From the IMG/VR virus record IMGVR_UViG_3300024503_000485, positions 155,445 through 219,444 of that record: a stretch of DNA of 64,000 nt; one strand, written 5' to 3'. The translations under genes and the position numbers were made by a program. Under the pieces are notes generated by a model. The model was not told the origin of the DNA, searched no databases, and saw only the letters and a list, made by a program, of their open reading frames with translations. Position 1 is the first letter of the stretch. Every line of letters starts with the position of its first letter. Below are positions 1-64,000 of the stretch, in pieces.

Positions 1-3000
1 CATTACATAATGTTGGATCGTTAGAACATAAAGTTTCTTACAAGAACGATAACCTTCCTGCGTATCAAAAATATCTTGAAGAAATTAAACCATACAAAAC
101 TTCTATTAGAGAATATACAAGTCGTTATGTAAATCAAGAATCAACAAATACAGATATTTTAGATTTTGATTTACCTCCCGTATATTCCACACGCGATAAT
201 AAAATTGTTCCAGTGAATAATGGATACAATTTATTTGATCAGTATCCATGGAAGTGGTGGTATGACAACAAAGGATTCTCAGTAGTATCTATTGAAGTTT
301 CATATGCAGGTGCAGATTATACATCTGTTCCTACCGTTCTTATTGAGGGCAACGGAACAGGAGCAAAAGCTAAAGCATATATTTCAAATGGTAAAGTTTC
401 TGGTATCACAATGGTTGATATTGGAGAAGGGTATACTGAAACACCAACAATTACGTTAGTTGGTGGCAACGGTTCGTCTTTATTAAAAGCAAAAGCAATT
501 GCAATTTTAGGTCAAACAAAAGCAAGAACATTTAATCTTGGAATTAAGTTTGACAGAATTTCTAAAGAAGGCATTTATAACGCATTTACGCATTCTCAAA
601 CATTTACTGCATCAGGACGTACTGCGGTTTTTGATTTAGCATTTGCGCCAACAAGAGATAAATCGAAAATTACTATTGTTAAAAACAAACAATTAATATT
701 GAATAATGAATATAGTTTATCATTGTTCAAAACATCTACCGATGATTATAAGATCCTAAAAGGTAGATTGATTTTTGTTGACCCGCCAGCTAAAGATGAT
801 GTTATTACAATAACATATGAAAAGAATGATGAATTGTTAGATGCTGTTAACAGAATTAACAAGTATTATTCACCAACTAGCGGAATGATTGGAAATGAAG
901 TTGGACAATTAATGACCGGTATTGATTTTGGCGGAGTTCAAGTTCAAGGAACAACATTTGATGTAACTGGCGGATGGGACGCTCTTCCGTGGTTTACTGA
1001 TAGCTGGGACAGCGTTGACTCTAACGACGATTATTATGTAATTGTTGACGGTAGTACCTCTGGGATTGAACTACCAGAAGCTCCTGTAGAAAATCAAATA
1101 ATTACAATTTATCTACAAAGAGCAGGAACATCTAAACCGATTAGAATTGACGATCCACACTTTGATCATGCCGGCGACTCGGCATTAGTAACAAATTCTA
1201 ATGCTCTTATGCCAACGTTTGTTGGAGATGGTTCTACAAAAATTGTTTCTATTGAAAATTATTTCCAAACATATGCAGGCGATGTATTAATTTTCCGTCC
1301 TGCAGAAAGCGACGGATCTGTTAATATTACAGATACAAACCTTCTCGATTCTAAGATTAGTGGCGGAACATTAGCATCAATGAGCGGTGCATATTCAACT
1401 GCTACAGGAATGACAGCAGAAGAAATTGTAATTAGCGGTGGCGCATTTAATACGCCAGATCATACACCTGCTCCTGAAGAAAATGTACCGGGACAAATAC
1501 TTGATAGTGTTTCTATTAAGGTGTTCCAAACTACAATCAGTGGTGCTGCAACTATTCAAAATAAAGTTGTTATTTCAGATGGAATTACTTCTCGATATGC
1601 CATTGATTTAACTATAATAGAAGAAGCATCAATATTGGTCTATGTAGATAAAATTTCCTATGTTTCATTTGGAGATAGCACAACCAGTTATAGCATAGAT
1701 TTTACAACCAACGAAATTGTGTTTAATACTCCACCTGCGCTAGGCTCTACAATTGAGATCATTGCAATTGGTCGTGGGGGTATTGCATTATTAGATTTCC
1801 AAGAGTTTGTTGCAGATGGCAATACAAGATTGTTCTTAACAAAAGCAGATTATTCTTTAACACAAAATATTTTAGTAACCGTTGACGGTCATCAAGTCGA
1901 CACAGGATTTACTAATAGTACTATTGTTGCTGAAGATACAGGAACAACTATTGAACCTGGAAAAACAATGGTAGAATTTGGATTAACACCAGATGCAAAT
2001 TCAATTATTAAAATCATTTGTTTGGGTTCAACATCAAATGTTGATAGTTCTGGATTGTCTGTAATTCGTGTTAATAAACAAATTTTAACATATGAGGGAT
2101 CAACACGATCTTTTATGCTAGACAAATTTGTAGATCCATCTAGAAGTTCAGCAATTGCGTCTATGGTTGTTTTGTTAAACAATAAAAAATTAAAAGGCCC
2201 AGATACTTATTATAGAATATACGACGGATCAAATAACGAAGTTGAAGTAGGTGTAGATCCAACATCTGTGGTAACATCAGTTGATGTTAGAGTTTATATT
2301 AATAATATATTACAGCCATTTGTTACGGCATATATCTATGACGGCACTACCGGAACCGTGGTTGTTAATACAGAATATCTAGAATTGCAAGATGTTATTA
2401 GAATAGAAATTATTAATAATGCAGAATATTCTGTTACAGATAACATTTTACAAATTTCTGATTTAGTAACCTTAGTAGACGAAGATCAAATAGAAGTAAC
2501 TTGGTTTAGCGAATATCCAACGTTTGACATTGTTTCTGACGTTCATTCAGGAGGAAAAGTTCAATATCAATTGAATAGAGCCCCATTAGATTCTCATTAT
2601 GTATGGGTTTATAAGAATGGCGAGAGACTAGTTCAAGGAAAAGAATTTGTTGTTTCAACACCAAGGAATGTTGTATATCTGAATATTCCTTCTTTGTTAA
2701 CTGACAAAATTGAAATTATGGAATTTGGTAATAATGTTTATAAAACTCCAAGAGCTTTTGAAATGTATAAAGACATGTTTAACGTAACTCATTATAAGCG
2801 TTATGCTATTAATGATGTTCAGTTATCAAAAGAATTAAATTATTACGATACTACTATTGAAGTTAATGATGCTTCGGCTCTTGACGAACCTAATATGTCT
2901 AAAAATATTCCTGGAGTGGTAACAATCAACAAAGAACGCATCGAGTTCTTAACTAAATCCGGAAACGTGTTAGGACAATTAAGAAGAGGAACGTTAGGAT

Positions 3001-3518
3001 CTTCAATCGGTCAAACTTATCCTGCAGGAACCCCAGTAATCAGTGCAGGTGTTGATGACATTATTCCTTATATTGATTCTCAAGAAAAAGAAGAGTTTGT
3101 TAGCGACGGAAGTACATTGTTGATTGGACCATTATCTTTTGTTCCAACAAAATCAACAAGATCTAGCTTTACCAGAAAAACAATTCCAGAAGATTTTGGA
3201 GCCTGCGATCAAGTAGAAATATTTGTTGCAGGCAAAAGATTAAGAAAAGATCAGTTATCTGTTTATAACGAATCTTTAGGATCAGTAAGTCCATCGGCAG
3301 ATGAAATTTTAGAAGCAGAATTTTCTGTAGACGGAGCAACACCTTATATAAGATTAACTAAGCCAGCAACTGAAGGTACACGAATTTTAATAATTAGAAA
3401 AGTTGGTAGATTATGGTACGAGAGAGCTGAAACTACAGCAAGTAGAGGTATTACGCTGCTTGATAACAATACAGCTATTGCTCGTTTCATTGATCAAAAG
3501 CCAACGGAATTGCCATAA
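1..3518 (+). CDS. C-terminal part of a giant virion structural protein (baseplate wedge/hub-like); 5' end lies outside the window
   Basis: The frame is open from base 3 (LHNVGSLEHKVSYKNDNLPAYQKYLEEIKPYKTSIREY...), so the 213 GTG is not the real start. It has a GxGYT..PTI module, repeated (G/S/A)DG(S/N)T beta modules, and lies upstream of tail-fibre genes. Confidence 0.75.
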   Translation, partial: LHNVGSLEHKVSYKNDNLPAYQKYLEEIKPYKTSIREYTSRYVNQESTNTDILDFDLPPVYSTRDNKIVPVNNGYNLFDQYPWKWWYDNKGFSVVSIEVSYAGADYTSVPTVLIEGNGTGAKAKAYISNGKVSGITMVDIGEGYTETPTITLVGGNGSSLLKAKAIAILGQTKARTFNLGIKFDRISKEGIYNAFTHSQTFTASGRTAVFDLAFAPTRDKSKITIVKNKQLILNNEYSLSLFKTSTDDYKILKGRLIFVDPPAKDDVITITYEKNDELLDAVNRINKYYSPTSGMIGNEVGQLMTGIDFGGVQVQGTTFDVTGGWDALPWFTDSWDSVDSNDDYYVIVDGSTSGIELPEAPVENQIITIYLQRAGTSKPIRIDDPHFDHAGDSALVTNSNALMPTFVGDGSTKIVSIENYFQTYAGDVLIFRPAESDGSVNITDTNLLDSKISGGTLASMSGAYSTATGMTAEEIVISGGAFNTPDHTPAPEENVPGQILDSVSIKVFQTTISGAATIQNKVVISDGITSRYAIDLTIIEEASILVYVDKISYVSFGDSTTSYSIDFTTNEIVFNTPPALGSTIEIIAIGRGGIALLDFQEFVADGNTRLFLTKADYSLTQNILVTVDGHQVDTGFTNSTIVAEDTGTTIEPGKTMVEFGLTPDANSIIKIICLGSTSNVDSSGLSVIRVNKQILTYEGSTRSFMLDKFVDPSRSSAIASMVVLLNNKKLKGPDTYYRIYDGSNNEVEVGVDPTSVVTSVDVRVYINNILQPFVTAYIYDGTTGTVVVNTEYLELQDVIRIEIINNAEYSVTDNILQISDLVTLVDEDQIEVTWFSEYPTFDIVSDVHSGGKVQYQLNRAPLDSHYVWVYKNGERLVQGKEFVVSTPRNVVYLNIPSLLTDKIEIMEFGNNVYKTPRAFEMYKDMFNVTHYKRYAINDVQLSKELNYYDTTIEVNDASALDEPNMSKNIPGVVTINKERIEFLTKSGNVLGQLRRGTLGSSIGQTYPAGTPVISAGVDDIIPYIDSQEKEEFVSDGSTLLIGPLSFVPTKSTRSSFTRKTIPEDFGACDQVEIFVAGKRLRKDQLSVYNESLGSVSPSADEILEAEFSVDGATPYIRLTKPATEGTRILIIRKVGRLWYERAETTASRGITLLDNNTAIARFIDQKPTELP

Positions 3519-3524
3519 TAAATA
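3518..3524 (+). promoter_or_regulatory. T4-like late promoter candidate (ATAAATA)
   Basis: TAAATA core in the short intergenic gap; the same core recurs before many structural genes. Confidence 0.5.
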
Positions 3525-3528
3525 ACAT

Positions 3529-4197
3529 ATGGAGATAAAAGAGTCTAAAATGCCACAAGATCAAAACACAAATAGCAAGGTAACCGAACAAAAACCCAAC
3601 GAAACGGGCGGGTTTCACTTCGAAGGTCATATTAAAATATTTGATCCGCAGACCAAAGAGGTTTTTGTGGATAAGAGAAACGCCATTCACTATGAAAATA
3701 TGTCAGTAGCAATGGTAAACAGCCTTTCAAATCAAGGGCTAGGAACAATATATCAAATGGCTTTTGGAACAGGAGGAACAATTGTTGATCCTACAGGGCT
3801 TATTTCGTATTTGACCCCAAATACCGTTGGTGTTAATTCTAGCTTGTATAATCAAACTTATCAGAAAATTGTTGACCAAAACGCTTCTGAAAACACCGAC
3901 CCTGTTCGAAATAAAATGGAAATTCGACATGTAAGCGGAGCAACATATTCAGATATTGTTGTTAGTTGTTTACTTGATTACGGAGAGCCCGACGGTCAAG
4001 AAGCATTTGATAATAGTCAAGATATGAGCGGAAATTTTGTGTTTGACGAGCTTGGGCTAAAAAGTTATGATCCAAACGGTAACGGAAAACTATTAACTCA
4101 TGTAATTTTCCACCCAGTGCAAAAATCATTGAATAGATTATTGCAAGTTGATTATACAATTCGAGTTCAAAGTTTAACTGGATATAATGAGGTTTAA
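3529..4197 (+). CDS. Baseplate-associated structural protein (putative)
   Basis: 222-aa ORF between the giant structural protein and the fibres; FDELGL and HVIFHPVQKSLNR segments; the start may be ATG 3550. Confidence 0.55.
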   Translation: MEIKESKMPQDQNTNSKVTEQKPNETGGFHFEGHIKIFDPQTKEVFVDKRNAIHYENMSVAMVNSLSNQGLGTIYQMAFGTGGTIVDPTGLISYLTPNTVGVNSSLYNQTYQKIVDQNASENTDPVRNKMEIRHVSGATYSDIVVSCLLDYGEPDGQEAFDNSQDMSGNFVFDELGLKSYDPNGNGKLLTHVIFHPVQKSLNRLLQVDYTIRVQSLTGYNEV

Positions 4198-4199
4198 TC

Positions 4200-6287
4200 A
4201 TGCCGTATAGCGTAAATTACACAGATAAAAATACAAAATCGCCAATTACGGTATATGACAATACTTCAAGTACCGATACAACATTAACATTTCCCGGACG
4301 AAATGTTACAGGCTACGGCCAGATTATTGCAGAAAATTTTCTCCACCTATTAGAAAATTTTGCTAGCCCCACCGAACCAGTTAATCCAGTTGAAGGGCAA
4401 TTGTGGTATGAAAGTGAAACTGGTACACTGATGATCTTTGACAACACCAGTTGGAAAGCAGCAGGCAGTATTCAGAAAAGCCCAACACAACCATCTGTTA
4501 GTGCAGACAAGGTTGGAGAGATCTGGGTCGACACCGTTAAACAACAATTATATGTTTGGTCAGGTGAAACATGGGTGTTGGTTGGTCCTCAATTCAGTAC
4601 AACTAGCGGTTTAAGAACTGGACCAATTGTTGACATTATTGACGACTCGGACAACACAGCTCGTAAAATTATTAAATTTTTAGTAGATGAAACGCCAATT
4701 GCTATTATTAGCGAAGATAGTTTTACTCCTAAAATTAGTATTCCTGGTTTTATCGATATTAAATCAGGAATTAATTTAACAACCGTTGCATCGGGCGACG
4801 GTAATTATGCTCCAAAATTGTACGGAACTGCTCAAGCAGCAGATGCATTGATTGTTAATGATGTAGAAGTTGTTGCTTCAAAGTTTTTAAGATCTGATAT
4901 TACTAATACAACTGAATATGGAATTAACGTTAAAAGTAATAGCGGTATTACATTAGGAGTTGACAGCGGATTTAGAATTTCATCTTCTGCAACATCGGCA
5001 AAAATTTATAATGCCAATCCTGGAAGTAGTATTGATTTACAAGTTAATAGAAACGGTAGTCAATCAACAATTTTAAGAGTTATTGATAATAAGATTGGTA
5101 TTAATATTGAAACTCCTCAGCGTGAACTTGACGTAGGTGGCGATATTGGTGTTAGCGGTGATGTTATTATCACAAGCACAGATCCAAGTACAAATTTTAA
5201 TAACGGATCTTTGAGAACAGCAGGCGGAGCCGCAGTTACAAAAAATTTAATTGTTGGAACAGAATTAGAAGTTGGCGGAACAACTACTATTAAAAATCTT
5301 CTTCCAAAGACAACTGAAACATATAGTTTAGGTGCAGATCCTACAACCGGCGGAAAACGTTGGGATACGGTTTACGCTAAAACTATCAAAGCAGATTTCT
5401 TAAAGGGTGTGTTAGACGGTGACGTTGCAGGTAATGCTAGAACAGCCACTAATTTAAGAACGGTTACTAGTTTTCAAATTAAAGGCGACGTAACATCTCA
5501 GGTTATTAATTTTGACGGTTCTGTTGGCGGAAGTATTAAAGAGTTTACAACAACATTAACTTCAAACATTATTGAAGGAAAAGAATTTCCTTTTCCAAAT
5601 GTATCAAAATCAGACGATTTGGTTTTAGTTTTTAGATCTGGTACAGGTCTAATAAAAGAATCAAGGGATGTATTTGTTGGTGACCTTGGAATTCCAATTG
5701 GCGGAATTTTACCGTACGCAGGCATCGATATTCCAGACGGATTTTTATTATGTGACGGATCAGAGGTTGAAAAATCAAAATATAGTAAACTATACGATGC
5801 TATTGGTAACACATATGGTTTGCCAACTAGGGGTGTAAACACTTTTGTATTGCCGGATCTACGTGGTAGATTCCCCCTAGGTCGAGATAATATGGATAAT
5901 TATGGCACCGTTCCTGAAGAAAACGGCGGCTTCATTGACGCAGGTGGCGGCAACATTGATCGTGTTGCAGGTACAGAAGCAGATACATTAGGTGCCGGTG
6001 CAGGAGATGCTGAAAGCGTATTAGAAGTTAGAAATCTGCCTGAACATGAACATAATTTAAAACCGCCTGGAGTTGATAGACAATTTGCTGTTGTTAGAGT
6101 TGATTCGGCGGTCGTTCCGGGAACTTCTCCTGGTTCAGGACTAGGACCAACAGCAGCTGGTCAAGCTCAGTATCTTAATACATCCGGAGGTATCAAAACA
6201 AGTGCTACTTTAGCAACCCCGTTTAGTATTATGAATCCGTTCTTGACTATTAACTATATCATAAGATCTGGTCCACCAGCATTCTAA
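4200..6287 (+). CDS. Tail fibre / short-fibre protein with C-terminal phage tail-collar domain
   Basis: IPIGGILPYAG..GFLLCDGSEV..LYDAIG..PDLRGRFPLG collar signature; N-terminal GYG..ENF..LLENFA..GQLWY domain shared with the next three genes. Confidence 0.85.
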   Translation: MPYSVNYTDKNTKSPITVYDNTSSTDTTLTFPGRNVTGYGQIIAENFLHLLENFASPTEPVNPVEGQLWYESETGTLMIFDNTSWKAAGSIQKSPTQPSVSADKVGEIWVDTVKQQLYVWSGETWVLVGPQFSTTSGLRTGPIVDIIDDSDNTARKIIKFLVDETPIAIISEDSFTPKISIPGFIDIKSGINLTTVASGDGNYAPKLYGTAQAADALIVNDVEVVASKFLRSDITNTTEYGINVKSNSGITLGVDSGFRISSSATSAKIYNANPGSSIDLQVNRNGSQSTILRVIDNKIGINIETPQRELDVGGDIGVSGDVIITSTDPSTNFNNGSLRTAGGAAVTKNLIVGTELEVGGTTTIKNLLPKTTETYSLGADPTTGGKRWDTVYAKTIKADFLKGVLDGDVAGNARTATNLRTVTSFQIKGDVTSQVINFDGSVGGSIKEFTTTLTSNIIEGKEFPFPNVSKSDDLVLVFRSGTGLIKESRDVFVGDLGIPIGGILPYAGIDIPDGFLLCDGSEVEKSKYSKLYDAIGNTYGLPTRGVNTFVLPDLRGRFPLGRDNMDNYGTVPEENGGFIDAGGGNIDRVAGTEADTLGAGAGDAESVLEVRNLPEHEHNLKPPGVDRQFAVVRVDSAVVPGTSPGSGLGPTAAGQAQYLNTSGGIKTSATLATPFSIMNPFLTINYIIRSGPPAF

Positions 6288-6302
6288 TATTGGAAATAAG
6301 AC

Positions 6303-8132
6303 ATGTCATACACAATAAACAAAACTGATGGAAGTATTTTAGCAACGGTTGCCGACGGTCAAGTCGATCAACTATCTTCTGATATTACATTAATTGGAAA
6401 AAACTACAGCGGATTTGGCGAAGCATTAAACGAAAACTTTGTTAAGATGCTAGAAAATTTTGCTGATACAGGTGAACCAGAAAGACCTATCCGAGGACAA
6501 ATATGGTTTGATGTAAGCGAATTAAAATTAAAAGTTTACAACGGGACTCAATTTCAACCAGTAAGTTCGGCAACAATATCAAACACACAACCTTCAACAT
6601 TAGGTACAGGCGATTTATGGTTTAATGACACTGACAAACAATTATTTTTCTATGATGGAACAAATACAATATTGTTAGGACCGTCATACTCTCAAAGTCA
6701 AGGTCTTAGCGGACTTAAAGTAGCAAGTATACTTGATTCATTAAATCAAACTCGTGTTATAACATATCTATACACCAACGGTGTGTTGTTAGGAATATTT
6801 TCAAAAGATAGTTTTACTCCTAAAATTGCTATTCCGGGGTTTTCCGGAGACATTGGTCCAGGATTTAATGCTGGTACATTAACAAATTTAAAATTTAATG
6901 TTACATCTAGTAACGCCGATAAACTTGGAAACCAACCAGCTTCGAAATATTTAAGACAAGATACTGATAACATTATTGACGGACAATTAACAATTACCTC
7001 AAATAGAGGTTTGTTAGTTGGTGATGCACAGCAAGGACAATTTGTTGTTGTAGATGGTGATGTTGAGTTTCGTAACGATGCAGAAAATAAAAACATTTCT
7101 GTAAAAGTAAAACGAGGTGCTGCGGTTGATAGTGTTTTATCTGTAGACACAATTAATCAAACACTAAACATTTATAAAGATAATCCCGGCAGTGAAACAT
7201 TCATTGGTGGAAATTTAGTAGTTGCTGGCGATTTTACAATTCAAGGCGATACTACAACAATTAATACTTCAACAATTAATGTTGAAGATAAAAATATTGA
7301 ATTAGCAAAAACAGATACTCCAACAGACGCTTATGCAGATGGCGGCGGTATTATTTTAAAAGGCGCTAGCGATCATGAATTTTTATGGACACAGGCAAGC
7401 ACAGCATGGAATAGTACCGAACATATAAATTTAGCCACAGGAAAAGCATTTAAGATTAACGGTGTTGAAGTTATTACAGCAACATCATTAGGTCCTGGAA
7501 TTACTAGTATCCCTGGTGTTACATCTTTTGGTACACAAACTTTATTAACGGTTGGTCCAGAACTTCCGCCTGGTTCAGGTAATCCTCCAACACCTTACCT
7601 ACGCCTTGAAGATAATAGAATTGCAACCGTTCAGACTAATCAGGATCTTGAATTAGCCCCAGACGGAACAGGAAATGTTAGTTTAATTAACTATCCTAGA
7701 ATTACAGGATTGAACGATCCTATCGATCAACAAGATGCAGCAACAAAAGAATATGTTGATAATACAATAGAAACAAGAAGTTTAGTTTTTAGCATGGATA
7801 TTTCAGATGCTATTTCTAATTCTGGTATTGCAGCATACTTAACGTTAGTTGCGCCACCGGCAGATTTTAGAGACGGCACGGTAGCACGAATTTTATGTAC
7901 ATCGTTATCAAACGGTTCATCAAGTTTAAACATTAATACATACTTAAATTCACTTCCAACAACTGAATTTATTACACCAGATGCTCCAAGTTCTTTAGTT
8001 CCAGGCGGAACAGCGTTTGGAGTTACAGGCGTTTCTTTTTCAACAGCAACGGTTCCTGCTCCTGTAGTGTCGGTATTTAGAATTGTAAAAACATTCCAGC
8101 TAGTTGCTGGCAACTGGACGTTTGTATCATAA
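6303..8132 (+). CDS. Tail fibre-like protein (paralog 2)
   Basis: Shared N-terminal GKNYSGFGE..NENF..LENFA..GQIWFD domain; G/T/S-rich; QDAATKEYVD trimeric stalk-like motif. Confidence 0.75.
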   Translation: MSYTINKTDGSILATVADGQVDQLSSDITLIGKNYSGFGEALNENFVKMLENFADTGEPERPIRGQIWFDVSELKLKVYNGTQFQPVSSATISNTQPSTLGTGDLWFNDTDKQLFFYDGTNTILLGPSYSQSQGLSGLKVASILDSLNQTRVITYLYTNGVLLGIFSKDSFTPKIAIPGFSGDIGPGFNAGTLTNLKFNVTSSNADKLGNQPASKYLRQDTDNIIDGQLTITSNRGLLVGDAQQGQFVVVDGDVEFRNDAENKNISVKVKRGAAVDSVLSVDTINQTLNIYKDNPGSETFIGGNLVVAGDFTIQGDTTTINTSTINVEDKNIELAKTDTPTDAYADGGGIILKGASDHEFLWTQASTAWNSTEHINLATGKAFKINGVEVITATSLGPGITSIPGVTSFGTQTLLTVGPELPPGSGNPPTPYLRLEDNRIATVQTNQDLELAPDGTGNVSLINYPRITGLNDPIDQQDAATKEYVDNTIETRSLVFSMDISDAISNSGIAAYLTLVAPPADFRDGTVARILCTSLSNGSSSLNINTYLNSLPTTEFITPDAPSSLVPGGTAFGVTGVSFSTATVPAPVVSVFRIVKTFQLVAGNWTFVS

Positions 8133-8152
8133 TGAATAAGGAGCGAAATTAA

Positions 8153-10276
8153 ATGCCATACGTTATAAACCGATACAACGGTACACAATTAGTTGTCTTA
8201 GAAGACGGCACATTAGATACAACAACTAGTTTAGGTTTACTAGGTAGAAATTACTCCGGCTACGGTGAAGTTCAAAATGAAAACTTTCTATTTTTATTAG
8301 AAAATTTTGCAAATGGTGCTGCACCAATTAGACCTCTTAGCGGGCAATTATGGTACAATAGTACAACCAGCACTTTAAACATTTATGATGGTGCATCGTG
8401 GAAGTCGGCTTCAGCCGCTGATGTAAGCACATCAGAACCTCCAACAGGAACAGGTTCTTTTTGGTTCAATCCAGACACAAATCAACTTTTTGTGTATGAC
8501 GGAGCAGAATGGAAATTAGTTGGCCCAGAAGCTGTTGACGGATTCCCTGGCACCAAAATGGAATCTACAACCTTATATGATACAAGTAATTTGGCCCATG
8601 CTGTAATTTTAATGAAAGTAAACAACATTGTTCAAGGTATTGTATCAAAGACATTTTTTACTATTCGTTCGTCAGATTCTATTTCTGGATTTTCAACTAT
8701 AGTTCCAGGATTAAACATTTCTTCTCTAGTAGTTATTAAAGGAAATGTTGAAGGAAATTCAACAACTGCTTCTAGGTTGCAAACATCAAGAACAATTAAT
8801 GGTGTAGTATTTGATGGCGGATCTGATGTAACAATTAAATCTGCAACCACTAACAAATTAATTAAAGGTACATATCTTACAGGTGCCGATTTTGATGGTA
8901 GCGTAACAAGAACATGGGCCGTTGATGCATCGTCAACTAATGATATTGGAAAAGTTGTTGCTAGAGATAGTTCTGGAAACTTCTCAGCAGGAACAATCAC
9001 AGCTAATTTAATAGGAAATGTGGTAGGTAATGTTAGTGTTGCTACCGGATCAAGCTCATTTAATAGAGTAATTGCTAATGAATTTATTGGTGCATCGTTG
9101 TCTGGAAATGCATTTTCAGCCACACAATTAGAAACAACAAGAAAAATTAACGGCGTTAATTTTAACGGTACATCTGATATTACAATAACATCTGCGGCAA
9201 GCACGTTAACCGGTGATACATTAGCATCAAACGTAGTAACTTCATTTTTAACCAGCGTTGGAACATTAAATTCATTAGAAGTTAGTGATGCCGGTATTAC
9301 ACTTGGCAGCAACACTTTAAAATTATATTATGATGCTGATGTTACATTACCAGTAATCTCAGCAACTAGTTACGGTGAATTAGTTTTTAGAGTTAACGAC
9401 ACAAGCGTTCCGTCAGAATTAGCTGAAGTTTCGTTAGTATCCGGACAGGTTGCCGCTGGACTAGGAGCCGATACCAAAGCAATGCTTGCTCCAAGAGTAA
9501 CTGGCGGTGCAAATTTAGGATCTAGTGCTTATAGATATAATAAAGTATATTCAAATTATATTAATGCACCAATAGTTAATACAGAAACAATTAATACAAC
9601 AGCCGAAACAAACAGCGTAACCGTATCAAGTGACCTTATAATTCAAGGCAATTTAGTTGTAAACGGCATTACAACAACAATTAATTCAACTGATGTTATG
9701 GTCCATGACCTAACATTTACGGTTGCAAAAGACGTAGAAAGTCCTATCAATGCAGACGGTGCAGGATTTATAGTTGGTGGAGCAAATGCTAGATTAGTTT
9801 ATAGCGCCACTGGAGATAAGTGGACTATTAATAAACGTTTAGATGCAGGAACTAACGATATTATTACCACTGGATTATTCCAAGGAACAGCTACTTCTGC
9901 TAGATATGCTGACTTAGCTGAAAATTACATTGCTGATGCGGCATACGAACCTGGTACCGTATTAGAATTTGGTGGTTCTGCAGAAGTTAGAATAGCTGAA
10001 GATGCAACTACTCGTGTAGCAGGAGTTGTATCTACAGATCCTGCTTATTTGATGAATTCTCATTGTACTGGGCAATATGTAGTTGCCCTAGCATTACAGG
10101 GTCGAGTTCCGTGTAAAGTACGAGGCAAAATTTCTAAGGGCGATATGCTAATCAGCGGTGGTAGCGGGTATGCAAGACCGTGTACAACCCCGCAAATTGG
10201 TACTATTATTGGTAAAGCCTTAGAAGATTTTGAAGGGATTGAGGGCATTATTGAAGTTGCTGTGGGCAGGATCTAA
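8153..10276 (+). CDS. Tail fibre protein with C-terminal autocleaving intramolecular chaperone (peptidase G2-like)
   Basis: Shared N-terminal domain; repeated RTINGV.FDG..DITI; C-terminal ARYADLAE..GVVSTDPAYLMN..ALQGRVPCKV; AAGGAG RBS. Confidence 0.8.
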   Translation: MPYVINRYNGTQLVVLEDGTLDTTTSLGLLGRNYSGYGEVQNENFLFLLENFANGAAPIRPLSGQLWYNSTTSTLNIYDGASWKSASAADVSTSEPPTGTGSFWFNPDTNQLFVYDGAEWKLVGPEAVDGFPGTKMESTTLYDTSNLAHAVILMKVNNIVQGIVSKTFFTIRSSDSISGFSTIVPGLNISSLVVIKGNVEGNSTTASRLQTSRTINGVVFDGGSDVTIKSATTNKLIKGTYLTGADFDGSVTRTWAVDASSTNDIGKVVARDSSGNFSAGTITANLIGNVVGNVSVATGSSSFNRVIANEFIGASLSGNAFSATQLETTRKINGVNFNGTSDITITSAASTLTGDTLASNVVTSFLTSVGTLNSLEVSDAGITLGSNTLKLYYDADVTLPVISATSYGELVFRVNDTSVPSELAEVSLVSGQVAAGLGADTKAMLAPRVTGGANLGSSAYRYNKVYSNYINAPIVNTETINTTAETNSVTVSSDLIIQGNLVVNGITTTINSTDVMVHDLTFTVAKDVESPINADGAGFIVGGANARLVYSATGDKWTINKRLDAGTNDIITTGLFQGTATSARYADLAENYIADAAYEPGTVLEFGGSAEVRIAEDATTRVAGVVSTDPAYLMNSHCTGQYVVALALQGRVPCKVRGKISKGDMLISGGSGYARPCTTPQIGTIIGKALEDFEGIEGIIEVAVGRI

Positions 10277-10287
10277 AAAAGGGTTCA

Positions 10288-10295
10288 GATAAATA
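10288..10295 (+). promoter_or_regulatory. T4-like late promoter candidate (GATAAATA)
   Basis: Intergenic, followed by a GGAG RBS and ATG 10319. Confidence 0.6.
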
Positions 10296-10318
10296 ATAAT
10301 AGTTTATGGAGCAGGGTA

Positions 10319-12145
10319 ATGGCATACCAAGTTGATAATTTTAACGGAACGTTTTTAGTATCTGTAGAAGATGGTACGATTGATACAACTACGGATTTAC
10401 GTTTCGTAGGTAAGAACTACGCCGGTTATGGCGAAGTACAAAACGAGAATTTTTTACATCTTTTACAGAATTTTTCTAATACATCGGCTCCGCCCAAGGC
10501 AATCACCGGACAAATTTGGTATGATAGCTCTACTAAAAAGTTAAAATTTTACGACGGCTCTCGATTTAAAGTTGCCAGCGGTGCTGAAGTTAGCGCAAGT
10601 GCTCCAACTGGATTAGCTAAGGGTGATTTTTGGTTTGACGAAAGTGCAAATCAACTATACACATGGAGCGGAACAGAGTATGTTTTAATTGGACCAGCAG
10701 CCGCTCCGGAATTTGGTACTTCAGCAGCAGTAGGTCAAGTAGTACAAGACAACACCGGCGGCCCACAAACTATTGTTAAATTAGTTTCAGGTGGCGACAC
10801 AATTGCTATTGCAAGTAAAACAGATTTTGTTTTAGGATCAGTTAATCCTATTACCGGATTTAGCAGAATTAAAAAGGGTATTACTTTAGTCAACACTGAT
10901 AGTTTAACTGGAGTAACTACTGCATCATCGCAATATTACTTCTGGGGTACAGCAAGTAACTCGTTAAAATTAAACGGAATTGCAGCAGATCAGTTTTTAA
11001 CCAAAGGTGATTTAAGATTTACAGAACAAATTGCTTTTCCTGATGCAGGAATTACCGTAGGCGATAGCGATGACTTACTAGTATTTGTTGAAACACAAGA
11101 TCCTTTTTACAATGAAGTTGGTGGTAATCCGTTAAGAGACGAAGATCAAGTTGTTATTGAACAAGCTATTGCAGGACAACCAATTACTTTTAGAATTCGT
11201 GTAAACGAAACAACTAAATCAAACGTATTAAAAGTTAAATCTAGCGGAGTATATCCAGGCTCAGATGGTAATTTATATCTTGGATCAGCATCAAAACGTT
11301 GGGGACAAATTTATTCTACAGATATTTACGGTGCATTAACTGGTAACGTTACAGGAAATACAACAGGTACACACATCGGTGCAGTATATGCCAGTGACGA
11401 AACTGAAGCCTTTGACCCAGAAACTAAAACATTTTATGGAACATTAGGTACTCCAAGTCAGCGTAGTTTAGTTTACGGAGATTTAGTAGGTGAAGTAACA
11501 GGATCAGCCCAAACTGCAAGTAAATTGGGATCTTATAGTCCAAGTATTTCAACATCTCCTGATACCGTAGTAGTTAGAGATTCCGAAGGAAATATTTACG
11601 GTACAACCTTTCAAGGAACTGCTTTACTTGCAGACCGTTTAAAAATTGATAATTTAGCAGTTGATACAGATGCAACTTATAGAACAGCTAAAACTACAGC
11701 GGTTGCAAATTCAATTGCAGCACGTGATGGTAGCGGAAACTTATCAGCAGTTTTATTTGATGGTACAGCAACCGCAGCTCGATATGCTGACCTAGCAGAA
11801 AAATACTTAACAGATAAAGAATACGAGCCTGGCACGGTTGTTTCTGTTTGCGAACATGGCGACCACGAAGTAGAAGCCTGTCAGTGGGGACAACGTGCTA
11901 TTGGTGTAGTAAGTACAAATCCAGCGTTTATGATGAATAAAGATCTAGAAGGCGGAACATATATTGCTCTTAAAGGTCGCGTTCCAGTTAAAGTAACAGG
12001 CGCAGTTAAAAAAGGACAACGCCTAATAGCAGGAAATGATGGAACAGCAGTAGCTGGAGTCCCACATGCAAATGATGTATTTGCTATTGCATTAGAAACA
12101 AACAACGAAACTTCTGTTAAATTAATAGAAGCGGTTATATTATAA
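10319..12145 (+). CDS. Tail fibre protein with C-terminal autocleaving chaperone (paralog 4)
   Basis: Shared N-terminal domain; C-terminal ARYADLAE..GVVSTNPAFMMN..ALKGRVPVKV. Confidence 0.8.
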   Translation: MAYQVDNFNGTFLVSVEDGTIDTTTDLRFVGKNYAGYGEVQNENFLHLLQNFSNTSAPPKAITGQIWYDSSTKKLKFYDGSRFKVASGAEVSASAPTGLAKGDFWFDESANQLYTWSGTEYVLIGPAAAPEFGTSAAVGQVVQDNTGGPQTIVKLVSGGDTIAIASKTDFVLGSVNPITGFSRIKKGITLVNTDSLTGVTTASSQYYFWGTASNSLKLNGIAADQFLTKGDLRFTEQIAFPDAGITVGDSDDLLVFVETQDPFYNEVGGNPLRDEDQVVIEQAIAGQPITFRIRVNETTKSNVLKVKSSGVYPGSDGNLYLGSASKRWGQIYSTDIYGALTGNVTGNTTGTHIGAVYASDETEAFDPETKTFYGTLGTPSQRSLVYGDLVGEVTGSAQTASKLGSYSPSISTSPDTVVVRDSEGNIYGTTFQGTALLADRLKIDNLAVDTDATYRTAKTTAVANSIAARDGSGNLSAVLFDGTATAARYADLAEKYLTDKEYEPGTVVSVCEHGDHEVEACQWGQRAIGVVSTNPAFMMNKDLEGGTYIALKGRVPVKVTGAVKKGQRLIAGNDGTAVAGVPHANDVFAIALETNNETSVKLIEAVIL

Positions 12146-12154
12146 GGATTAAAA

Positions 12155-13057
12155 ATGGCAGGCGTTGGAACACAGATTCTTGCATCAGATTATAATAATA
12201 TTCGAGACAAGATAATTGAGGTAATGGGTACCGGTGCCGGAACTTACGGGTACGGACAAGTAATTGCTAGCACAGCAGTAGTTCAAGAAAAAGTAACCAA
12301 AGCTCAGTGGGATTATCTTCGATTTGATATTGTTAACGCTAGATTACATCAAACTGGCACACTCCCAACAATTAGAGAAATTCAAACAACTGATCCAATA
12401 CGTTACGATGCTGATCATCCAAATTATCAGTATAATACTATTGCTGAACAAGCAAGAACTGATAGATTTTCAATTGGAGCAGGACAATTTCATACATTAG
12501 CAGCAGGGGATGTTTCTAGATCCTCGGCATGGGCTAATAGCGTGTCGTCAAATGTAGTTGTTGATTTTGGAACGGTTGACCAGTGTAGGTTCTTTTTTAA
12601 TTCTGGCGGAAAAATTCGATTATATTCTTCAAGAACTGGCGGATCCTCTACTGCTCAAAATGCTGCCTGGACTAGCCTACTTAGCGCAGTAGGTTCACGA
12701 GATTTTTCAGTAAGTTCGTCCGGAGTGTCTTTTTATCAATTGACAAATAGTTACCAAACATTCTATACATCTACATCGTCATCACCGTATGCATCAAATA
12801 GATATACAATTGATGTAAAGTGTAATGTTGCTGATAATTCTGGCGGAACAACTAATCAATTAACATTTAGAATTACTTGGCTTGATTCATATACTGATCC
12901 AAGTCCTGGAAATCCTCCTCCACCGGGCGATAGTGTTGACGGAACATTAACATTAACTATCGAAGAAATTAAAGCTTCGGGAACCCTGTTACCTTCTGGT
13001 TCTTTTACAATCACAAGTCCAACAAGTTATTCAATATCTGCAATTGCAGGCTCGTAA
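12155..13057 (+). CDS. Virion structural protein (paralog of 13086-13991)
   Basis: DYNNIR..GYGQ..QWD.LRFD..RFFFNSGGKIR..SSSPY..DSYTDP blocks shared with the next gene; S/T/G-rich. Confidence 0.65.
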   Translation: MAGVGTQILASDYNNIRDKIIEVMGTGAGTYGYGQVIASTAVVQEKVTKAQWDYLRFDIVNARLHQTGTLPTIREIQTTDPIRYDADHPNYQYNTIAEQARTDRFSIGAGQFHTLAAGDVSRSSAWANSVSSNVVVDFGTVDQCRFFFNSGGKIRLYSSRTGGSSTAQNAAWTSLLSAVGSRDFSVSSSGVSFYQLTNSYQTFYTSTSSSPYASNRYTIDVKCNVADNSGGTTNQLTFRITWLDSYTDPSPGNPPPPGDSVDGTLTLTIEEIKASGTLLPSGSFTITSPTSYSISAIAGS

Positions 13058-13085
13058 TTGTTTAAATACCTAACGGAGGAATTTA

Positions 13086-13991
13086 ATGGCGGCCTATGAT
13101 TATATTAGCGTACCGGATTATAACAATATTAGAAATAAAATTTCTGGAGTAATGTCTACCGGGTCAGCCACACTTGGATACGGGCAGGCCTTACAATCTT
13201 CGTTGGTTGCAACTGGCGATGCTGTTACAAAGACACAATGGGATAATTTAAGATTTGATGTAGTTAATGCAATAGTGCATCAATCAGGTTCAGTTCCAAC
13301 AATAACTACAATTAACGAAGGCGAATTACTTAGATATGCAGCTGATCAGCCAAATTATCAATATAGCACATTAGCATCGTTAGCAGAAACAAATCGTTTT
13401 GATTTAGGAACAGGTCAGTATGTTACTGAAGCAGGAACATCAAGATCTAACTCTGTTTCTTTTAGTGGCGAGGTAGCAAGTACCTGTACAATATCATTTA
13501 CAAGTGCTGATCAAGCAAGATATTTTTTTAATTCTGGCGGAAAAATAAGATTTACTTCAGCATTTACTCAAGGTGCTTCTCCTACACAACAAGATAATTC
13601 TTGGAACACTACTTTATCTGCAACATCTGCAAGTCCTGCTGTGTTTGGGGGTAATTCTCCCGCAGTTAATTTTTATACTTTAACCAATTCTTATCAAACA
13701 TTTTATCAACTTTCATCATCATCTCCATATTCATCTAATAGATGGCAAATAGATGTATTATGTAATATTGGTAATAATAATTCAGGCGGCGCAACATCTA
13801 TAACTTTTAGATCTAGATGGATTGACGGATATACTGATCCCGGATTTCCTCCCCCTGGAGATGCAGTTAACGGAACAATGTCCTGGACCATAACCCATGT
13901 TAGAGCGTCCGGAGCTTTATATCCAAATTTAACACCTCAGAGTTTTAATGCTCCTTCTCCTGCTTATGCTGCACCTAGCACCATAGCATAA
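13086..13991 (+). CDS. Virion structural protein (paralog of 12155-13057)
   Basis: Same conserved blocks; GGAGGA RBS; TTAAATA at 13062-13068. Confidence 0.65.
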   Translation: MAAYDYISVPDYNNIRNKISGVMSTGSATLGYGQALQSSLVATGDAVTKTQWDNLRFDVVNAIVHQSGSVPTITTINEGELLRYAADQPNYQYSTLASLAETNRFDLGTGQYVTEAGTSRSNSVSFSGEVASTCTISFTSADQARYFFNSGGKIRFTSAFTQGASPTQQDNSWNTTLSATSASPAVFGGNSPAVNFYTLTNSYQTFYQLSSSSPYSSNRWQIDVLCNIGNNNSGGATSITFRSRWIDGYTDPGFPPPGDAVNGTMSWTITHVRASGALYPNLTPQSFNAPSPAYAAPSTIA

Positions 13992-14014
13992 TTTTTCACC
14001 CCATCTATACCCCA

Positions 14015-14022
14015 CATAAATA
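14015..14022 (+). promoter_or_regulatory. T4-like late promoter candidate (CATAAATA) heading the GT/radical SAM operon
   Basis: Intergenic TAAATA core, GGAG RBS, ATG 14050; downstream ORFs overlap or abut continuously to 26653. Confidence 0.6.
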
Positions 14023-14049
14023 ATATACTCATATTATTAGGGAGTATGT

Positions 14050-14400
14050 ATGGAATCTTTATTAACAAAAGCCTTAGAGTTTTCAAACTATAAGCAATCT
14101 CTAGCCATTCAACGCAAAGCGTTAAAAGAAAAAGTTGATGCAAAATTAACTTTTGGATTCAATGGCGGTATTTTTAAAATTAACAGAGAATTAATTAATT
14201 TTGTTCAATTTTTAATTGATCAAGATAGATCTACAGATGTAGTTCTTATCGACGCAAACGACAATCCTGTTTTAGTTAATGATTTGTCAAAATTCAAAGA
14301 TGAAATTTTTGACAGATACTTTACAGCGACCAACGAATATTATCAAGAATACGAAGTGATTAAAAAAGCTCGTTCTGTAGAAGCATTGGTGGATCTATGA
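14050..14400 (+). CDS. Hypothetical protein
   Basis: 116-aa ORF with GGGAG RBS and ATGA overlap with the next gene. Confidence 0.7.
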   Translation: MESLLTKALEFSNYKQSLAIQRKALKEKVDAKLTFGFNGGIFKINRELINFVQFLIDQDRSTDVVLIDANDNPVLVNDLSKFKDEIFDRYFTATNEYYQEYEVIKKARSVEALVDL

Positions 14401-15257
14401 AAAAAGGCGGCCTAATTTTTGCTCATAATAGCAGAGAAGTTGACTATGCTTTATTGGCAGTGATTTCTGGTGGCCTTGCAAAAAAGAATCTTGAAATTCC
14501 GTTTACTTTAGTAACAGATGATGCTACAATTGAATGGATGAAGACTTCAAATATTTGGGATAAAGCAAATGACGTTTTTGAAAACATTATTTCTACCCCA
14601 CGTCCAGAAACTCTGAACACAAGACGTTTAAATGACGGTAACGAATCGAAAACAATTCCTTTCATTAATGCCGATAGAGCATCGGTATGGGATCTAACAC
14701 CATATGATAGAACACTTCTTCTAGATAGCGATTATTTGATTTTTTCTAACGCCCTGAATAATTATTGGGATATTGATGAAAGTATTTTAATATCAAAATC
14801 TATGAATGATATTAGAGGTGATCGAATTGGTTTCTTAGATAAACATGTATCTGAAACAGGAGTTCATTTGTTTTGGGCTACCGCTGTCATTTTTACAAAA
14901 AACGAGGAAAGCAAAACATTTTTTGAATATGTAAAACATATTCGAAACAACTACGAACAATACGGTGACATTTACAGATTTAATCCTCATCAGTATAGAA
15001 ACGATATTTCTTTCAGCGTTGCAAAACATTTCTTAGAAGGTTTTACAACAGATACTTCAAATGCTTTACCGTCATTATTAACTACAACTGATAAAGATAT
15101 GTTAGCCGATGTTAAGGGAAATAAATTATACTTCCTAATAAATGATCCTTTAAATCAAGAAGCATTTACAGCATGTTCTATTAATAATACCGATGTTCAT
15201 GTAATGAATAAACAAAGCATTGTTAGAAATAAAGATAAATTGTTGGAGTTAATATGA
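14397..15257 (+). CDS. GT-A fold glycosyltransferase (GT8-like)
   Basis: TPYDRTLLLDSDYL DxD motif, WATAVIF, RND, C-terminal HVMNK. Confidence 0.7.
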   Translation: MKKGGLIFAHNSREVDYALLAVISGGLAKKNLEIPFTLVTDDATIEWMKTSNIWDKANDVFENIISTPRPETLNTRRLNDGNESKTIPFINADRASVWDLTPYDRTLLLDSDYLIFSNALNNYWDIDESILISKSMNDIRGDRIGFLDKHVSETGVHLFWATAVIFTKNEESKTFFEYVKHIRNNYEQYGDIYRFNPHQYRNDISFSVAKHFLEGFTTDTSNALPSLLTTTDKDMLADVKGNKLYFLINDPLNQEAFTACSINNTDVHVMNKQSIVRNKDKLLELI

Positions 15258-16093
15258 CATTTGGATATTTAATTGTAGTTGCCAAACACGAAACAATTGA
15301 CTACACAAAATTAGCCTATTCTTTGGCATTAAGTATTAAAAATACACAGAAGTGGGGTTATAATAATGTAGCTTTAGTTACAGATGATGTTTCTGCTGTA
15401 GAACAATTAAAAAGTCCTTGGGTATTTGATAAAGTAATTCCTTGGAACAAAGAAAAGGGATGGGACGGTCGATCATGGATGGATCATTTAACACCTTGGG
15501 ATAACACAATATGTTTAGATGCTGACATGTTGTTTACAAGAGATGTTAGTCATTGGGCAGAATATTTTATTAATAACTCAGAATTGTATGTAGCAAACAA
15601 AGCATTTACATACAGAGGAGAAGTTATTACAGGCGATTTTTATAGAAAAGCATTTGTAAAAAATAATTTGCCTAATTTATATTCTTTCTATACGTTCTTT
15701 AAGAAAGATAGCGAACTAGCAAAAGAATTTTTTACCTTAGCAAGACATATTATAAAAAATCCTAACGAATTTAAAAATACTTTCTTTCCAGATTTTAAAC
15801 CTAAAGTAATTGGAACCGATGAAGCATTTGCATTATCATCTAAAATTTTAGATATTACTGATCAAATTGCATATGATTTAGATTTTCCTAAAATTGTTCA
15901 CATGAAGCCAATGATTCAAAATTGGCCATGGCCGTCAGATAGATACACAGATCATGTAGGATTTTATTTCAATGTAAACAACGAACTTAAGATTGGAAAT
16001 TATAGACAATATGATGTAGTTCATTATGTTGAAAAAGAATTGATTACAGATGAAATTATCAGCATACAGGAAGAGAAATTATGGCAGAAATAA
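15254..16093 (+). CDS. GT-A fold glycosyltransferase (GT8-like), paralog
   Basis: TPWDNTICLDADML DxD motif, GTDEAF, VHMKP, VHYVEK. Confidence 0.7.
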   Translation: MTFGYLIVVAKHETIDYTKLAYSLALSIKNTQKWGYNNVALVTDDVSAVEQLKSPWVFDKVIPWNKEKGWDGRSWMDHLTPWDNTICLDADMLFTRDVSHWAEYFINNSELYVANKAFTYRGEVITGDFYRKAFVKNNLPNLYSFYTFFKKDSELAKEFFTLARHIIKNPNEFKNTFFPDFKPKVIGTDEAFALSSKILDITDQIAYDLDFPKIVHMKPMIQNWPWPSDRYTDHVGFYFNVNNELKIGNYRQYDVVHYVEKELITDEIISIQEEKLWQK

Positions 16094-16677
16094 TAGACTT
16101 TGACGAATGGTTAGCAAATTATAAACCGCCAGAAGTAAAATTTTACGCTGCATTTGATCCTAATACAGGCGATGTAACAGGAGTGTATCCGTCACACGCT
16201 CTAACAGATCAAAAAAATGTTGTAGAAATTGATCAAGAAACAGCACAATTAATTAATGAAGGCGCATTAAAATTAAATTCGTGTTTTGTTGATATTAGCT
16301 CAGGCAAATTTGAAATTGCAGAAATAAGAAGTCTTATAAAGATAGACGATGTGCTCCATAGGATTGTTGATAAAAAATGGTCTGATGTAGAAGACCCCGA
16401 TGTAATTGTTTCCTATGTAGAAGGAACAGACAAATTAGTTTTTGACCTTTCTCCTAAGTATAGAGAATTAAAAAGAAAGATTCACTGGGACGGAAGTACC
16501 GAGCTTTGTTTTTTTATTACAGAATATAACGATCCAAATATTGTTAGATTTATAGTAAAATTTAGTATCAGTGATTTAACAGAAAAACAAATTTCACTAA
16601 CCGGTTTACCTTTAGAAGGTAGATTTAGTGTTTACACAAGAAGATTATTCCCCAAATACGTGATCGAGACAAAATGA
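16081..16677 (+). CDS. Hypothetical protein
   Basis: 198-aa ORF overlapping both neighbours. Confidence 0.65.
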   Translation: MAEIIDFDEWLANYKPPEVKFYAAFDPNTGDVTGVYPSHALTDQKNVVEIDQETAQLINEGALKLNSCFVDISSGKFEIAEIRSLIKIDDVLHRIVDKKWSDVEDPDVIVSYVEGTDKLVFDLSPKYRELKRKIHWDGSTELCFFITEYNDPNIVRFIVKFSISDLTEKQISLTGLPLEGRFSVYTRRLFPKYVIETK

Positions 16678-17585
16678 AAGTTATTGAATTTGATGTTGTA
16701 TTTTTAAGTTATGATGAACCTAATGCAGACTTGCATTATGCGGACCTGTGTAATAAAGTACCTTGGGCAAAACGTATTCACGGTGTTAAAGGTTCAGACC
16801 ATGCACATAAAGCCGCAGCAGAAAGTAGTGACACTGATTGGTTTGTTACCGTCGATGCTGACAATATTGTAGATCCAAGATTTTTTAATCTCGATTTAAA
16901 AATGGATGATCCAAAGATACAGGTCTATGGATGGTGTGGCCGCAACGTTATCAATGGACTACGATATGGTAATGGTGGTTTAAAAATCTGGAAAAAAGAT
17001 TTTGTTCTTAACATGAAAACACATGAAAATTCTGATAGCGATAGAGGACAAGTTGATTTTTGCTGGGAAGATGGATACAAAAACTTTCCTTTAAGTTTTA
17101 GTGATAGCATTATTACAGGAAGTCCATTTCAAGCATGGAGAGCAGGATTCCGTGAAGGTGTTAAAATGACGTTGCTCGACGGAGTCAAAGTTCCTCCGGC
17201 TGAAATACAAGAACGCATTTGGTGGCATAACATTCATAGACTGCGTATGTGGTCTACGGTAGGCGCTCACGAAGAAAACGGTCTATATGCTGTATACGGT
17301 GCTAGACTAGGAACATGGATGGCTAATTGCACAGACTGGAATTATATAGAAGTTAGAGATTTTGAAATTCTTAGAGGAATCTGGAATCAATATGGACGTC
17401 CCTACGAAGAAGTAAACGGTGAAGGATTAGTTGATGCAACAAAGGACCTAGGTGAAAAAATTAAAGTTGGTTTAGGTTTGCACTGGCCTTATTTAGATCC
17501 TAACCAAAGCAAGTACACACTAGATTTATATAATGAAACTATGAATTTAAACGATACTTATTTTAGAATGCCCGAAAATGTATGA
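16674..17585 (+). CDS. GT-A-like glycosyltransferase
   Basis: DVVFLSYDEPNA..RIHGVKG..AH..WFVTVDADN..YGNGGLK..AWRAGFREGVK. Confidence 0.65.
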   Translation: MKVIEFDVVFLSYDEPNADLHYADLCNKVPWAKRIHGVKGSDHAHKAAAESSDTDWFVTVDADNIVDPRFFNLDLKMDDPKIQVYGWCGRNVINGLRYGNGGLKIWKKDFVLNMKTHENSDSDRGQVDFCWEDGYKNFPLSFSDSIITGSPFQAWRAGFREGVKMTLLDGVKVPPAEIQERIWWHNIHRLRMWSTVGAHEENGLYAVYGARLGTWMANCTDWNYIEVRDFEILRGIWNQYGRPYEEVNGEGLVDATKDLGEKIKVGLGLHWPYLDPNQSKYTLDLYNETMNLNDTYFRMPENV

Positions 17586-19845
17586 TATTTTTTATGTTTC
17601 AAAAAATTCCATTAACGACTATAACTGGAACTCAGTCAAGTCAAAATATCCCACAGCTAGAAAATTTGAAAACATAAATTCTTTTGATCAATTAAAAAAA
17701 CAAGCATTTACTAAAATGTTTTGGGTTGTGTGGGACGACCTTACCTTATTAGACAATCTTAATTTAAACACATACAGAGCTACCCAGTGGGACGATATGT
17801 ATGTTCATGTATTTAAAAATAGTGATCATTACGACGGAGTTTGTTTATTTCCTAAGTCAGTTACAATTTCTCAAAGAGAATTTGATAATCGGTTTTTTAC
17901 AGATAAAAAAGAAATAGATATTGTTGCTAGTATTCCACTAGGATATGATAAATTTAATATTACAACTTACGATGATTATCTAAACGCTGTTGAACAATCA
18001 AGTACAGACATGTTTTGGGCAATTTGGCCTGATGTAAATGTCAAAGAAGATTTTAAATTTAATTATAAAGTTCCTAAGCATAATTCTAATATTGTTCATA
18101 TTTTTAAAAATGGAGAATTTTTTGACGGCATTTGCTTATTTCCAAAAAATGTAAAAGTTTCTAAGAGAGAATTTTATCATAGATTTTTTGCAGAAAAAAA
18201 AGAAATAGATATTGTTGCTAGTATTCCAAAACAATACAACATCTATTCTCCTAAAACATTTGATGAGTATAAACAAATTACAGACGATATGTTTTGGATT
18301 GTGTGGCCTGAGGTAAAAATTATTAACAATGAAATTTTTGATTTATATTTTAGCCATCACAATACCTATGACAGAAGAGAAAATCATGTTTTTAAAAATT
18401 TGTGTAATTACGACGAATCTTACCTAAGCGGAATTTTGTTATGCAGCAAATTTAAACCTTTAACACAAGAAGAGTTTGATAAACAATATCCTACTGATAA
18501 AAAAGAATATAATATAATCGCTAGTAAATTTCAATATCCTATATATACAATCACATCTTACGAGCAATATTTAGATATATGTAAAACTGAATCTCAAAAT
18601 ATGTTTTGGTGTGTATGGCCAGAAATTAAAATATTAGATGATAAACTATTTGATTTGTATTTTGATCCAAATAGTGGGGCATTTGATTATGATAGAAAAG
18701 AAAATCATGTTTTTAAAAATTTATGTAACGACAAAGAATCTTTTCTAAACGGTGTAGTATTATTTTCTAAAGAAAAAATCATATCTAAAAAAGAATTTAA
18801 TAGAAGATTTTTAATTGATAAAAAAGAACATAATTTTGTAGCAAGTCGTTATGCGTATCCTGTTTACAATATTGATACTTATGACGATTACAAACAAATT
18901 ATAGACACCGAATCTCAACCTTTATTCTGGGCAATTTGGCCTGAAATAGAAATTATTGATTCTGAAATTTTTAATTTATATTTTGAACCTAATAATGGCG
19001 TATATGATTATGATAGAAATATCAATCATGTATTTCAGCATAAATTTAGAAACGAATTAACATATAACGGATTGATGTTAATGTCTACATCAACGCCAGT
19101 TAGTCCTAAAGAAATTGATTTTAGGTTTTTAATTAATAAAAAACAATATGAACAAGTTGTTTCTAAGCATAAAGACTATGATATAATATTTGTAAGTTAT
19201 AACGAACCTAATGCTGAAGAAAATTATAATAAACTAATTAACAAATTTCCAAGAGCTAAACGAGTACATGGTGTTAAAGGTATTCATCAAGCGCATATAA
19301 AGGCAGCTGAACTTGCCACAACAGACATGTTCTGGGTTGTTGATGCCGATGCACATATAATAGATGATTTTAATTTTAATCATCAGGCAACGCGATACGA
19401 AAAAGATGTTGTTCATGTGTGGAGAAGTAAAAATCCAATAAATGATTTAATATATGGTTATGGTGGAGTAAAACTATTACCAAGAAAATTAACATTAGAT
19501 ATGGATGTAAATACAGCCGACATGACAACATCGATTAGTAAAAAATTTAAAGCAATGCCGGAAGTCAGTAATATATCTGCATTCAATACAGATCCTTTTA
19601 ATACTTGGAAATCGGCATTTAGAGAATGTGTAAAACTTTCTAGTAGAACAATTGCTGGACAAGTTGATGAGGAAACACAAAAGAGATTAGACATATGGTG
19701 TTCTGTAGCAAAAGACAAATTTGCTAATGATGCACTTAGCGGTGCAATTGCAGGACGTAAGTACGGAGAAGAAAATAAAAACAATCCAGAAGCCCTTGCA
19801 AAAATTAATGATTTTGATTGGTTAAAAACACAATATGGAATTTAA
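17578..19845 (+). CDS. Repeat protein: five degenerate GT-like units plus a C-terminal intact GT-A-like domain
   Basis: About 100-aa repeats with FWxxW(D/P)(D/E)..HVFKN..G..LF..EF..R....KKE; the last domain has MFWVVDAD and resembles 16674-17585. Confidence 0.7.
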   Translation: MYDIFYVSKNSINDYNWNSVKSKYPTARKFENINSFDQLKKQAFTKMFWVVWDDLTLLDNLNLNTYRATQWDDMYVHVFKNSDHYDGVCLFPKSVTISQREFDNRFFTDKKEIDIVASIPLGYDKFNITTYDDYLNAVEQSSTDMFWAIWPDVNVKEDFKFNYKVPKHNSNIVHIFKNGEFFDGICLFPKNVKVSKREFYHRFFAEKKEIDIVASIPKQYNIYSPKTFDEYKQITDDMFWIVWPEVKIINNEIFDLYFSHHNTYDRRENHVFKNLCNYDESYLSGILLCSKFKPLTQEEFDKQYPTDKKEYNIIASKFQYPIYTITSYEQYLDICKTESQNMFWCVWPEIKILDDKLFDLYFDPNSGAFDYDRKENHVFKNLCNDKESFLNGVVLFSKEKIISKKEFNRRFLIDKKEHNFVASRYAYPVYNIDTYDDYKQIIDTESQPLFWAIWPEIEIIDSEIFNLYFEPNNGVYDYDRNINHVFQHKFRNELTYNGLMLMSTSTPVSPKEIDFRFLINKKQYEQVVSKHKDYDIIFVSYNEPNAEENYNKLINKFPRAKRVHGVKGIHQAHIKAAELATTDMFWVVDADAHIIDDFNFNHQATRYEKDVVHVWRSKNPINDLIYGYGGVKLLPRKLTLDMDVNTADMTTSISKKFKAMPEVSNISAFNTDPFNTWKSAFRECVKLSSRTIAGQVDEETQKRLDIWCSVAKDKFANDALSGAIAGRKYGEENKNNPEALAKINDFDWLKTQYGI
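17905..18228 (+). repeat. Intragenic direct repeat, 33 nt identical (17905-17937 and 18196-18228)
   Basis: aaaaaagaaatagatattgttgctagtattcca occurs twice, 291 nt (97 codons) apart; a second 24-nt pair lies at 18378-18401 and 18699-18722. Confidence 0.9.
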
Positions 19846-21253
19846 TAGAAATATAAAAGGTAATGAACTTAGAAAGATTGATGGAAAATATCAGTCTCGA
19901 TATCTATTAGATGCAGAATTTGTTCATAAGGAATTAAACGAAGTAAGTCCAAGTTTTTGTTTGGCCAAATGGTTTAATGTTAGTATACACATTCCGTCTG
20001 GAAGAACACATAGTTGTTATCATCCTAGAAGTCATGCAATTCCATTAGATGAAGTAAAGATCGATGTTAGTGCATTGCATAATACAAAATATAAAAAATC
20101 TCAACGTGCATTGATGTTACAGGGTATACGACCTAAAGAATGCGAATTTTGTTGGCAAATTGAAGATAGCGGAAACCAACTAAGCGATCGAGCATATCGA
20201 AGCAAAGATGTATGGGAACCAGGGTTAATTGATGAAGCATTAGAGCTTGGTTACGAGGGAAATGCTAAACCAAGATATGTTGAAGTAAATTTTAATCAAG
20301 CATGTAATTTTAAATGTAGTTATTGTAGCCCTCATCTTAGCACAGCATGGTATGATGAAATTAAAAAAGAAGGCCCGTACCTTTTAACTGACCGTGTGCA
20401 TAATGATATTCTATGGATTCAAAACGAATCACCAATCGACAATAGTCCTGAAAATCCTTATGTAAAAGCATTCTGGGAATGGCTTCCAGAAATTTATCCA
20501 ACCTTACAAACATTCCGCATGACTGGCGGAGAACCGCTTATGGATAAAAATACCTTTAGGATGTTTGAATATGTAAAAAATAATCCTAAAAGTGATCTTC
20601 ATTTAAGTATTACAAGTAATTGCTGTCCTCCAAAAGACCAATGGTCAAAATTTATGTCTAGTTTAAAAGAAATTACAGATGCAGAGGCTGTTGATCATTT
20701 TATGTTATTTTGTAGTTTAGATAGTTGGGGTAAGCAAGCAGAATATATACGTAATGGAATGGATTTTGAAATGTTAAAGGCAAACGTCACTGACTATCTT
20801 GCAAATAGTCAGAAACATTCACTTACTTTTATCATAACATTTAATGCTTTGAGTTATACTCGTATTGTTGAATATTTGCAGAACATTATTAAATTGAGAA
20901 GAAAATTTAGTAAACGTAGACAACTAATTTGGTTTGATATCCCTCCGCTCCATGATCCAGATTTTTTAAATCCCAAAGTAATGCCAGAAATGGTAACAGA
21001 ACTTAAATTGGCATTAAAATATATGTTAGAAAATAAAGAAGGTCGTGGTAATCAGTTTATGGGATTTAGCGACTTTGAAGTGAGTAAAGTTCGAAGATTA
21101 ATTGATTGGATTGAATCAGATACAGGATTTGACAAAGATAAAGCTATGAAAAATTTTTATGAATTTTTCTCAGAACACGATAGAAGACGAAATACAAATT
21201 TTTTAAATACATTTCCTGAACTAACAGATTTTTGGAATAGGTGTAAAGAATAA
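19835..21253 (+). CDS. Radical SAM protein with N-terminal Cys-rich (twitch/SPASM-like) domain
   Basis: CNFKCSYC, TGGEP; N-terminal C..SCYH..CEFC. Confidence 0.9.
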   Translation: MEFNRNIKGNELRKIDGKYQSRYLLDAEFVHKELNEVSPSFCLAKWFNVSIHIPSGRTHSCYHPRSHAIPLDEVKIDVSALHNTKYKKSQRALMLQGIRPKECEFCWQIEDSGNQLSDRAYRSKDVWEPGLIDEALELGYEGNAKPRYVEVNFNQACNFKCSYCSPHLSTAWYDEIKKEGPYLLTDRVHNDILWIQNESPIDNSPENPYVKAFWEWLPEIYPTLQTFRMTGGEPLMDKNTFRMFEYVKNNPKSDLHLSITSNCCPPKDQWSKFMSSLKEITDAEAVDHFMLFCSLDSWGKQAEYIRNGMDFEMLKANVTDYLANSQKHSLTFIITFNALSYTRIVEYLQNIIKLRRKFSKRRQLIWFDIPPLHDPDFLNPKVMPEMVTELKLALKYMLENKEGRGNQFMGFSDFEVSKVRRLIDWIESDTGFDKDKAMKNFYEFFSEHDRRRNTNFLNTFPELTDFWNRCKE

Positions 21254-22620
21254 TGGATGATAGAGTAAATTATATTAAAGGTGTTAGAGATCGTTTAAAC
21301 AAAATAGGTCCAGGTTTTTGTGCAATGAAATGGTTGCATCAAACTTTGTATCTTCACACCGGTGATAACCATAGTTGTTACCATCCTCGTCCTCATCACA
21401 TTCCATTAGATGAAATTAAAATAGATGCAAGTGCTTTACACAATACTAAATGGAAAAAACAACAACGTAAAAAAATGTTAGAAGGTGAAAGACCAGAAGA
21501 ATGTTATTATTGTTGGAATATTGAAGACTTGCCGGGAGAGCATATAAGTGATCGAATGATTCATAGTTCTAGCGATTTTTCAGAACCTTACATAGAAAAA
21601 TTAGCAGAATTACCATGGGACGCTCCGGTAAACCCACGCTATCTAGAAGTAAGTTTTGGTAACGGATGCAACTATCGCTGTGGTTATTGTTGCCCACAGG
21701 CTAGTACTATGTGGATGGAAGAGATCAAGAAACACGGTAATTATGATTTAACTTATAATCAATATGGTATTGAGTTTTTAAAAAATGGAACATATTATGG
21801 GCCTAAAGATGAAAACCCTTACATCGAAGCATTCTGGAAGTGGTGGCCAAGTTTACGTAATGATTTACATACTTTACGTATTACAGGCGGTGAACCATTA
21901 ATGAATCCTGGTGCTATGCAGTTTTTTGATTTACTAGAAGATGAGCCAGCTCCCCATTTAGAGATTACACTTAATAGTAATCTTGGAGTAACTTTTGATC
22001 GAGTTGATCGATTAATAGCTCGAGTAAAAAGTTTAATAGAACAGAAAAAAATTAGAAAGTTTAGTTTCTTTACTAGCATTGATAGCTGGGGAGAACAAGC
22101 AGAATATATGCGTACAGGATTAAAATGTGATCACTGGGAACGCAATATGAAAGAAGTAATTAAAGCCGGTGCAACGGTAAATCTAATGTGTACTTATAAC
22201 GTATTATGTGTAACTAATTTTCAAAAGTTATTACACAAAGTTATCGAATGGAGAAAAGAATACGGCAAGGAAGCTGTATCTTTTGATACACCATATTTAA
22301 AAGAACCGCCACACTGGATGATTAATATTTTGCCTGAAGAATTTATTAAACATCAAGAAGACACTTTAAAATTTATTGAAGATAATATGGATTGGTTTAC
22401 AGGCGTCGAATACGAAAAGTTTAAACGTGTAACAGATTACATGAAAGAAAATCCAGTTAGCGATTTAAAAATTCTTCAAGGAAGAAGAGATTTTTATAGT
22501 TTCTTTTCTGAAAATGATAGAAGATTAGGAACTAATTTATTAGAGGTTTTTCCAGAGTATAGTAACTTTTATAACTTATGTAAAAACATTTACGAAAATT
22601 ATGATAACAGAAACAAATAA
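21253..22620 (+). CDS. Radical SAM protein, close paralog of the preceding gene
   Basis: CNYRCGYC, TGGEP; N-terminal C..SCYH..CYYC; shared IPLDE.KID.SALHNTK and QAEY.R.G. Confidence 0.9.
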   Translation: MDDRVNYIKGVRDRLNKIGPGFCAMKWLHQTLYLHTGDNHSCYHPRPHHIPLDEIKIDASALHNTKWKKQQRKKMLEGERPEECYYCWNIEDLPGEHISDRMIHSSSDFSEPYIEKLAELPWDAPVNPRYLEVSFGNGCNYRCGYCCPQASTMWMEEIKKHGNYDLTYNQYGIEFLKNGTYYGPKDENPYIEAFWKWWPSLRNDLHTLRITGGEPLMNPGAMQFFDLLEDEPAPHLEITLNSNLGVTFDRVDRLIARVKSLIEQKKIRKFSFFTSIDSWGEQAEYMRTGLKCDHWERNMKEVIKAGATVNLMCTYNVLCVTNFQKLLHKVIEWRKEYGKEAVSFDTPYLKEPPHWMINILPEEFIKHQEDTLKFIEDNMDWFTGVEYEKFKRVTDYMKENPVSDLKILQGRRDFYSFFSENDRRLGTNLLEVFPEYSNFYNLCKNIYENYDNRNK

Positions 22621-23824
22621 AAATTCTTGGTGTGTTAATGCGTTCCATGGAATGAGCGCAAATAACAACGGAAGTTCTAAAATGTGTTGTATGATTATTG
22701 AAGAATACAACAGAATGAAAGAATTACAACCAATTTATTTTGTAGACAAAATGTCTATCGAACAAAATTTTAATAATCCTGTAGCAATACAAATTCGAAA
22801 AGATTTAGAAAACGGAATAAGAAATTATGCCTGCAAAAATTGTTGGGAAGAAGAAAATGCTGGACGTAAAAGTAAGCGTCTTCGAGATAATGAAATATAT
22901 TTTAGATCGATAGAAAGGGGAGAAAAACCATTTACCGGTCTTGCTAAGTTTGAATTAAATCTAGGAAATAATTGTAACATAAAGTGTAGAACCTGTGCTC
23001 CTCAGATTAGTTCAACATGGATGAAAGAAGATTACGATCTGCATCATTCAAAAATTTCTTATAAAGAATATGCAGAAATGATGAGAGTGTTTCATCAGAG
23101 CTACGACGACGAAAGTGTTTTCTGGGAAGATTTAAAAAATAATTTAGTCAATATTAGACAATTTGATTTTTATGGCGGCGAACCGTTTTTAAGTAAAAAG
23201 ATGTGGGAAATTCTAAGTATATGTGTTGACAAAGGATATGCTAAAGATATTGAATTGCATTATAATACTAACGGTACAACTTGGCCAGAAGATAAAATTT
23301 CTATGTTTAAACATTTTAAAGGTGTTAATTTATCTTTTAGTATTGACGGTATAGAAGAACAATTTGAATATATGAGATTTCCAGCAAAATGGAATGAAGT
23401 ATTAGAAAATATGAATAAGGCAAAAGAGCTTGCTAATAGTTTAAAAACTCTTAAAATTAGTTGGTGCATTACTTTAAGTACACTGAACATATATGACTTA
23501 CCTAAAACAATAAATTTTTATTACGATCATTTTTCTAGTTTTGGTTTTTATCTAAATTTAGTTCACGGACCCCGACATTATAATATTTCAACTCTCCCAA
23601 CAGATATTAAAGAAAAAATTATTCAACATATTAATGATGTTGTGCCTAAGACGCAGAATCAAGCATGGATGTATCTAGATGGCATTTTAAATTTTATAAA
23701 AAACGGACACTACGAGCCTTCAAGTTTTACTTCTCTAAAGGAAGTAACAAAAAAACACGATCAATATCGAGGACAAGAATTTAATAAAGTTTTTCCTGAC
23801 TATTCAAAAATTATAGGTATGTAA
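22601..23824 (+). CDS. Radical SAM protein with N-terminal Cys-rich domain
   Basis: CNIKCRTC, YGGEP, YNTNGT, SIDG; N-terminal C..MCC..CKNC. Confidence 0.9.
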   Translation: MITETNKNSWCVNAFHGMSANNNGSSKMCCMIIEEYNRMKELQPIYFVDKMSIEQNFNNPVAIQIRKDLENGIRNYACKNCWEEENAGRKSKRLRDNEIYFRSIERGEKPFTGLAKFELNLGNNCNIKCRTCAPQISSTWMKEDYDLHHSKISYKEYAEMMRVFHQSYDDESVFWEDLKNNLVNIRQFDFYGGEPFLSKKMWEILSICVDKGYAKDIELHYNTNGTTWPEDKISMFKHFKGVNLSFSIDGIEEQFEYMRFPAKWNEVLENMNKAKELANSLKTLKISWCITLSTLNIYDLPKTINFYYDHFSSFGFYLNLVHGPRHYNISTLPTDIKEKIIQHINDVVPKTQNQAWMYLDGILNFIKNGHYEPSSFTSLKEVTKKHDQYRGQEFNKVFPDYSKIIGM

Positions 23825-23826
23825 AA

Positions 23827-25092
23827 ATGAGTTTTTGGAATTTTAATGAATTAATACAAGTACATATTGAACTTACAAATCATTGTAATGCTGCTTGTCC
23901 TATGTGCGTAAGATTTTATAATTCTTCAGAGTTAATTAGACCAGATTTAAATTTAAGTCAAATTTCTTTAGAAGATTTTAAAAAATGGTTCCCTCAAGAA
24001 GTATTAGATAGAGTTAAACTTTGGTTATTCTGTGGCGTTCATGGAGATCCGTGTATGGCTAAAGATTTTTATGAAATATGCGAGTACATCATTAATAATA
24101 GTCCTGGGGTCATAGCTGTGCATACAAATGGCGGCATGAGAAATCCTGAATGGTGGGCAAAATTAGGTAATCTTTTTGCAAAAGGAAAAGCATCAAATCA
24201 ATATAGGCTTACTTTTTCCATTGACGGGTTAGAAGATACAAATCACATTTATCGAAGAAACGTTAAATGGGATAAACTTATAGCAAATGCACAAGCATTT
24301 ATTGATGCGGGTGGGAGAGCTCTTTGGGACTTTTTAATTTTTAAACACAACGAGCATCAACTAGATACTGCAAAAAAATTATCTGAGGATATGGGATTTA
24401 CTGAATTTGTTCCTAAAAAAGCATTAGGCGTTGATAATGGAACAGAATTAATATATATGGTAGCTCTTAATAAAGAAGGACAATTAGATTACTATATTGA
24501 AGCTCCTACAAATCCCAAAAATAGAAATTTAGAAAATCCAACAGGAATCCAACCTTTAAAATTTTATCCTTTTTCAAAAGATGATTATAATAAGATGAAA
24601 GAAAATTCAGAATTTAAAAATTCTTATTATAAAAGAACAGAAGAAATTGTTGATATAATAGCAAGTTCTAAATATGACGAACACGACTCGTGTAATATTA
24701 AGTGTAAATCGCATATTGATGATGGGTATAAACGTGGAAAAGAAATTTTTGTCGATAGTGCTGGTAACGTTATGCCTTGTTGTTATATTGGAACACATTT
24801 AAATGGAATTTATTCTGATCCTCCAAGTATGCAACTTGTTCGTAATTTAAATAATTATGGACCAGAAAAACTTAATTTAAATAACCATTCTTTAGAAGAA
24901 ATTTTATCAGCGGAGCATTTAGATAGATTATATGCAGACACATGGGATAAAACAACAAAAGAAGGAAAACTTGTTTATTGTTCTAAAACCTGCGGAACAT
25001 TTTCATCTATAGATAAAATTTTTACACATGAAATTGTTTTAAAAAATAGAAAAAAAAGATATTTAGAATCACAAAAACCAAATGAAAGTTGA
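23827..25092 (+). CDS. Radical SAM protein with C-terminal twitch/SPASM domain
   Basis: CNAACPMC, CGVHGDP, HTNGG, FSIDG; C-terminal IKC..GNVMPCC..CSKTC. Confidence 0.9.
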   Translation: MSFWNFNELIQVHIELTNHCNAACPMCVRFYNSSELIRPDLNLSQISLEDFKKWFPQEVLDRVKLWLFCGVHGDPCMAKDFYEICEYIINNSPGVIAVHTNGGMRNPEWWAKLGNLFAKGKASNQYRLTFSIDGLEDTNHIYRRNVKWDKLIANAQAFIDAGGRALWDFLIFKHNEHQLDTAKKLSEDMGFTEFVPKKALGVDNGTELIYMVALNKEGQLDYYIEAPTNPKNRNLENPTGIQPLKFYPFSKDDYNKMKENSEFKNSYYKRTEEIVDIIASSKYDEHDSCNIKCKSHIDDGYKRGKEIFVDSAGNVMPCCYIGTHLNGIYSDPPSMQLVRNLNNYGPEKLNLNNHSLEEILSAEHLDRLYADTWDKTTKEGKLVYCSKTCGTFSSIDKIFTHEIVLKNRKKRYLESQKPNES

Positions 25093-26653
25093 TGTATTAT
25101 ACTCCGGACAATTAAGATATGCTGAGGCATGTTCTCGACAAAAAGAATTTTTTAAAAATACTGAGTGTCGAAATGTTTTTAGTTTATTAGACATCGTACA
25201 AGATTCTCATGCAAAAATGGCATTACGATCTTCCTACATGTTTGATGCTGACAAAGATTTTCGATATGCTTTAAATTATATTACAGAACAATTGAATCCA
25301 GAGGTCACTGCTGTATATTCAAAATATCAAATTTCTGAATGGTTTCAAAATGCATATGGGGAAATAGATACCTATAAAGTCTATTATATTCAACACTTAT
25401 ATACATTCATCGAAGGATTAAAACAAACTAAAAATGATGTTGTTGTTTCAATAACAACAGATTTAATATTAGAAGGAGATTTAAATTCTTTTCTTATTGG
25501 AGTAGATTTAGAAACTCCTCAGGTTTATTGTCATTATAAAAATTTATTAATTCCGCATGTTATTATTTTAAACAATAAGGCAAGAGAAATAATTCTTAAT
25601 AAAAGCAGTGAGTTTTTATCTACATTTTTTACAACAAATCCTCCAGAAACTTGGTTCAAGGCTGAAACACTTTGGGAAAAACTTTTTGAATATTGTGGAA
25701 TAAAAATTAAAATATTAAAGACAATACATCAATGTAAGGTAAGACCCACAATGGTTATTACAGATTTAAAAAAATCTATTAATCAATTGAGTATTATGTT
25801 TGAAAATTGGAGAAAGTATAAAGATACCGCAAGTAAACAATCTAAATTTAAATTTGATAAAAAATTAATATCAAGGATTGTTGCTTATGGATGTAGTTAT
25901 ACAGCAGGAGATGAATTTTTAGATACTTTATATCGAGCCGATGCGGAAGAAATTAAAAAACGAAACATTAGAGAATGGTTTGATCTTAAAGTTAATTTTG
26001 ATAAAAATTTAATTGCAACCATTAATGAAAAACAAAGAAATATGGCTTGGCCTGCAATCTTAGCAAATAGATTATCGATGTTAATTGATAATAGAGCTAA
26101 AGCAGGAAATTCATTAGCAAATATAGTTTGGCAAATTGAAAAAGATTTTGCCAACGGAGATATTACTGAAAAAGATTTAATAATTGTTGGATTAACATCA
26201 TACGAAAGAAATATATATTTTTCACATAAAGAACCAGTTTCGGTTCTGATGCATATGAGAGAAAATTTTCCAAAACAATTTCAAAAGTATCAAGGACCAA
26301 TTGCGGATTTTAATAATTCTATGTTTATGTATTATTTTTATTACTTGTGTCTTTCACGACTAATACAATTATCATCAAACCATTTAAAAGGAAGATTGTT
26401 AATTGTTCCGTGTATTAACGACGACAATTATAAAAATTTTGATCCTGTGTTAGAAAAATACTTTCAAACAGATATTTTAAATTTTAGAGATGAATGTTTA
26501 AACAGCGAGTATTTTATTACTGATAAAAATCTTTATGATTTTGTTGAACTGCAAGAGGATGATATTCATGCTGGTGGCCATCCAAAACAAATCGTGCATG
26601 AAAGATTTGTTGACCACTTACTAGAGATTTTTCCAACTAAAGAAATTTCTTAG
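25082..26653 (+). CDS. Two-domain protein: GT-like N-terminal region plus C-terminal SGNH/GDSL-like domain
   Basis: N-terminal VLYSGQLR; C-terminal AYGCSYT..WP..NRAKAGNS..GGHP. Confidence 0.55.
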   Translation: MKVDVLYSGQLRYAEACSRQKEFFKNTECRNVFSLLDIVQDSHAKMALRSSYMFDADKDFRYALNYITEQLNPEVTAVYSKYQISEWFQNAYGEIDTYKVYYIQHLYTFIEGLKQTKNDVVVSITTDLILEGDLNSFLIGVDLETPQVYCHYKNLLIPHVIILNNKAREIILNKSSEFLSTFFTTNPPETWFKAETLWEKLFEYCGIKIKILKTIHQCKVRPTMVITDLKKSINQLSIMFENWRKYKDTASKQSKFKFDKKLISRIVAYGCSYTAGDEFLDTLYRADAEEIKKRNIREWFDLKVNFDKNLIATINEKQRNMAWPAILANRLSMLIDNRAKAGNSLANIVWQIEKDFANGDITEKDLIIVGLTSYERNIYFSHKEPVSVLMHMRENFPKQFQKYQGPIADFNNSMFMYYFYYLCLSRLIQLSSNHLKGRLLIVPCINDDNYKNFDPVLEKYFQTDILNFRDECLNSEYFITDKNLYDFVELQEDDIHAGGHPKQIVHERFVDHLLEIFPTKEIS

Positions 26654-26942
26654 TTTCGTCTGAAATGTCTTGTTTAAGACGTTCTACATCAACTTCAAAA
26701 TCTATTTTTTTAATAGTGTCGTGATATTCTTGCATTGTTTCTAATAGCTTATCGGCAACTTCTTCTGCATCAGAAACAGACAATAACTCTGCAACTTCTA
26801 TTTTCCAAACTCTGCCATTATCAAATTCTAATTTAATAGCATTAAGATAAGCGACCGGCATGGTGTTCATATACATATCCTCGAACACCTCCGGCCACTC
26901 TTTGATTAGATGCTTTGGTGGTTTAAAGAGACGCTTAGGCAC
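26637..26942 (-). CDS. Hypothetical protein
   Basis: 101-aa ORF; converges with and overlaps the + strand operon end. Confidence 0.65.
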   Translation of the reverse strand: MPKRLFKPPKHLIKEWPEVFEDMYMNTMPVAYLNAIKLEFDNGRVWKIEVAELLSVSDAEEVADKLLETMQEYHDTIKKIDFEVDVERLKQDISDETKKFL

Positions 26943-27585
26943 TTGCTTCTTCTTTAGCCTTAGTAGTCTTTTTAACTGGTGGATCTAATTCATCTGCTTG
27001 TTTACGTAGTCTTGCAGCTTCTTTATACATAGCATCTGCTTGACTGCGATAACTTTTAGCAAGGTCTTTATCAGTTAATGCTTCTGTAGTTGATGCTTGT
27101 GCTCTTACTGGAGCAGGAACATCTGGATCTACATTAGGAACAGCTTCTGATTTTTGTTGTTTCTTTTTAAAATCTTGATCTCTTGCTGGTGCGCCGGAAA
27201 CAAGATTTGATAATTCGTCAACGGTGCAATTTTTTTGTTCTGCGATAAGAACATTTAATTCAGACAACACAATATTGGTGCTAGACGTTGGAGTCATAAT
27301 AACCATATCAGTTGCAACTTTTTGTAATCTTCCGTCTGCTTGCATAGCTTGAAGCATAGGACGACCATCTGGAAACAATCGAGTATGCATGATTTCGCCA
27401 AACTCATTTACCTCTTGCCCCTGGTCGCTTTCAAGCAATCCCATCAGAGCATCGTGATAGGAATCAGTTAAGTTTGCTGTTCCTACTACAAGAGCTGATC
27501 CTGAATCGCCCGGTATTGTTCTAAATACGGTGATTACTTTCGCTCCAGTATTTTTCATTCTTCCGATGTGCTTGATTTGTCTCAT
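26935..27585 (-). CDS. Hypothetical protein
   Basis: 216-aa ORF, AAGGA RBS. Confidence 0.7.
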   Translation of the reverse strand: MRQIKHIGRMKNTGAKVITVFRTIPGDSGSALVVGTANLTDSYHDALMGLLESDQGQEVNEFGEIMHTRLFPDGRPMLQAMQADGRLQKVATDMVIMTPTSSTNIVLSELNVLIAEQKNCTVDELSNLVSGAPARDQDFKKKQQKSEAVPNVDPDVPAPVRAQASTTEALTDKDLAKSYRSQADAMYKEAARLRKQADELDPPVKKTTKAKEEASA

Positions 27586-27587
27586 GA

Positions 27588-27818
27588 TTATTGTTCCTTT
27601 TTGCTAACAGAATCTAAAAATGTTGAAAGTCTATTATAAACTTTACCAACTGCTTCTAGTTCGTTTGCTTTAAATGCTCCACGTTGGCTAGCAACGTCGA
27701 TAATGCTTTTTAGTGCTGTAAGGTCACTAACGTTTAAATCTGCAGAGTTTGCGGCCGGAGCTTCTGGAGCAGAAGCAGCTGGAGCAGTAGTTTGCAAATC
27801 TTTGTTTTCTTCAGTCAT
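27588..27818 (-). CDS. Hypothetical protein
   Basis: 76-aa ORF, AAGGAG RBS. Confidence 0.7.
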   Translation of the reverse strand: MTEENKDLQTTAPAASAPEAPAANSADLNVSDLTALKSIIDVASQRGAFKANELEAVGKVYNRLSTFLDSVSKKEQ

Positions 27819-27820
27819 TG

Positions 27821-28090
27821 TTATCTCCTTAATTTTGTACAGGCTAATGCAAAGAATGTCATTTCTTTTTCATCTTCAAATCCAACATACGTTGAAGTTT
27901 TTAGATTTCCGTTCTCATCAAAAGACGGTATTTGTTTAATACAATATCTTCCTTTTAATTTAGAACGAATCCAATCATCTAATTCGTTATTATAAACATC
28001 TCTTTCGCTTAATTTCATTTTTAAAAAATGTGGCGGAATCCTAGTAAGTTTTCTAGTGTTCAAAACGTCTAACGGATTAAGATCATTCAT
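27821..28090 (-). CDS. Hypothetical protein
   Basis: 89-aa ORF directly downstream of tandem promoters. Confidence 0.65.
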   Translation of the reverse strand: MNDLNPLDVLNTRKLTRIPPHFLKMKLSERDVYNNELDDWIRSKLKGRYCIKQIPSFDENGNLKTSTYVGFEDEKEMTFFALACTKLRR

Positions 28091-28096
28091 ACGTGA

Positions 28097-28104
28097 TATT
28101 TATA
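28097..28104 (-). promoter_or_regulatory. T4-type late promoter TATAAATA
   Basis: Exact T4 gp55 late consensus, intergenic. Confidence 0.7.
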
Positions 28105-28119
28105 GTAGTAGTTTATAAT

Positions 28120-28148
28120 ATTATACAGAATTGAAATGAAAATTTCAA
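28120..28148 (-). promoter_or_regulatory. Sigma70-type promoter TTGAAA-N17-TATAAT
   Basis: -35 at 28143-28148, -10 at 28120-28125, with TG just upstream of the -10. Confidence 0.7.
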
Positions 28149-28537
28149 TCTGCGTTTAATCGTTTGCTCATAGCTTTTGAATATCCCATTTTCATAACAT
28201 CGCCGGAAAATAGATAAAGTTCAAATGCTGCTTTTTCGGATAACACCGATAACGTATGTTTTTCAAGATACCACGGGGCATGAATAAAGTTATCTAACCA
28301 AACTAGTATTTGGGGTGTTATTTTAATTTCTTTGGGAATTTTTATACTATAGGTCTTTATGTCTGCTTCTTCTTGAATAAATCTAAGACCTTCTTCTGTG
28401 AGGCGTAGTCCGCCTTCGTTTTTTGTGCGCAAGTTGTACCACCAACTTGTTTTTAATTGATCAAATGTGCGGTCGTCTACTTCTTTATTTGCCGCTTTCA
28501 AGAACACCGCAGTATAGGTATTCTTGGTATAAGTCAT
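28145..28537 (-). CDS. Hypothetical protein
   Basis: 130-aa ORF overlapping the upstream gene. Confidence 0.65.
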   Translation of the reverse strand: MTYTKNTYTAVFLKAANKEVDDRTFDQLKTSWWYNLRTKNEGGLRLTEEGLRFIQEEADIKTYSIKIPKEIKITPQILVWLDNFIHAPWYLEKHTLSVLSEKAAFELYLFSGDVMKMGYSKAMSKRLNAD

Positions 28538-28818
28538 TTTATCGGTTCACCTTGTGTTAATTTATATACTGCAAAATCTGTTGTTTTAAAAAGTTTGTTT
28601 AATTTTTTTGCTAGATTGTGTGCATGGCCTGGATTTGAAAAACTAACCTTTTTGTATTTTGGTCCAGGATAGCTAGCCAACAGGCTTCCGCTCTTTAAAT
28701 TAAAAGGCTGGCCTTTGTAGAATACTGCCCATATAGCTTCACTTTCAAGAATCTGTTCAACCTTGTAGTTTTCTTTATTGGCATATTCGAGTATTATCTT
28801 CGGTTTTGGTCTACTCAT
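28534..28818 (-). CDS. Hypothetical protein (basic)
   Basis: 94-aa ORF with AGGAA RBS. Confidence 0.7.
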   Translation of the reverse strand: MSRPKPKIILEYANKENYKVEQILESEAIWAVFYKGQPFNLKSGSLLASYPGPKYKKVSFSNPGHAHNLAKKLNKLFKTTDFAVYKLTQGEPIK

Positions 28819-28856
28819 TATATACGTGTTCCTAATTAACCACGTATATATTTATC
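28819..28856 (-). promoter_or_regulatory. RBS-enclosing hairpin with overlapping late promoter
   Basis: Perfect 10-bp inverted repeat TATATACGTG/CACGTATATA (28819-28828 and 28841-28850); the 12-nt loop holds AGGAA; GATAAATA at 28849-28856. Confidence 0.7.
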
Positions 28857-28860
28857 ACCT

Positions 28861-29109
28861 TTAGAACGTTCCGCCGTCAAACTTTACATCGATTTGAGTG
28901 GTTGATTCTTTAATTTCTTTCAATAAATCGCGAATTTCGGCAACCGTAGAACCTAATTTAGTCGTTATAATAGCTAGTTCTTGTACTAGCTCTTTTCCTT
29001 CTTGAATAGATATACGTATATCTTTCTGTTGACTTTTTTCTGCTACATTTAATCGTTGAATAAGCCTTTCAACACTAGGTAATTTATCTGGTATATTATT
29101 TGCTGACAT
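28861..29109 (-). CDS. Hypothetical coiled-coil protein
   Basis: 82-aa ORF. Confidence 0.6.
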   Translation of the reverse strand: MSANNIPDKLPSVERLIQRLNVAEKSQQKDIRISIQEGKELVQELAIITTKLGSTVAEIRDLLKEIKESTTQIDVKFDGGTF

Positions 29110-29572
29110 TTGATAATACCTGTTTCATTTCCATTTCTGTTTTAAATGGACCTTTAAAATCATATCTTTGTAAAGTAATCATTTTTGGACAAAATGATTT
29201 TACCCAACCTTTATCGAAACGGATGACATAGTATCCGGCACAATATAAACTTTTACTATCTTTACTTTTTGTGAACAACGGTAGTTTACGTTTGATGTCG
29301 AACATAGCATTATGAGGTTCAACACTAGTTGAATAGCCATGAACTTCATTTGGTAATGAACCATTGGCTTCTTTAACAATTTTAGCAACAAAGAAATCTT
29401 TGCCAAATTGTTTCGTCAGGCTTTCTTTATTATCATAAATTTTAATACCTGTTTCATTACTAAGTACAAATCGCTCGTCTTCAATCTTTCGAAGAGTTGC
29501 AAATTTTTCTCCGTCCTTTTCAACAATCCAAAATTTATCTTTAATGATTGGTTTAGCGTGTATCTCTGTCAT
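29096..29572 (-). CDS. Hypothetical protein
   Basis: Start placed at MTEIHAK, which has a GGGAG RBS; the track start at 29659 overlaps the upstream gene. Confidence 0.65.
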   Translation of the reverse strand: MTEIHAKPIIKDKFWIVEKDGEKFATLRKIEDERFVLSNETGIKIYDNKESLTKQFGKDFFVAKIVKEANGSLPNEVHGYSTSVEPHNAMFDIKRKLPLFTKSKDSKSLYCAGYYVIRFDKGWVKSFCPKMITLQRYDFKGPFKTEMEMKQVLSNVSK

Positions 29573-29615
29573 GTGATTCTCCCAACATGTTGCTGACTTG
29601 TTTTCACAAGTATTT

Positions 29616-30626
29616 TCATACTGACAAAACTCTAGTTTCATCATAGTTGTATCTAGCATTTAATGGCTCCGCATAAGATTGTGCCTGCTCTGCAATTTTT
29701 TTCAAATCGTAGAGATGACAAAATTTCATTAATCTAATTCCAACTTGATTAACATTTTTGTTAGCAGTTGTAGCAGTATTAATTGTTTCTACAATAATTT
29801 TTTTAATTTCTTCTGGTTGATAAGACAAATCGATTAGTCGCCGATTTCTCTCATAGTCTTCCAAAACTCTGTGTTCTTTGCCTTCGTGGTCAGTCCATCT
29901 CTGAAGCATGAGATTGTTCCACGCAAATCCTTTGGTTTTACGATCTTCGAACGCTTCAGCAAGACCCACTTTTTTGCTTGTGCCTTTAGTACGCACACCT
30001 GGATACGCTGAGAAGACATTATCACTGGTATCACCACGCATACATTTTTCAAATAGTTGCCATTCTGGATTGGGTGCTGCTTTAGCTTCTTTAGTTTTTT
30101 TGTCAACAATGGGCTTACCTTTGTCATCAAAATACCCCTCATGTGTAATAGTCATTTCCATTACACCGTTATATTGTTTCACATTGGGTGCAATAAGTTG
30201 TGCAAAATCGGTATCTGTAGAAATAATAACATGGTTATCATCTGGATGATTTTGAATCCAGCCTGCAATTAAATCATCTGCTTCTAATTGCGGATGATGC
30301 ATAACGGTGCAATTTGTTTTATCTTTAATGAATTCTTTAAAGGTATCAAATGCTTCCCAAAATAGTGTATCTTCTTCTTGTTCTTTTTCGCTGTGTGCCG
30401 CACGAGCTTCTGCACGATTTCTTTTGTAGGGGGCGTAAAAATCTTTGCGCCAGCTACGACCTTCTAAGCAGAAAATAACGTGACTGCCGTTAAACTGCTG
30501 CCAGGCTTTACGAATTGAATTTAAAGTTATATGAAAAGCCATGCCAAGTTTAATATCAGCATCGCCGTTGATCACATGCCGTGCGCGAAAAAAAGTATTC
30601 GCAGTATCAACTAAAATGTAGGTCAT
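29616..30626 (-). CDS. rnh: 5'-3' exonuclease / flap endonuclease (T4 RNase H-like)
   Basis: ILVDTAN, SWRKDFYAPYKRNR, LEADDLIA, STDTDFAQL, GDTSDNV motifs. Confidence 0.9.
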   Translation of the reverse strand: MTYILVDTANTFFRARHVINGDADIKLGMAFHITLNSIRKAWQQFNGSHVIFCLEGRSWRKDFYAPYKRNRAEARAAHSEKEQEEDTLFWEAFDTFKEFIKDKTNCTVMHHPQLEADDLIAGWIQNHPDDNHVIISTDTDFAQLIAPNVKQYNGVMEMTITHEGYFDDKGKPIVDKKTKEAKAAPNPEWQLFEKCMRGDTSDNVFSAYPGVRTKGTSKKVGLAEAFEDRKTKGFAWNNLMLQRWTDHEGKEHRVLEDYERNRRLIDLSYQPEEIKKIIVETINTATTANKNVNQVGIRLMKFCHLYDLKKIAEQAQSYAEPLNARYNYDETRVLSV

Positions 30627-31060
30627 TTATTATTTCTTTTTACACTCTGTATGTCCAAAGTCCCTGTTTGTAAAGGACCACCGTAATCACCGTCAACAAC
30701 AACATTAGCACATAGTTCACGGAACCAACGATCGACAATTTCTTCGTCCAAATCACCGTCAGCACCATAACCTTCTTGCTTTAATTGTAGCACAAAATGT
30801 TCATTCCAGTCAAGTTCAAAAAAACCGTTACGAACATTGTCTTTGTTTATATGTGTATTTAACACGCCTACCCATGGTTCTTTCTTTCGAGTAGCACGAT
30901 CTTTTGGACTCAATTTAGCCAATTCTTGTTCTTGAGCAATTTCTTTTAGGCTATTTTCGGCTTCTTCTTTTAATTTGTTAGCCTGTTCAAGTGCTAATCT
31001 TGCTTCTTCAATGTTGGCTTCGATTTTATCTAAACCAAATAATTTTTTAATAAATTTCAT
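30623..31060 (-). CDS. Hypothetical protein
   Basis: Start MKFIKK is coupled to the queE stop (TAATG). Confidence 0.65.
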   Translation of the reverse strand: MKFIKKLFGLDKIEANIEEARLALEQANKLKEEAENSLKEIAQEQELAKLSPKDRATRKKEPWVGVLNTHINKDNVRNGFFELDWNEHFVLQLKQEGYGADGDLDEEIVDRWFRELCANVVVDGDYGGPLQTGTLDIQSVKRNNK

Positions 31061-31923
31061 TAAGTTCCCCACTCATTTTTAAATAATGGTACTTGTAGTC
31101 TATCACTATAGCGCAAGCCATTTTTCATCGCTAGTTCAGCGACCCTACGATTATTAAGAGTATAAACAGACTCCACCCCACCAACTGGCATAAGATATAC
31201 GGGTCCTGTAAACCCTTCGGCTCTGTAAATGTCTGCTGTTTCAATTGCTTCTTCTGCATCTTCTTCTGTCGCTACTACAAACTTAAGGTAAGTGTAGCCA
31301 ACCTCCTCATATTCACATACAATGTCTGGACGAATAGCTTCACTGCGTTCTTCACCGGAACAACTTAGTTTAGCACTTACACTAAATGTAATTTCTTTAT
31401 TATATTCTGGATGCGGCATCAACCATTCGATAGAAAGAAATTCTTTAAACTCTGGCGTTAGTTTTTGAGTACCATTAGTTTCAAAGGTAATCTCTTTTAA
31501 ACCAGCCATCTTAGGATGGCGCAACAGATCTGGATAAGCACGTTGCCAACCTAGTAACGGCTCGCCGCCTGTAATGACCAAGTGTTCGTCCTGCCACTGA
31601 TTAAATGGAAGGATTTCGCAGATACGTTCTGCAATACCATCTGTTGTAAGCATAGGACTAAGATCTTTAAAACGAGGATCCCAACTAGCGTAACTATCAC
31701 AGCCTGTGCTAACAAGCGGAAGTTCTTCGTATTTTGTATAAGGTTTTCTTTCGTGCTGGATAGCAATATCTTCAACTTCTGCACTTAGTTCGCCCTTTGG
31801 CATACCAAAGCCTGCACATTTAAAGTTACAACCAAATGTACGTAAGAAAACAGAAGGCACACCCATAAAGCGTCCTTCACCTTGAATGCTATAAAATAGC
31901 TCTGCGATTTTAATTTTGCTCAT
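31060..31923 (-). CDS. queE: 7-carboxy-7-deazaguanine synthase (radical SAM)
   Basis: ELFYSIQGEG..GVPSVFLRTFGCNFKC...GCDS, VITGGEP, FETNGT, SVSAKL, YLMP, RLQV signature. Confidence 0.88.
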   Translation of the reverse strand: MSKIKIAELFYSIQGEGRFMGVPSVFLRTFGCNFKCAGFGMPKGELSAEVEDIAIQHERKPYTKYEELPLVSTGCDSYASWDPRFKDLSPMLTTDGIAERICEILPFNQWQDEHLVITGGEPLLGWQRAYPDLLRHPKMAGLKEITFETNGTQKLTPEFKEFLSIEWLMPHPEYNKEITFSVSAKLSCSGEERSEAIRPDIVCEYEEVGYTYLKFVVATEEDAEEAIETADIYRAEGFTGPVYLMPVGGVESVYTLNNRRVAELAMKNGLRYSDRLQVPLFKNEWGT

Positions 31924-32101
31924 TGTTTATTATACCTTTATATATGAAATTTGTCAAGTCCTCTTTGACCAAACTCCATGTTCCGTCTTTATTATCAATC
32001 CAATTTATAGTATCGCCTTCTTTCCAACCCATCTCATTTAGTAAATCTTGAGGCAATGGTAATATTCCATCTTCGTTAATCGTTAATGTCCAACTTTTCA
32101 A
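31910..32101 (-). CDS. AbrB/MazE-like small DNA-binding protein
   Basis: DGILPLPQDLLNEMGWKEGDTINW pattern; TTG start. Confidence 0.6.
   Translation of the reverse strand: MKSWTLTINEDGILPLPQDLLNEMGWKEGDTINWIDNKDGTWSLVKEDLTNFIYKGIINNEQN
31929..31957 (-). promoter_or_regulatory. Consensus sigma70 promoter TTGACA-N17-TATAAT for queE (probably leaderless mRNA)
   Basis: -35 at 31952-31957, -10 at 31929-31934; only 5 nt separate the -10 from the ATG. Confidence 0.8.
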
Positions 32102-32594
32102 CTTTTACTCCGGATTTTTCAAGAAATTTAATTCCATCATCATTACGATAAGATTCGCGATAGAAAACACTATTAATCCCGCTTTGATAAATGAGTTTGG
32201 CACAATCAAGGCAAGGACTATGAGTAACAAACATAGTAGCATTCGCACCAGACTCAGTACTTTTAGCCAATTTGGCAATTGCATTTGTTTCTGCATGTAA
32301 TACCTCGGGTTTAGTTTTTAATCCAAAATGAACGTTACATCCTGCTTCTTCATTCCATTCTTCGTATGGATATTTAGAAAGAAATTCGTCGGGACTCAGC
32401 CATCCGCCTGCTCCGGTGTCATAATCTCTATATTCGCAGTTATTTTCCCAACCAGCCGGCATACCATTATAGCCAATACTGATAATTCTATCATCTTTGA
32501 CTACAATAGCACCAACATGTAATCTTTGTGCATGACTAAGCTCGGAGAATAATTGAGCGGCCTTCATGTATGCGCTCTTCATTTTTTCTTTCAT
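32076..32594 (-). CDS. dCMP deaminase
   Basis: VGAIVV..SIGYNG, HAETNAI, SPCLDC zinc motifs. Confidence 0.9.
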   Translation of the reverse strand: MKEKMKSAYMKAAQLFSELSHAQRLHVGAIVVKDDRIISIGYNGMPAGWENNCEYRDYDTGAGGWLSPDEFLSKYPYEEWNEEAGCNVHFGLKTKPEVLHAETNAIAKLAKSTESGANATMFVTHSPCLDCAKLIYQSGINSVFYRESYRNDDGIKFLEKSGVKVEKLDIND

Positions 32595-32787
32595 TTCTAT
32601 CCCTTTGTTCTTGCTTCCAATGATCGTATCTTAATTTTCTACACGCATCTCGAACTTCTGCAGGAATATCTGGATGCCATTCGGCCATGCCGCAGTCGTA
32701 TACTCGTTGTCGAGGAAAATCTAATAATACAAGAATTCCAAGGCCAACTATTATTATTAATGCTGCAACAATTTTATCAAATTTCAT
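32536..32787 (-). CDS. Small membrane-anchored protein
   Basis: N-terminal hydrophobic helix; YDCGMAEWHPDIP..C. Confidence 0.55.
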   Translation of the reverse strand: MKFDKIVAALIIIVGLGILVLLDFPRQRVYDCGMAEWHPDIPAEVRDACRKLRYDHWKQEQRDRNERKNEERIHEGRSIILRA

Positions 32788-32978
32788 AAAGCGTGACTTA
32801 CTAAAATTTTACACATTAGAGCATCGTGTTCATTTTTAAAAAAGAATTTCATACATTCTTCGCTTACTTCTGTTGTGTATCGACCGCCGGGTAGTCCAAA
32901 GTGTTCGAGAACACTAGCACAGGTTCCACTCCACCAAACATCACCTTGATTACGCCACGGTATAGTAATAACATTCAT
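32784..32978 (-). CDS. Hypothetical protein
   Basis: 64-aa ORF with ATGA overlaps on both sides. Confidence 0.6.
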   Translation of the reverse strand: MNVITIPWRNQGDVWWSGTCASVLEHFGLPGGRYTTEVSEECMKFFFKNEHDALMCKILVSHAL

Positions 32979-33169
32979 TCTGGTAATGGATTAAATCGTT
33001 GAAGAAAACTTTCAATGTAACAACTCCATTCCTGACATTCTGCTATATTAGGATTGCAGTTATCTAATCGATAATACACCCAAGTATGATCATCGATTTC
33101 GGTTACACTAATAACACGAAATTTTTTTCTATCATTATAGGTACCCCAAAGTGTTCCTGCTTTAACCAT
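32975..33169 (-). CDS. Hypothetical protein
   Basis: 64-aa ORF overlapping its neighbours. Confidence 0.6.
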   Translation of the reverse strand: MVKAGTLWGTYNDRKKFRVISVTEIDDHTWVYYRLDNCNPNIAECQEWSCYIESFLQRFNPLPE

Positions 33170-33749
33170 ATTCTTTGTTCCTTAAAAATTGTGACAGCAA
33201 TTCAAAAATAACTTTATTTCCTTTTTCAGTATAATGATTAATTAAACCTCTTTCCGAACTCCAAAGTCTACTAAAATCAAAATGATTTTTTTCTATTGAT
33301 AGTTTTTTTAAAATTTCAATATGAGATAAACTTATATAAGGAATTGTTATTATACTATTAATTTCTTTTCTTAACAACCGATAAACATCTAATTGATACT
33401 CGTCGTCGTAGTGATATTTGAACCATCCTTGAGCAGTTTTTAAATTACCATCAAACAAAGAAAAATTTTCGTTTATGTCGGTTAAAATTAAATCACAATC
33501 TTTATGAAATCCAGTTTTATGAATTGGATGATTTGGAGTATGTATTCTACTAGGACTGGTATGACTAACAATTATACAATCATACAGGTGTTGGTTAATA
33601 GTTTCAATTTGTTTATATATTTTGTATTCGCCTACGCCAGCTTGAGCTACATTTGTAACTTCGTGTTCTTTAGCCAATAAATCAACCCAACCAATAGAGG
33701 CATTTGGCCACTTAGCGGCAAAACTATCACCGGCAATTAAAATTCTCAT
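33162..33749 (-). CDS. SGNH/GDSL-like hydrolase or acyltransferase
   Basis: LIAGDSF, NVAQAGVG, C-terminal NHY. Confidence 0.7.
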   Translation of the reverse strand: MRILIAGDSFAAKWPNASIGWVDLLAKEHEVTNVAQAGVGEYKIYKQIETINQHLYDCIIVSHTSPSRIHTPNHPIHKTGFHKDCDLILTDINENFSLFDGNLKTAQGWFKYHYDDEYQLDVYRLLRKEINSIITIPYISLSHIEILKKLSIEKNHFDFSRLWSSERGLINHYTEKGNKVIFELLSQFLRNKEYG

Positions 33750-34564
33750 AGTGCTTTCAACCAGGGTAGATATTTAGTAGCAATGAGAGTGTGATAATCT
33801 TTATTATAATGTTCGTTGTCTTCGATAAAATATTTTGTATGGTCAATATTTTTATCTAAAAAGAATTTTTCAACGGTCTTAGGTGCTAATGTTGTAGCTT
33901 TTAATTGTCCGTAGTAGTTATAAACATCGGGAAATTTCAATCTTTCTGTAAAATTAAAAAGATATAATTTAGCATTGTTTTCAAAACAAATTCTATCCCA
34001 GGCAAAGATTTGTAAACCAAAATCTCTTTTTTCTAAAAAAGAGTTTAATTCAAAAAATAATTTAACCTGCATATAAGTATTTTTTCTTAGATCAGGTTCT
34101 AATAATCCTTTCTCAGCAGATAAATTCATACCGGGAAATTTTGAATAATCGTCGTATGTGGGTTTATTGAATAATTGAAGTTTGTCTTTAACTACCGTAT
34201 TGTCAACGTATCTAGAAATTAAAGAATTATCACTATCACATTTTAATTTAAAATGATCTACAGGAATAACATCGTCGGATAATTCATTATCAAATCCTAT
34301 TGTAAAACGATTTAAAGGTGCTACACATAGAAATACTTCATCAATGTCGTTATATTCTTCAAACATCGATTTTAACCAGTCTGTATACACACGATTGTTT
34401 ACACCTGCCATTGCATATATAGCCGCAGGTTTGTTTAGTTCGGACGAATAAATTTCTCCGTAATTATTTTCATTCCAGTAAGAAAAACTTCCTGGACCAA
34501 TTTTTCCAGGAATACTATGGTATCCACAAGTATGACTATCTCCAATAAACAACGATCTTGACAT
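33746..34564 (-). CDS. SGNH/GDSL-like hydrolase or acyltransferase
   Basis: FIGDSHT, YAMAGVNN, DNEHY (DxxH); TAATG-coupled start. Confidence 0.7.
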   Translation of the reverse strand: MSRSLFIGDSHTCGYHSIPGKIGPGSFSYWNENNYGEIYSSELNKPAAIYAMAGVNNRVYTDWLKSMFEEYNDIDEVFLCVAPLNRFTIGFDNELSDDVIPVDHFKLKCDSDNSLISRYVDNTVVKDKLQLFNKPTYDDYSKFPGMNLSAEKGLLEPDLRKNTYMQVKLFFELNSFLEKRDFGLQIFAWDRICFENNAKLYLFNFTERLKFPDVYNYYGQLKATTLAPKTVEKFFLDKNIDHTKYFIEDNEHYNKDYHTLIATKYLPWLKAL

Positions 34565-34956
34565 TACCACTTCCTATAATTACCTCGTTCTGGAATAACG
34601 TGTCTAACCCCACCAGTGGGATCTTCCATATCGCCTGTTCGTCTTGGAATTAAATGTACATGAGGCCACGGAACCGTTTGTCCTGCTGATTGGCCATAGT
34701 TAAGACCAATATTAAACCCATCCCATTCTCCGGTGCCTACACGTTTAATTCCATCTTTAACTGCATCTTCAAAACAATCCATTAGCACATCAATAGTATT
34801 GTATTTAGGCACAAAAAGAAGATGGCCATCAGTAACAGGATACTTATCTCTAAATACTCTAACATGATAGTCTTCCTCTACAAGTTCGGTCCACGGTGCT
34901 TTTGAATCTTCAATAAAATCAGGCTCCGACGGAAATACTTTATGTTCGTGTTTCAT
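34564..34956 (-). CDS. HIT family nucleotide hydrolase
   Basis: DKYPVTDGHLL, GFNIGLN.GQSAGQTVPWPHVHLIPR. Confidence 0.9.
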   Translation of the reverse strand: MKHEHKVFPSEPDFIEDSKAPWTELVEEDYHVRVFRDKYPVTDGHLLFVPKYNTIDVLMDCFEDAVKDGIKRVGTGEWDGFNIGLNYGQSAGQTVPWPHVHLIPRRTGDMEDPTGGVRHVIPERGNYRKW

Positions 34957-35540
34957 TTTGACCACCACTCTTCCCAAGGAAAATCAACCCATACATCCTC
35001 TTCTGCTTTGTTAATTTCCATGCCAACAAAATCCATTTTTACATTACACTTACTAGCAAGATTATCAACTAAAACAGCAAATTTAACATTTTCGTTCCAA
35101 ACTTCGTTCCACGAGTCGTCTCCTGGAAAACAACTAGAGCGCCAATCATCCATAATCCAATTAAAGGTAGCGCCACTATCGTTTATATCGTCTACAATTA
35201 AAATATTTTTGTAAGTAGCCCCGTCTTCTAACAAACCACTAGCTACATCTAAAATACTTCCAATGTCGTTAGCATCGTCAATTATACGATCCTTAGTTGG
35301 AGGACCAAGTGCATCTTCTGCCATCCACATATTGCTTTCTCCACCGCTGCCATCTCTTAAACTAACATTTAAAGTCCACATTGGTACATTAAGATAATGA
35401 CTCAACAATACAGCGGGAATAAGGCCACCGCGAGTTAGGCCAACAATATAATCTGGCTTCCAATATCCTGTTGCAATATTTCTTCCAATTTTTGAAACCA
35501 ACCCTGTCATTTCATGCTGGTTGATTATGAGCTTTTTCAT
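34953..35540 (-). CDS. Type I phosphoribosyltransferase (Gpt/Hpt-like)
   Basis: GLTRGGLIPA, ILIVDDINDSGAT PRPP-binding loop, WVDFPWE. Confidence 0.88.
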   Translation of the reverse strand: MKKLIINQHEMTGLVSKIGRNIATGYWKPDYIVGLTRGGLIPAVLLSHYLNVPMWTLNVSLRDGSGGESNMWMAEDALGPPTKDRIIDDANDIGSILDVASGLLEDGATYKNILIVDDINDSGATFNWIMDDWRSSCFPGDDSWNEVWNENVKFAVLVDNLASKCNVKMDFVGMEINKAEEDVWVDFPWEEWWSK

Positions 35541-35958
35541 ATCTCTCCTTTAGATACTCTTCATGTTGTATCCATTTACCGTTAACATCAAAACCCCAAT
35601 CGCGTTGTTTAGGACCAGGCATAAAAATAGTCCAGCACTCAACACCTGGTTCTAATTCAACACGATGAAAGCTATTAGCACTACAAGTTCTAAAATGACC
35701 AGGACCTCTCCAGAATCTTCCTTCTGGAGTAGTTTCCCAGTAACCACCTTTGAGAATTAGTGTAGCATAAGGCCAAGGATGATCGTGTAAATCGTCCGGA
35801 TCACCTTTTAAGAATTTGTGTAAAAAGATATTAAATGGAAAACGATCTCTATCTTTTAGAAAAAGATAGTAACGTTCTAAATATGGTTCGTTTACTTCTC
35901 GATCCATAACGATACGTTTACGACCCATACCTTCTAAAAGATTAAGAAACCATTTCAT
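35512..35958 (-). CDS. Cupin-fold protein
   Basis: HDHPW..LKGGYWE..HRVEL..WTIF; ATGA-coupled start MKWFLN. Confidence 0.7.
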   Translation of the reverse strand: MKWFLNLLEGMGRKRIVMDREVNEPYLERYYLFLKDRDRFPFNIFLHKFLKGDPDDLHDHPWPYATLILKGGYWETTPEGRFWRGPGHFRTCSANSFHRVELEPGVECWTIFMPGPKQRDWGFDVNGKWIQHEEYLKERYEKAHNQPA

Positions 35959-36170
35959 GTGCGATCCTTTAACCATGCGTCTACTTTTGCTTCTGCTTCT
36001 TCTTGTGTAACAGCATAAGCATAGATCCAAAAACAATCATCTTTACCTTTGATATCAAAAGGAACACTACCGTTAAACAGGATTCCTTCTTCTAACATAC
36101 GTTTTACTTCAAATTTCTTTAAATTTCTTGCACGATTAATTAAATCGTTAGCCATGTCTACTGAATTCAT
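35955..36170 (-). CDS. Hypothetical protein
   Basis: 71-aa ORF with ATGA overlaps. Confidence 0.6.
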   Translation of the reverse strand: MNSVDMANDLINRARNLKKFEVKRMLEEGILFNGSVPFDIKGKDDCFWIYAYAVTQEEAEAKVDAWLKDRT

Positions 36171-36913
36171 CTTGGGGCAAACTCCTGTTGTAGTTTAATG
36201 TTATCAAAGAATTCTTTCTTTGTACCAGGATCATCTTTAAACGCACCTTTGAGTACGGTGGTCTGTGTAAGACTAGAATGTGCCATAATACCACGATTCT
36301 CACAGCATCCGTGTACTGCTTGAATATAAACGCCTAGGTCTCTAGCTTCTGTGGCTTTTTCGATCTCCCGAGCAATGTCATTAGCAAGTTCCTCCTGGAG
36401 AGTACCACGTCGGGCACACCACTGGGCGATTCTTGTGTATTTGCTGAGTCCGATGAGCTTTTGGGCAGCAATAATACCAATATAAGCAACGCCAGTAACG
36501 GGTTGGTGATGATGGCTACACATACTGCGAAGCTCGCTACGAACAACCAACATACCTTCGTAACGGTCCTCCGAGTCATTTGGAAACGCTGTTGCTGATG
36601 GTTTTGGGTCATATCTTCCTGCCATTATTTCGTTAAAATACATCTTAGCAAGGCGACGTGCTGTGCCTTTACTATTAGGATCGTTTTCACGATCAATTAG
36701 CAACCGATCAAGCACTAGTTCAAATGCCTCTGTTGCTTCGTCAATTAGTCGTTCTTTATCGCCTTCGTGTAAAAAGTCGCTGATATTATCGCCAGCCCAA
36801 AAGCGTTTGCCCTCACGTTTCATTTTAAAACGAAGATGATCGCCTAAGTATGCTTCTTCGTAACCACCGTTCCCTGCCATTGCGTCCAGGGCTGTTTCTT
36901 TTTTATCTGTCAA
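36167..36913 (-). CDS. folE: GTP cyclohydrolase I
   Basis: TARRLAKMY, SMCSHHHQP, GLSKYTR, LQEEL, HGCCENRG; TTG start with GGAG RBS. Confidence 0.93.
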   Translation of the reverse strand: MTDKKETALDAMAGNGGYEEAYLGDHLRFKMKREGKRFWAGDNISDFLHEGDKERLIDEATEAFELVLDRLLIDRENDPNSKGTARRLAKMYFNEIMAGRYDPKPSATAFPNDSEDRYEGMLVVRSELRSMCSHHHQPVTGVAYIGIIAAQKLIGLSKYTRIAQWCARRGTLQEELANDIAREIEKATEARDLGVYIQAVHGCCENRGIMAHSSLTQTTVLKGAFKDDPGTKKEFFDNIKLQQEFAPR

Positions 36914-36952
36914 TTAAATTTCTCCGAGTTAATGTCGTGGATGACATATTAG

Positions 36953-38014
36953 TTATTTTAACATATCTAATAGGTTATCGCAACTAAAATAGTTTTCTTT
37001 TAGTTTTGTTACTTGTTTATTTAGGCGAGGTAGATAAGATTTATAATTTTCCATATAGTGAATAACTCGATCTACAACAGCACTTCTGTATTTTTTATAG
37101 CTGTCAAATGATTCTGTCCATTCGCTAGGATATTTGAAATCCTCCATTGACATTTCGCTGTAACTTAAACGATCTGGAACCATAGGTATTGCATCAACAA
37201 TTGCACCTTCATACCAACTAATACCTAGTGTTTCTTGCAGGTTAGCACTAAACACAAGTTTAGCTTCTCCTAAGAAATTATGATATTCGTTTTTGGTTAG
37301 TTGGCGTTCTTGACAAACAACAAATTCATACTGCGGTAACTGCTCTTTAAGATCATTAAAAATGTCAACTTGTTTTTCAGGAGCAATACGATGAGGAAAA
37401 AGGATTAGATCTTTTTTAGCCATTCCTTTATATTGCAATAAAGTATCTTCCATATACTCCATTGGCCAACCAGTACGAGTCATTTTATAATAATTTTCTG
37501 GTCCGTACATACCGCCAAACAAATTCTTATTAAACATTTCGATATGAAATTGAGTAGCAAAGTAGTTGTGGTCGAACGCATGAAAGAAACTTTTCTCAGC
37601 GTGTCTAACCCAGGGAGCATCGCCGATGAGTCTGCCTAGAAAGTCTTGAGGATCGTATGACCCAGCATGCCATAAGCCATGTGTGGTTACTGGAATGTTC
37701 AATAACTCACTCATGTACTTTAAATTTATGATACCAGGATGCCAAGCATCAGTAAACAAAAAGTGATCGCCGGGATGAACGGCTCCGTTACAAAATAAAC
37801 GCCCCATCTGCTCAACTTGGCTAGACTTATAGATATTAGTCCCGCCAAAATTAAGAAAGGCGCCAGGAGTAGTGGCACTAGGAATGTCCGTAGGACCAGA
37901 TATAATTTGAACATTGTGACCTGCCTTTCGAAGAAGTGAAGGTAAATGGGTTTTCCACTCGCCTGTATAGCGAGTTTCTACTGCTTCAAGGTCAACGAGG
38001 AAAACCCTTGCCAT
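36953..38014 (-). CDS. GT-B (GT4-like, retaining) glycosyltransferase within the 7-deazaguanine cluster
   Basis: FPHRIAPEK and FSANLQETLGISWYEG (E-x7-E) motifs; start reassigned to MARVFLV. Confidence 0.75.
   Translation of the reverse strand: MARVFLVDLEAVETRYTGEWKTHLPSLLRKAGHNVQIISGPTDIPSATTPGAFLNFGGTNIYKSSQVEQMGRLFCNGAVHPGDHFLFTDAWHPGIINLKYMSELLNIPVTTHGLWHAGSYDPQDFLGRLIGDAPWVRHAEKSFFHAFDHNYFATQFHIEMFNKNLFGGMYGPENYYKMTRTGWPMEYMEDTLLQYKGMAKKDLILFPHRIAPEKQVDIFNDLKEQLPQYEFVVCQERQLTKNEYHNFLGEAKLVFSANLQETLGISWYEGAIVDAIPMVPDRLSYSEMSMEDFKYPSEWTESFDSYKKYRSAVVDRVIHYMENYKSYLPRLNKQVTKLKENYFSCDNLLDMLK
36955..36983 (-). promoter_or_regulatory. Sigma70-type promoter TTGCGA-N17-TAAAAT upstream of folE
   Basis: Correct spacing; lies in the 3' end of the GT gene. 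Confidence 0.5.
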
Positions 38015-38015
38015 A

Positions 38016-38276
38016 TTAACGACCCCTGCGATCGTAATTTCGATTGTCGTAGTTACGACCTTCGAATCTTGGTTTATTTCCTTGGTAAGGTCGACGTGGT
38101 CGCTTACTTGCCAAGTATGCACCATAATTAGGTGCATCTTTACGATACAACTCCGCTGGATCAAAATTGCGAAGTTCGAAGCGACACCAGTCGTAGTATG
38201 CTTCTAGATCATCCCAAACTTTTACAACGTCCGGGCGGTTTTCAAAATAGGAATAATCCTTATAATTACGAGCCAT
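38016..38276 (-). CDS. Hypothetical protein with Arg-rich C-terminus
   Basis: 86-aa ORF, AAGGA RBS. Confidence 0.65.
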   Translation of the reverse strand: MARNYKDYSYFENRPDVVKVWDDLEAYYDWCRFELRNFDPAELYRKDAPNYGAYLASKRPRRPYQGNKPRFEGRNYDNRNYDRRGR

Positions 38277-38288
38277 TATAGCTTTCCT

Positions 38289-38678
38289 TTAGTACTTGAT
38301 GAAACTACCATTTTCTCCGTCTTCGGAGACCTCAATCCAAACCTCACGGTCGGGATACTTTTTGCTAATCATGTCATATAAATCATCTGACATCATTTCG
38401 CAACTTTTAAAATCTAAACTCAGTGTAGCATCTGCGTAGAGATTTTGCAACCAACGTTTAAATTGAATAAACTCAATATCGCGGTCATTGTGAGTAACAC
38501 CAATCCATACCTTAAAATGGAAGATATGTCGATGTGGATAGCCTAGGAAACTTACATCATATTCATCACCTGTTGCTAGGTTAGGATCTGTAAGTGCTGC
38601 GGGATATTTGTGCATACCTTCTTTTTGAAAGGTAACCCAAATCATTTTGTTAGGACGAATGTCTTGTTTGATAATCAT
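38289..38678 (-). CDS. QueD-like T-fold protein, DpdL-type (LxxxHRHxF)
   Basis: FLGYPHRHIFHF, DRDIEF, SCEM, VSEDGENG; lacks the canonical QueD CxxxHGH; ATGA-coupled start MIIKQ. Confidence 0.75.
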   Translation of the reverse strand: MIIKQDIRPNKMIWVTFQKEGMHKYPAALTDPNLATGDEYDVSFLGYPHRHIFHFKVWIGVTHNDRDIEFIQFKRWLQNLYADATLSLDFKSCEMMSDDLYDMISKKYPDREVWIEVSEDGENGSFIKY

Positions 38679-38890
38679 ATTTGCATCAAGCCGTCGCACA
38701 GCTCTTTAATTTCATCTCTGGTCATATTAAAGTTATAGATACTTGAAGTATCAACTTTACCTTGTTTATTTAGGCTTTCTTGCACAAAGTCTAAACTAAT
38801 AAGACCTTTTGGAGCAATACATTCGTTTGCTACAACCTTTAAACGAAAGCCGGGATTTTCATGTACAACAAATTCTTTTTTAACTCTCAT
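38675..38890 (-). CDS. Hypothetical protein
   Basis: 71-aa ORF with ATGA overlaps. Confidence 0.6.
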   Translation of the reverse strand: MRVKKEFVVHENPGFRLKVVANECIAPKGLISLDFVQESLNKQGKVDTSSIYNFNMTRDEIKELCDGLMQI

Positions 38891-39267
38891 CTTTGCAAAG
38901 CCTCCATCATAATAATTTTTGCTAAACGATCACCTAAATCTTCTGCTTCTGTAATAACATGCATAGTATTTTGATTACGATCTCTATTACGATCATAACT
39001 ACGAGTTTCTACAACGTATCCACCACTTGCTTTATAAATCTGTAGTCGCATACCTTCGGAAGATAGTTTATCTTCTTCAACATAGATACCACGATCTGCT
39101 TCGATATCGTCTTGATGGTCCATTAACCAGTTGCGAAAACGTTGTTTTAAAGTTAGTTTCATTTCTTTCTTTCTTGCCTTTTTAATTTTATTCAATCCGT
39201 AACCAGGTGTTCTTGCGATTGACTTTTGGCCAATGGCGTAGCCTGCTGATACTTGTCCAGTACTCAT
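38887..39267 (-). CDS. Hypothetical protein
   Basis: 126-aa ORF with ATGA overlaps. Confidence 0.6.
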   Translation of the reverse strand: MSTGQVSAGYAIGQKSIARTPGYGLNKIKKARKKEMKLTLKQRFRNWLMDHQDDIEADRGIYVEEDKLSSEGMRLQIYKASGGYVVETRSYDRNRDRNQNTMHVITEAEDLGDRLAKIIMMEALQR

Positions 39268-39797
39268 TTAATAATTTCATCCTTGCCATATTGATCCCAA
39301 TCTGTGAAGCGATCTCTTCCCAGAAGGTCCTGTAGGTTATGACACCATACCCCAGGATTAGTTGCTGAAAAATCTTTGTCGTCGATTTTAAGAGTGGCGT
39401 TATAACCTAGTTGATTAATATAAGGTAATTTTACACTGATCTGCGGAATAAATCTACGTTTTTCGGTAAGACCGCTTTCAAGCAATCCTTCCGTTTCGCT
39501 GACATCAAAATCAAGAGTACACCAGAAACCGTCTTCGGCGTCTAAGCATACATAGATCATATCTTCCCAAGGACGCCAGGTTTCAACATCATTGACGCCG
39601 TTAGTTTTAAAACTTTGGTTAGCACCAAAATAGATATGTTTGCAGTCGTTATTACGAGCAAGTTCCATAATAACATATGGATCATGAACGCCTACAACAA
39701 AAAGAGTTTTCATTCCAAAGGCAGGAGTCTTTTCAATTTCGACTCCTGTAAAGAAGGTGATGTTGTTTTCAACACCAGTGGAGTAATCACGTTTCAT
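39264..39797 (-). CDS. Hypothetical enzyme-like protein of the deazaguanine cluster
   Basis: 177 aa, globular; GVEIEKTP, HIYFGANQSF, KIDD..NPGVWCH. Confidence 0.65.
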   Translation of the reverse strand: MKRDYSTGVENNITFFTGVEIEKTPAFGMKTLFVVGVHDPYVIMELARNNDCKHIYFGANQSFKTNGVNDVETWRPWEDMIYVCLDAEDGFWCTLDFDVSETEGLLESGLTEKRRFIPQISVKLPYINQLGYNATLKIDDKDFSATNPGVWCHNLQDLLGRDRFTDWDQYGKDEIIK

Positions 39798-39952
39798 TTT
39801 TTAAAAAGATTTTTAATTGACGTAAGTAAATTATAATATCTTGCTTTGTAATTGTCAACAAGAATTTGGTTAACCACAGATTGATGAGGACATCTTCCTT
39901 GATTCCAAGTACAATTTGGTTGAACGTCTTCTTTACAATATGTACATTTCAT
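39794..39952 (-). CDS. Small Cys-rich (possible zinc-binding) protein, 52 aa, not in the ORF track
   Basis: MKCTYCKEDVQPNCTWNQGRCPHQSVVNQILVDNYKARYYNLLTSIKNLFKK; ATGA overlaps at both ends. Confidence 0.65.
   Translation of the reverse strand: MKCTYCKEDVQPNCTWNQGRCPHQSVVNQILVDNYKARYYNLLTSIKNLFKK
39830..39858 (-). promoter_or_regulatory. Consensus sigma70 promoter TTGACA-N17-TATAAT
   Basis: -35 at 39853-39858, -10 at 39830-39835; perfect match. Confidence 0.8.
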
Positions 39953-40131
39953 TCTTCTAGACCTGCTTGTTTAGCCTGCAATAAAACAATTTCATCTTTT
40001 AAAAATAATCTTTGTTTTTTTAATTCTTCTAGTCTTAAGTCTTCAAATAGCCCATTTTTTTCTAGCGTGTCGATTTGTTTATTCAACACTCGATGTGCTT
40101 CTTCTAAATGTTTAATTCTATTTTCGTACAT
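39949..40131 (-). CDS. DUF465/YdcH-like small coiled-coil protein
   Basis: HLEEAHRVLNKQI..LKKQRLFLKDEI; AAGGAG RBS. Confidence 0.65.
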   Translation of the reverse strand: MYENRIKHLEEAHRVLNKQIDTLEKNGLFEDLRLEELKKQRLFLKDEIVLLQAKQAGLEE

Positions 40132-40140
40132 AAAAACTCC

Positions 40141-41691
40141 TTATTCAACTTTAAGATTATCTAATGCTTCGTCTTCTCTATCATCAGTCCAAGAAGTTTC
40201 ATCTTCTGATTCTTCATAGAACAATGTATCTGCAATGTTAGTAACACCGCCACGTAGTCGAGCACCTTCTAAGTTCTGTAAGAAACCAAGTCGTTCAGCT
40301 TCTGCAATCATAGTAAATGCTTCATCTTTAGTTTTAAGAGCAAACAATTCTTCAACAAACTGATTAAAGTACAAAATATTACGAGGTACCCATTCCGAAC
40401 GTTCATCGCTCTTATCGTTGTCTTTTACTTTACGCCAGTGTCTCCAATCTGGTTTGTAACTAGCGTATTCAATATCTGCAAGATTGTTTGCACGTTGAAC
40501 AGCACGAATATGACATTCAACATTATGACCCATCATTAGAGCATAAGCAAAACTATCCCAACTAGTTTTACCTTCCTTGCCAATCTTGTTTAACATTCCT
40601 GGAGCATAGTGGCAGATATCCGCGACCGTAAGTCTCCTACCAAAATCGGACTCGAAAGGAAAAGGTATATCGTGCCGTCCGGCAAGACCCTTATTGTCCG
40701 GGGCTTTATCCATGATAACACTGAATCGCTTATTGGTATGTTGGGCGTTAGTATATACCAATCCGTGAGCTGTTGCGATGAAAGGTGAAGCGCAGTCAAA
40801 GGAAATTGTGAAGTTTTCATTTACGTGTTTTCTAATTTGACGTTGAATGCTTGTTAAGTAACAAGCCCAATCCAGCTGTGCGGTACCCAAGAAGTGCATC
40901 CAATCCTTGCCTTCTAGCATACCATCAAAACGCATAGTGATTAGTCTGCGTAGTGTAATAGGCATTTTGCACATATTAGCACCACCCATAGCCCAACCTT
41001 CTGCGGCTTTGTCTCCATACTTGTTTGTATCGGAATATTCTTTTACACCCTGGTACCACGCTTCTGCGTTTTCCCAGTTGCTACCTTGTAAAACATTTAA
41101 TAGCTTAGTGCCGCCTTCTTTGGCACCTAAACGATTTTGAATAAAGTATTCGTTATTAAAACGAGTCTTTTCTAAACAATCTTCAAACGATTTTAATCCT
41201 GTCTTTGGGCTGTGAATGTGATCACAAGCCCATGTCGGAACGTCTAGCATCATTGACCAATCAGCAGTTACGTCTAACCAAGTTAAAATCTTTTCGCGAG
41301 TTTTATTTGCTTCAGTACCTTCAAAGTTTTGCCAGTCAAACTTAATAACACCTTTACCGATCTGATAACCGCCTGAATCTCCTAAGATCATTGTCTTTGA
41401 ACGATCACGCTGTTGAATCATAGATTCTTGCGTCATAGACTTAGTAATGTCTAATTGAGCATGACCCGCTGAATACAAGGCAAATTTATAATAAAAATAT
41501 CCTTGTTCGGGATTTAAAAAATTCATACCTTCAATACCGCGATCAAAGTCTTTAGGAATGCGGTCATCTGGAATAAATTTTTCTAAACGTTGTTTTGCAA
41601 CGTATGTAGAATAGAAAGAACTAATAGCTGGTAAGTATACCGCATAGTCCTTTTGTAGTGGTGTTAAATCAACTGGTGGTTGTTTCTTCAT
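40141..41691 (-). CDS. dpdA: TGT-fold guanine transglycosylase, DpdA-type (DNA 7-deazaguanine insertion)
   Basis: GDSGGYQ, MLDVP, VLQG, GWAMGG, HFLG, SFDC catalytic/substrate motifs in order; no CxCxxC zinc site of tRNA Tgt; clustered with folE and queE. Confidence 0.8.
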   Translation of the reverse strand: MKKQPPVDLTPLQKDYAVYLPAISSFYSTYVAKQRLEKFIPDDRIPKDFDRGIEGMNFLNPEQGYFYYKFALYSAGHAQLDITKSMTQESMIQQRDRSKTMILGDSGGYQIGKGVIKFDWQNFEGTEANKTREKILTWLDVTADWSMMLDVPTWACDHIHSPKTGLKSFEDCLEKTRFNNEYFIQNRLGAKEGGTKLLNVLQGSNWENAEAWYQGVKEYSDTNKYGDKAAEGWAMGGANMCKMPITLRRLITMRFDGMLEGKDWMHFLGTAQLDWACYLTSIQRQIRKHVNENFTISFDCASPFIATAHGLVYTNAQHTNKRFSVIMDKAPDNKGLAGRHDIPFPFESDFGRRLTVADICHYAPGMLNKIGKEGKTSWDSFAYALMMGHNVECHIRAVQRANNLADIEYASYKPDWRHWRKVKDNDKSDERSEWVPRNILYFNQFVEELFALKTKDEAFTMIAEAERLGFLQNLEGARLRGGVTNIADTLFYEESEDETSWTDDREDEALDNLKVE

Positions 41692-42040
41692 TTTCTCTCG
41701 CTAGTATTGATGTAAGTTCTAATCTTGTCTTTGCCTGTTCTAGTTGGTCTAATGCTATACGGACTGCTTTATTAGTTGTGGCCAACTTGTACCATTCTTC
41801 TTCCTGCTTCATACGTTTAATAGCCCAGTCAATGGCCTTTTCTGCTTCATTATTTAGGCCTACGTTTGCAGATCCTGCATAAATTTTCATCCAAGAATTG
41901 CCATCAAACACTTCCATATCGGAACCGTTTAATCTCAACATGCCTTGTGAAGGATTATTATGATTCATTGACACATAGGGAAGCGAACTTCCCCCTGCGG
42001 CATACATATGTTTGCTGGAACTATTAACGTTATTAATCAT
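41669..42040 (-). CDS. Hypothetical protein
   Basis: 123-aa ORF overlapping its neighbours. Confidence 0.6.
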   Translation of the reverse strand: MINNVNSSSKHMYAAGGSSLPYVSMNHNNPSQGMLRLNGSDMEVFDGNSWMKIYAGSANVGLNNEAEKAIDWAIKRMKQEEEWYKLATTNKAVRIALDQLEQAKTRLELTSILARENEETTTS

Positions 42041-42777
42041 TAGGCCGCCTGTGCTGGAATAATGTATTTGTATGTTGCCAAACCGCTGTCTAGAGTAATC
42101 TGGATAGCACCTTCGTTACTCAAACTCATCTTAGTGTTGTTAACATCGGCAATCTTAAGAATGCTCAAGATTGGTAGCACTGGCCAAGTCCAACCGCGAT
42201 CCAGTTTACCCGCAACGTTTTGTGCAAAAATAAACTCACCGCCGTGTGTGCTTGCATCACCAAAGATAAACTTTAAGTTACCGCCATCTGTCTTTGCTAA
42301 GAATGTTGGGTGTTCGTTGTTAGCACCTGCTTGGAAGTTGAAACGCTGTACTGCGGCAACACTTGGTTCTAGTTCAACATCCCACTTAACACCACGAAAC
42401 TTAACGGTTTTCATCTTTTCGTTAATAATTTCTTGATTCATAAAGCGATAATCATTACGGAAGTCACCGTCTTTATTTTCAAAGTGAATTCCTACCGGAA
42501 TAGTTTCACCATTTCTTTCAGCAGTTGTAATAGTGATTTTAGCATCATCTTTATATTCTGAACCGTCTAATAGGTATTTGAGTTTATTAAGTTGAGGCAT
42601 GCCAAAAACACCAACCATATCTGGGTATGGATTAGAAGTTTCTGCTTCCATAATAACAGAACGATCGTCTGCCATTGAATTAATTGTAGTCTTTTCTTCT
42701 GTACCTGTTACTTTAACGGTAGTTAAAAAACCTAGATTTTGCGTATGTGATACGATGTCTTGTAAAATATCTTTCAT
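42040..42777 (-). CDS. DNA polymerase sliding clamp (gp45-like, putative)
   Basis: 245 aa, alternating beta/alpha pattern, directly downstream of the polymerase; clamp loader present in the window. Confidence 0.55.
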   Translation of the reverse strand: MKDILQDIVSHTQNLGFLTTVKVTGTEEKTTINSMADDRSVIMEAETSNPYPDMVGVFGMPQLNKLKYLLDGSEYKDDAKITITTAERNGETIPVGIHFENKDGDFRNDYRFMNQEIINEKMKTVKFRGVKWDVELEPSVAAVQRFNFQAGANNEHPTFLAKTDGGNLKFIFGDASTHGGEFIFAQNVAGKLDRGWTWPVLPILSILKIADVNNTKMSLSNEGAIQITLDSGLATYKYIIPAQAA

Positions 42778-42802
42778 TTAGAGAGTCTCCATGTATATTA
42801 AG

Positions 42803-42831
42803 ATTATATTTAGATTTTGAGAAAAAATCAA
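42803..42831 (-). promoter_or_regulatory. Sigma70-type promoter TTGATT-N17-TATAAT with overlapping CTAAATA late-type motif
   Basis: Intergenic; -35 at 42826-42831, -10 at 42803-42808; GGAG RBS follows. Confidence 0.7.
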
Positions 42832-42839
42832 CCCTGAAA

Positions 42840-45509
42840 TCATTCAAAATCAAACAATTTGTTAAATGTATTGTCACTTCTAGTTTGACTGATGTCCCAT
42901 TCTAGTACTCCAATTAAGTTTTCTAGTTTTTCATCAATCACGGTAGTTTCCATAGTTGCATCATCGAATGGTAAATCTTTAAACCATTGTGGCAAACGTA
43001 GTTCGTCTACTGGATAAGCTACTGAGGTATATGCCATCGGATTATCTTTGATTTTACAAACAATGACTTTTGCGCCATCAACGATGTTCATTGAGTATTT
43101 GTCGTCAAACATTCTCTTGAGAGTATTCCAATTAAGACTAGCACGAACGTGTCCGGGCATATTAGCCTTACCTTGTTTCTTTTCTTTGGCAGCATATTCT
43201 GTAATGTTGTTGGCTCGCTTAGGTGAACCCTTCTCCCAACCAGGTCGAGTCTTAAACTCTGTTCTAAAATCTGTGATGTATTCTAGAACTTCTTCTTTAC
43301 TATGACCAGTTAAGACCATTTCAAGAACTTTGCTTAGGAAGTCTTGGATAACAACCGGGGTATCTGACCGCTTGAGGTCAAGCCCCATAGCTTTAATCTT
43401 GCCTGGCTTTCCTTCGACATCTGTACGTTTTCCTTCTTTGTCGTAGTAGAGGACGGCATATCGTTTCTTTGTAATGAATAGTCCTTTGGAAGCAACAATC
43501 TCGCGACCTGCTTTGATGACCTCTCCTCGATTTTTTGGGCAGTGGAAGACATCGGACATAAATTTTGCAAAGGTTCCATTTACTTCTTCTCCTATGGTAT
43601 CATAAAGTTCAATTACATTTTCACGAGACCACGGTATGGTCCCTTTCTCAATGTCCTTCTTCAGCGTAGTGTATGCTGAGAAGTAACAAGAGTCTGTGTC
43701 ACCGTAGATAATAGCTTTACCTACATGGTTAAATTCGCCTGTGATAATTTCGTTTACTTTACTTGCCATATGTTTGGCAATTTGTCTACCAGTAAGAGTT
43801 GTGGATTGACCAATTCTGTTATCAAAGAATCTACATCCAGGATTAAGAATAGCACCGTATAATGAGTTTAAGTTAATCTTTTTAACTAATTGACGTTTGT
43901 CCCAGTATTCTTCTTCAATCTTATTACCTGCTTGAATACATTCTTTTAGTTTGGCCTGCATTTCTTTACGTTCTGAATACCATCTCTTAAGCAGTCCTGG
44001 AATAATACCTTCTTTTTCGTAGGTAAAGATAGTTCCATTTGCAGAGATCATCCACGGTTGATTACTTTCAAAAATTAAATCGTAAATTTGTGCTCCGCTA
44101 AGAGTATCACTACCGCCGCCTTCCCAGTCAATGGTAATTTCACGACCTACTTCTTTTTCCATTACAGAAGTATATTCTAAAGAACCAAAAATACCTTCCC
44201 ATGCTGCCGCAAATGATTTGCCTTTAGCCATCTCTGCTTCAATGTATGCTTTAGTTCCATCTGGACGTAGTTGACCAACAATGGTCTCTGGTCCCATGTT
44301 CAAAGCCCTAATAGCAGAAGGATAAAGACTATTAATATCAAGAGAACCAATCCACTCATGTATACCTTTCTTAGGATATGCAACATAAGCACCAGCGGCC
44401 TGTGTGTCTGCTCCAGCTTCTCGTTGTACACGGTTAGGAACAATCATGCCTCGTCTGTGTGCTTCATTAATAATTGCTTGTTCTGTAACAGCAACAGCAC
44501 CCATAGTTGTTTGAATAAGAACCGTATTTTCATGTGCAATGGTGTTAGCAAGATCGATAAATTTTAATTTTTTATCTAACTTATCTAACAATGCACAATC
44601 TTGTCGGTTATACTCAATAAACTTTCGAAAATCGTTATTGTAAAGTTGATCAAGTGTTCCTTCGTAAACGGTCTTAGACTCGCCTACTTCCATTTCCCCG
44701 ATCGCGTCCAGTCTGTATGTATGTCTTTCTTCGTATGTGTACTTTCTGTATAGTTCCAACGAGTCAACGTGAACACGCCCAACCAAGTCATAGGTAACAG
44801 CAGTTTTGCCAAACTTTTCATATTCTCTCTTTTTTGGATATTGATTCCATAAACAGAATCGACGAGTATCTTCTTTGCTTAGGACTTTGATTACACGATT
44901 AACGGTATATGGAATATCAAAACCTTCCGAGTTCCAACCACTTAATACATCTGCTTCTTCAATAAGGGTTAAAAATGTATCTAACATGTCTGCTTCATTT
45001 TCAAAGAGCATAGTGTTAGGAAATTCTGCAACAGCCTTCTCAGCTTCTTCCATATTCATAGTTTTTGGAGGAATAGCCAAACAGACCATAGTTTCCATCC
45101 ATTGTAGATGAACGGCAATGGCAGTAATTGGCATGAATGCATCGTCGGGTGATGCATAGCCACGCTCTGGGTCAAAGTCTACCTCAATATCAAAAAATGC
45201 TACATTTAATTTTGGAGCATCAATATTTAGATAATGATCTTCTAAACAGCGATAGATTGGGTTAATGTCAGATTCGTAAAGTTTTTTGTTTGAATGAATT
45301 GCAAGTTCTTTGCGAAGTTCTTTTACATTCTTGCAACTTACACGACTTAGGGGCTCGCCCTTGATTGATTGAAATTTACCTTTTGGATCAAGGTAATAAA
45401 AAAGGTGTTTGGCGGCATAATCTTTATAGTGCCTTTGACCTTTGTCATCACGTTCAACGACACGAATTGTGTCGTTTTCGCGATCATAGAATGCGTCAAC
45501 GTAGCTCAT
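42840..45509 (-). CDS. Family B DNA polymerase (gp43-like)
   Basis: FDIEVD, GWNSEGFD and YNRQD exonuclease motifs; SLDINSLYPS, KKINLNSLYG, YGDTDS, KKRY; start MSYVDA after AAGGAG. Confidence 0.97.
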   Translation of the reverse strand: MSYVDAFYDRENDTIRVVERDDKGQRHYKDYAAKHLFYYLDPKGKFQSIKGEPLSRVSCKNVKELRKELAIHSNKKLYESDINPIYRCLEDHYLNIDAPKLNVAFFDIEVDFDPERGYASPDDAFMPITAIAVHLQWMETMVCLAIPPKTMNMEEAEKAVAEFPNTMLFENEADMLDTFLTLIEEADVLSGWNSEGFDIPYTVNRVIKVLSKEDTRRFCLWNQYPKKREYEKFGKTAVTYDLVGRVHVDSLELYRKYTYEERHTYRLDAIGEMEVGESKTVYEGTLDQLYNNDFRKFIEYNRQDCALLDKLDKKLKFIDLANTIAHENTVLIQTTMGAVAVTEQAIINEAHRRGMIVPNRVQREAGADTQAAGAYVAYPKKGIHEWIGSLDINSLYPSAIRALNMGPETIVGQLRPDGTKAYIEAEMAKGKSFAAAWEGIFGSLEYTSVMEKEVGREITIDWEGGGSDTLSGAQIYDLIFESNQPWMISANGTIFTYEKEGIIPGLLKRWYSERKEMQAKLKECIQAGNKIEEEYWDKRQLVKKINLNSLYGAILNPGCRFFDNRIGQSTTLTGRQIAKHMASKVNEIITGEFNHVGKAIIYGDTDSCYFSAYTTLKKDIEKGTIPWSRENVIELYDTIGEEVNGTFAKFMSDVFHCPKNRGEVIKAGREIVASKGLFITKKRYAVLYYDKEGKRTDVEGKPGKIKAMGLDLKRSDTPVVIQDFLSKVLEMVLTGHSKEEVLEYITDFRTEFKTRPGWEKGSPKRANNITEYAAKEKKQGKANMPGHVRASLNWNTLKRMFDDKYSMNIVDGAKVIVCKIKDNPMAYTSVAYPVDELRLPQWFKDLPFDDATMETTVIDEKLENLIGVLEWDISQTRSDNTFNKLFDFE

Positions 45510-45518
45510 TTTTTCTCC

Positions 45519-45538
45519 TTGCAATTTTTGGCTTGCAA
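45519..45538 (-). promoter_or_regulatory. Hairpin abutting the polymerase Shine-Dalgarno (possible autogenous operator)
   Basis: TTGCAA-GCCAAAAA-TTGCAA immediately 5' of GGAG. Confidence 0.5.
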
Positions 45539-45585
45539 ATACCTAAAGTGCGGATTCTGGCCACGCCTACCATCTAAACTTATAT

Positions 45586-45876
45586 TTAATTACTTAGCAT
45601 TCTAATTAAACCTATGCTATCTATAGTGGTTAGCAAGATGTAATTAGCCAGCATACCAAATGATTTCCTAGTCCAAGCAGCCCAAGCGTACATAGCACAA
45701 CCAGTGATCCAAATAGGATAAAGTACCAAGAGAGGTGGGTTAGGGACCGTAAGGGCCATTGTGATACTACACCCAATACTAATAGCCCAAGCAAGAAGCT
45801 CGACAATAAAGCGGCTACGGTAACTCCTAAAATCATCTTTGATCCACTCTATGGTTGAATTAAAGTATTCTATCAT
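45586..45876 (-). CDS. Small multi-pass membrane protein
   Basis: Three hydrophobic segments. Confidence 0.6.
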   Translation of the reverse strand: MIEYFNSTIEWIKDDFRSYRSRFIVELLAWAISIGCSITMALTVPNPPLLVLYPIWITGCAMYAWAAWTRKSFGMLANYILLTTIDSIGLIRMLSN

Positions 45877-46133
45877 TCTGGTAAACGTTTAGTAACGCCA
45901 AGGATCATTTCAACTTCGTCCCATTCAGTTTCGTGATCTTTCCAATTATCTTTATGTGCAATCTTGATTGCTTTATTGATCCAGCTTGGTTTGATTTGCA
46001 GCTCTTCTGCTACGGCTTTAACGGTTTCTTTTAGGCCTTCTTGGAGATCTTCAATTTCACGAAGTACATTTCCGCCTTCATTGATAAGTCTCTCAAGTTT
46101 GGCTTTTTCTTCTGCACCATACATTTTTGCCAT
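45873..46133 (-). CDS. Small helical dsDNA-binding protein (T4 DsbA/GapR-like, putative)
   Basis: AKLERLINE..EIEDLQEGLKETVKAVAEE..INKAIKIAHK; start MAKMYG after AGGAG. Confidence 0.55.
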   Translation of the reverse strand: MAKMYGAEEKAKLERLINEGGNVLREIEDLQEGLKETVKAVAEELQIKPSWINKAIKIAHKDNWKDHETEWDEVEMILGVTKRLPE

Positions 46134-46158
46134 AGTATTCTCCTGTGTATAAAAGTAT

Positions 46159-46187
46159 ATTATATAGCCAACAAAAAAGCCAGTCAA
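46159..46187 (-). promoter_or_regulatory. Sigma70 promoter TTGACT-N17-TATAAT (replication operon)
   Basis: -35 at 46182-46187 lies inside the terminator hairpin; -10 at 46159-46164. Confidence 0.75.
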
Positions 46188-46207
46188 CTCAGGACTGGCT
46201 TTTGTTT
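46173..46207 (-). terminator. Rho-independent terminator (potentially bidirectional)
   Basis: AAAAGCCAGTC/GACTGGCTTTT stem, 7-nt loop, T-runs on both strands. Confidence 0.8.
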
Positions 46208-46221
46208 ACCTTTTGGTAAAA

Positions 46222-47019
46222 TTACTTTTGTGCTTCGGATAACACATCATACATTTCAAATACACCGCCCATTCTTTCATATACTAGCCCGGCATATAGA
46301 TCTGCTTTCATTCCTTCACCTAGTTTAGATTTAGCAACACGCTCAGCCCAGGCAAATAATTCTTTGTCTTTTGGATCAATTTGTTGTTGACCGCCGCTTT
46401 CTTGTACTAGTTTTACCATGTCTTTGAAAGATAGTTTTGTTTCAACTGATTCTGCAACTACTTTCTTAGAAGTTTTTACAGATTCGTTTTTCTTACCAAA
46501 GTATTTTGCTTGTTTAGCACTCATACCTTTCTTGCCATCTTTCTTGTCGCCGCCTTTCTTTTTATCTTTAGCAGCTTTCTTCATTGGTTCTTTTTTGTCA
46601 CCGTCACCGTCGATGTCTGCAAAATCTGGCTTACCCTTTGCAGCTTCAACCATCTTACTAAATTTAGACTTGAACTCAGGATCAATAGACTCGTCTTTCT
46701 TTTTCTTATCTTCTTTTTCAGCTTGTTTTCCACTATAGCGATCACCCGCTGTATGTTTCAAACCAGTTTTAGTTTTTTCTGCTGTACCGCCACTAGCTGT
46801 TTTTTTCTTGTCGCCTACTTTAGCATCGGCATCAAAAACTTCATCCATCTTTTCATCAGCTTTTTTCTTAGCTTCTGCAATATATGATGAAGTACCTGCT
46901 AGCACACGTAATTGTGCATCTTCGTTAAGCTGAACAGCTTTTGGTAATTCTGGAGCTTTTGGTAGATCAACTTGATCGTTTAAGCTATGAATTTTAGTAA
47001 GTAATGATTTGAAGTCCAT
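46222..47019 (-). CDS. Lys/Glu-rich prohead core or internal head protein (putative)
   Basis: Many hydrophobic-x-E sites (LNE, IAE, VAE, VQE, LSE); KPDFADIDGDGDKKEPMKKA; GATAAATA at 47058-47065. Confidence 0.55.
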   Translation of the reverse strand: MDFKSLLTKIHSLNDQVDLPKAPELPKAVQLNEDAQLRVLAGTSSYIAEAKKKADEKMDEVFDADAKVGDKKKTASGGTAEKTKTGLKHTAGDRYSGKQAEKEDKKKKDESIDPEFKSKFSKMVEAAKGKPDFADIDGDGDKKEPMKKAAKDKKKGGDKKDGKKGMSAKQAKYFGKKNESVKTSKKVVAESVETKLSFKDMVKLVQESGGQQQIDPKDKELFAWAERVAKSKLGEGMKADLYAGLVYERMGGVFEMYDVLSEAQK

Positions 47020-47060
47020 GTTTGAGTCCTTGTATCCTGTATAAAGATCCTATAATATAT

Positions 47061-47318
47061 TTATCTTTTTATGGCAGAGCCGCCACCGAAGATATTAGTT
47101 TTCATATCTAGGGCATTTTTAGCTGTACCGTCCTTATTTTTTGCTTGTTTTACTTTAGGAACTGCTGGTGCTTTTGTACCAGATTTGCCTGGGCTACCTG
47201 TGTAGCTTTTATTTCCACGATCTTTTCCTATAGCAATATGAGGGCTAACAACCGTGCCGATATTAGCCGATGATGTTGCTCCTGCTGTAGCTGATTCTAA
47301 AATATCACGTATTTTCAT
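47061..47318 (-). CDS. Small basic internal-head protein candidate
   Basis: N-terminus MKIRDILE-S; AATAAATA at 47326-47333. Confidence 0.55.
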   Translation of the reverse strand: MKIRDILESATAGATSSANIGTVVSPHIAIGKDRGNKSYTGSPGKSGTKAPAVPKVKQAKNKDGTAKNALDMKTNIFGGGSAIKR

Positions 47319-47324
47319 AATATA

Positions 47325-47525
47325 TTATTTATTCTTTCCGCTTTTCATATTTGCACACCAGTGATACATTTTAGATTTCTCACCCGATGCATTTTTTGCA
47401 CGTTTGCGTAGATCAGTAACTGAACCAGAACAACTAGCCCCTGAACGTTTTACTCTTCCGGGGCGGCTTTTTCCTTTAACTTTTCCGTCAGCAAAGTTTT
47501 CTATAACAAACTCTTTAGCTCTCAT
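47325..47525 (-). CDS. Small basic internal-head protein candidate
   Basis: N-terminus MRAKEFVIE-N, resembling the T4 IPIII capsid-targeting leader. Confidence 0.6.
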   Translation of the reverse strand: MRAKEFVIENFADGKVKGKSRPGRVKRSGASCSGSVTDLRKRAKNASGEKSKMYHWCANMKSGKNK

Positions 47526-48691
47526 CTCATTGCTACCTGGAAAGCCTGATGCTTTTCTTTTCTAGAGTCTAAATGTTTAAGCCCGGGATTGATAGTTTTA
47601 GTAACCGCTTTAGTATCTTTAAAACTATCAATTTTTGGTGCTACTCTATTTTTCCAATACCAAACTGCTACTTTAGCAGCAATTTCTGGTTTTTCTACAA
47701 GTTCGGGTTTTTGCTCTAACGGCAATCCTAATGCTTGGCCTGCTTTCTTATAATTGTCTCGACCTGTCAGCTGTATGTATCCGCGACCTTTATATTTTGC
47801 TCCGTCTCCAACATTTTTATTACCCAATGCTTTTGCTTTTTTAGGAGCATATTTAGGATCATATTTTCGAAAGTCTAATGATCCGCCTATTTCTTTCATG
47901 TGTTTAAAATCTAAAGTTTCGTGAGCGCATTGTGCTAAAAACGCTGTAAGCTCGTGACCTACTATACCTGCTTTTTCAGCAGCCTTTTTTAAGTAGACTT
48001 CGTGGGGATTACCGGTTACGCTTTTTGCAATATCTTTTTTAGATACCTGTTGAATAACATCCGGTTTAGAATGTTTAGCATTAGCATCACTAGGAGCACC
48101 GAATGCCATTGCAGTTCCTAGTGCCCCGGCTGCTGCCCAGTCCTTCCATCCCTCGTCAACTTCTCCCTTAGCAGCAGTTTTTAATGCAGAAAAGACTTTA
48201 GATAAACTATCTTCGTCTGCTTGATACTTAATAGCAATACCGCCCGCTTGTTGCCAAGCACGAATGTTTACACCGTAATCGTCAATAAGAATATTAGGAG
48301 TACCGTCAGCATTTTTTGCATATTTGTATTTTTCGTGTTCGAATATAATTTTGTCAGCAGGAACATGAATATGTTTTTTCAGCCATTCACGTTTACCTCT
48401 AATGCTTCCTTCTTTATCAAAGTTTAATGGGCTGCTTAAAATATTATAACCACCTGCATAATCAACTACTATGCTTAAAAGTTTATTAGCAGTAGAAAAT
48501 GCCGGAAGGTCACGAAATAATTCATAGGCATTAGAGTCTTTAAAAAATGTTTCCCATTGATCTTTTGTCATTTTATTGTAGTGCTCTACATCATGTAAAC
48601 CTCCTACATGATTAAAAAGATCAGCAAGGACTCCGTCCATATCAACATAGACTTTCATTCCTTTGGGTAAACTAAACTCTTCTGCTCTCAT
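47522..48691 (-). CDS. Fusion: HAD 5'(3')-nucleotidase (NT5C-like) plus GH19 lysozyme/chitinase
   Basis: VYVDMDGVLAD, ILSSP, K, LIDD; then VDE-GWKDWAAAGALG linker; then FLAQCAHET, YKGRGYIQLTGRDNY, TINPG. Confidence 0.85.
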   Translation of the reverse strand: MRAEEFSLPKGMKVYVDMDGVLADLFNHVGGLHDVEHYNKMTKDQWETFFKDSNAYELFRDLPAFSTANKLLSIVVDYAGGYNILSSPLNFDKEGSIRGKREWLKKHIHVPADKIIFEHEKYKYAKNADGTPNILIDDYGVNIRAWQQAGGIAIKYQADEDSLSKVFSALKTAAKGEVDEGWKDWAAAGALGTAMAFGAPSDANAKHSKPDVIQQVSKKDIAKSVTGNPHEVYLKKAAEKAGIVGHELTAFLAQCAHETLDFKHMKEIGGSLDFRKYDPKYAPKKAKALGNKNVGDGAKYKGRGYIQLTGRDNYKKAGQALGLPLEQKPELVEKPEIAAKVAVWYWKNRVAPKIDSFKDTKAVTKTINPGLKHLDSRKEKHQAFQVAMR

Positions 48692-48762
48692 ACTGGACTA
48701 TATGGATTTAGAGGACGATCCCATTCGCCTTCTTGTGGTGGATAAACAGGATACTCGTTCAT
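48688..48762 (-). CDS. 24-aa Pro/Tyr-rich peptide, not in the ORF track
   Basis: [24 protein letters not shown]; exactly fills the gap with ATGA overlaps at both ends. Confidence 0.6.
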
Positions 48763-49082
48763 ACTGCAAAACTACTTCCACAACCGCAGGTTGTTACTGC
48801 ATTAGGATTTTTGATAGTAAAACTTGATCCCATTAATTCTTCTTTATAATCTATCTCTGCACCGTGTAGATATTGCATACTCATTGCGTCAACTAATACT
48901 TTCCATGCACCGCAATCAAATTCAAAGTCATCTTCGTTTTGTTCGTCGTCAAAGGTAAAGCCGTAACTAAATCCACTACATCCGCCACCTTGTACAAAGG
49001 TACGAAGTTTTAAATTAGGGTTTCCCTCTTCAGAAAGCAAATCTTGAATTTTTATTTTTGCTGATGGTGATATTGTAATCAT
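48759..49082 (-). CDS. erpA: A-type Fe-S cluster carrier (ErpA/IscA/HesB family)
   Basis: [43 protein letters not shown]. Confidence 0.9.
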
Positions 49083-49083
49083 T

Positions 49084-49287
49084 TTATTTTCCTACAGGTT
49101 TTTCTCCGGTTAGATAAGGAAGACTGAACCATAATTGAAACCATTCCGGAGTACCTGGTTTAATATTATGTTGTTTCATAAGTTCGCCTTTTTCGTTTCC
49201 AGTAATACTTATGTTGCTGCCGTCGTAAGGTTGATAACCTTTAAATTCGGTAATACCTGCAAGACGTTTTAGTTCAGATAAATCCAT
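49084..49287 (-). CDS. Small internal-head protein candidate
   Basis: Start [14 protein letters not shown] is coupled by TAATG; [13 protein letters not shown]. Confidence 0.6.
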
Positions 49288-49913
49288 TATGCTGTGGCTG
49301 GTTCGCCTGTACGAGAAACTTCCCATTTCTTGCCAGTCTGTTCAGTTTTCTTACGGCACATGTCTTGCAATCTACGAAGCTGAGCCATTTCTCTGTGATC
49401 GTCTGCGTATGTTCCTTGACCAGGAAACACTTTCCATTTTTTACCGTTGATATAGATAGCAAAGTTATTTGGTGGTTCGGTGTTGCCCTCGTCCCAATCA
49501 TCTTCTCTATTTCTACGTCCAAATCCGCTTACGCTACTATCGTAATCTCTTTGATAAGCATCACGTCCAAAACCTGATTCTTTCATAGGATCCTTTCCTG
49601 CCTGTACTTTTTTATACCATGAAATTAATTCAGCATCACTAGCAAGTTCAAGATAGTTTATTTCCCAGTCCATCTTTTTAGCTAAGAATTGAATAATTTG
49701 TTGTCTTTTAGATCTATCTAATAAACCTTCTGTTACTTCTGCTGGTTTTTTATGTTTTTCATATCCTTGTTTTTGTGCCTTCTTCATATCTTTATGAGCA
49801 CCGGCACCTGAGATAACACTTTGTGCAGCATGAGCTACAGGGTTTCTAGGTTTGACATTATACACTTTTGCTCTTCGGCTTTTCTTATGTTCTAATATAT
49901 CAGATATTTTCAT
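49287..49913 (-). CDS. Modular internal-head protein candidate
   Basis: MKISDILE leader; internal VTE-G and MKE-S junctions separate short modules. Confidence 0.6.
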   Translation of the reverse strand: MKISDILEHKKSRRAKVYNVKPRNPVAHAAQSVISGAGAHKDMKKAQKQGYEKHKKPAEVTEGLLDRSKRQQIIQFLAKKMDWEINYLELASDAELISWYKKVQAGKDPMKESGFGRDAYQRDYDSSVSGFGRRNREDDWDEGNTEPPNNFAIYINGKKWKVFPGQGTYADDHREMAQLRRLQDMCRKKTEQTGKKWEVSRTGEPATA

Positions 49914-52900
49914 GATGATCTCTTTTGTTTAGGACCCTTACGAGTTTTCCATTTTTTATCAGTGGAACACCAATAGCGTCCATATCCTTCTTTTACTTCT
50001 TTCTTTTTAGGATAACCGTGTTTTATTTCTAGTTGATAACCCTGTAATCCTTGTTTATCTAAAACCTTACTAATAAATTCTTCGGCTTCTTTCGCAGAAG
50101 AAAATTTATCACCTAAATTATATTTCCTCATTTCGCCATCGATCATTACATAGGCAATAGTAATAGGTTTGACTGGTTCTTCTGCCGCCTGTGCCGGACT
50201 TGCTAATAAATTAGCAGCAGCTAAAGCTGCGCCTGCCGTTTTACTTTTCCAACCTTCTTCAACGCTATCAATCATTGGATCAATACCGCGACTTCGGATT
50301 CCACCTTTTCTTCTTACTTTAGCAAGTTCTTCTAAGGCATGACGAATTTGTTCTACATTCATTTTAAGTTCGTCAAATTGTTTGGCCATGTTTTGCCATT
50401 CGTATGGACTAGCATTGTCTACTCTGCTAGCAAGATCTTTAATTTGTCCAGCTGCTCTCATCATTCTATATTTTAACTTCGCTGGGTTGGCTTTGTCATG
50501 GCTATGAATCATAGGATTCATTGGTTCGGAAGGATCCATTTCAATCGGTGCTTCAGATATGCTTTCTTGAATACCCATGCCCTTGCGTGTGAAATCCATT
50601 AATTTCATAATCCAATCTTTCCCTAATTTTTGAACATCAAAACCTTGAGACCATAATGCAAATTGCTGTTCTGGAGTAGCATTAGGATCTTTTAAAATGT
50701 TACGTAATTTAGTAAAACTCATTCCAGTTCCGCCAGTTTCGGCAGCTCTTGGTGTAACTTCTACATCAAATTTAACATGTTCAAATCCTGGATATTTAGG
50801 ATTCTTCATCCTTTTAGATAAATGCTCCATCCATTTTTTAAATCCTTCATATCGATCTTCGCCAACCATAACAATGATATGATCGTATGGAGGAGGATTA
50901 CTTGATGTTACTAATTCTTTTTCAATTTTTTTCATAACTAATCCACCTTCTTGGATCAGCTGGAACATGGCCTTCTTTTCTGGATATAATTTTTGCCATG
51001 TTTGTAATTTAACAGAAGCTGGAATAGGATCGTCTGGTCCCACGGCACTACTAATATAAACATAAGGATCAGCATTTAACTGAGACGCTTTGTTTAAAAC
51101 AAAATCTACAAGTTGTTGATGTCCAATGTGCCCAACAAAACTTCCTGCGGTAACGACAGCAGTTTTGCCCGATCTTCCATCGCCTGTTGCTCCAGGAGGT
51201 CTTGCAGATTTAATTGCTGCGTTTTTTGCAGAAATAATATCTTTTTGTTCTTGACTAGTAATTTTAACAGGACCATTCTTTGTGTTAAGAATAATGCCTT
51301 CATAATCTTTGCCTAACTTATCCTTTCCTATAATATCTGGATGTTGGATGATAAATTTTGCTAGATATTCTTTGACAGGCTGCAATGCTTCGGTAGCTTC
51401 TTTTTTAAGATCTCTTTTACCGCTATTAACTAACGATCGTAATGTTTCAAGATTTTCAATGGGAGGCAATGCCCCAGTTACATCTAAACTGCCGTTAGTA
51501 GTTAACGAGTTGTCAATGAACATTGTTGTTCCAATGCGACCAATTTTTCTCAATGCAGAGATGTATTTGTCGCTATTTGGATGTTGTTCGCCAGTTGAGC
51601 TTTTTTCAGCAAACAATGGCACAAGTGCTAGAGTAACACCTTCGGGCAACTTGTCATAATGTATGCCAACAAATTTTAATTTACCATCTTCTGTTTCAGT
51701 AGCAAATGGTAGATATAAAACTTCACAATGAATTTTTACATCATTGAGAGCGGTATTACCTAATTTTTGATCAACGTTAGCAATGACATGCATCATCTCG
51801 TCGTATAGATCATCAAATAACTTAGCCCTAGCTTTTACATCTGGAGCGGCTTGTCTTTCTTCAGCATGTTTGCTGAATGTACCAGGTTCAAACTTAGGAC
51901 CACTACGACTAGTTTCCATATATGGTTTGCCAGATTTATCTTTACCAAACCTAGCACCAAACCCGTCTACTTTAACGGTCATTGGAACATTGTGTAATTC
52001 AAATTTTCCTGTTGCTGAATTTTTTAATTCGTCTAATAAATTTAAAAAATCAGAATCCTTCATTTTTTCTAAATGAACAATTCCTTTTCTTTTACTTTGT
52101 ACTACTTCGGCTTCGTTAATACTTTCGGATACTTTGTAACTTGCTTTATAATCTTGACGCATTTGTTCAAGATTTTTATGAGGTGTAACGTTTAAAGTTT
52201 TTAATGCATAGTTAAGTGCTGTATTTTTTTCTAAGATATCTCTTTCAGGATCGCCTTTATATAATCCTTGTGCGCCAGGAGCATATAGCTTATCAATAAA
52301 TGCATCAATGACTTTTTCCTTTTCATCCTGAGGAACAACAAGATTCATAATTTCTAATAATCCTGTAAAACTCCATGTCTTAGGAAGAAGTTTTTGTATT
52401 TCTGTTTCTTTAACTCTTTTACCAAATATGTTTTGGAAAATTTTTCCAATATTCTTTTCGTAACCACTTGCTGGCAACGCCCTCATAACAGGAAGACCGT
52501 CAATTTCTAAAGGCTGTCCGGCATCGTCTAATACTGGTTCATATTTAGGACGAAGGCCTCCGCCTTCTTTGCTACTAACAGCAAAAGAAAACATATTGTC
52601 TGTTGTTGGAACATCTTGTTCAACTCTAGCTTTACCTCGGCCAACCATTTTTCTTAATAAAAAATCTTGGCTTGTTAATCGTGTAAATGATTGAATTAGA
52701 TACTTGTGAAATACACCTTTGATACCTTGGCTTAAATCTTCCCAGCTACTGCTATGACTAAATCCTGCCCAATCAGTGGGTTCGTCTTTTTCATAATCTA
52801 CAAATTCAAGATCAATCTGTACCTTAATAGGAGGATCAGTTAACTCCCACATTGTACTATATTGTTCGTTGCCTTTACTAAATCCAATTAATTTTCCATT

Positions 52901-53311
52901 GCCAACAACTTTACCTGTTGAGGATTGTAAAAATTGAACAAGTTCTCCTGCATATTCTTTATTAATTTGTGTATCTATATCGCCAACTTTAGGTTTAATA
53001 CGTTCAAACTCGTCGTCGGGTAAGTCAGTATTAAAAAAATGTAAACTAGATCCGCTTAAGAATTTTTTACTTGCTAAAACTTTTTTATTCCAAAGTTCGT
53101 GACCAACTGATGCAGTAAAACTAGAATTAATTCCGTTTAATAATTTGTCTAATATTGGAACAATATAAGAACGCTTGTGAACTTTAAGATCAATTTGCTG
53201 AGCTTGATGGTCACCGGTATCTCCTTGCCAGCCAGGGCTTTGAGTCGAAAGGTTTCCACCTTCTATAAGAGGTAAATTATTTCTCTTGTAGAATAATTCT
53301 AAAAGTTTCAT
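49910..53311 (-). CDS. 1133-aa multidomain protein: Pol-beta-type nucleotidyltransferase, ligase-like KxDG domain, HxGH cytidyltransferase-like domain and small C-terminal modules
   Basis: GSS..GDID..QID; TVKVDG..EGIIL..PVK; GSFVGHIGH; junctions at LIE-G, INE-A, ISE-A, VEE-G, VKE-G. Confidence 0.7.
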   Translation of the reverse strand: MKLLELFYKRNNLPLIEGGNLSTQSPGWQGDTGDHQAQQIDLKVHKRSYIVPILDKLLNGINSSFTASVGHELWNKKVLASKKFLSGSSLHFFNTDLPDDEFERIKPKVGDIDTQINKEYAGELVQFLQSSTGKVVGNGKLIGFSKGNEQYSTMWELTDPPIKVQIDLEFVDYEKDEPTDWAGFSHSSSWEDLSQGIKGVFHKYLIQSFTRLTSQDFLLRKMVGRGKARVEQDVPTTDNMFSFAVSSKEGGGLRPKYEPVLDDAGQPLEIDGLPVMRALPASGYEKNIGKIFQNIFGKRVKETEIQKLLPKTWSFTGLLEIMNLVVPQDEKEKVIDAFIDKLYAPGAQGLYKGDPERDILEKNTALNYALKTLNVTPHKNLEQMRQDYKASYKVSESINEAEVVQSKRKGIVHLEKMKDSDFLNLLDELKNSATGKFELHNVPMTVKVDGFGARFGKDKSGKPYMETSRSGPKFEPGTFSKHAEERQAAPDVKARAKLFDDLYDEMMHVIANVDQKLGNTALNDVKIHCEVLYLPFATETEDGKLKFVGIHYDKLPEGVTLALVPLFAEKSSTGEQHPNSDKYISALRKIGRIGTTMFIDNSLTTNGSLDVTGALPPIENLETLRSLVNSGKRDLKKEATEALQPVKEYLAKFIIQHPDIIGKDKLGKDYEGIILNTKNGPVKITSQEQKDIISAKNAAIKSARPPGATGDGRSGKTAVVTAGSFVGHIGHQQLVDFVLNKASQLNADPYVYISSAVGPDDPIPASVKLQTWQKLYPEKKAMFQLIQEGGLVMKKIEKELVTSSNPPPYDHIIVMVGEDRYEGFKKWMEHLSKRMKNPKYPGFEHVKFDVEVTPRAAETGGTGMSFTKLRNILKDPNATPEQQFALWSQGFDVQKLGKDWIMKLMDFTRKGMGIQESISEAPIEMDPSEPMNPMIHSHDKANPAKLKYRMMRAAGQIKDLASRVDNASPYEWQNMAKQFDELKMNVEQIRHALEELAKVRRKGGIRSRGIDPMIDSVEEGWKSKTAGAALAAANLLASPAQAAEEPVKPITIAYVMIDGEMRKYNLGDKFSSAKEAEEFISKVLDKQGLQGYQLEIKHGYPKKKEVKEGYGRYWCSTDKKWKTRKGPKQKRSS

Positions 53312-53658
53312 TAGTCTTCCTGTTTATAGTCGCCGTTCTCGATATGCTTTTCTTGTTCAGTAGCAATCATTTTTGCTAGTTCAACAATTTTGCTTTCAGG
53401 AAACTTTTCATTGGCATCTTCAATATCAAACATTTCACAATAATTTTCTAAACAACTTCTTAAAGGTTTAATGTAAATTGTGAAAGCCTTTGGATGTCCT
53501 GCATGTTTTTCGTGGCGCTTTACCGCAGGAAAGAAATATTTTGTTAATAATTCTGTATTATTATCAATATAAAATTTTAAATCGTCAATCCAATCAATGT
53601 CAGCTTGCTCGTCATCTTTTGGAGCTCCTATAGCCGACCACATTTCTTTTAATAACAT
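53311..53658 (-). CDS. Hypothetical protein (MLLKE leader)
   Basis: 115-aa ORF coupled by TAATG overlaps. Confidence 0.6.
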   Translation of the reverse strand: MLLKEMWSAIGAPKDDEQADIDWIDDLKFYIDNNTELLTKYFFPAVKRHEKHAGHPKAFTIYIKPLRSCLENYCEMFDIEDANEKFPESKIVELAKMIATEQEKHIENGDYKQED

Positions 53659-54059
53659 TATTTCTGCTCCGGTGGATTATATTCTACATGCTCTGCGGCA
53701 GAATTTAAATGATCATTGGCAAGGGTAATATAACTACTAACCCATCCTGGTAATTCATCACCTTCTCGGATACTATTAAAAAGAATCTTGGCGTTTTTTG
53801 CAATTTGAACTAATTCTGCTTTAGCCATGCTTGCTTCGTGATCTGTGGATTCTCTTATCCCTTTAGATCTAGCTTCTTTTTCTAAGTCTAATTTACGTTG
53901 CTGTACTGCTTTTGCAAGATCAGGCTCTTTCATAACAACAGGATCAGTTTCAAGATCGTGTAGGGCCTTCTTTTTAGCTTCGTAATCACCCTTAGGGTCT
54001 GCTGAATTTAATTCTGTTTCAAATAAAGAAACTTCAAGTTTAGTGATAATATCTTTCAT
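53658..54059 (-). CDS. Internal-head protein candidate
   Basis: Likely start MKDIITKLEVSLFE; IRE-S junction before DHEASMAKAEL..LPGWVSSYITLA; GATAAATA at 54085-54092. Confidence 0.55.
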   Translation of the reverse strand: MKDIITKLEVSLFETELNSADPKGDYEAKKKALHDLETDPVVMKEPDLAKAVQQRKLDLEKEARSKGIRESTDHEASMAKAELVQIAKNAKILFNSIREGDELPGWVSSYITLANDHLNSAAEHVEYNPPEQK

Positions 54060-54084
54060 AGTATGGTTCCGTAAGGACATACTA

Positions 54085-54092
54085 TATTTATC
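54085..54092 (-). promoter_or_regulatory. Late promoter candidate (GATAAATA) heading the 54059-46222 cluster
   Basis: Intergenic TAAATA core. Confidence 0.6.
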
Positions 54093-54104
54093 TTATTTTA
54101 AATG

Positions 54105-54473
54105 TTAGAAGTTATAGTGAATTGACTGGATAGTACCGTCTTCTAATACGTGACCGGCACGAATCCAGACGAAATTACCAGTAAAATTAACGCTTTGAGA
54201 CACTACAGGGTTATCTGGATTTGTAATTAGCGTACTATCGTCGCCTAATGTAGTTCCATCAATGTCAAACCAATCTGATTCGCTAGGATCTAATGCTAAA
54301 GACCCTTGCAATTTAATAGTTCCAACAAACGAATCAACTCTATAAACTGCTGTATGCAGCGAATTATTTAGGCTATGATACCCAGCACCGATACCCTTTT
54401 CAGTATATGTAAAATCTGGAGTTGCCGATTCAGTTGAATAATTTTCTAGTAAAACAATGATTTCAGTGGACAT
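54105..54473 (-). CDS. Hypothetical beta-rich (probably virion) protein
   Basis: FVGTIKLQGSL..WFDI..NFTGNFVWIRA; GCTAAATA just upstream. Confidence 0.55.
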   Translation of the reverse strand: MSTEIIVLLENYSTESATPDFTYTEKGIGAGYHSLNNSLHTAVYRVDSFVGTIKLQGSLALDPSESDWFDIDGTTLGDDSTLITNPDNPVVSQSVNFTGNFVWIRAGHVLEDGTIQSIHYNF

Positions 54474-54476
54474 CTC

Positions 54477-55163
54477 TTATTTAGCTAAAATTTGATAGTC
54501 GTAAACCCTACCCACAACTTCACCATTTCGCAATTGCATCATGAATAGAGTTTTTTCGTCCTCTACAAGTACGTATCGACGGTCCCAATTATAATCGGTC
54601 TTTATAAACCAACTTTTAACTGCGGTTGACATTCGTATCTTTTCCCCTTGAGTTTCAATCCAAGAAACAAAACTTTCTTTTGCTTCTTTATTTCCTTTTA
54701 ACTTATGGGGAAGAAGATATACTTTGTAGTTATATCTATTATGAGGTAATTTTTTAGCAAAAATCGAATTTGAATTTGTTTGTTCTTGTTCTTGCCCAGG
54801 AAATGGTTCAAATACATGTCTTACATAATCTTTAAATTCTAAAGCAAGATTTTTACAAAATGTAGCATCGTTAGTGTATATGTCGATATATCTACTTTCA
54901 ATTCTTTTAGTAAATTCAACATTTTTATTTTTTTCTAAAAATGTAACTAGTTCTAAGATTTGATCTTTGTTACTAAATGCTTGTTTTCTGCTGTCAAAAT
55001 AATAATGTCGATCTTGTTCTTCTGGGTTTAAACAGAATTCTCTAATCTCATCATATGTTTTTGTGCGTAACAAAGATACCCCCTTGATCAAGACGGTAAC
55101 TTTGTATAACCACTTATTGTAAAACTTTTGACCTGTATACTTTACATCATACGGTTTCTTCAT
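54477..55163 (-). CDS. Hypothetical protein
   Basis: 228-aa ORF, GGAGG RBS. Confidence 0.65.
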   Translation of the reverse strand: MKKPYDVKYTGQKFYNKWLYKVTVLIKGVSLLRTKTYDEIREFCLNPEEQDRHYYFDSRKQAFSNKDQILELVTFLEKNKNVEFTKRIESRYIDIYTNDATFCKNLALEFKDYVRHVFEPFPGQEQEQTNSNSIFAKKLPHNRYNYKVYLLPHKLKGNKEAKESFVSWIETQGEKIRMSTAVKSWFIKTDYNWDRRYVLVEDEKTLFMMQLRNGEVVGRVYDYQILAK

Positions 55164-57459
55164 TGGATTCCTCCAAGTTTAACCCTCGCTTCAATGCCTT
55201 TTTCTGTTCTTTGGTTAAAATAGGACTAATTTCAAATTTTAGATCGTCATTCTCAATGCTAACATCAACTCGTCCGCCGTTTTGTAATTCTCCAAATAGG
55301 ACTTTACGGCTCAAAGGAGATTTGAGTTTATTATCAATTAAACGAGCCAACGGTCTTGCGCCCATCTTTTTATCGTAACCTCTTTCAGCTAACCATTTAA
55401 CTGATTCGGAATCAACAACAATCTCAATGCCTTTATCTTTAAGTTGATCGTTAAGTTCTTTAACAAACTTTTTAACAATTTGACCAACGGTAACCATTGA
55501 AAGATTTGAAAACTTAATAATAGCATCTAAACGATTACGGAACTCCGGAGCAAAGAATTTCTTAACTGCCTTGTCGTCCTCGTCGTCCTTGCTTAAGTCA
55601 CCAAAACCTATGGTATTTTTTTCGTTGTCTGCTGCCCCTAAATTACTGGTCATAATTAAAATAGTGTTGCGACCGTCTGCTTGTTTTCCATTACTTCCAG
55701 TTACAAATCCGTTATCCATAAATTGTAACAAGATGTTTGACACATCGGGATGTGCTTTTTCAATTTCATCTAAAAGCAATACAGCATTTGGGTGTTCTTG
55801 TAGTTTGGTAATCAACTGACCTGCGTTATCTTCGTATCCAACATAACCAGGAGGTGCACCAATTAATCGAGCAACGCTATGTTTTTCTTGATATTCACTC
55901 ATATCAAAACGAATTAATTGCATACCCATTTTATCTGCTAACGCTCTTGCAGTTTCTGTTTTACCTGTACCAGTTGGACCTAAAAATAGAAAACTGCCAA
56001 TGGGTTTATTAGGATTTTTCATACCTGCTTGAGAAACAAAAATCTTATCAAGAAGATTATCAACTGCTGTATCTTGTCCATAAACAGATGCCTTCATGGA
56101 ACCTTCTAGGTCAGATAAGTTCTTACTTTCTTTTTGTGCTACCATTTCTAGCGGCATATTAACCATTTTACTAAGTTCGTATGTAACCTGTTCAATATCT
56201 ACCAGTTGTTCAATGCCTTCCATGCCGTCTTCGTCTTTTACTTTATAACGAGCACAAGCACAATCGATAATGTCAATTGCTTTGTCTGGTAATTTTTTAT
56301 CAGACATATACTTCATAGAAAGTTTAACTGATTGCTCAATTGCACCGTCAGTAATTTTAACGTTGTGATGTTTTTCGTAGTATTTCTTAATACCTTTAAT
56401 AATTTTAACTGCAAGTTCTGGCGTTGGCTCGTCAACCGTAACACGTTGGAATCGACGCATTAGAGCACGATCTTTTTCAAAATGTTTACGATAATCTTCC
56501 CACGTAGTTGATGCTACAAGTTTAATAACACCTTTAGTAAGGATTGGCTTCAACATATTGGCCATATCATTTGAACTTTGATTAGCAGCACCGGCACCTT
56601 GCATCATGTGTGCTTCGTCAATGAATAAAATAATCTTGCCTTTCTTTTCTAAAGCACCTAACACAGCTTTTACACGTTCTTCAAAATCTCCACGATACTT
56701 ACTACCAGCTAGCAATGCTGAAATATCTAAACTATAGACCTGATGGTCTTGAATAAACTTAGGTACTTTCTTTTCAAAGATCTTGCGAGCAAGACCTTCT
56801 ACAATAGCAGTCTTACCGACTCCGGGTTCACCTACCAGTAAAACATTACATTTGTTTCTGCGAGCAAGAACAAGTTGTACCTTTTCAAGCTCGTCGTCTC
56901 TACCAATAACAGGATCAATTTTACGTTGTTTTGCTTGTAGGCTTAGGTTAGTACAAAAAGTATTAATAATTCGTTCCATCTGACTAGGGTTTGTAACTGC
57001 GGTTTCTTGGCTTGATTCTTCTTCATTATTAACCATTTCTTGGAAATAATTAATAAATTTTTCTTTTGTTAAGCCGCCTTTGTTTAAAAAATAAAATGCA
57101 AAACTATTTTTTTCATTTAAGATGCTAACAATAACATCTGCAACTTCAATACGTTGACGCCCACTAAACAAAACTTGAGTAAAACATCTATTGAGCACAC
57201 GTTCTACAGCATGAGTTTTTCTTGGTTTTTCGCATTCTGGATTTTTAATATCGCTAAGATTATTTTTAATATAATGATCTAGATTTGTTTTAATAAAATT
57301 AGCATCAGCACCGAAGTCGGTGATCATCTTAAATGAATCAGCATCATCCATTATACCAAGAAGCAAATGTTCAATGGTAATATATTCGTGATCAAGGCTT
57401 TTTGCCATATTCATCGAATTTTCAAAAATTTGTTGTAGACTTTGACTTGGTTCAATCAT
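55147..57459 (-). CDS. clpA: ClpA-like AAA+ unfoldase
   Basis: Clp N-domain (HEYITIEHLL), DPVIGRDDE, GEPGVGKT, FIDEAH, GPTGTGKT, LLDEIEKAH, IGF loop, GARPL; no ClpB middle domain. Confidence 0.92.
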   Translation of the reverse strand: MIEPSQSLQQIFENSMNMAKSLDHEYITIEHLLLGIMDDADSFKMITDFGADANFIKTNLDHYIKNNLSDIKNPECEKPRKTHAVERVLNRCFTQVLFSGRQRIEVADVIVSILNEKNSFAFYFLNKGGLTKEKFINYFQEMVNNEEESSQETAVTNPSQMERIINTFCTNLSLQAKQRKIDPVIGRDDELEKVQLVLARRNKCNVLLVGEPGVGKTAIVEGLARKIFEKKVPKFIQDHQVYSLDISALLAGSKYRGDFEERVKAVLGALEKKGKIILFIDEAHMMQGAGAANQSSNDMANMLKPILTKGVIKLVASTTWEDYRKHFEKDRALMRRFQRVTVDEPTPELAVKIIKGIKKYYEKHHNVKITDGAIEQSVKLSMKYMSDKKLPDKAIDIIDCACARYKVKDEDGMEGIEQLVDIEQVTYELSKMVNMPLEMVAQKESKNLSDLEGSMKASVYGQDTAVDNLLDKIFVSQAGMKNPNKPIGSFLFLGPTGTGKTETARALADKMGMQLIRFDMSEYQEKHSVARLIGAPPGYVGYEDNAGQLITKLQEHPNAVLLLDEIEKAHPDVSNILLQFMDNGFVTGSNGKQADGRNTILIMTSNLGAADNEKNTIGFGDLSKDDEDDKAVKKFFAPEFRNRLDAIIKFSNLSMVTVGQIVKKFVKELNDQLKDKGIEIVVDSESVKWLAERGYDKKMGARPLARLIDNKLKSPLSRKVLFGELQNGGRVDVSIENDDLKFEISPILTKEQKKALKRGLNLEESNEETV

Positions 57460-58304
57460 TATTCGACTCCGTCTCTTAGTTGTTGTACTTTATGTATTTG
57501 ATTAGCTGATAGGTTACGTGGAATATTGACATTAATTTTAATTAATAACGGCCCACGTATTTTTGAACGCATATTTGGCAAACCTTCTCCTTTGCAACTT
57601 AGTATTGTATTTGATTGTGTTCCTGCTGGAACACTGACACTAATATTTTTTCCTGAGATAGTAGGAACATCTATTGTTGTTCCTAATATAGCATCCCAGA
57701 CAGAAATATTATGTTCAAAGATTAAAGAATCGCCTTCTCTAATAAATGTTGGATGTTTTCGAATATAAAGATTAACAATCAAATCTCCTGCCGGGACATC
57801 TCGTAGGGTTGTGTCGCCCATACCTTCATATCGAATTTGTTGGCCGTGATCTACGCCTGCAGGAATTGAAATATTAATTAATTTTCTTTGCCCGCCGGGT
57901 ATAGTAATTTCAGCATTTAAATCTTTGCCTTTTAAAACTTCTTCTAAGGAAAGTTCTACGTTAATGTTAACAGATCTATTTCTTCGCATTGGCCTACGTC
58001 CAAATCCAAACTGCGAAAAAATATCGTCCATGCCCGGCATGCCGCCACCGAAGTGAAATTCAAATGGGCCTTGGTTGTAAAATCCGCCGCCCATTCCTGG
58101 TTGTGCATTAGGATCTCCGCCCATATCAATAATCCGTTTTTTATCAGGATCGCTTAATGCTTCGTAGGCAGTAGATATTTCTTTAAATTTATTTTGGTCA
58201 CCTCCACGATCGGGATGATGCTTCATCGCAAGTTTGCGATAAGCCTTTTTAATCTCGTCGTCAGATGCACCTCTTTGTAAACCTAGTGTTGAGTAATAAT
58301 CCAT
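57459..58304 (-). CDS. dnaJ: DnaJ-family co-chaperone (class B/CbpA-like, no zinc finger)
   Basis: MDYYSTLG..KKAYRKLAMKHHPDRGG, G/F-rich linker, C-terminal domain; start reassigned to MDYY. Confidence 0.9.
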   Translation of the reverse strand: MDYYSTLGLQRGASDDEIKKAYRKLAMKHHPDRGGDQNKFKEISTAYEALSDPDKKRIIDMGGDPNAQPGMGGGFYNQGPFEFHFGGGMPGMDDIFSQFGFGRRPMRRNRSVNINVELSLEEVLKGKDLNAEITIPGGQRKLINISIPAGVDHGQQIRYEGMGDTTLRDVPAGDLIVNLYIRKHPTFIREGDSLIFEHNISVWDAILGTTIDVPTISGKNISVSVPAGTQSNTILSCKGEGLPNMRSKIRGPLLIKINVNIPRNLSANQIHKVQQLRDGVE

Positions 58305-58310
58305 AATACT

Positions 58311-58339
58311 ATTATACAATAAAAAAAGGACCACGTCAA
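58311..58339 (-). promoter_or_regulatory. Sigma70 promoter TTGACG-N17-TATAAT (dnaJ-clpA; probably leaderless)
   Basis: -35 at 58334-58339 lies in the terminator loop; -10 at 58311-58316; 6 nt to the ATG. Confidence 0.75.
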
Positions 58340-58350
58340 GTAGTCCTTTT
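58320..58350 (-). terminator. Rho-independent terminator after the lysis cassette
   Basis: GGACTAC-TTGAC-GTGGTCC hairpin followed by a T-run on the - strand. Confidence 0.7.
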
Positions 58351-58377
58351 ATTTAATTAAGATTTACTGAGCTCAAA

Positions 58378-58584
58378 TTATTTTTTATCTGGCTTTGTTC
58401 CTTCAACCTTAGTTCCTTCTTTCTTTTCGTGTTTTTTCATAGTTTTGCATTTTTCAACTTCTTTACCTGTTTTGGCATCAGTAGTTTTAATACAAACCTT
58501 TTCTGCTTTTGCAGGAGCATCGGCTGCAAATGCAGGGGAAGAAACTGCTAATGCAAGACCTGCTACAAAAATAATGTGTTTCAT
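58378..58584 (-). CDS. Small secreted Lys-rich protein
   Basis: Sec signal MKHIIFVAGLALAVSSPAFA; two Cys; AAGGAG RBS. Confidence 0.7.
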   Translation of the reverse strand: MKHIIFVAGLALAVSSPAFAADAPAKAEKVCIKTTDAKTGKEVEKCKTMKKHEKKEGTKVEGTKPDKK

Positions 58585-58593
58585 ACTATCTCC

Positions 58594-59115
58594 TTAAATT
58601 TCTGGTTGATCAGGTTGAACCGGCATTGGTTTACCTGTACTGCTCATCATCGGTGCAGCTGGTGCCCCAAATGTTGCTGGCTTAGATACGCCTCCAAAGC
58701 TGCTTCCGCTAAAGCTACTTGGGGAGCTTGGTGCTCCGAAACCTGGCGTAGTCGCTGCTGGGAAACTGCTTGGTGCTGCCGTAGCAGGGCCAAATGTTGA
58801 AGGGTTACTTGTTGCCATTGGTTGTGCGCCACCATTGTTTGCTCCATTTAGTTTTTCTTGTGTGCGACCAAATGCCGCGATACCTAATACTGCACCCATT
58901 GCGATATGGAATAAACCAGCACCTTGTAAGGTTAATGGATTCCATTGTGTAATAGGACTATGTGTTAGAGTTTGTAACAAACTCCATAAGATTGGAAATA
59001 CAACCATGTCCATCATGCAGACAACCATATACATCCAACCCATCATTGGACGCCATTTAGCATTCATCCAATCTTCTTTTTTCTTTTCACTTTCGCTCTT
59101 TACTTCTTCAGTCAT
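58594..59115 (-). CDS. Holin-like membrane protein
   Basis: WRPMMGWMY, two hydrophobic helices, FGRTQEK, Pro/Ser-rich tail; in the lysis cassette. Confidence 0.6.
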   Translation of the reverse strand: MTEEVKSESEKKKEDWMNAKWRPMMGWMYMVVCMMDMVVFPILWSLLQTLTHSPITQWNPLTLQGAGLFHIAMGAVLGIAAFGRTQEKLNGANNGGAQPMATSNPSTFGPATAAPSSFPAATTPGFGAPSSPSSFSGSSFGGVSKPATFGAPAAPMMSSTGKPMPVQPDQPEI

Positions 59116-59134
59116 TGTCCGCTCCTAATTTATT

Positions 59135-59698
59135 TTAGAACCAAAGGAATAAACCATTTAGGCTCAATAATACTCCGGCGCCCGCTACTACAAAGCTGCC
59201 CCAGAACATTGCCATGCTAACTGCAAGAATACTTGCAGATAATACAACAATAGCTAATTGATACGCTGTTGAAGCATAACCAATCCATGGGCTAGACTTT
59301 TTAGCAATTTCACGCTCGTGTTCCATGGCCTTTGCTTTAACAGCAAGTTCTTTCTTGTCTTCATCCATGCGTTCTTTTTCAGCCATGAACGCTGCTTTAA
59401 GTTTTGGATCAGCGGTTGTCTTAGCGGCAATCTCGTAGCTAACTCCACGACCTGCTTTGGCTTGATATTGTGCCCATGTATTGTTAGCACCTAGTGTATT
59501 GTTTAATACCGTGCTAGATAATTTGCCACTATACCATGCGTTAACCGCTAATAATAATGCAAATACAGAAATAACCATACCTGCTTTGTCTTTTAGTTTT
59601 GCTTCACGCTCGCTGCGTGATCCCACTGGAGGCTTTGGTGCGTCCGGATCTTTGGGTTGCTTGTTAACTAAATTTAACACTGAATCAATTAATGCCAT
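59135..59698 (-). CDS. DUF4337-like membrane protein
   Basis: TM helix, NNTWAQYQAK, coiled coil, QLAIVVLSA and a further TM. Confidence 0.6.
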   Translation of the reverse strand: MALIDSVLNLVNKQPKDPDAPKPPVGSRSEREAKLKDKAGMVISVFALLLAVNAWYSGKLSSTVLNNTLGANNTWAQYQAKAGRGVSYEIAAKTTADPKLKAAFMAEKERMDEDKKELAVKAKAMEHEREIAKKSSPWIGYASTAYQLAIVVLSASILAVSMAMFWGSFVVAGAGVLLSLNGLFLWF

Positions 59699-59722
59699 TC
59701 ATCGCTCCTTTAAATACTAACT

Positions 59723-59989
59723 TTATTTAAGTGTTTCCCAAATTTTTTGTTGCCCTTTGTACCATGAAATCCAATTATCAACCTGTGCTTTGCAATCGTA
59801 ATATTCCTTGTAGTTGTCTGCTACAACTTCAACAATGGCGCTAAGTTTGTCATTTTTAGGATCTACGGTTTTTAGATCGGGACAAGCTTCTAATAATTCT
59901 TTAGGAACCTCGGGCCATTTAGGAATTACAGGAGCAGTTGAACATCCTGCTAATAAAGTTACTGCTAATAAAAGTGCTAATTTTTTCAT
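59723..59989 (-). CDS. Outer-membrane spanin (lipoprotein)
   Basis: Lipobox LLAG-C, Pro-rich, CPDL..NY..YYDC; overlaps the i-spanin gene. Confidence 0.8.
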   Translation of the reverse strand: MKKLALLLAVTLLAGCSTAPVIPKWPEVPKELLEACPDLKTVDPKNDKLSAIVEVVADNYKEYYDCKAQVDNWISWYKGQQKIWETLK

Positions 59990-60450
59990 TTTTTAGCCTC
60001 TGGATTAGTTGCAGCTTTATTAACTAACTCGTTTACTCGAGGGTCTATTTTGCATTCTGCATTGATAATTTTTTCAACTTCTTGAATTTGTGTTTTAACC
60101 GTATTGTAGTATTCAACACGAACTTTTTGTTTCTTTTTCTTTTCTTCACTTAATTGTTTATTAAGGTCTGAACTAGCACGTTCTGCCTGTGCAACTTTAT
60201 CTTCTGCTTCTTTTACCTTAGCTCTCCATTCTGCTTCAGTATCGTAGCCACCTTTAAAATAAACCCCAGCAACTAATAATACAACACTGACAATTTGTAA
60301 AAGTAAATGATACGGTGCTAGTGCAGGGAACCAACGTACAATTCTATGTAATAAAAAGAAACTTAAAAATGTACCAATGGCACCTGCTAGTAATACTAGG
60401 TGTACAGCATAAATTAGTACAGCATCCGGTACCCACGCTAGCATCCACAT
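59986..60450 (-). CDS. Inner-membrane spanin
   Basis: N-terminal TM helices, coiled coil, C-terminal Cys; between endolysin and lipoprotein. Confidence 0.75.
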   Translation of the reverse strand: MWMLAWVPDAVLIYAVHLVLLAGAIGTFLSFFLLHRIVRWFPALAPYHLLLQIVSVVLLVAGVYFKGGYDTEAEWRAKVKEAEDKVAQAERASSDLNKQLSEEKKKKQKVRVEYYNTVKTQIQEVEKIINAECKIDPRVNELVNKAATNPEAKK

Positions 60451-60453
60451 AAG

Positions 60454-61089
60454 TTATGCTCCAAAAACGTGTAATGCGTGATTATAATGTTTGATACGAT
60501 CTTCTAAACCAATAGTACCACCGTTGATACGCTTGGTTAATGTTAGGATGTCACCTTTGTCTGCCCATTGATTTAGGTTGTTTGTTTCCCAGAACCAGCA
60601 AGCTGATTGCACAGCACCTTCGAATGTCTGTAGGTATTCTGCCGCTTCCTCTACAGGAATATCTAAACTGGCAGCAAACCAGGTATAATTTTCTTTACCT
60701 GTTAATTGAATTAGTCCGCGACCGCAGTAACGATAACCGTCGCCAGAGTCTTCTGGACCGTTACCCATACGATTTGCATAAATGCGATTTGCTATAGCTT
60801 CTTGCTTGTTAGGTAAACTAGCATAGTGATTAGCTGTTGCATCGTCTGTAAAATACTTAGGAAAAATCTTACGTAGACTAGGTGCTTTATAATTTAAGTT
60901 TTCTTTTAATACACGAAATCCACCTGATTCGTGTGCGCATTGTGCCATAAAAGCTGCTACACGTTGGGGGGTGTTAATTTCATAATCTGGTAAAATTTCA
61001 TTTAATGCTTCGTACCAATGATCAATATATGGATTACCTTTGATGATATCTGCTACTTGATCTCTAGTAAAGTTAAATGTGAAGCTCAT
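60454..61089 (-). CDS. Endolysin, glycoside hydrolase family 19
   Basis: AAFMAQCAHESGGF..ENLNY..YANRMGNG..GRGLIQLTGKENY..TKRINGG. Confidence 0.92.
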   Translation of the reverse strand: MSFTFNFTRDQVADIIKGNPYIDHWYEALNEILPDYEINTPQRVAAFMAQCAHESGGFRVLKENLNYKAPSLRKIFPKYFTDDATANHYASLPNKQEAIANRIYANRMGNGPEDSGDGYRYCGRGLIQLTGKENYTWFAASLDIPVEEAAEYLQTFEGAVQSACWFWETNNLNQWADKGDILTLTKRINGGTIGLEDRIKHYNHALHVFGA

Positions 61090-61829
61090 TGTTCGATCCT
61101 TTTCAATAACATAGAACGATTACCGTTGTTAAAAATAAAATTTTCTCCAACCTTATTAATGCTGTAATCGCCTAAAACTTTTGTAAGCCAGAAAATTTCA
61201 CTAGTTGCTTTTTCGTCAACAACATATGCACCTTCTGTTGCTTCTAAAATAGATTCTGGAGTATCGTCTTTAATAATTTCTAGTTGTACCTTAACATCAA
61301 ACGGTTTGTGAATTGTTATCACGTTGTTGTTTAGAGTTAAGTTATCCATTAATGTTTTTGTAAAAAAACGCTTTACATCTTCAGTTCTAACCTGGCCCAT
61401 GTGTTCTTCGTAGGCACGTGAATCACCGGGAATAATTTTTCTCAATGTTTCTTCGTTAACTTCGTGAACATCGGAACTTCTGTGATATTTAAATTTAAAA
61501 TCATCTACGCCGGTTAATTTTTTAACTCCGTAACATAATTCTTTAATTTGTTCTGCTAGCTTAGGGCTTCGGTTTAATTCTACAAATACTGAATATTCAC
61601 CTTTTTCGTTTTCGCCTGAACTAACGTCAGCGTCTAAAACAAAATGATAACCCTTTTCAATGAATTCCATTAGGTCACGTGCAGGAGATCGATCTTTGAC
61701 CTGAAAGCTAACAACACAAACATCTTTGTCCTCTCCCATCTTAGATTTGTATGTGTCAACTTCAAAAAGTGAATATACTAAATCTTTAAGGTCGTTGGTT
61801 CTTAAACCTTCGTTAAGTTGCTTATGCAT
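61086..61829 (-). CDS. Hypothetical late protein
   Basis: 247 aa; N-terminal LNE-G. Confidence 0.65.
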   Translation of the reverse strand: MHKQLNEGLRTNDLKDLVYSLFEVDTYKSKMGEDKDVCVVSFQVKDRSPARDLMEFIEKGYHFVLDADVSSGENEKGEYSVFVELNRSPKLAEQIKELCYGVKKLTGVDDFKFKYHRSSDVHEVNEETLRKIIPGDSRAYEEHMGQVRTEDVKRFFTKTLMDNLTLNNNVITIHKPFDVKVQLEIIKDDTPESILEATEGAYVVDEKATSEIFWLTKVLGDYSINKVGENFIFNNGNRSMLLKRIEQ

Positions 61830-62340
61830 TTGTCATATCCTGTACAGCTTCTTCGCTGGCATCTGGCGCTGCTGCTGCTGCACCATATTGATTAACAACA
61901 TCTTCTATTTTGTTGCTATCTAAATTTCTATGGCCTCGATCTACGTCAGCCATTAATTTTTTAGGCATAGTAATACGAACTAACCAGACATCTTCGTGAT
62001 CAATTTTGCCTTTCTTTGTACCAGGGCGAATATCATCTGGTTTTTTAATTTTTCTTACTTTAGCAAGTCGTGTTTCACCAAACTCAACTTTACAACCGTA
62101 TTCTATTAAACGTAGACCGCCCTTAGGTTCAGGCATTTGTTTTTTAGGCCACATAAAAGTGCATTCTACAAAGTAACGACTTTCATTAGGACCAGCAACA
62201 AGCTCTCCGTCAATCCAGTTATCGAAAACATAGATATCTAGCTCATCAACAACACGCTCAAAATCTTTAAGTAATTTTAAGCTATTATTGCTGCCGTAAA
62301 TGTTTTCGATGTTATTAATAATATCTTTTAAATCGACCAT
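61822..62340 (-). CDS. Hypothetical late protein
   Basis: 172 aa; GGGAG RBS; GATAAATA at 62355-62362. Confidence 0.7.
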   Translation of the reverse strand: MVDLKDIINNIENIYGSNNSLKLLKDFERVVDELDIYVFDNWIDGELVAGPNESRYFVECTFMWPKKQMPEPKGGLRLIEYGCKVEFGETRLAKVRKIKKPDDIRPGTKKGKIDHEDVWLVRITMPKKLMADVDRGHRNLDSNKIEDVVNQYGAAAAAPDASEEAVQDMTNA

Positions 62341-62415
62341 AATATCTCCCTTTGTATTTATCGCGAAAATTTAATCATTACATATATCTTTTTGTCGCAG
62401 ATGTTAAATATCTTT

Positions 62416-62458
62416 GTGTTCGGCCGACGGACACTACGGTAGGGTCCGTGCCTAACAC
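62416..62458 (+). promoter_or_regulatory. GC-rich structured 5' leader upstream of phoH
   Basis: GTGTT/AACAC, GGC/GCC and ACGGAC/GTCCGT helices capped by a C-UACG-G loop; between GTTAAATA (62403-62410) and the AGGAGG RBS. Confidence 0.55.
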
Positions 62459-62481
62459 CTAAAAAGGAGGGCTAACCTTAT

Positions 62482-63222
62482 ATGAAGCGAAAAAGAGCGC
62501 AAGTTCAGCAAAAAGAGCAGTATGACCCACGTTTTCAAAGCAACGTAATAAATATTGATCATAGATTAAACGAGAAGCGTAAGCGAGTTCAAATCTATCC
62601 CAAGAATTTAAGTCAAGAGACTTATCTACTAAAACTTAACGATCCCAACAAAATGATAATTTTTGCCATCGGGCCTGCGGGCACGGGTAAAACCATGCTG
62701 GGCGTTCAGTGGGCAATTGATCAGTTAAAGTACGGTTCTGCAGACAAGATCATTATTACTCGACCTGCTGTAAGTGTTGACGAGCAACACGGATTCTTGC
62801 CCGGGGATCTAAATCAAAAAATGGAACCCTGGACCAAGCCTATTTTTGATGTTTTCGCTGAAAACTTTAATGCTAGAGAAATTGAAAACTTTGTACGTGA
62901 GGGGGTGATTGAAACTAGTCCTCTAGCATATATGCGCGGCAGAACTTTTAAAAATGCGGTCATCATAGCAGATGAAATGCAAAACGCCACACCGTCACAG
63001 ATGAAAATGCTGTTGACTAGATTAGGACAAGGAAGCAAAATGGTTGTAACTGGGGACTTACAACAAGCAGACCGTCCATCAAACAACGGCTTATTAGAGT
63101 TTTTAAAGTTATATAACGACTTTAAAAATCATAGATATGTGGACATTGTTCACTTTGACATACAAGATGTAGAACGCCACGAGGCGGTAAAGGAGATACT
63201 ATCGATCTACGGTGACTCTTGA
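62482..63222 (+). CDS. phoH: PhoH-family ATPase
   Basis: GPAGTGKT, TRPAV, GFLPGDL, YMRGRTF, DEMQN, LTRLG, GDLQQ. Confidence 0.95.
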   Translation: MKRKRAQVQQKEQYDPRFQSNVINIDHRLNEKRKRVQIYPKNLSQETYLLKLNDPNKMIIFAIGPAGTGKTMLGVQWAIDQLKYGSADKIIITRPAVSVDEQHGFLPGDLNQKMEPWTKPIFDVFAENFNAREIENFVREGVIETSPLAYMRGRTFKNAVIIADEMQNATPSQMKMLLTRLGQGSKMVVTGDLQQADRPSNNGLLEFLKLYNDFKNHRYVDIVHFDIQDVERHEAVKEILSIYGDS

Positions 63223-63461
63223 TCATTAGGAAGATGGGGGGTCAATTGATCCCCTATCGTTCTTTTATAAAATTCTAGCATGTCCTCATAACCGGCCTCT
63301 GGATTGAGACCATTTTTGATACACTTTCTTTCTTTAAAGTCTAAGATGACTTTAGCGGTTTGAATGTGTCTCATTTTTAATGCATTTTTAAATTCTGTAA
63401 TTTCGTCATGCCTACCATTTGGTTTTAGATAGTAGGTAACAATCATATATCGGCTGCTCAT
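63207..63461 (-). CDS. Hypothetical protein
   Basis: 84-aa ORF, ATGA-coupled to the clamp loader stop. Confidence 0.6.
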   Translation of the reverse strand: MSSRYMIVTYYLKPNGRHDEITEFKNALKMRHIQTAKVILDFKERKCIKNGLNPEAGYEDMLEFYKRTIGDQLTPHLPNDQESP

Positions 63462-64000
63462 AGTCTACCCAATTTAATTAATGTCGCTGAAAGATTAATT
63501 TCTGGATCGATAATTAATGCATGATCAACTAACCCTTGTTTAATAATCAAGATTGCTTTATCTTGATTTTCTTCTGATCCAAAGATTTCGACGTTATTAT
63601 ACAACCATGTATATACTTCTTCCATTTCTTCTGCACGTAGTTTTCCACATAACATTTTACGTGCTTCATTAATTTTTCCAGCCTTAAACAAGGTAACCAT
63701 ATCAAACTTCCAGTCTGCTTCGCCTTGATCGCCTTTGTTAGGAGCAGCTAGTTTGCCTTCATTAACATTTTGTTGTACTAGATTAATACACTTACGAAGG
63801 TCTGGATAAGTTACCTTTACGTAATTATCCAAGGTGTCAAGATCAAAGTCCACACCTTCATCGACGAGGATAGTAGCCACACGAGCAGTAAACTCTGTAA
63901 TATCAGTACGTTCGACGTGGAAGCCTTGACACCGCGAATGTATAGCAGGAATAATACGATTGGGATAGTTACAAGTAAGAATGAAGCGAGCTGTTGCATG
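63458..64000 (-). CDS. Clamp loader AAA+ subunit (gp44/RFC-like), 5'-truncated by the window edge
   Basis: Frame open from 64000: RFILTCNYPNRIIPAIHSRCQ (SRC motif), YPDLRKCIN, DPEINL. Confidence 0.9.
   Translation of the reverse strand, partial: HATARFILTCNYPNRIIPAIHSRCQGFHVERTDITEFTARVATILVDEGVDFDLDTLDNYVKVTYPDLRKCINLVQQNVNEGKLAAPNKGDQGEADWKFDMVTLFKAGKINEARKMLCGKLRAEEMEEVYTWLYNNVEIFGSEENQDKAILIIKQGLVDHALIIDPEINLSATLIKLGRL

What the first reader, a model, noticed from the sequence alone, without database searches (positions are those of the whole stretch)
50555..53311. Three different nucleotidyl-transfer folds fused in one protein
Seen, in order: a Pol-beta-superfamily NTase (GSS...GDID...QID, near 52980), a covalent-lysine ligase/capping-type domain (KVDG at 51962-51973, EGIIL, PVK) and a Rossmann HxGH domain (GHIGH near 51125). 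Established: these folds underlie CCA-adding and protein-nucleotidylating enzymes, RNA/DNA ligases, and NMNAT/cytidylyltransferases. Inference: this is a packaged kit for tRNA/RNA end repair, NAD or nucleotide restoration, or host-protein modification, countering anticodon-nuclease or NAD-depleting defences at the moment of infection.
Basis: partly seen in the sequence, partly recalled or inferred. Interest (0 to 1): 0.72.

Follow-up and report, generated by a model that had tools for sequence, protein, structure and literature searches.

The report
Phage protein fusing three nucleotidyltransferases
A river jumbo phage encodes one 1133-residue protein that joins a polymerase-beta-type nucleotide adder, an RNA-ligase-type sealing enzyme and a cytidylyltransferase-type enzyme; it is probably a nucleic-acid end-repair tool, but its substrate is untested.

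Summary

- **Domain 1 (aa 17-395):** a Pol-beta-superfamily fold. GS, DxD and the third acidic residue are invariant.
- **Domain 3 (aa 705-917):** an HxGH / S-x-T-x-x-R Rossmann transferase, assigned by sequence only.

No Pfam model detects domains 1 or 2. The three-domain core is fused in all 80 related viral contigs examined. It occurs as adjacent separate genes in Xanthomonas and Stenotrophomonas phages. A related phage has a DUF6267 plus same-type HIGH-transferase protein in the same genomic slot, so the ligase-like/HIGH pair looks like the conserved unit.

Most likely function (about 0.4): nucleotide addition at 3' ends plus sealing of broken RNA, like RlaP with an RNA ligase. The role of domain 3 is unexplained.

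Delivery inside the virion has only indirect support. NAD restoration has none. This is a new variant of a known kind.

The parts
49910..53311 (-). Whole ORF, 1133 aa plus stop (P0001). Its start overlaps the stop of the upstream ORF 53311-53658. Its stop overlaps the start of the downstream ORF 49287-49913.
   Evidence: The identical protein was seen on 31 contigs. The stretch is present in 14 or more riverine DNA runs and 6 metatranscriptome runs.
53264..53311 (-). N-terminal leader, aa 1-16 (MKLLELFYK...), of the form M-x-L/I-x-E/D plus two hydrophobic residues. It precedes the invariant E17-G-G-N20.
   Evidence: The leader is present in 101 of 120 fused homologues and 79 of 120 DUF6267 proteins. 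In this genome the strict motif occurs only twice, both times at residue 1. It is low-confidence in the model.
52127..53263 (-). Domain 1, aa 17-395: Pol-beta-superfamily nucleotidyltransferase. Catalytic core: G87-S88 (53048-53053), D111-x-D113 (52973-52981), D167/E169 (52805-52813). A beta-sheet insert and a C-terminal helical domain follow.
51200..52126 (-). Domain 2, aa 396-704: ligase-type adenylyltransferase domain with no OB domain. Motif I is K447-V-D-G450 (51962-51973). My assignment of the other invariant sites: III E530 (51722-51724), IIIa F547/Y552, IV E671-G672 (51296-51301), V K683 (51263-51265).
50561..51199 (-). Domain 3, aa 705-917: HIGH-signature (HxGH) Rossmann nucleotidylyltransferase. 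Motifs: H728-I-G-H731 (51119-51130) and S865-F-T-K-L-R870 (50702-50719).
   Evidence: phrog_3041 'cytidyltransferase', E 3e-15 over aa 713-919. FAD_syn hits in 21 of 25 homologues, plus CTP_transf_like and ATP-sulfurylase hits. RibF profile hit at E 1.7e-4. Nearest Atlas clusters are viral CTP_transf_like. Not folded.
50276..50560 (-). Tail module A, aa 918-1012 (APIEMDP...ALEELAKVRRKGGIRSRGID). It recurs after HIGH transferase domains in other phage proteins.
   Evidence: It is found independently in P0191, P0266 and P0167 (with CTP_transf_like) and in P0216 (with DUF6267). It is present in 8 of 80 related tails.
49913..50275 (-). Tail module B, aa 1013-1133: G-W-K followed by an Ala-rich, weakly hydrophobic segment (TAGAALAAANLLASPAQAA), a small domain and a basic C-terminus.
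   Evidence: Mean Kyte-Doolittle value about 1.0. A similar motif sits in the neighbouring HAD-GH19 protein. The module occurs in unrelated proteins, for example one with Pterin_4a. It is present in 6 of 80 related tails.

Best explanation
The protein is a phage multi-enzyme that works on broken nucleic-acid ends, most likely RNA such as cleaved tRNA.

- **Domain 1** would use the D111/D113/D167 metal site to add one or a few nucleotides to a 3'-OH.
- **Domain 2** would react with ATP to form a K447-AMP adduct, pass the AMP to a 5'-phosphate and seal the break, as classical RNA ligases do.
- **Domain 3** would transfer a nucleotide from an NTP onto a phosphate group. The acceptor is unknown. 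It could be a small phospho-metabolite that serves the ligase, or a phosphorylated nucleic-acid end.

The ligase-like and HIGH-transferase domains form the conserved pair. The Pol-beta domain was added in this clade.

What is shown: the folds of domains 1 and 2, the conserved residues of all three domains, and the fusion and linkage pattern. What is inferred: the chemistry, RNA as the substrate, and the counter-defence role. Entry with the DNA, as a virion-packed protein, is possible but only indirectly supported.
For: - The folds of domains 1 and 2 and the invariant catalytic residues of all three domains are established.
- RNA ligases are the best structural matches of domain 2. It has no OB domain, as in RNA ligases.
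- The genome already has a canonical ATP-dependent DNA ligase (PF01068, E 8e-23), so domain 2 is an extra, specialised ligase.
- The core of domain 1 matches RNA 3'-end adders best: TUT7, Trf4, TUT1 and GLD-2.
- Pairing of a Pol-beta adder with an RNA ligase is a known repair logic. RlaP adds 1-2 nucleotides to damaged RNA 3' ends (bioRxiv 10.64898/2025.12.29.696909; PMC7824862 section 3.4.9).
- Linkage is strong.
  - All 80 related IMG/VR loci have the three domains in one ORF.
  - Xanthomonas phage X1 and Stenotrophomonas phage Mendera carry them as neighbouring genes.
  - My domain 3 profile hits the C-termini of 87 of 120 DUF6267 proteins at about 1e-22.
  - One such protein sits in the same syntenic slot in a related 266-kb phage contig.
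- Contigs from three metatranscriptome runs cover the gene.
Against: - No biochemical data exist for any member.
[quoted passage not shown] One homologue has an HD domain in its tail.
- The role of domain 3 is not explained by any known RNA-repair scheme.
- The top Foldseek matches of domain 1 are DNA polymerases of family X, covering palm and thumb. It does not match the RlaP family model.
- Only two tRNA genes were found, and no other RNA-repair genes, though the record is only about 62% complete.
- Presence in RNA libraries does not prove transcription.
Confidence: 0.4

Rival explanations
1. DNA break or nick repair. Domain 1 would act as a small family-X-like gap-filling polymerase and domain 2 would seal DNA. 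Together they would mend nicks, gaps or restriction damage in the phage genome, as ASFV Pol X does with the ASFV ligase, or Pol mu/lambda with ligase IV.
For: - Top Foldseek PDB hits of domain 1 are Pol beta, lambda and mu, with probability up to 1.0 and about 280 aligned columns.
- BFVD hits include a 'DNA polymerase-like protein' and giant-virus family X polymerases.
Against: - TM-scores are only 0.26-0.33.
- No 8-kDa lyase domain or helix-hairpin-helix DNA-binding domain was recognised.
- Domain 2 ranks RNA ligases first and has no OB domain.
- A canonical DNA ligase is encoded elsewhere in the genome.
Confidence: 0.2
2. Covalent marking of nucleic-acid ends rather than repair. Domain 3 or domain 2 would put a nucleotide-type cap, such as an adenylyl or NAD-like group, on 5'-phosphate or triphosphate ends of phage RNA or DNA. 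Domain 1 would tail 3' ends. The marks would protect phage molecules from host nucleases or sensors.
For: - HIGH transferases join an NMP to a phosphate acceptor (established chemistry of the family).
- Ligase-type enzymes make 5'-adenylylated ends as intermediates.
- The ligase-like/HIGH pair is conserved in two divergent versions without a constant third partner. This fits a self-contained two-step chemistry on a single end.
Against: This is inference only. No known phage system of this kind was found in the literature searched. All ligase motifs needed for complete sealing appear to be retained.
Confidence: 0.12
3. Nucleotide-cofactor or signal metabolism. Domain 3 would be an NMN, FMN or similar adenylyltransferase that restores NAD+ or another dinucleotide drained by host defence. 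The other two domains would make or destroy small nucleotide molecules.
For: - The HxGH region resembles FMN adenylyltransferase (RibF, E 1.7e-4; FAD_syn in 21 of 25 homologues).
- The split homologue in phage X1 starts with G-R-F-Q-P-V-H-S-G-H. From memory, that is the motif form of archaeal and NadM-type NMN adenylyltransferases.
- Phage NAD+ salvage through HIGH transferases is known (PMC9503650 section 3.6).
Against: - No NAPRTase/NadV partner was found in the available genome. [quoted passage not shown]
- The constant partner is a ligase-type domain, which has no role in NAD salvage.
- Matches fall below Pfam thresholds and cover mostly the HxGH motif.
Confidence: 0.13
4. Nucleotidylation of host proteins. 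One or more domains would AMPylate or UMPylate host proteins after injection, in the manner proposed for some Pol-beta NTase domains of polyvalent proteins.
For: - Pol-beta NTases of polyvalent proteins are proposed to modify proteins (PMC5512222).
- The tails of homologues have the domain repertoire of polyvalent proteins.
Against: - Domain 1 is a large enzyme with a helical nucleic-acid-polymerase-like second lobe, not the minimal NTase type.
- Domain 2 has the full apparent ligase motif set.
Confidence: 0.05

Closest known systems
RlaP (PF10127, e.g. T4 NrdC.11, Pseudomonas RtcB-operon RlaP) working with RNA ligases
   Same: A Pol-beta-superfamily enzyme physically linked to an RNA-ligase-type enzyme. 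Each has an N-terminal NTase lobe and a C-terminal helical lobe. RlaP adds 1-2 nucleotides to damaged RNA 3' ends before ligation (bioRxiv 10.64898/2025.12.29.696909; PMC7824862).
   Different: None of 53 members of the domain 1 family matches PF10127, even at E <= 1. RlaP does not appear among the structural matches. Here the two enzymes are fused and joined to a third, HIGH-type transferase.
Nick-sealing RNA ligases (Naegleria gruberi NgrRnl / Deinococcus DraRnl type), T. brucei REL1, T4 Rnl1 and Rnl2, archaeal Rnl3
   Different: Sequence identity is 8-14%. No Pfam ligase model matches. There is a long helical insert between motif I and E530, and about 120 residues between F547/Y552 and E671. 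None of the flanking domains of those ligases is present.
Pfam DUF6267 (PF19782) phage proteins, mostly fused to a cytidyltransferase-like domain
   Same: - DUF6267 has invariant KWDG, HEGYV and K-x-K, which I read as ligase motifs I, IV and V.
- It has the same kind of N-terminal leader.
- Its C-terminal partner is homologous to domain 3 (87 of 120 proteins, about 1e-22).
- It sits in the same syntenic slot in a related jumbo phage.
- It is the nearest family by language-model features.
   Different: The sequence relation to domain 2 is weak: hhalign E 0.0018, probability 15%, and no HMM hit. DUF6267 proteins lack the Pol-beta domain. No paper in the library mentions the family.
Family X DNA polymerases with a partner ligase (ASFV Pol X and ligase; Pol mu/lambda with ligase IV)
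   Same: They are the top Foldseek matches of domain 1 over palm and thumb. They follow the same fill-then-seal logic.
   Different: TM-scores are low. No lyase or helix-hairpin-helix domains were recognised. The ligase partner here looks like an RNA ligase.
Polyvalent proteins of phages (Iyer et al. 2017, PMC5512222)
   Same: Several catalytic domains sit in one long phage polypeptide. The tails of homologues are highly variable and carry lysozyme, LysM, VanY, ParB_N, HD and zincin-like HExxH domains.
   Different: No MuF, portal or other virion-linking domain was found. The gene is not in a structural module. This trio of domains is not described in that paper.
HIGH-superfamily adenylyl- and cytidylyltransferases (RibF FMN adenylyltransferase, NadM/NadR, TagD, PPAT)
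   Same: The HxGH motif and an S-x-T-x-x-R motif are both invariant, and the size is about 200 residues.
   Different: The match is below Pfam thresholds (16 bits against a cut-off of 27). The acceptor substrate is unknown. The usual pathway partners, such as NadV, were not found.

Membership tests
Pol-beta nucleotidyltransferase superfamily (domain 1) | G-S motif, D-x-D/E and a third acidic residue on neighbouring strands | tested here: met
   G87, S88, D111, D113, D167 and E169 are invariant in 53 sequences. The G-S to D-x-D spacing is 22 residues, longer than I recall as usual (about 10-13).
Pol-beta nucleotidyltransferase superfamily (domain 1) | Core alpha/beta fold superposes on known members | tested here: met
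RlaP (PF10127) | Match to the family profile | tested here: not met
   There is no PF10127 hit at E <= 1 in P0001 or in any of the 53 domain 1 homologues.
RlaP (PF10127) | Genomic association with an RNA ligase | tested here: met
   Domain 1 is fused to an RNA-ligase-like domain here and in all 80 related loci. The two are adjacent or near-adjacent genes in phages X1 and Mendera.
RlaP (PF10127) | Adds 1-2 NMP to RNA 3'-OH | not testable with these tools
   This needs an enzyme assay.
Family X DNA polymerase | Palm and thumb superpose; fingers, 8-kDa and helix-hairpin-helix DNA-binding domains present | tested here: inconclusive
ATP-dependent RNA/DNA ligase (covalent nucleotidyltransferase) superfamily (domain 2) | Motif I K-x-D-G with the nucleotide-accepting lysine | tested here: met
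   K447, D449 and G450 are invariant in 25 sequences. They are also kept as KLDG in phage X1.
ATP-dependent RNA/DNA ligase (covalent nucleotidyltransferase) superfamily (domain 2) | Motifs III, IIIa, IV and V in order | tested here: met
   E530, F547/Y552, E671-G672 and K683 are invariant and in the canonical order. Assigning each site to a motif is my inference; no residue-level superposition was available.
ATP-dependent RNA/DNA ligase (covalent nucleotidyltransferase) superfamily (domain 2) | Adenylyltransferase fold | tested here: met
ATP-dependent RNA/DNA ligase (covalent nucleotidyltransferase) superfamily (domain 2) | Match to a curated ligase family profile (RNA_ligase, RNA_lig_T4_1, DNA_ligase_A_M) | tested here: not met
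   None of the 25 members has such a hit at E <= 1. A PDB profile search found no ligase.
DUF6267 (PF19782) | Match to the family profile | tested here: inconclusive
   - There is no hmmscan hit.
- hhalign gives E 0.0018, probability 15%, over the motif I region.
- My domain 2 profile hits 2 of 120 DUF6267 proteins at about 5e-4.
- 90 of the 100 nearest named Atlas clusters carry DUF6267.
- The syntenic slot and the C-terminal partner are the same.
HIGH-signature nucleotidylyltransferases (CTP_transf_like / FAD_syn; domain 3) | H-x-G-H motif at the first strand-helix turn | tested here: met
   H728, G730 and H731 are invariant in 25 full-length homologues. They align to the RibF HxGH.
HIGH-signature nucleotidylyltransferases (CTP_transf_like / FAD_syn; domain 3) | Second motif of I-S-S-T-x-x-R type | tested here: met
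   G863, S865, T867 and R870 are invariant. That they correspond to this motif is my inference.
HIGH-signature nucleotidylyltransferases (CTP_transf_like / FAD_syn; domain 3) | Profile match above the curated threshold; Rossmann fold | tested here: inconclusive
   FAD_syn scores 16.4 bits against a cut-off of 27. phrog_3041 gives E 3e-15 over the whole domain.
NMN adenylyltransferase (NadM/NadR) NAD+ salvage | Co-occurrence with NadV-type NAPRTase | tested here: not met
   There is no PF04095 match in the available genome. The record is only about 62% complete.
Phage polyvalent proteins | Many unrelated effector domains in one polypeptide, linked to virion or DNA-entry apparatus | tested here: inconclusive
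   The protein is multi-domain and the tail repertoire is typical. There is no virion-linking domain, and no virion proteome was available.

The most novel reading that the evidence does not exclude
The conserved ligase-like plus HIGH-transferase pair would be an undescribed two-enzyme machine for nucleic-acid ends. The HIGH domain would nucleotidylate a terminal phosphate, or make the nucleotide donor. The ligase-type domain would then seal or cap the end.

The protein would be loaded into the capsid through its short N-terminal leader, trimmed by the T4-type prohead protease, and injected with the DNA. Repair or protection of RNA would then start before the phage can translate anything.
Probability: 0.12. 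Interest if true: 0.85.

Novelty: new variant of a known kind. Interest (0 to 1): 0.6.

Why it matters
Two of the three domains belong to large phage-only families that no curated model recognises. PHROGs lists both as 'unknown function'. The whole-protein search found 805 or more fused proteins and about 1190 representative relatives. Showing them to be a Pol-beta adder and an RNA-ligase-type enzyme gives a testable function to many 'hypothetical' genes of freshwater jumbo phages. It does the same for cultured Xanthomonas, Stenotrophomonas, Campylobacter and Vibrio phages.

The repeated coupling of a ligase-type domain to one particular HIGH transferase appears in two divergent versions, one of them Pfam DUF6267. 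It points to a step in nucleic-acid end chemistry that current RNA-repair schemes do not include.

If the protein is also carried in the virion, it would be a case of repair enzymes delivered ahead of phage gene expression.

Tried and rejected
- **Direct family scans.** The Pfam scan of the whole protein gave only a weak FAD_syn hit. The PDB sequence search of the whole protein gave nothing meaningful.
- **Profile searches.** PDB profile searches for domains 1 and 2 found no relatives. Pfam scans of every family member found no relevant family either. Only fold comparison gave an assignment.
- **RlaP membership.** This was tested and not met.
- **DUF6267 as a relative of domain 1.** Rejected: hhalign shows no relation.
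- **The other 1133-aa ORF in the genome.** It is an unrelated sheath-like protein, and the equal length is coincidence.
- **Gene neighbourhoods of split homologues on metagenome contigs.** Nearly all neighbours were unannotated, so they gave no functional clue.
- **Other repair or salvage genes in the genome.** Searches for Rnl2, Rnl1, RtcB, NAPRTase and DUF6267 found nothing. The record is about 62% complete. The control genomes for PF09511 and PF19782 also gave no hit, so those two negatives say little.
- **A transmembrane anchor in the tail.** The Ala-rich segment is only weakly hydrophobic (mean Kyte-Doolittle value about 1.0), so I make no call.
- **Transcription.** Metatranscriptome contigs cover the gene, but DNA carry-over cannot be excluded.
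- **Literature.** Searches found no description of this three-domain combination. Burroughs and Aravind 2016 could not be read.


Full report
**What is there.** A single ORF runs on the minus strand from 53311 to 49910 and encodes 1133 residues. Its start overlaps the stop of the upstream ORF, and its stop overlaps the start of the next ORF, so it sits inside a run of co-directional genes. All quoted motifs are at the stated coordinates: GSS 87-89, GDID 110-113, QID 165-167, KVDG 447-450 at 51962-51973, EGIIL 671-675, PVK 681-683 and GHIGH 727-731.

**The host genome.** The window is the last 64 kb of a 219,444-bp viral contig rated about 62% complete.
- It encodes a sheath-like protein, a T4-type major head protein, portal, prohead protease and family B DNA polymerase.
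- The polymerase is closest to those of jumbo phages: Sinorhizobium phage Phosso, Agrobacterium phage Atu_ph07, Vibrio phage 2.275.O and the large E. coli phages.
- The exact gene sequence is present in at least 14 riverine DNA runs and 6 riverine metatranscriptome runs. It is therefore not an assembly artefact.
- Contigs from three RNA libraries cover most of the ORF at 99-100% identity. The tool warns that DNA can be present in such libraries.

**Domain 1 (aa 17-395).**
- No Pfam family matches this domain in any of 53 family members. A PDB profile search finds nothing.
- An AlphaFold2 model built on 53 sequences is confident, with pLDDT 93.6.
- Foldseek against the PDB returns DNA polymerases beta, lambda and mu almost exclusively. 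E is 2e-3 or weaker, probability reaches 1.0, about 280 columns align, and TM is 0.26-0.33.
- The best AlphaFold DB cluster is a 'polymerase nucleotidyl transferase domain' protein, E 6e-6.
- In BFVD the relatives are uncharacterised phage proteins, one of them fused to a ParB/sulfiredoxin domain, and one protein from Atu_ph07.
- G87, S88, G110, D111, D113, Q165, D167 and E169 are invariant, as are E17-G-G-N20, D192, K198, D358 and K362.
- This is a Pol-beta-superfamily enzyme of a distinct clade with an intact metal-binding triad. It is not a detectable member of RlaP (PF10127).

**Domain 2 (aa 396-704).**
- Again no Pfam or PDB sequence match was found. The model is confident, with pLDDT 92.5.
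- Foldseek gives archaeal RNA ligase (E 3e-5), then T. brucei REL1, T4 Rnl1, Naegleria RNA ligase and T4 Rnl2, then DNA ligases.
- The invariant residues fall in the order of ligase motifs I, III, IIIa, IV and V: K447-x-D449-G450, E530, F547/Y552, E671-G672 and K683. The motif labels are my assignment.
- No OB domain follows, as in RNA ligases.
- The genome has a separate canonical ATP-dependent DNA ligase.

**Domain 3 (aa 705-917).**
- phrog_3041 'cytidyltransferase' matches aa 713-919 at E 3e-15.
- 21 of 25 homologues hit FAD_syn and a few hit CTP_transf_like or ATP-sulfurylase, all below or near the thresholds.
- The family profile hits the FMN-adenylyltransferase part of RibF at E 1.7e-4, over the HxGH segment only.
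- Language-model neighbours are viral CTP_transf_like clusters.
- H728, G730, H731 and G863, S865, T867, R870 are invariant. They fit the two signature motifs of this superfamily.

**How the parts travel together.**
- The whole-protein search finds 805 or more proteins of similar length that cover aa 1 to about 920 at 47-73% identity.
- All 80 related IMG/VR loci have the three domains in one reading frame.
- The exhaustive representative search (1190 hits) also finds domain 1 alone, domains 1+2, domains 2+3 and domain 2 alone.
- In Xanthomonas phage X1 and Stenotrophomonas phage Mendera the three are separate genes in one cassette, with an extra unknown gene between the first two. Campylobacter CP220-type phages and Vibrio phage pv27 show only a domain 1 match.
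- Three AlphaFold DB clusters that match domain 2 are named after a cytidyltransferase-like or citrate-lyase-ligase-like domain, so they appear to carry both domains.
- Pfam DUF6267 has invariant KWDG, HEGYV and K-x-K. It is the nearest family to domain 2 by language-model features, but only weakly by profile.
- 87 of 120 DUF6267 proteins carry a C-terminal domain that my domain 3 profile hits at about 1e-22.
- In a related 266-kb phage contig, such a 570-residue protein occupies the same slot as the window's gene: DnaJ, ClpB, two small genes, this gene, then on to DsbA and DNA polymerase. No domain 1 lies within 7 kb.
- I conclude that the ligase-like/HIGH pair is the conserved functional unit and that the Pol-beta domain is an addition.

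**The ends of the protein.**
- After domain 3 the tails of relatives range from 1 to 934 residues and share little.
- Among them are HD, phage lysozyme, LysM, ParB_N and DUF6321 domains and VanY. Three homologues have an N-terminal extension with an HExxH motif.
- The window's own tail has two modules that also occur in other proteins. Module 918-1012 usually follows HIGH transferases. Module 1013-1133 occurs, for example, in a protein with a Pterin_4a domain.
- The DNA-run assembly breaks into short contigs with variant bases between about 49.5 and 50.3 kb, that is in the tail and the start of the next gene. This fits strain variation there.
- The first 16 residues form a leader, M-x-L/I-x-E/D plus two hydrophobic residues. 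It is present in 101 of 120 fused homologues and 79 of 120 DUF6267 proteins, whichever domain follows.
- In this genome the strict motif occurs only twice in 68,357 residues, both times at residue 1. The second case is a Gly/Ala/Gln-rich 369-residue protein beside the portal, protease, head and baseplate-hub block.
- A looser form is found on 7 of 229 ORFs, including both small ORFs downstream of the gene. My rough expectation by chance is about 1.5.
- The genome encodes a T4-type prohead protease.
- In T4, diverse internal proteins share only a short capsid-targeting sequence (PMC3012670). From memory, that sequence and the protease sites have the form L/I-x-E, which the leader also has. This is a lead, not a test.

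**Interpretation.**
- The folds of domains 1 and 2, and the intact catalytic residues of all three domains, are well supported.
- The most economical function is extension of 3' ends followed by sealing, and the evidence leans to RNA. RNA ligases are the best matches, no OB domain is present, the domain 1 core resembles RNA 3'-end adders, and a separate DNA ligase exists.
- That is the logic of RlaP with RNA ligases in phage and bacterial RNA repair (PMC7824862; bioRxiv 10.64898/2025.12.29.696909). From my own knowledge, it is also the logic of uridylyltransferase plus REL1 in kinetoplastid editing.
- Several points count against a firm call. There is no end-healing kinase or phosphatase. Domain 1 resembles family X polymerases. 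Domain 3 has no role in any known repair scheme.
- I put RNA-end repair at about 0.4, DNA repair at 0.2, cofactor metabolism at 0.13, end capping or marking at 0.12 and protein nucleotidylation at 0.05.
- Virion delivery is a separate, indirectly supported idea, at roughly 0.3.

**Novelty.** The kinds of enzyme and the adder-plus-ligase pairing are known. Three things were not described in any paper I could search:
- these two divergent, unmodelled families;
- their constant coupling to one HIGH transferase;
- the three-way fusion in a widespread group of freshwater jumbo phages.

I rate it a new variant of a known kind, with interest 0.6.

Noticed in passing
window 47522-48691 (-): A 389-aa protein fuses a HAD-type 5'(3')-deoxyribonucleotidase-like domain (aa 12-163) to a GH19 lysozyme/chitinase-like domain (aa about 216-387). 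The link, G-W-K-D-W-AAAGALGTAMAFGA, resembles the G-W-K plus Ala-rich segment in the tail of the 1133-aa protein. It might be a signal-anchor-like or shared targeting segment.
   Followed up: partly
window 60454-61089 (-), 58594-59115 (-), 59986-60450 (-); genome C1:123661-126894: A second GH19-type endolysin lies beside holin-like and spanin-like genes. A third GH19-like domain sits inside a 1077-aa protein next to the portal gene. The genome therefore has three GH19-type domains in different contexts.
   Followed up: no
window 53264-53311, 49893-49913, 47298-47318; genome C1:129125-129145: A short N-terminal leader, M-K/R-L/I-x-E/D plus two hydrophobic residues, is shared by the 1133-aa protein, the two small ORFs downstream of it (MKISDIL, MKIRDIL) and a low-complexity 369-aa protein beside the head module. 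It may be a capsid-targeting or protease-processed propeptide.
   Followed up: partly
window 55147-57459 (-), 57459-58304 (-), 48759-49082 (-): The phage encodes a ClpA/ClpB-like double AAA+ protein, a DnaJ-like protein (38% identical to a gene that hits Pfam DnaJ in a relative) and a HesB/IscA-like Fe-S assembly protein. Relatives add peptide deformylase and ferritin in the same block.
   Followed up: partly
L001 (Xanthomonas phage X1) 4879-5883 and 8326-8742; L002 (Mendera) 4249-5193: The split cassette has an extra gene of about 320-335 aa between the Pol-beta-like and ligase-like genes. This gene matches the first half of phrog_12709, and domain 2 matches the second half, so the two are fused in some phages. 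A ParB-like small protein downstream matches the C-terminal end of phrog_3041 'cytidyltransferase'.
   Followed up: partly
window 1-3518 (+) and genome C1:95702-104917, 104973-110471, 80648-87109: The genome has very long ORFs of 4561, 3071, 1832 and 2153 aa. The window begins inside the 4561-aa one.
   Followed up: no
window about 26000: Coding strand and GC/AT skew switch sign near 26 kb: plus-strand genes before it, minus-strand genes after it.
   Followed up: no
window 49500-50340: In the DNA run that may be the source, the assembly breaks into short contigs with variant bases and loose ends at 49581 and 49907. One low-depth contig touches 52292-52309 and 49885-49907 only briefly. This suggests co-existing strains that differ in the tail of the protein and the next gene.
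   Followed up: no
tails of homologues (alignment A7; for example P0010, P0066): Many tails share short conserved blocks: M-L-P-K-S-A-F-x-G-S-D-K-N-K-L-G-x-A-G, ending in G-D-L-V-G, and a C-terminal C-W-K-G-Y...K-C-V-P-V cysteine motif. Their function is unknown.
   Followed up: no
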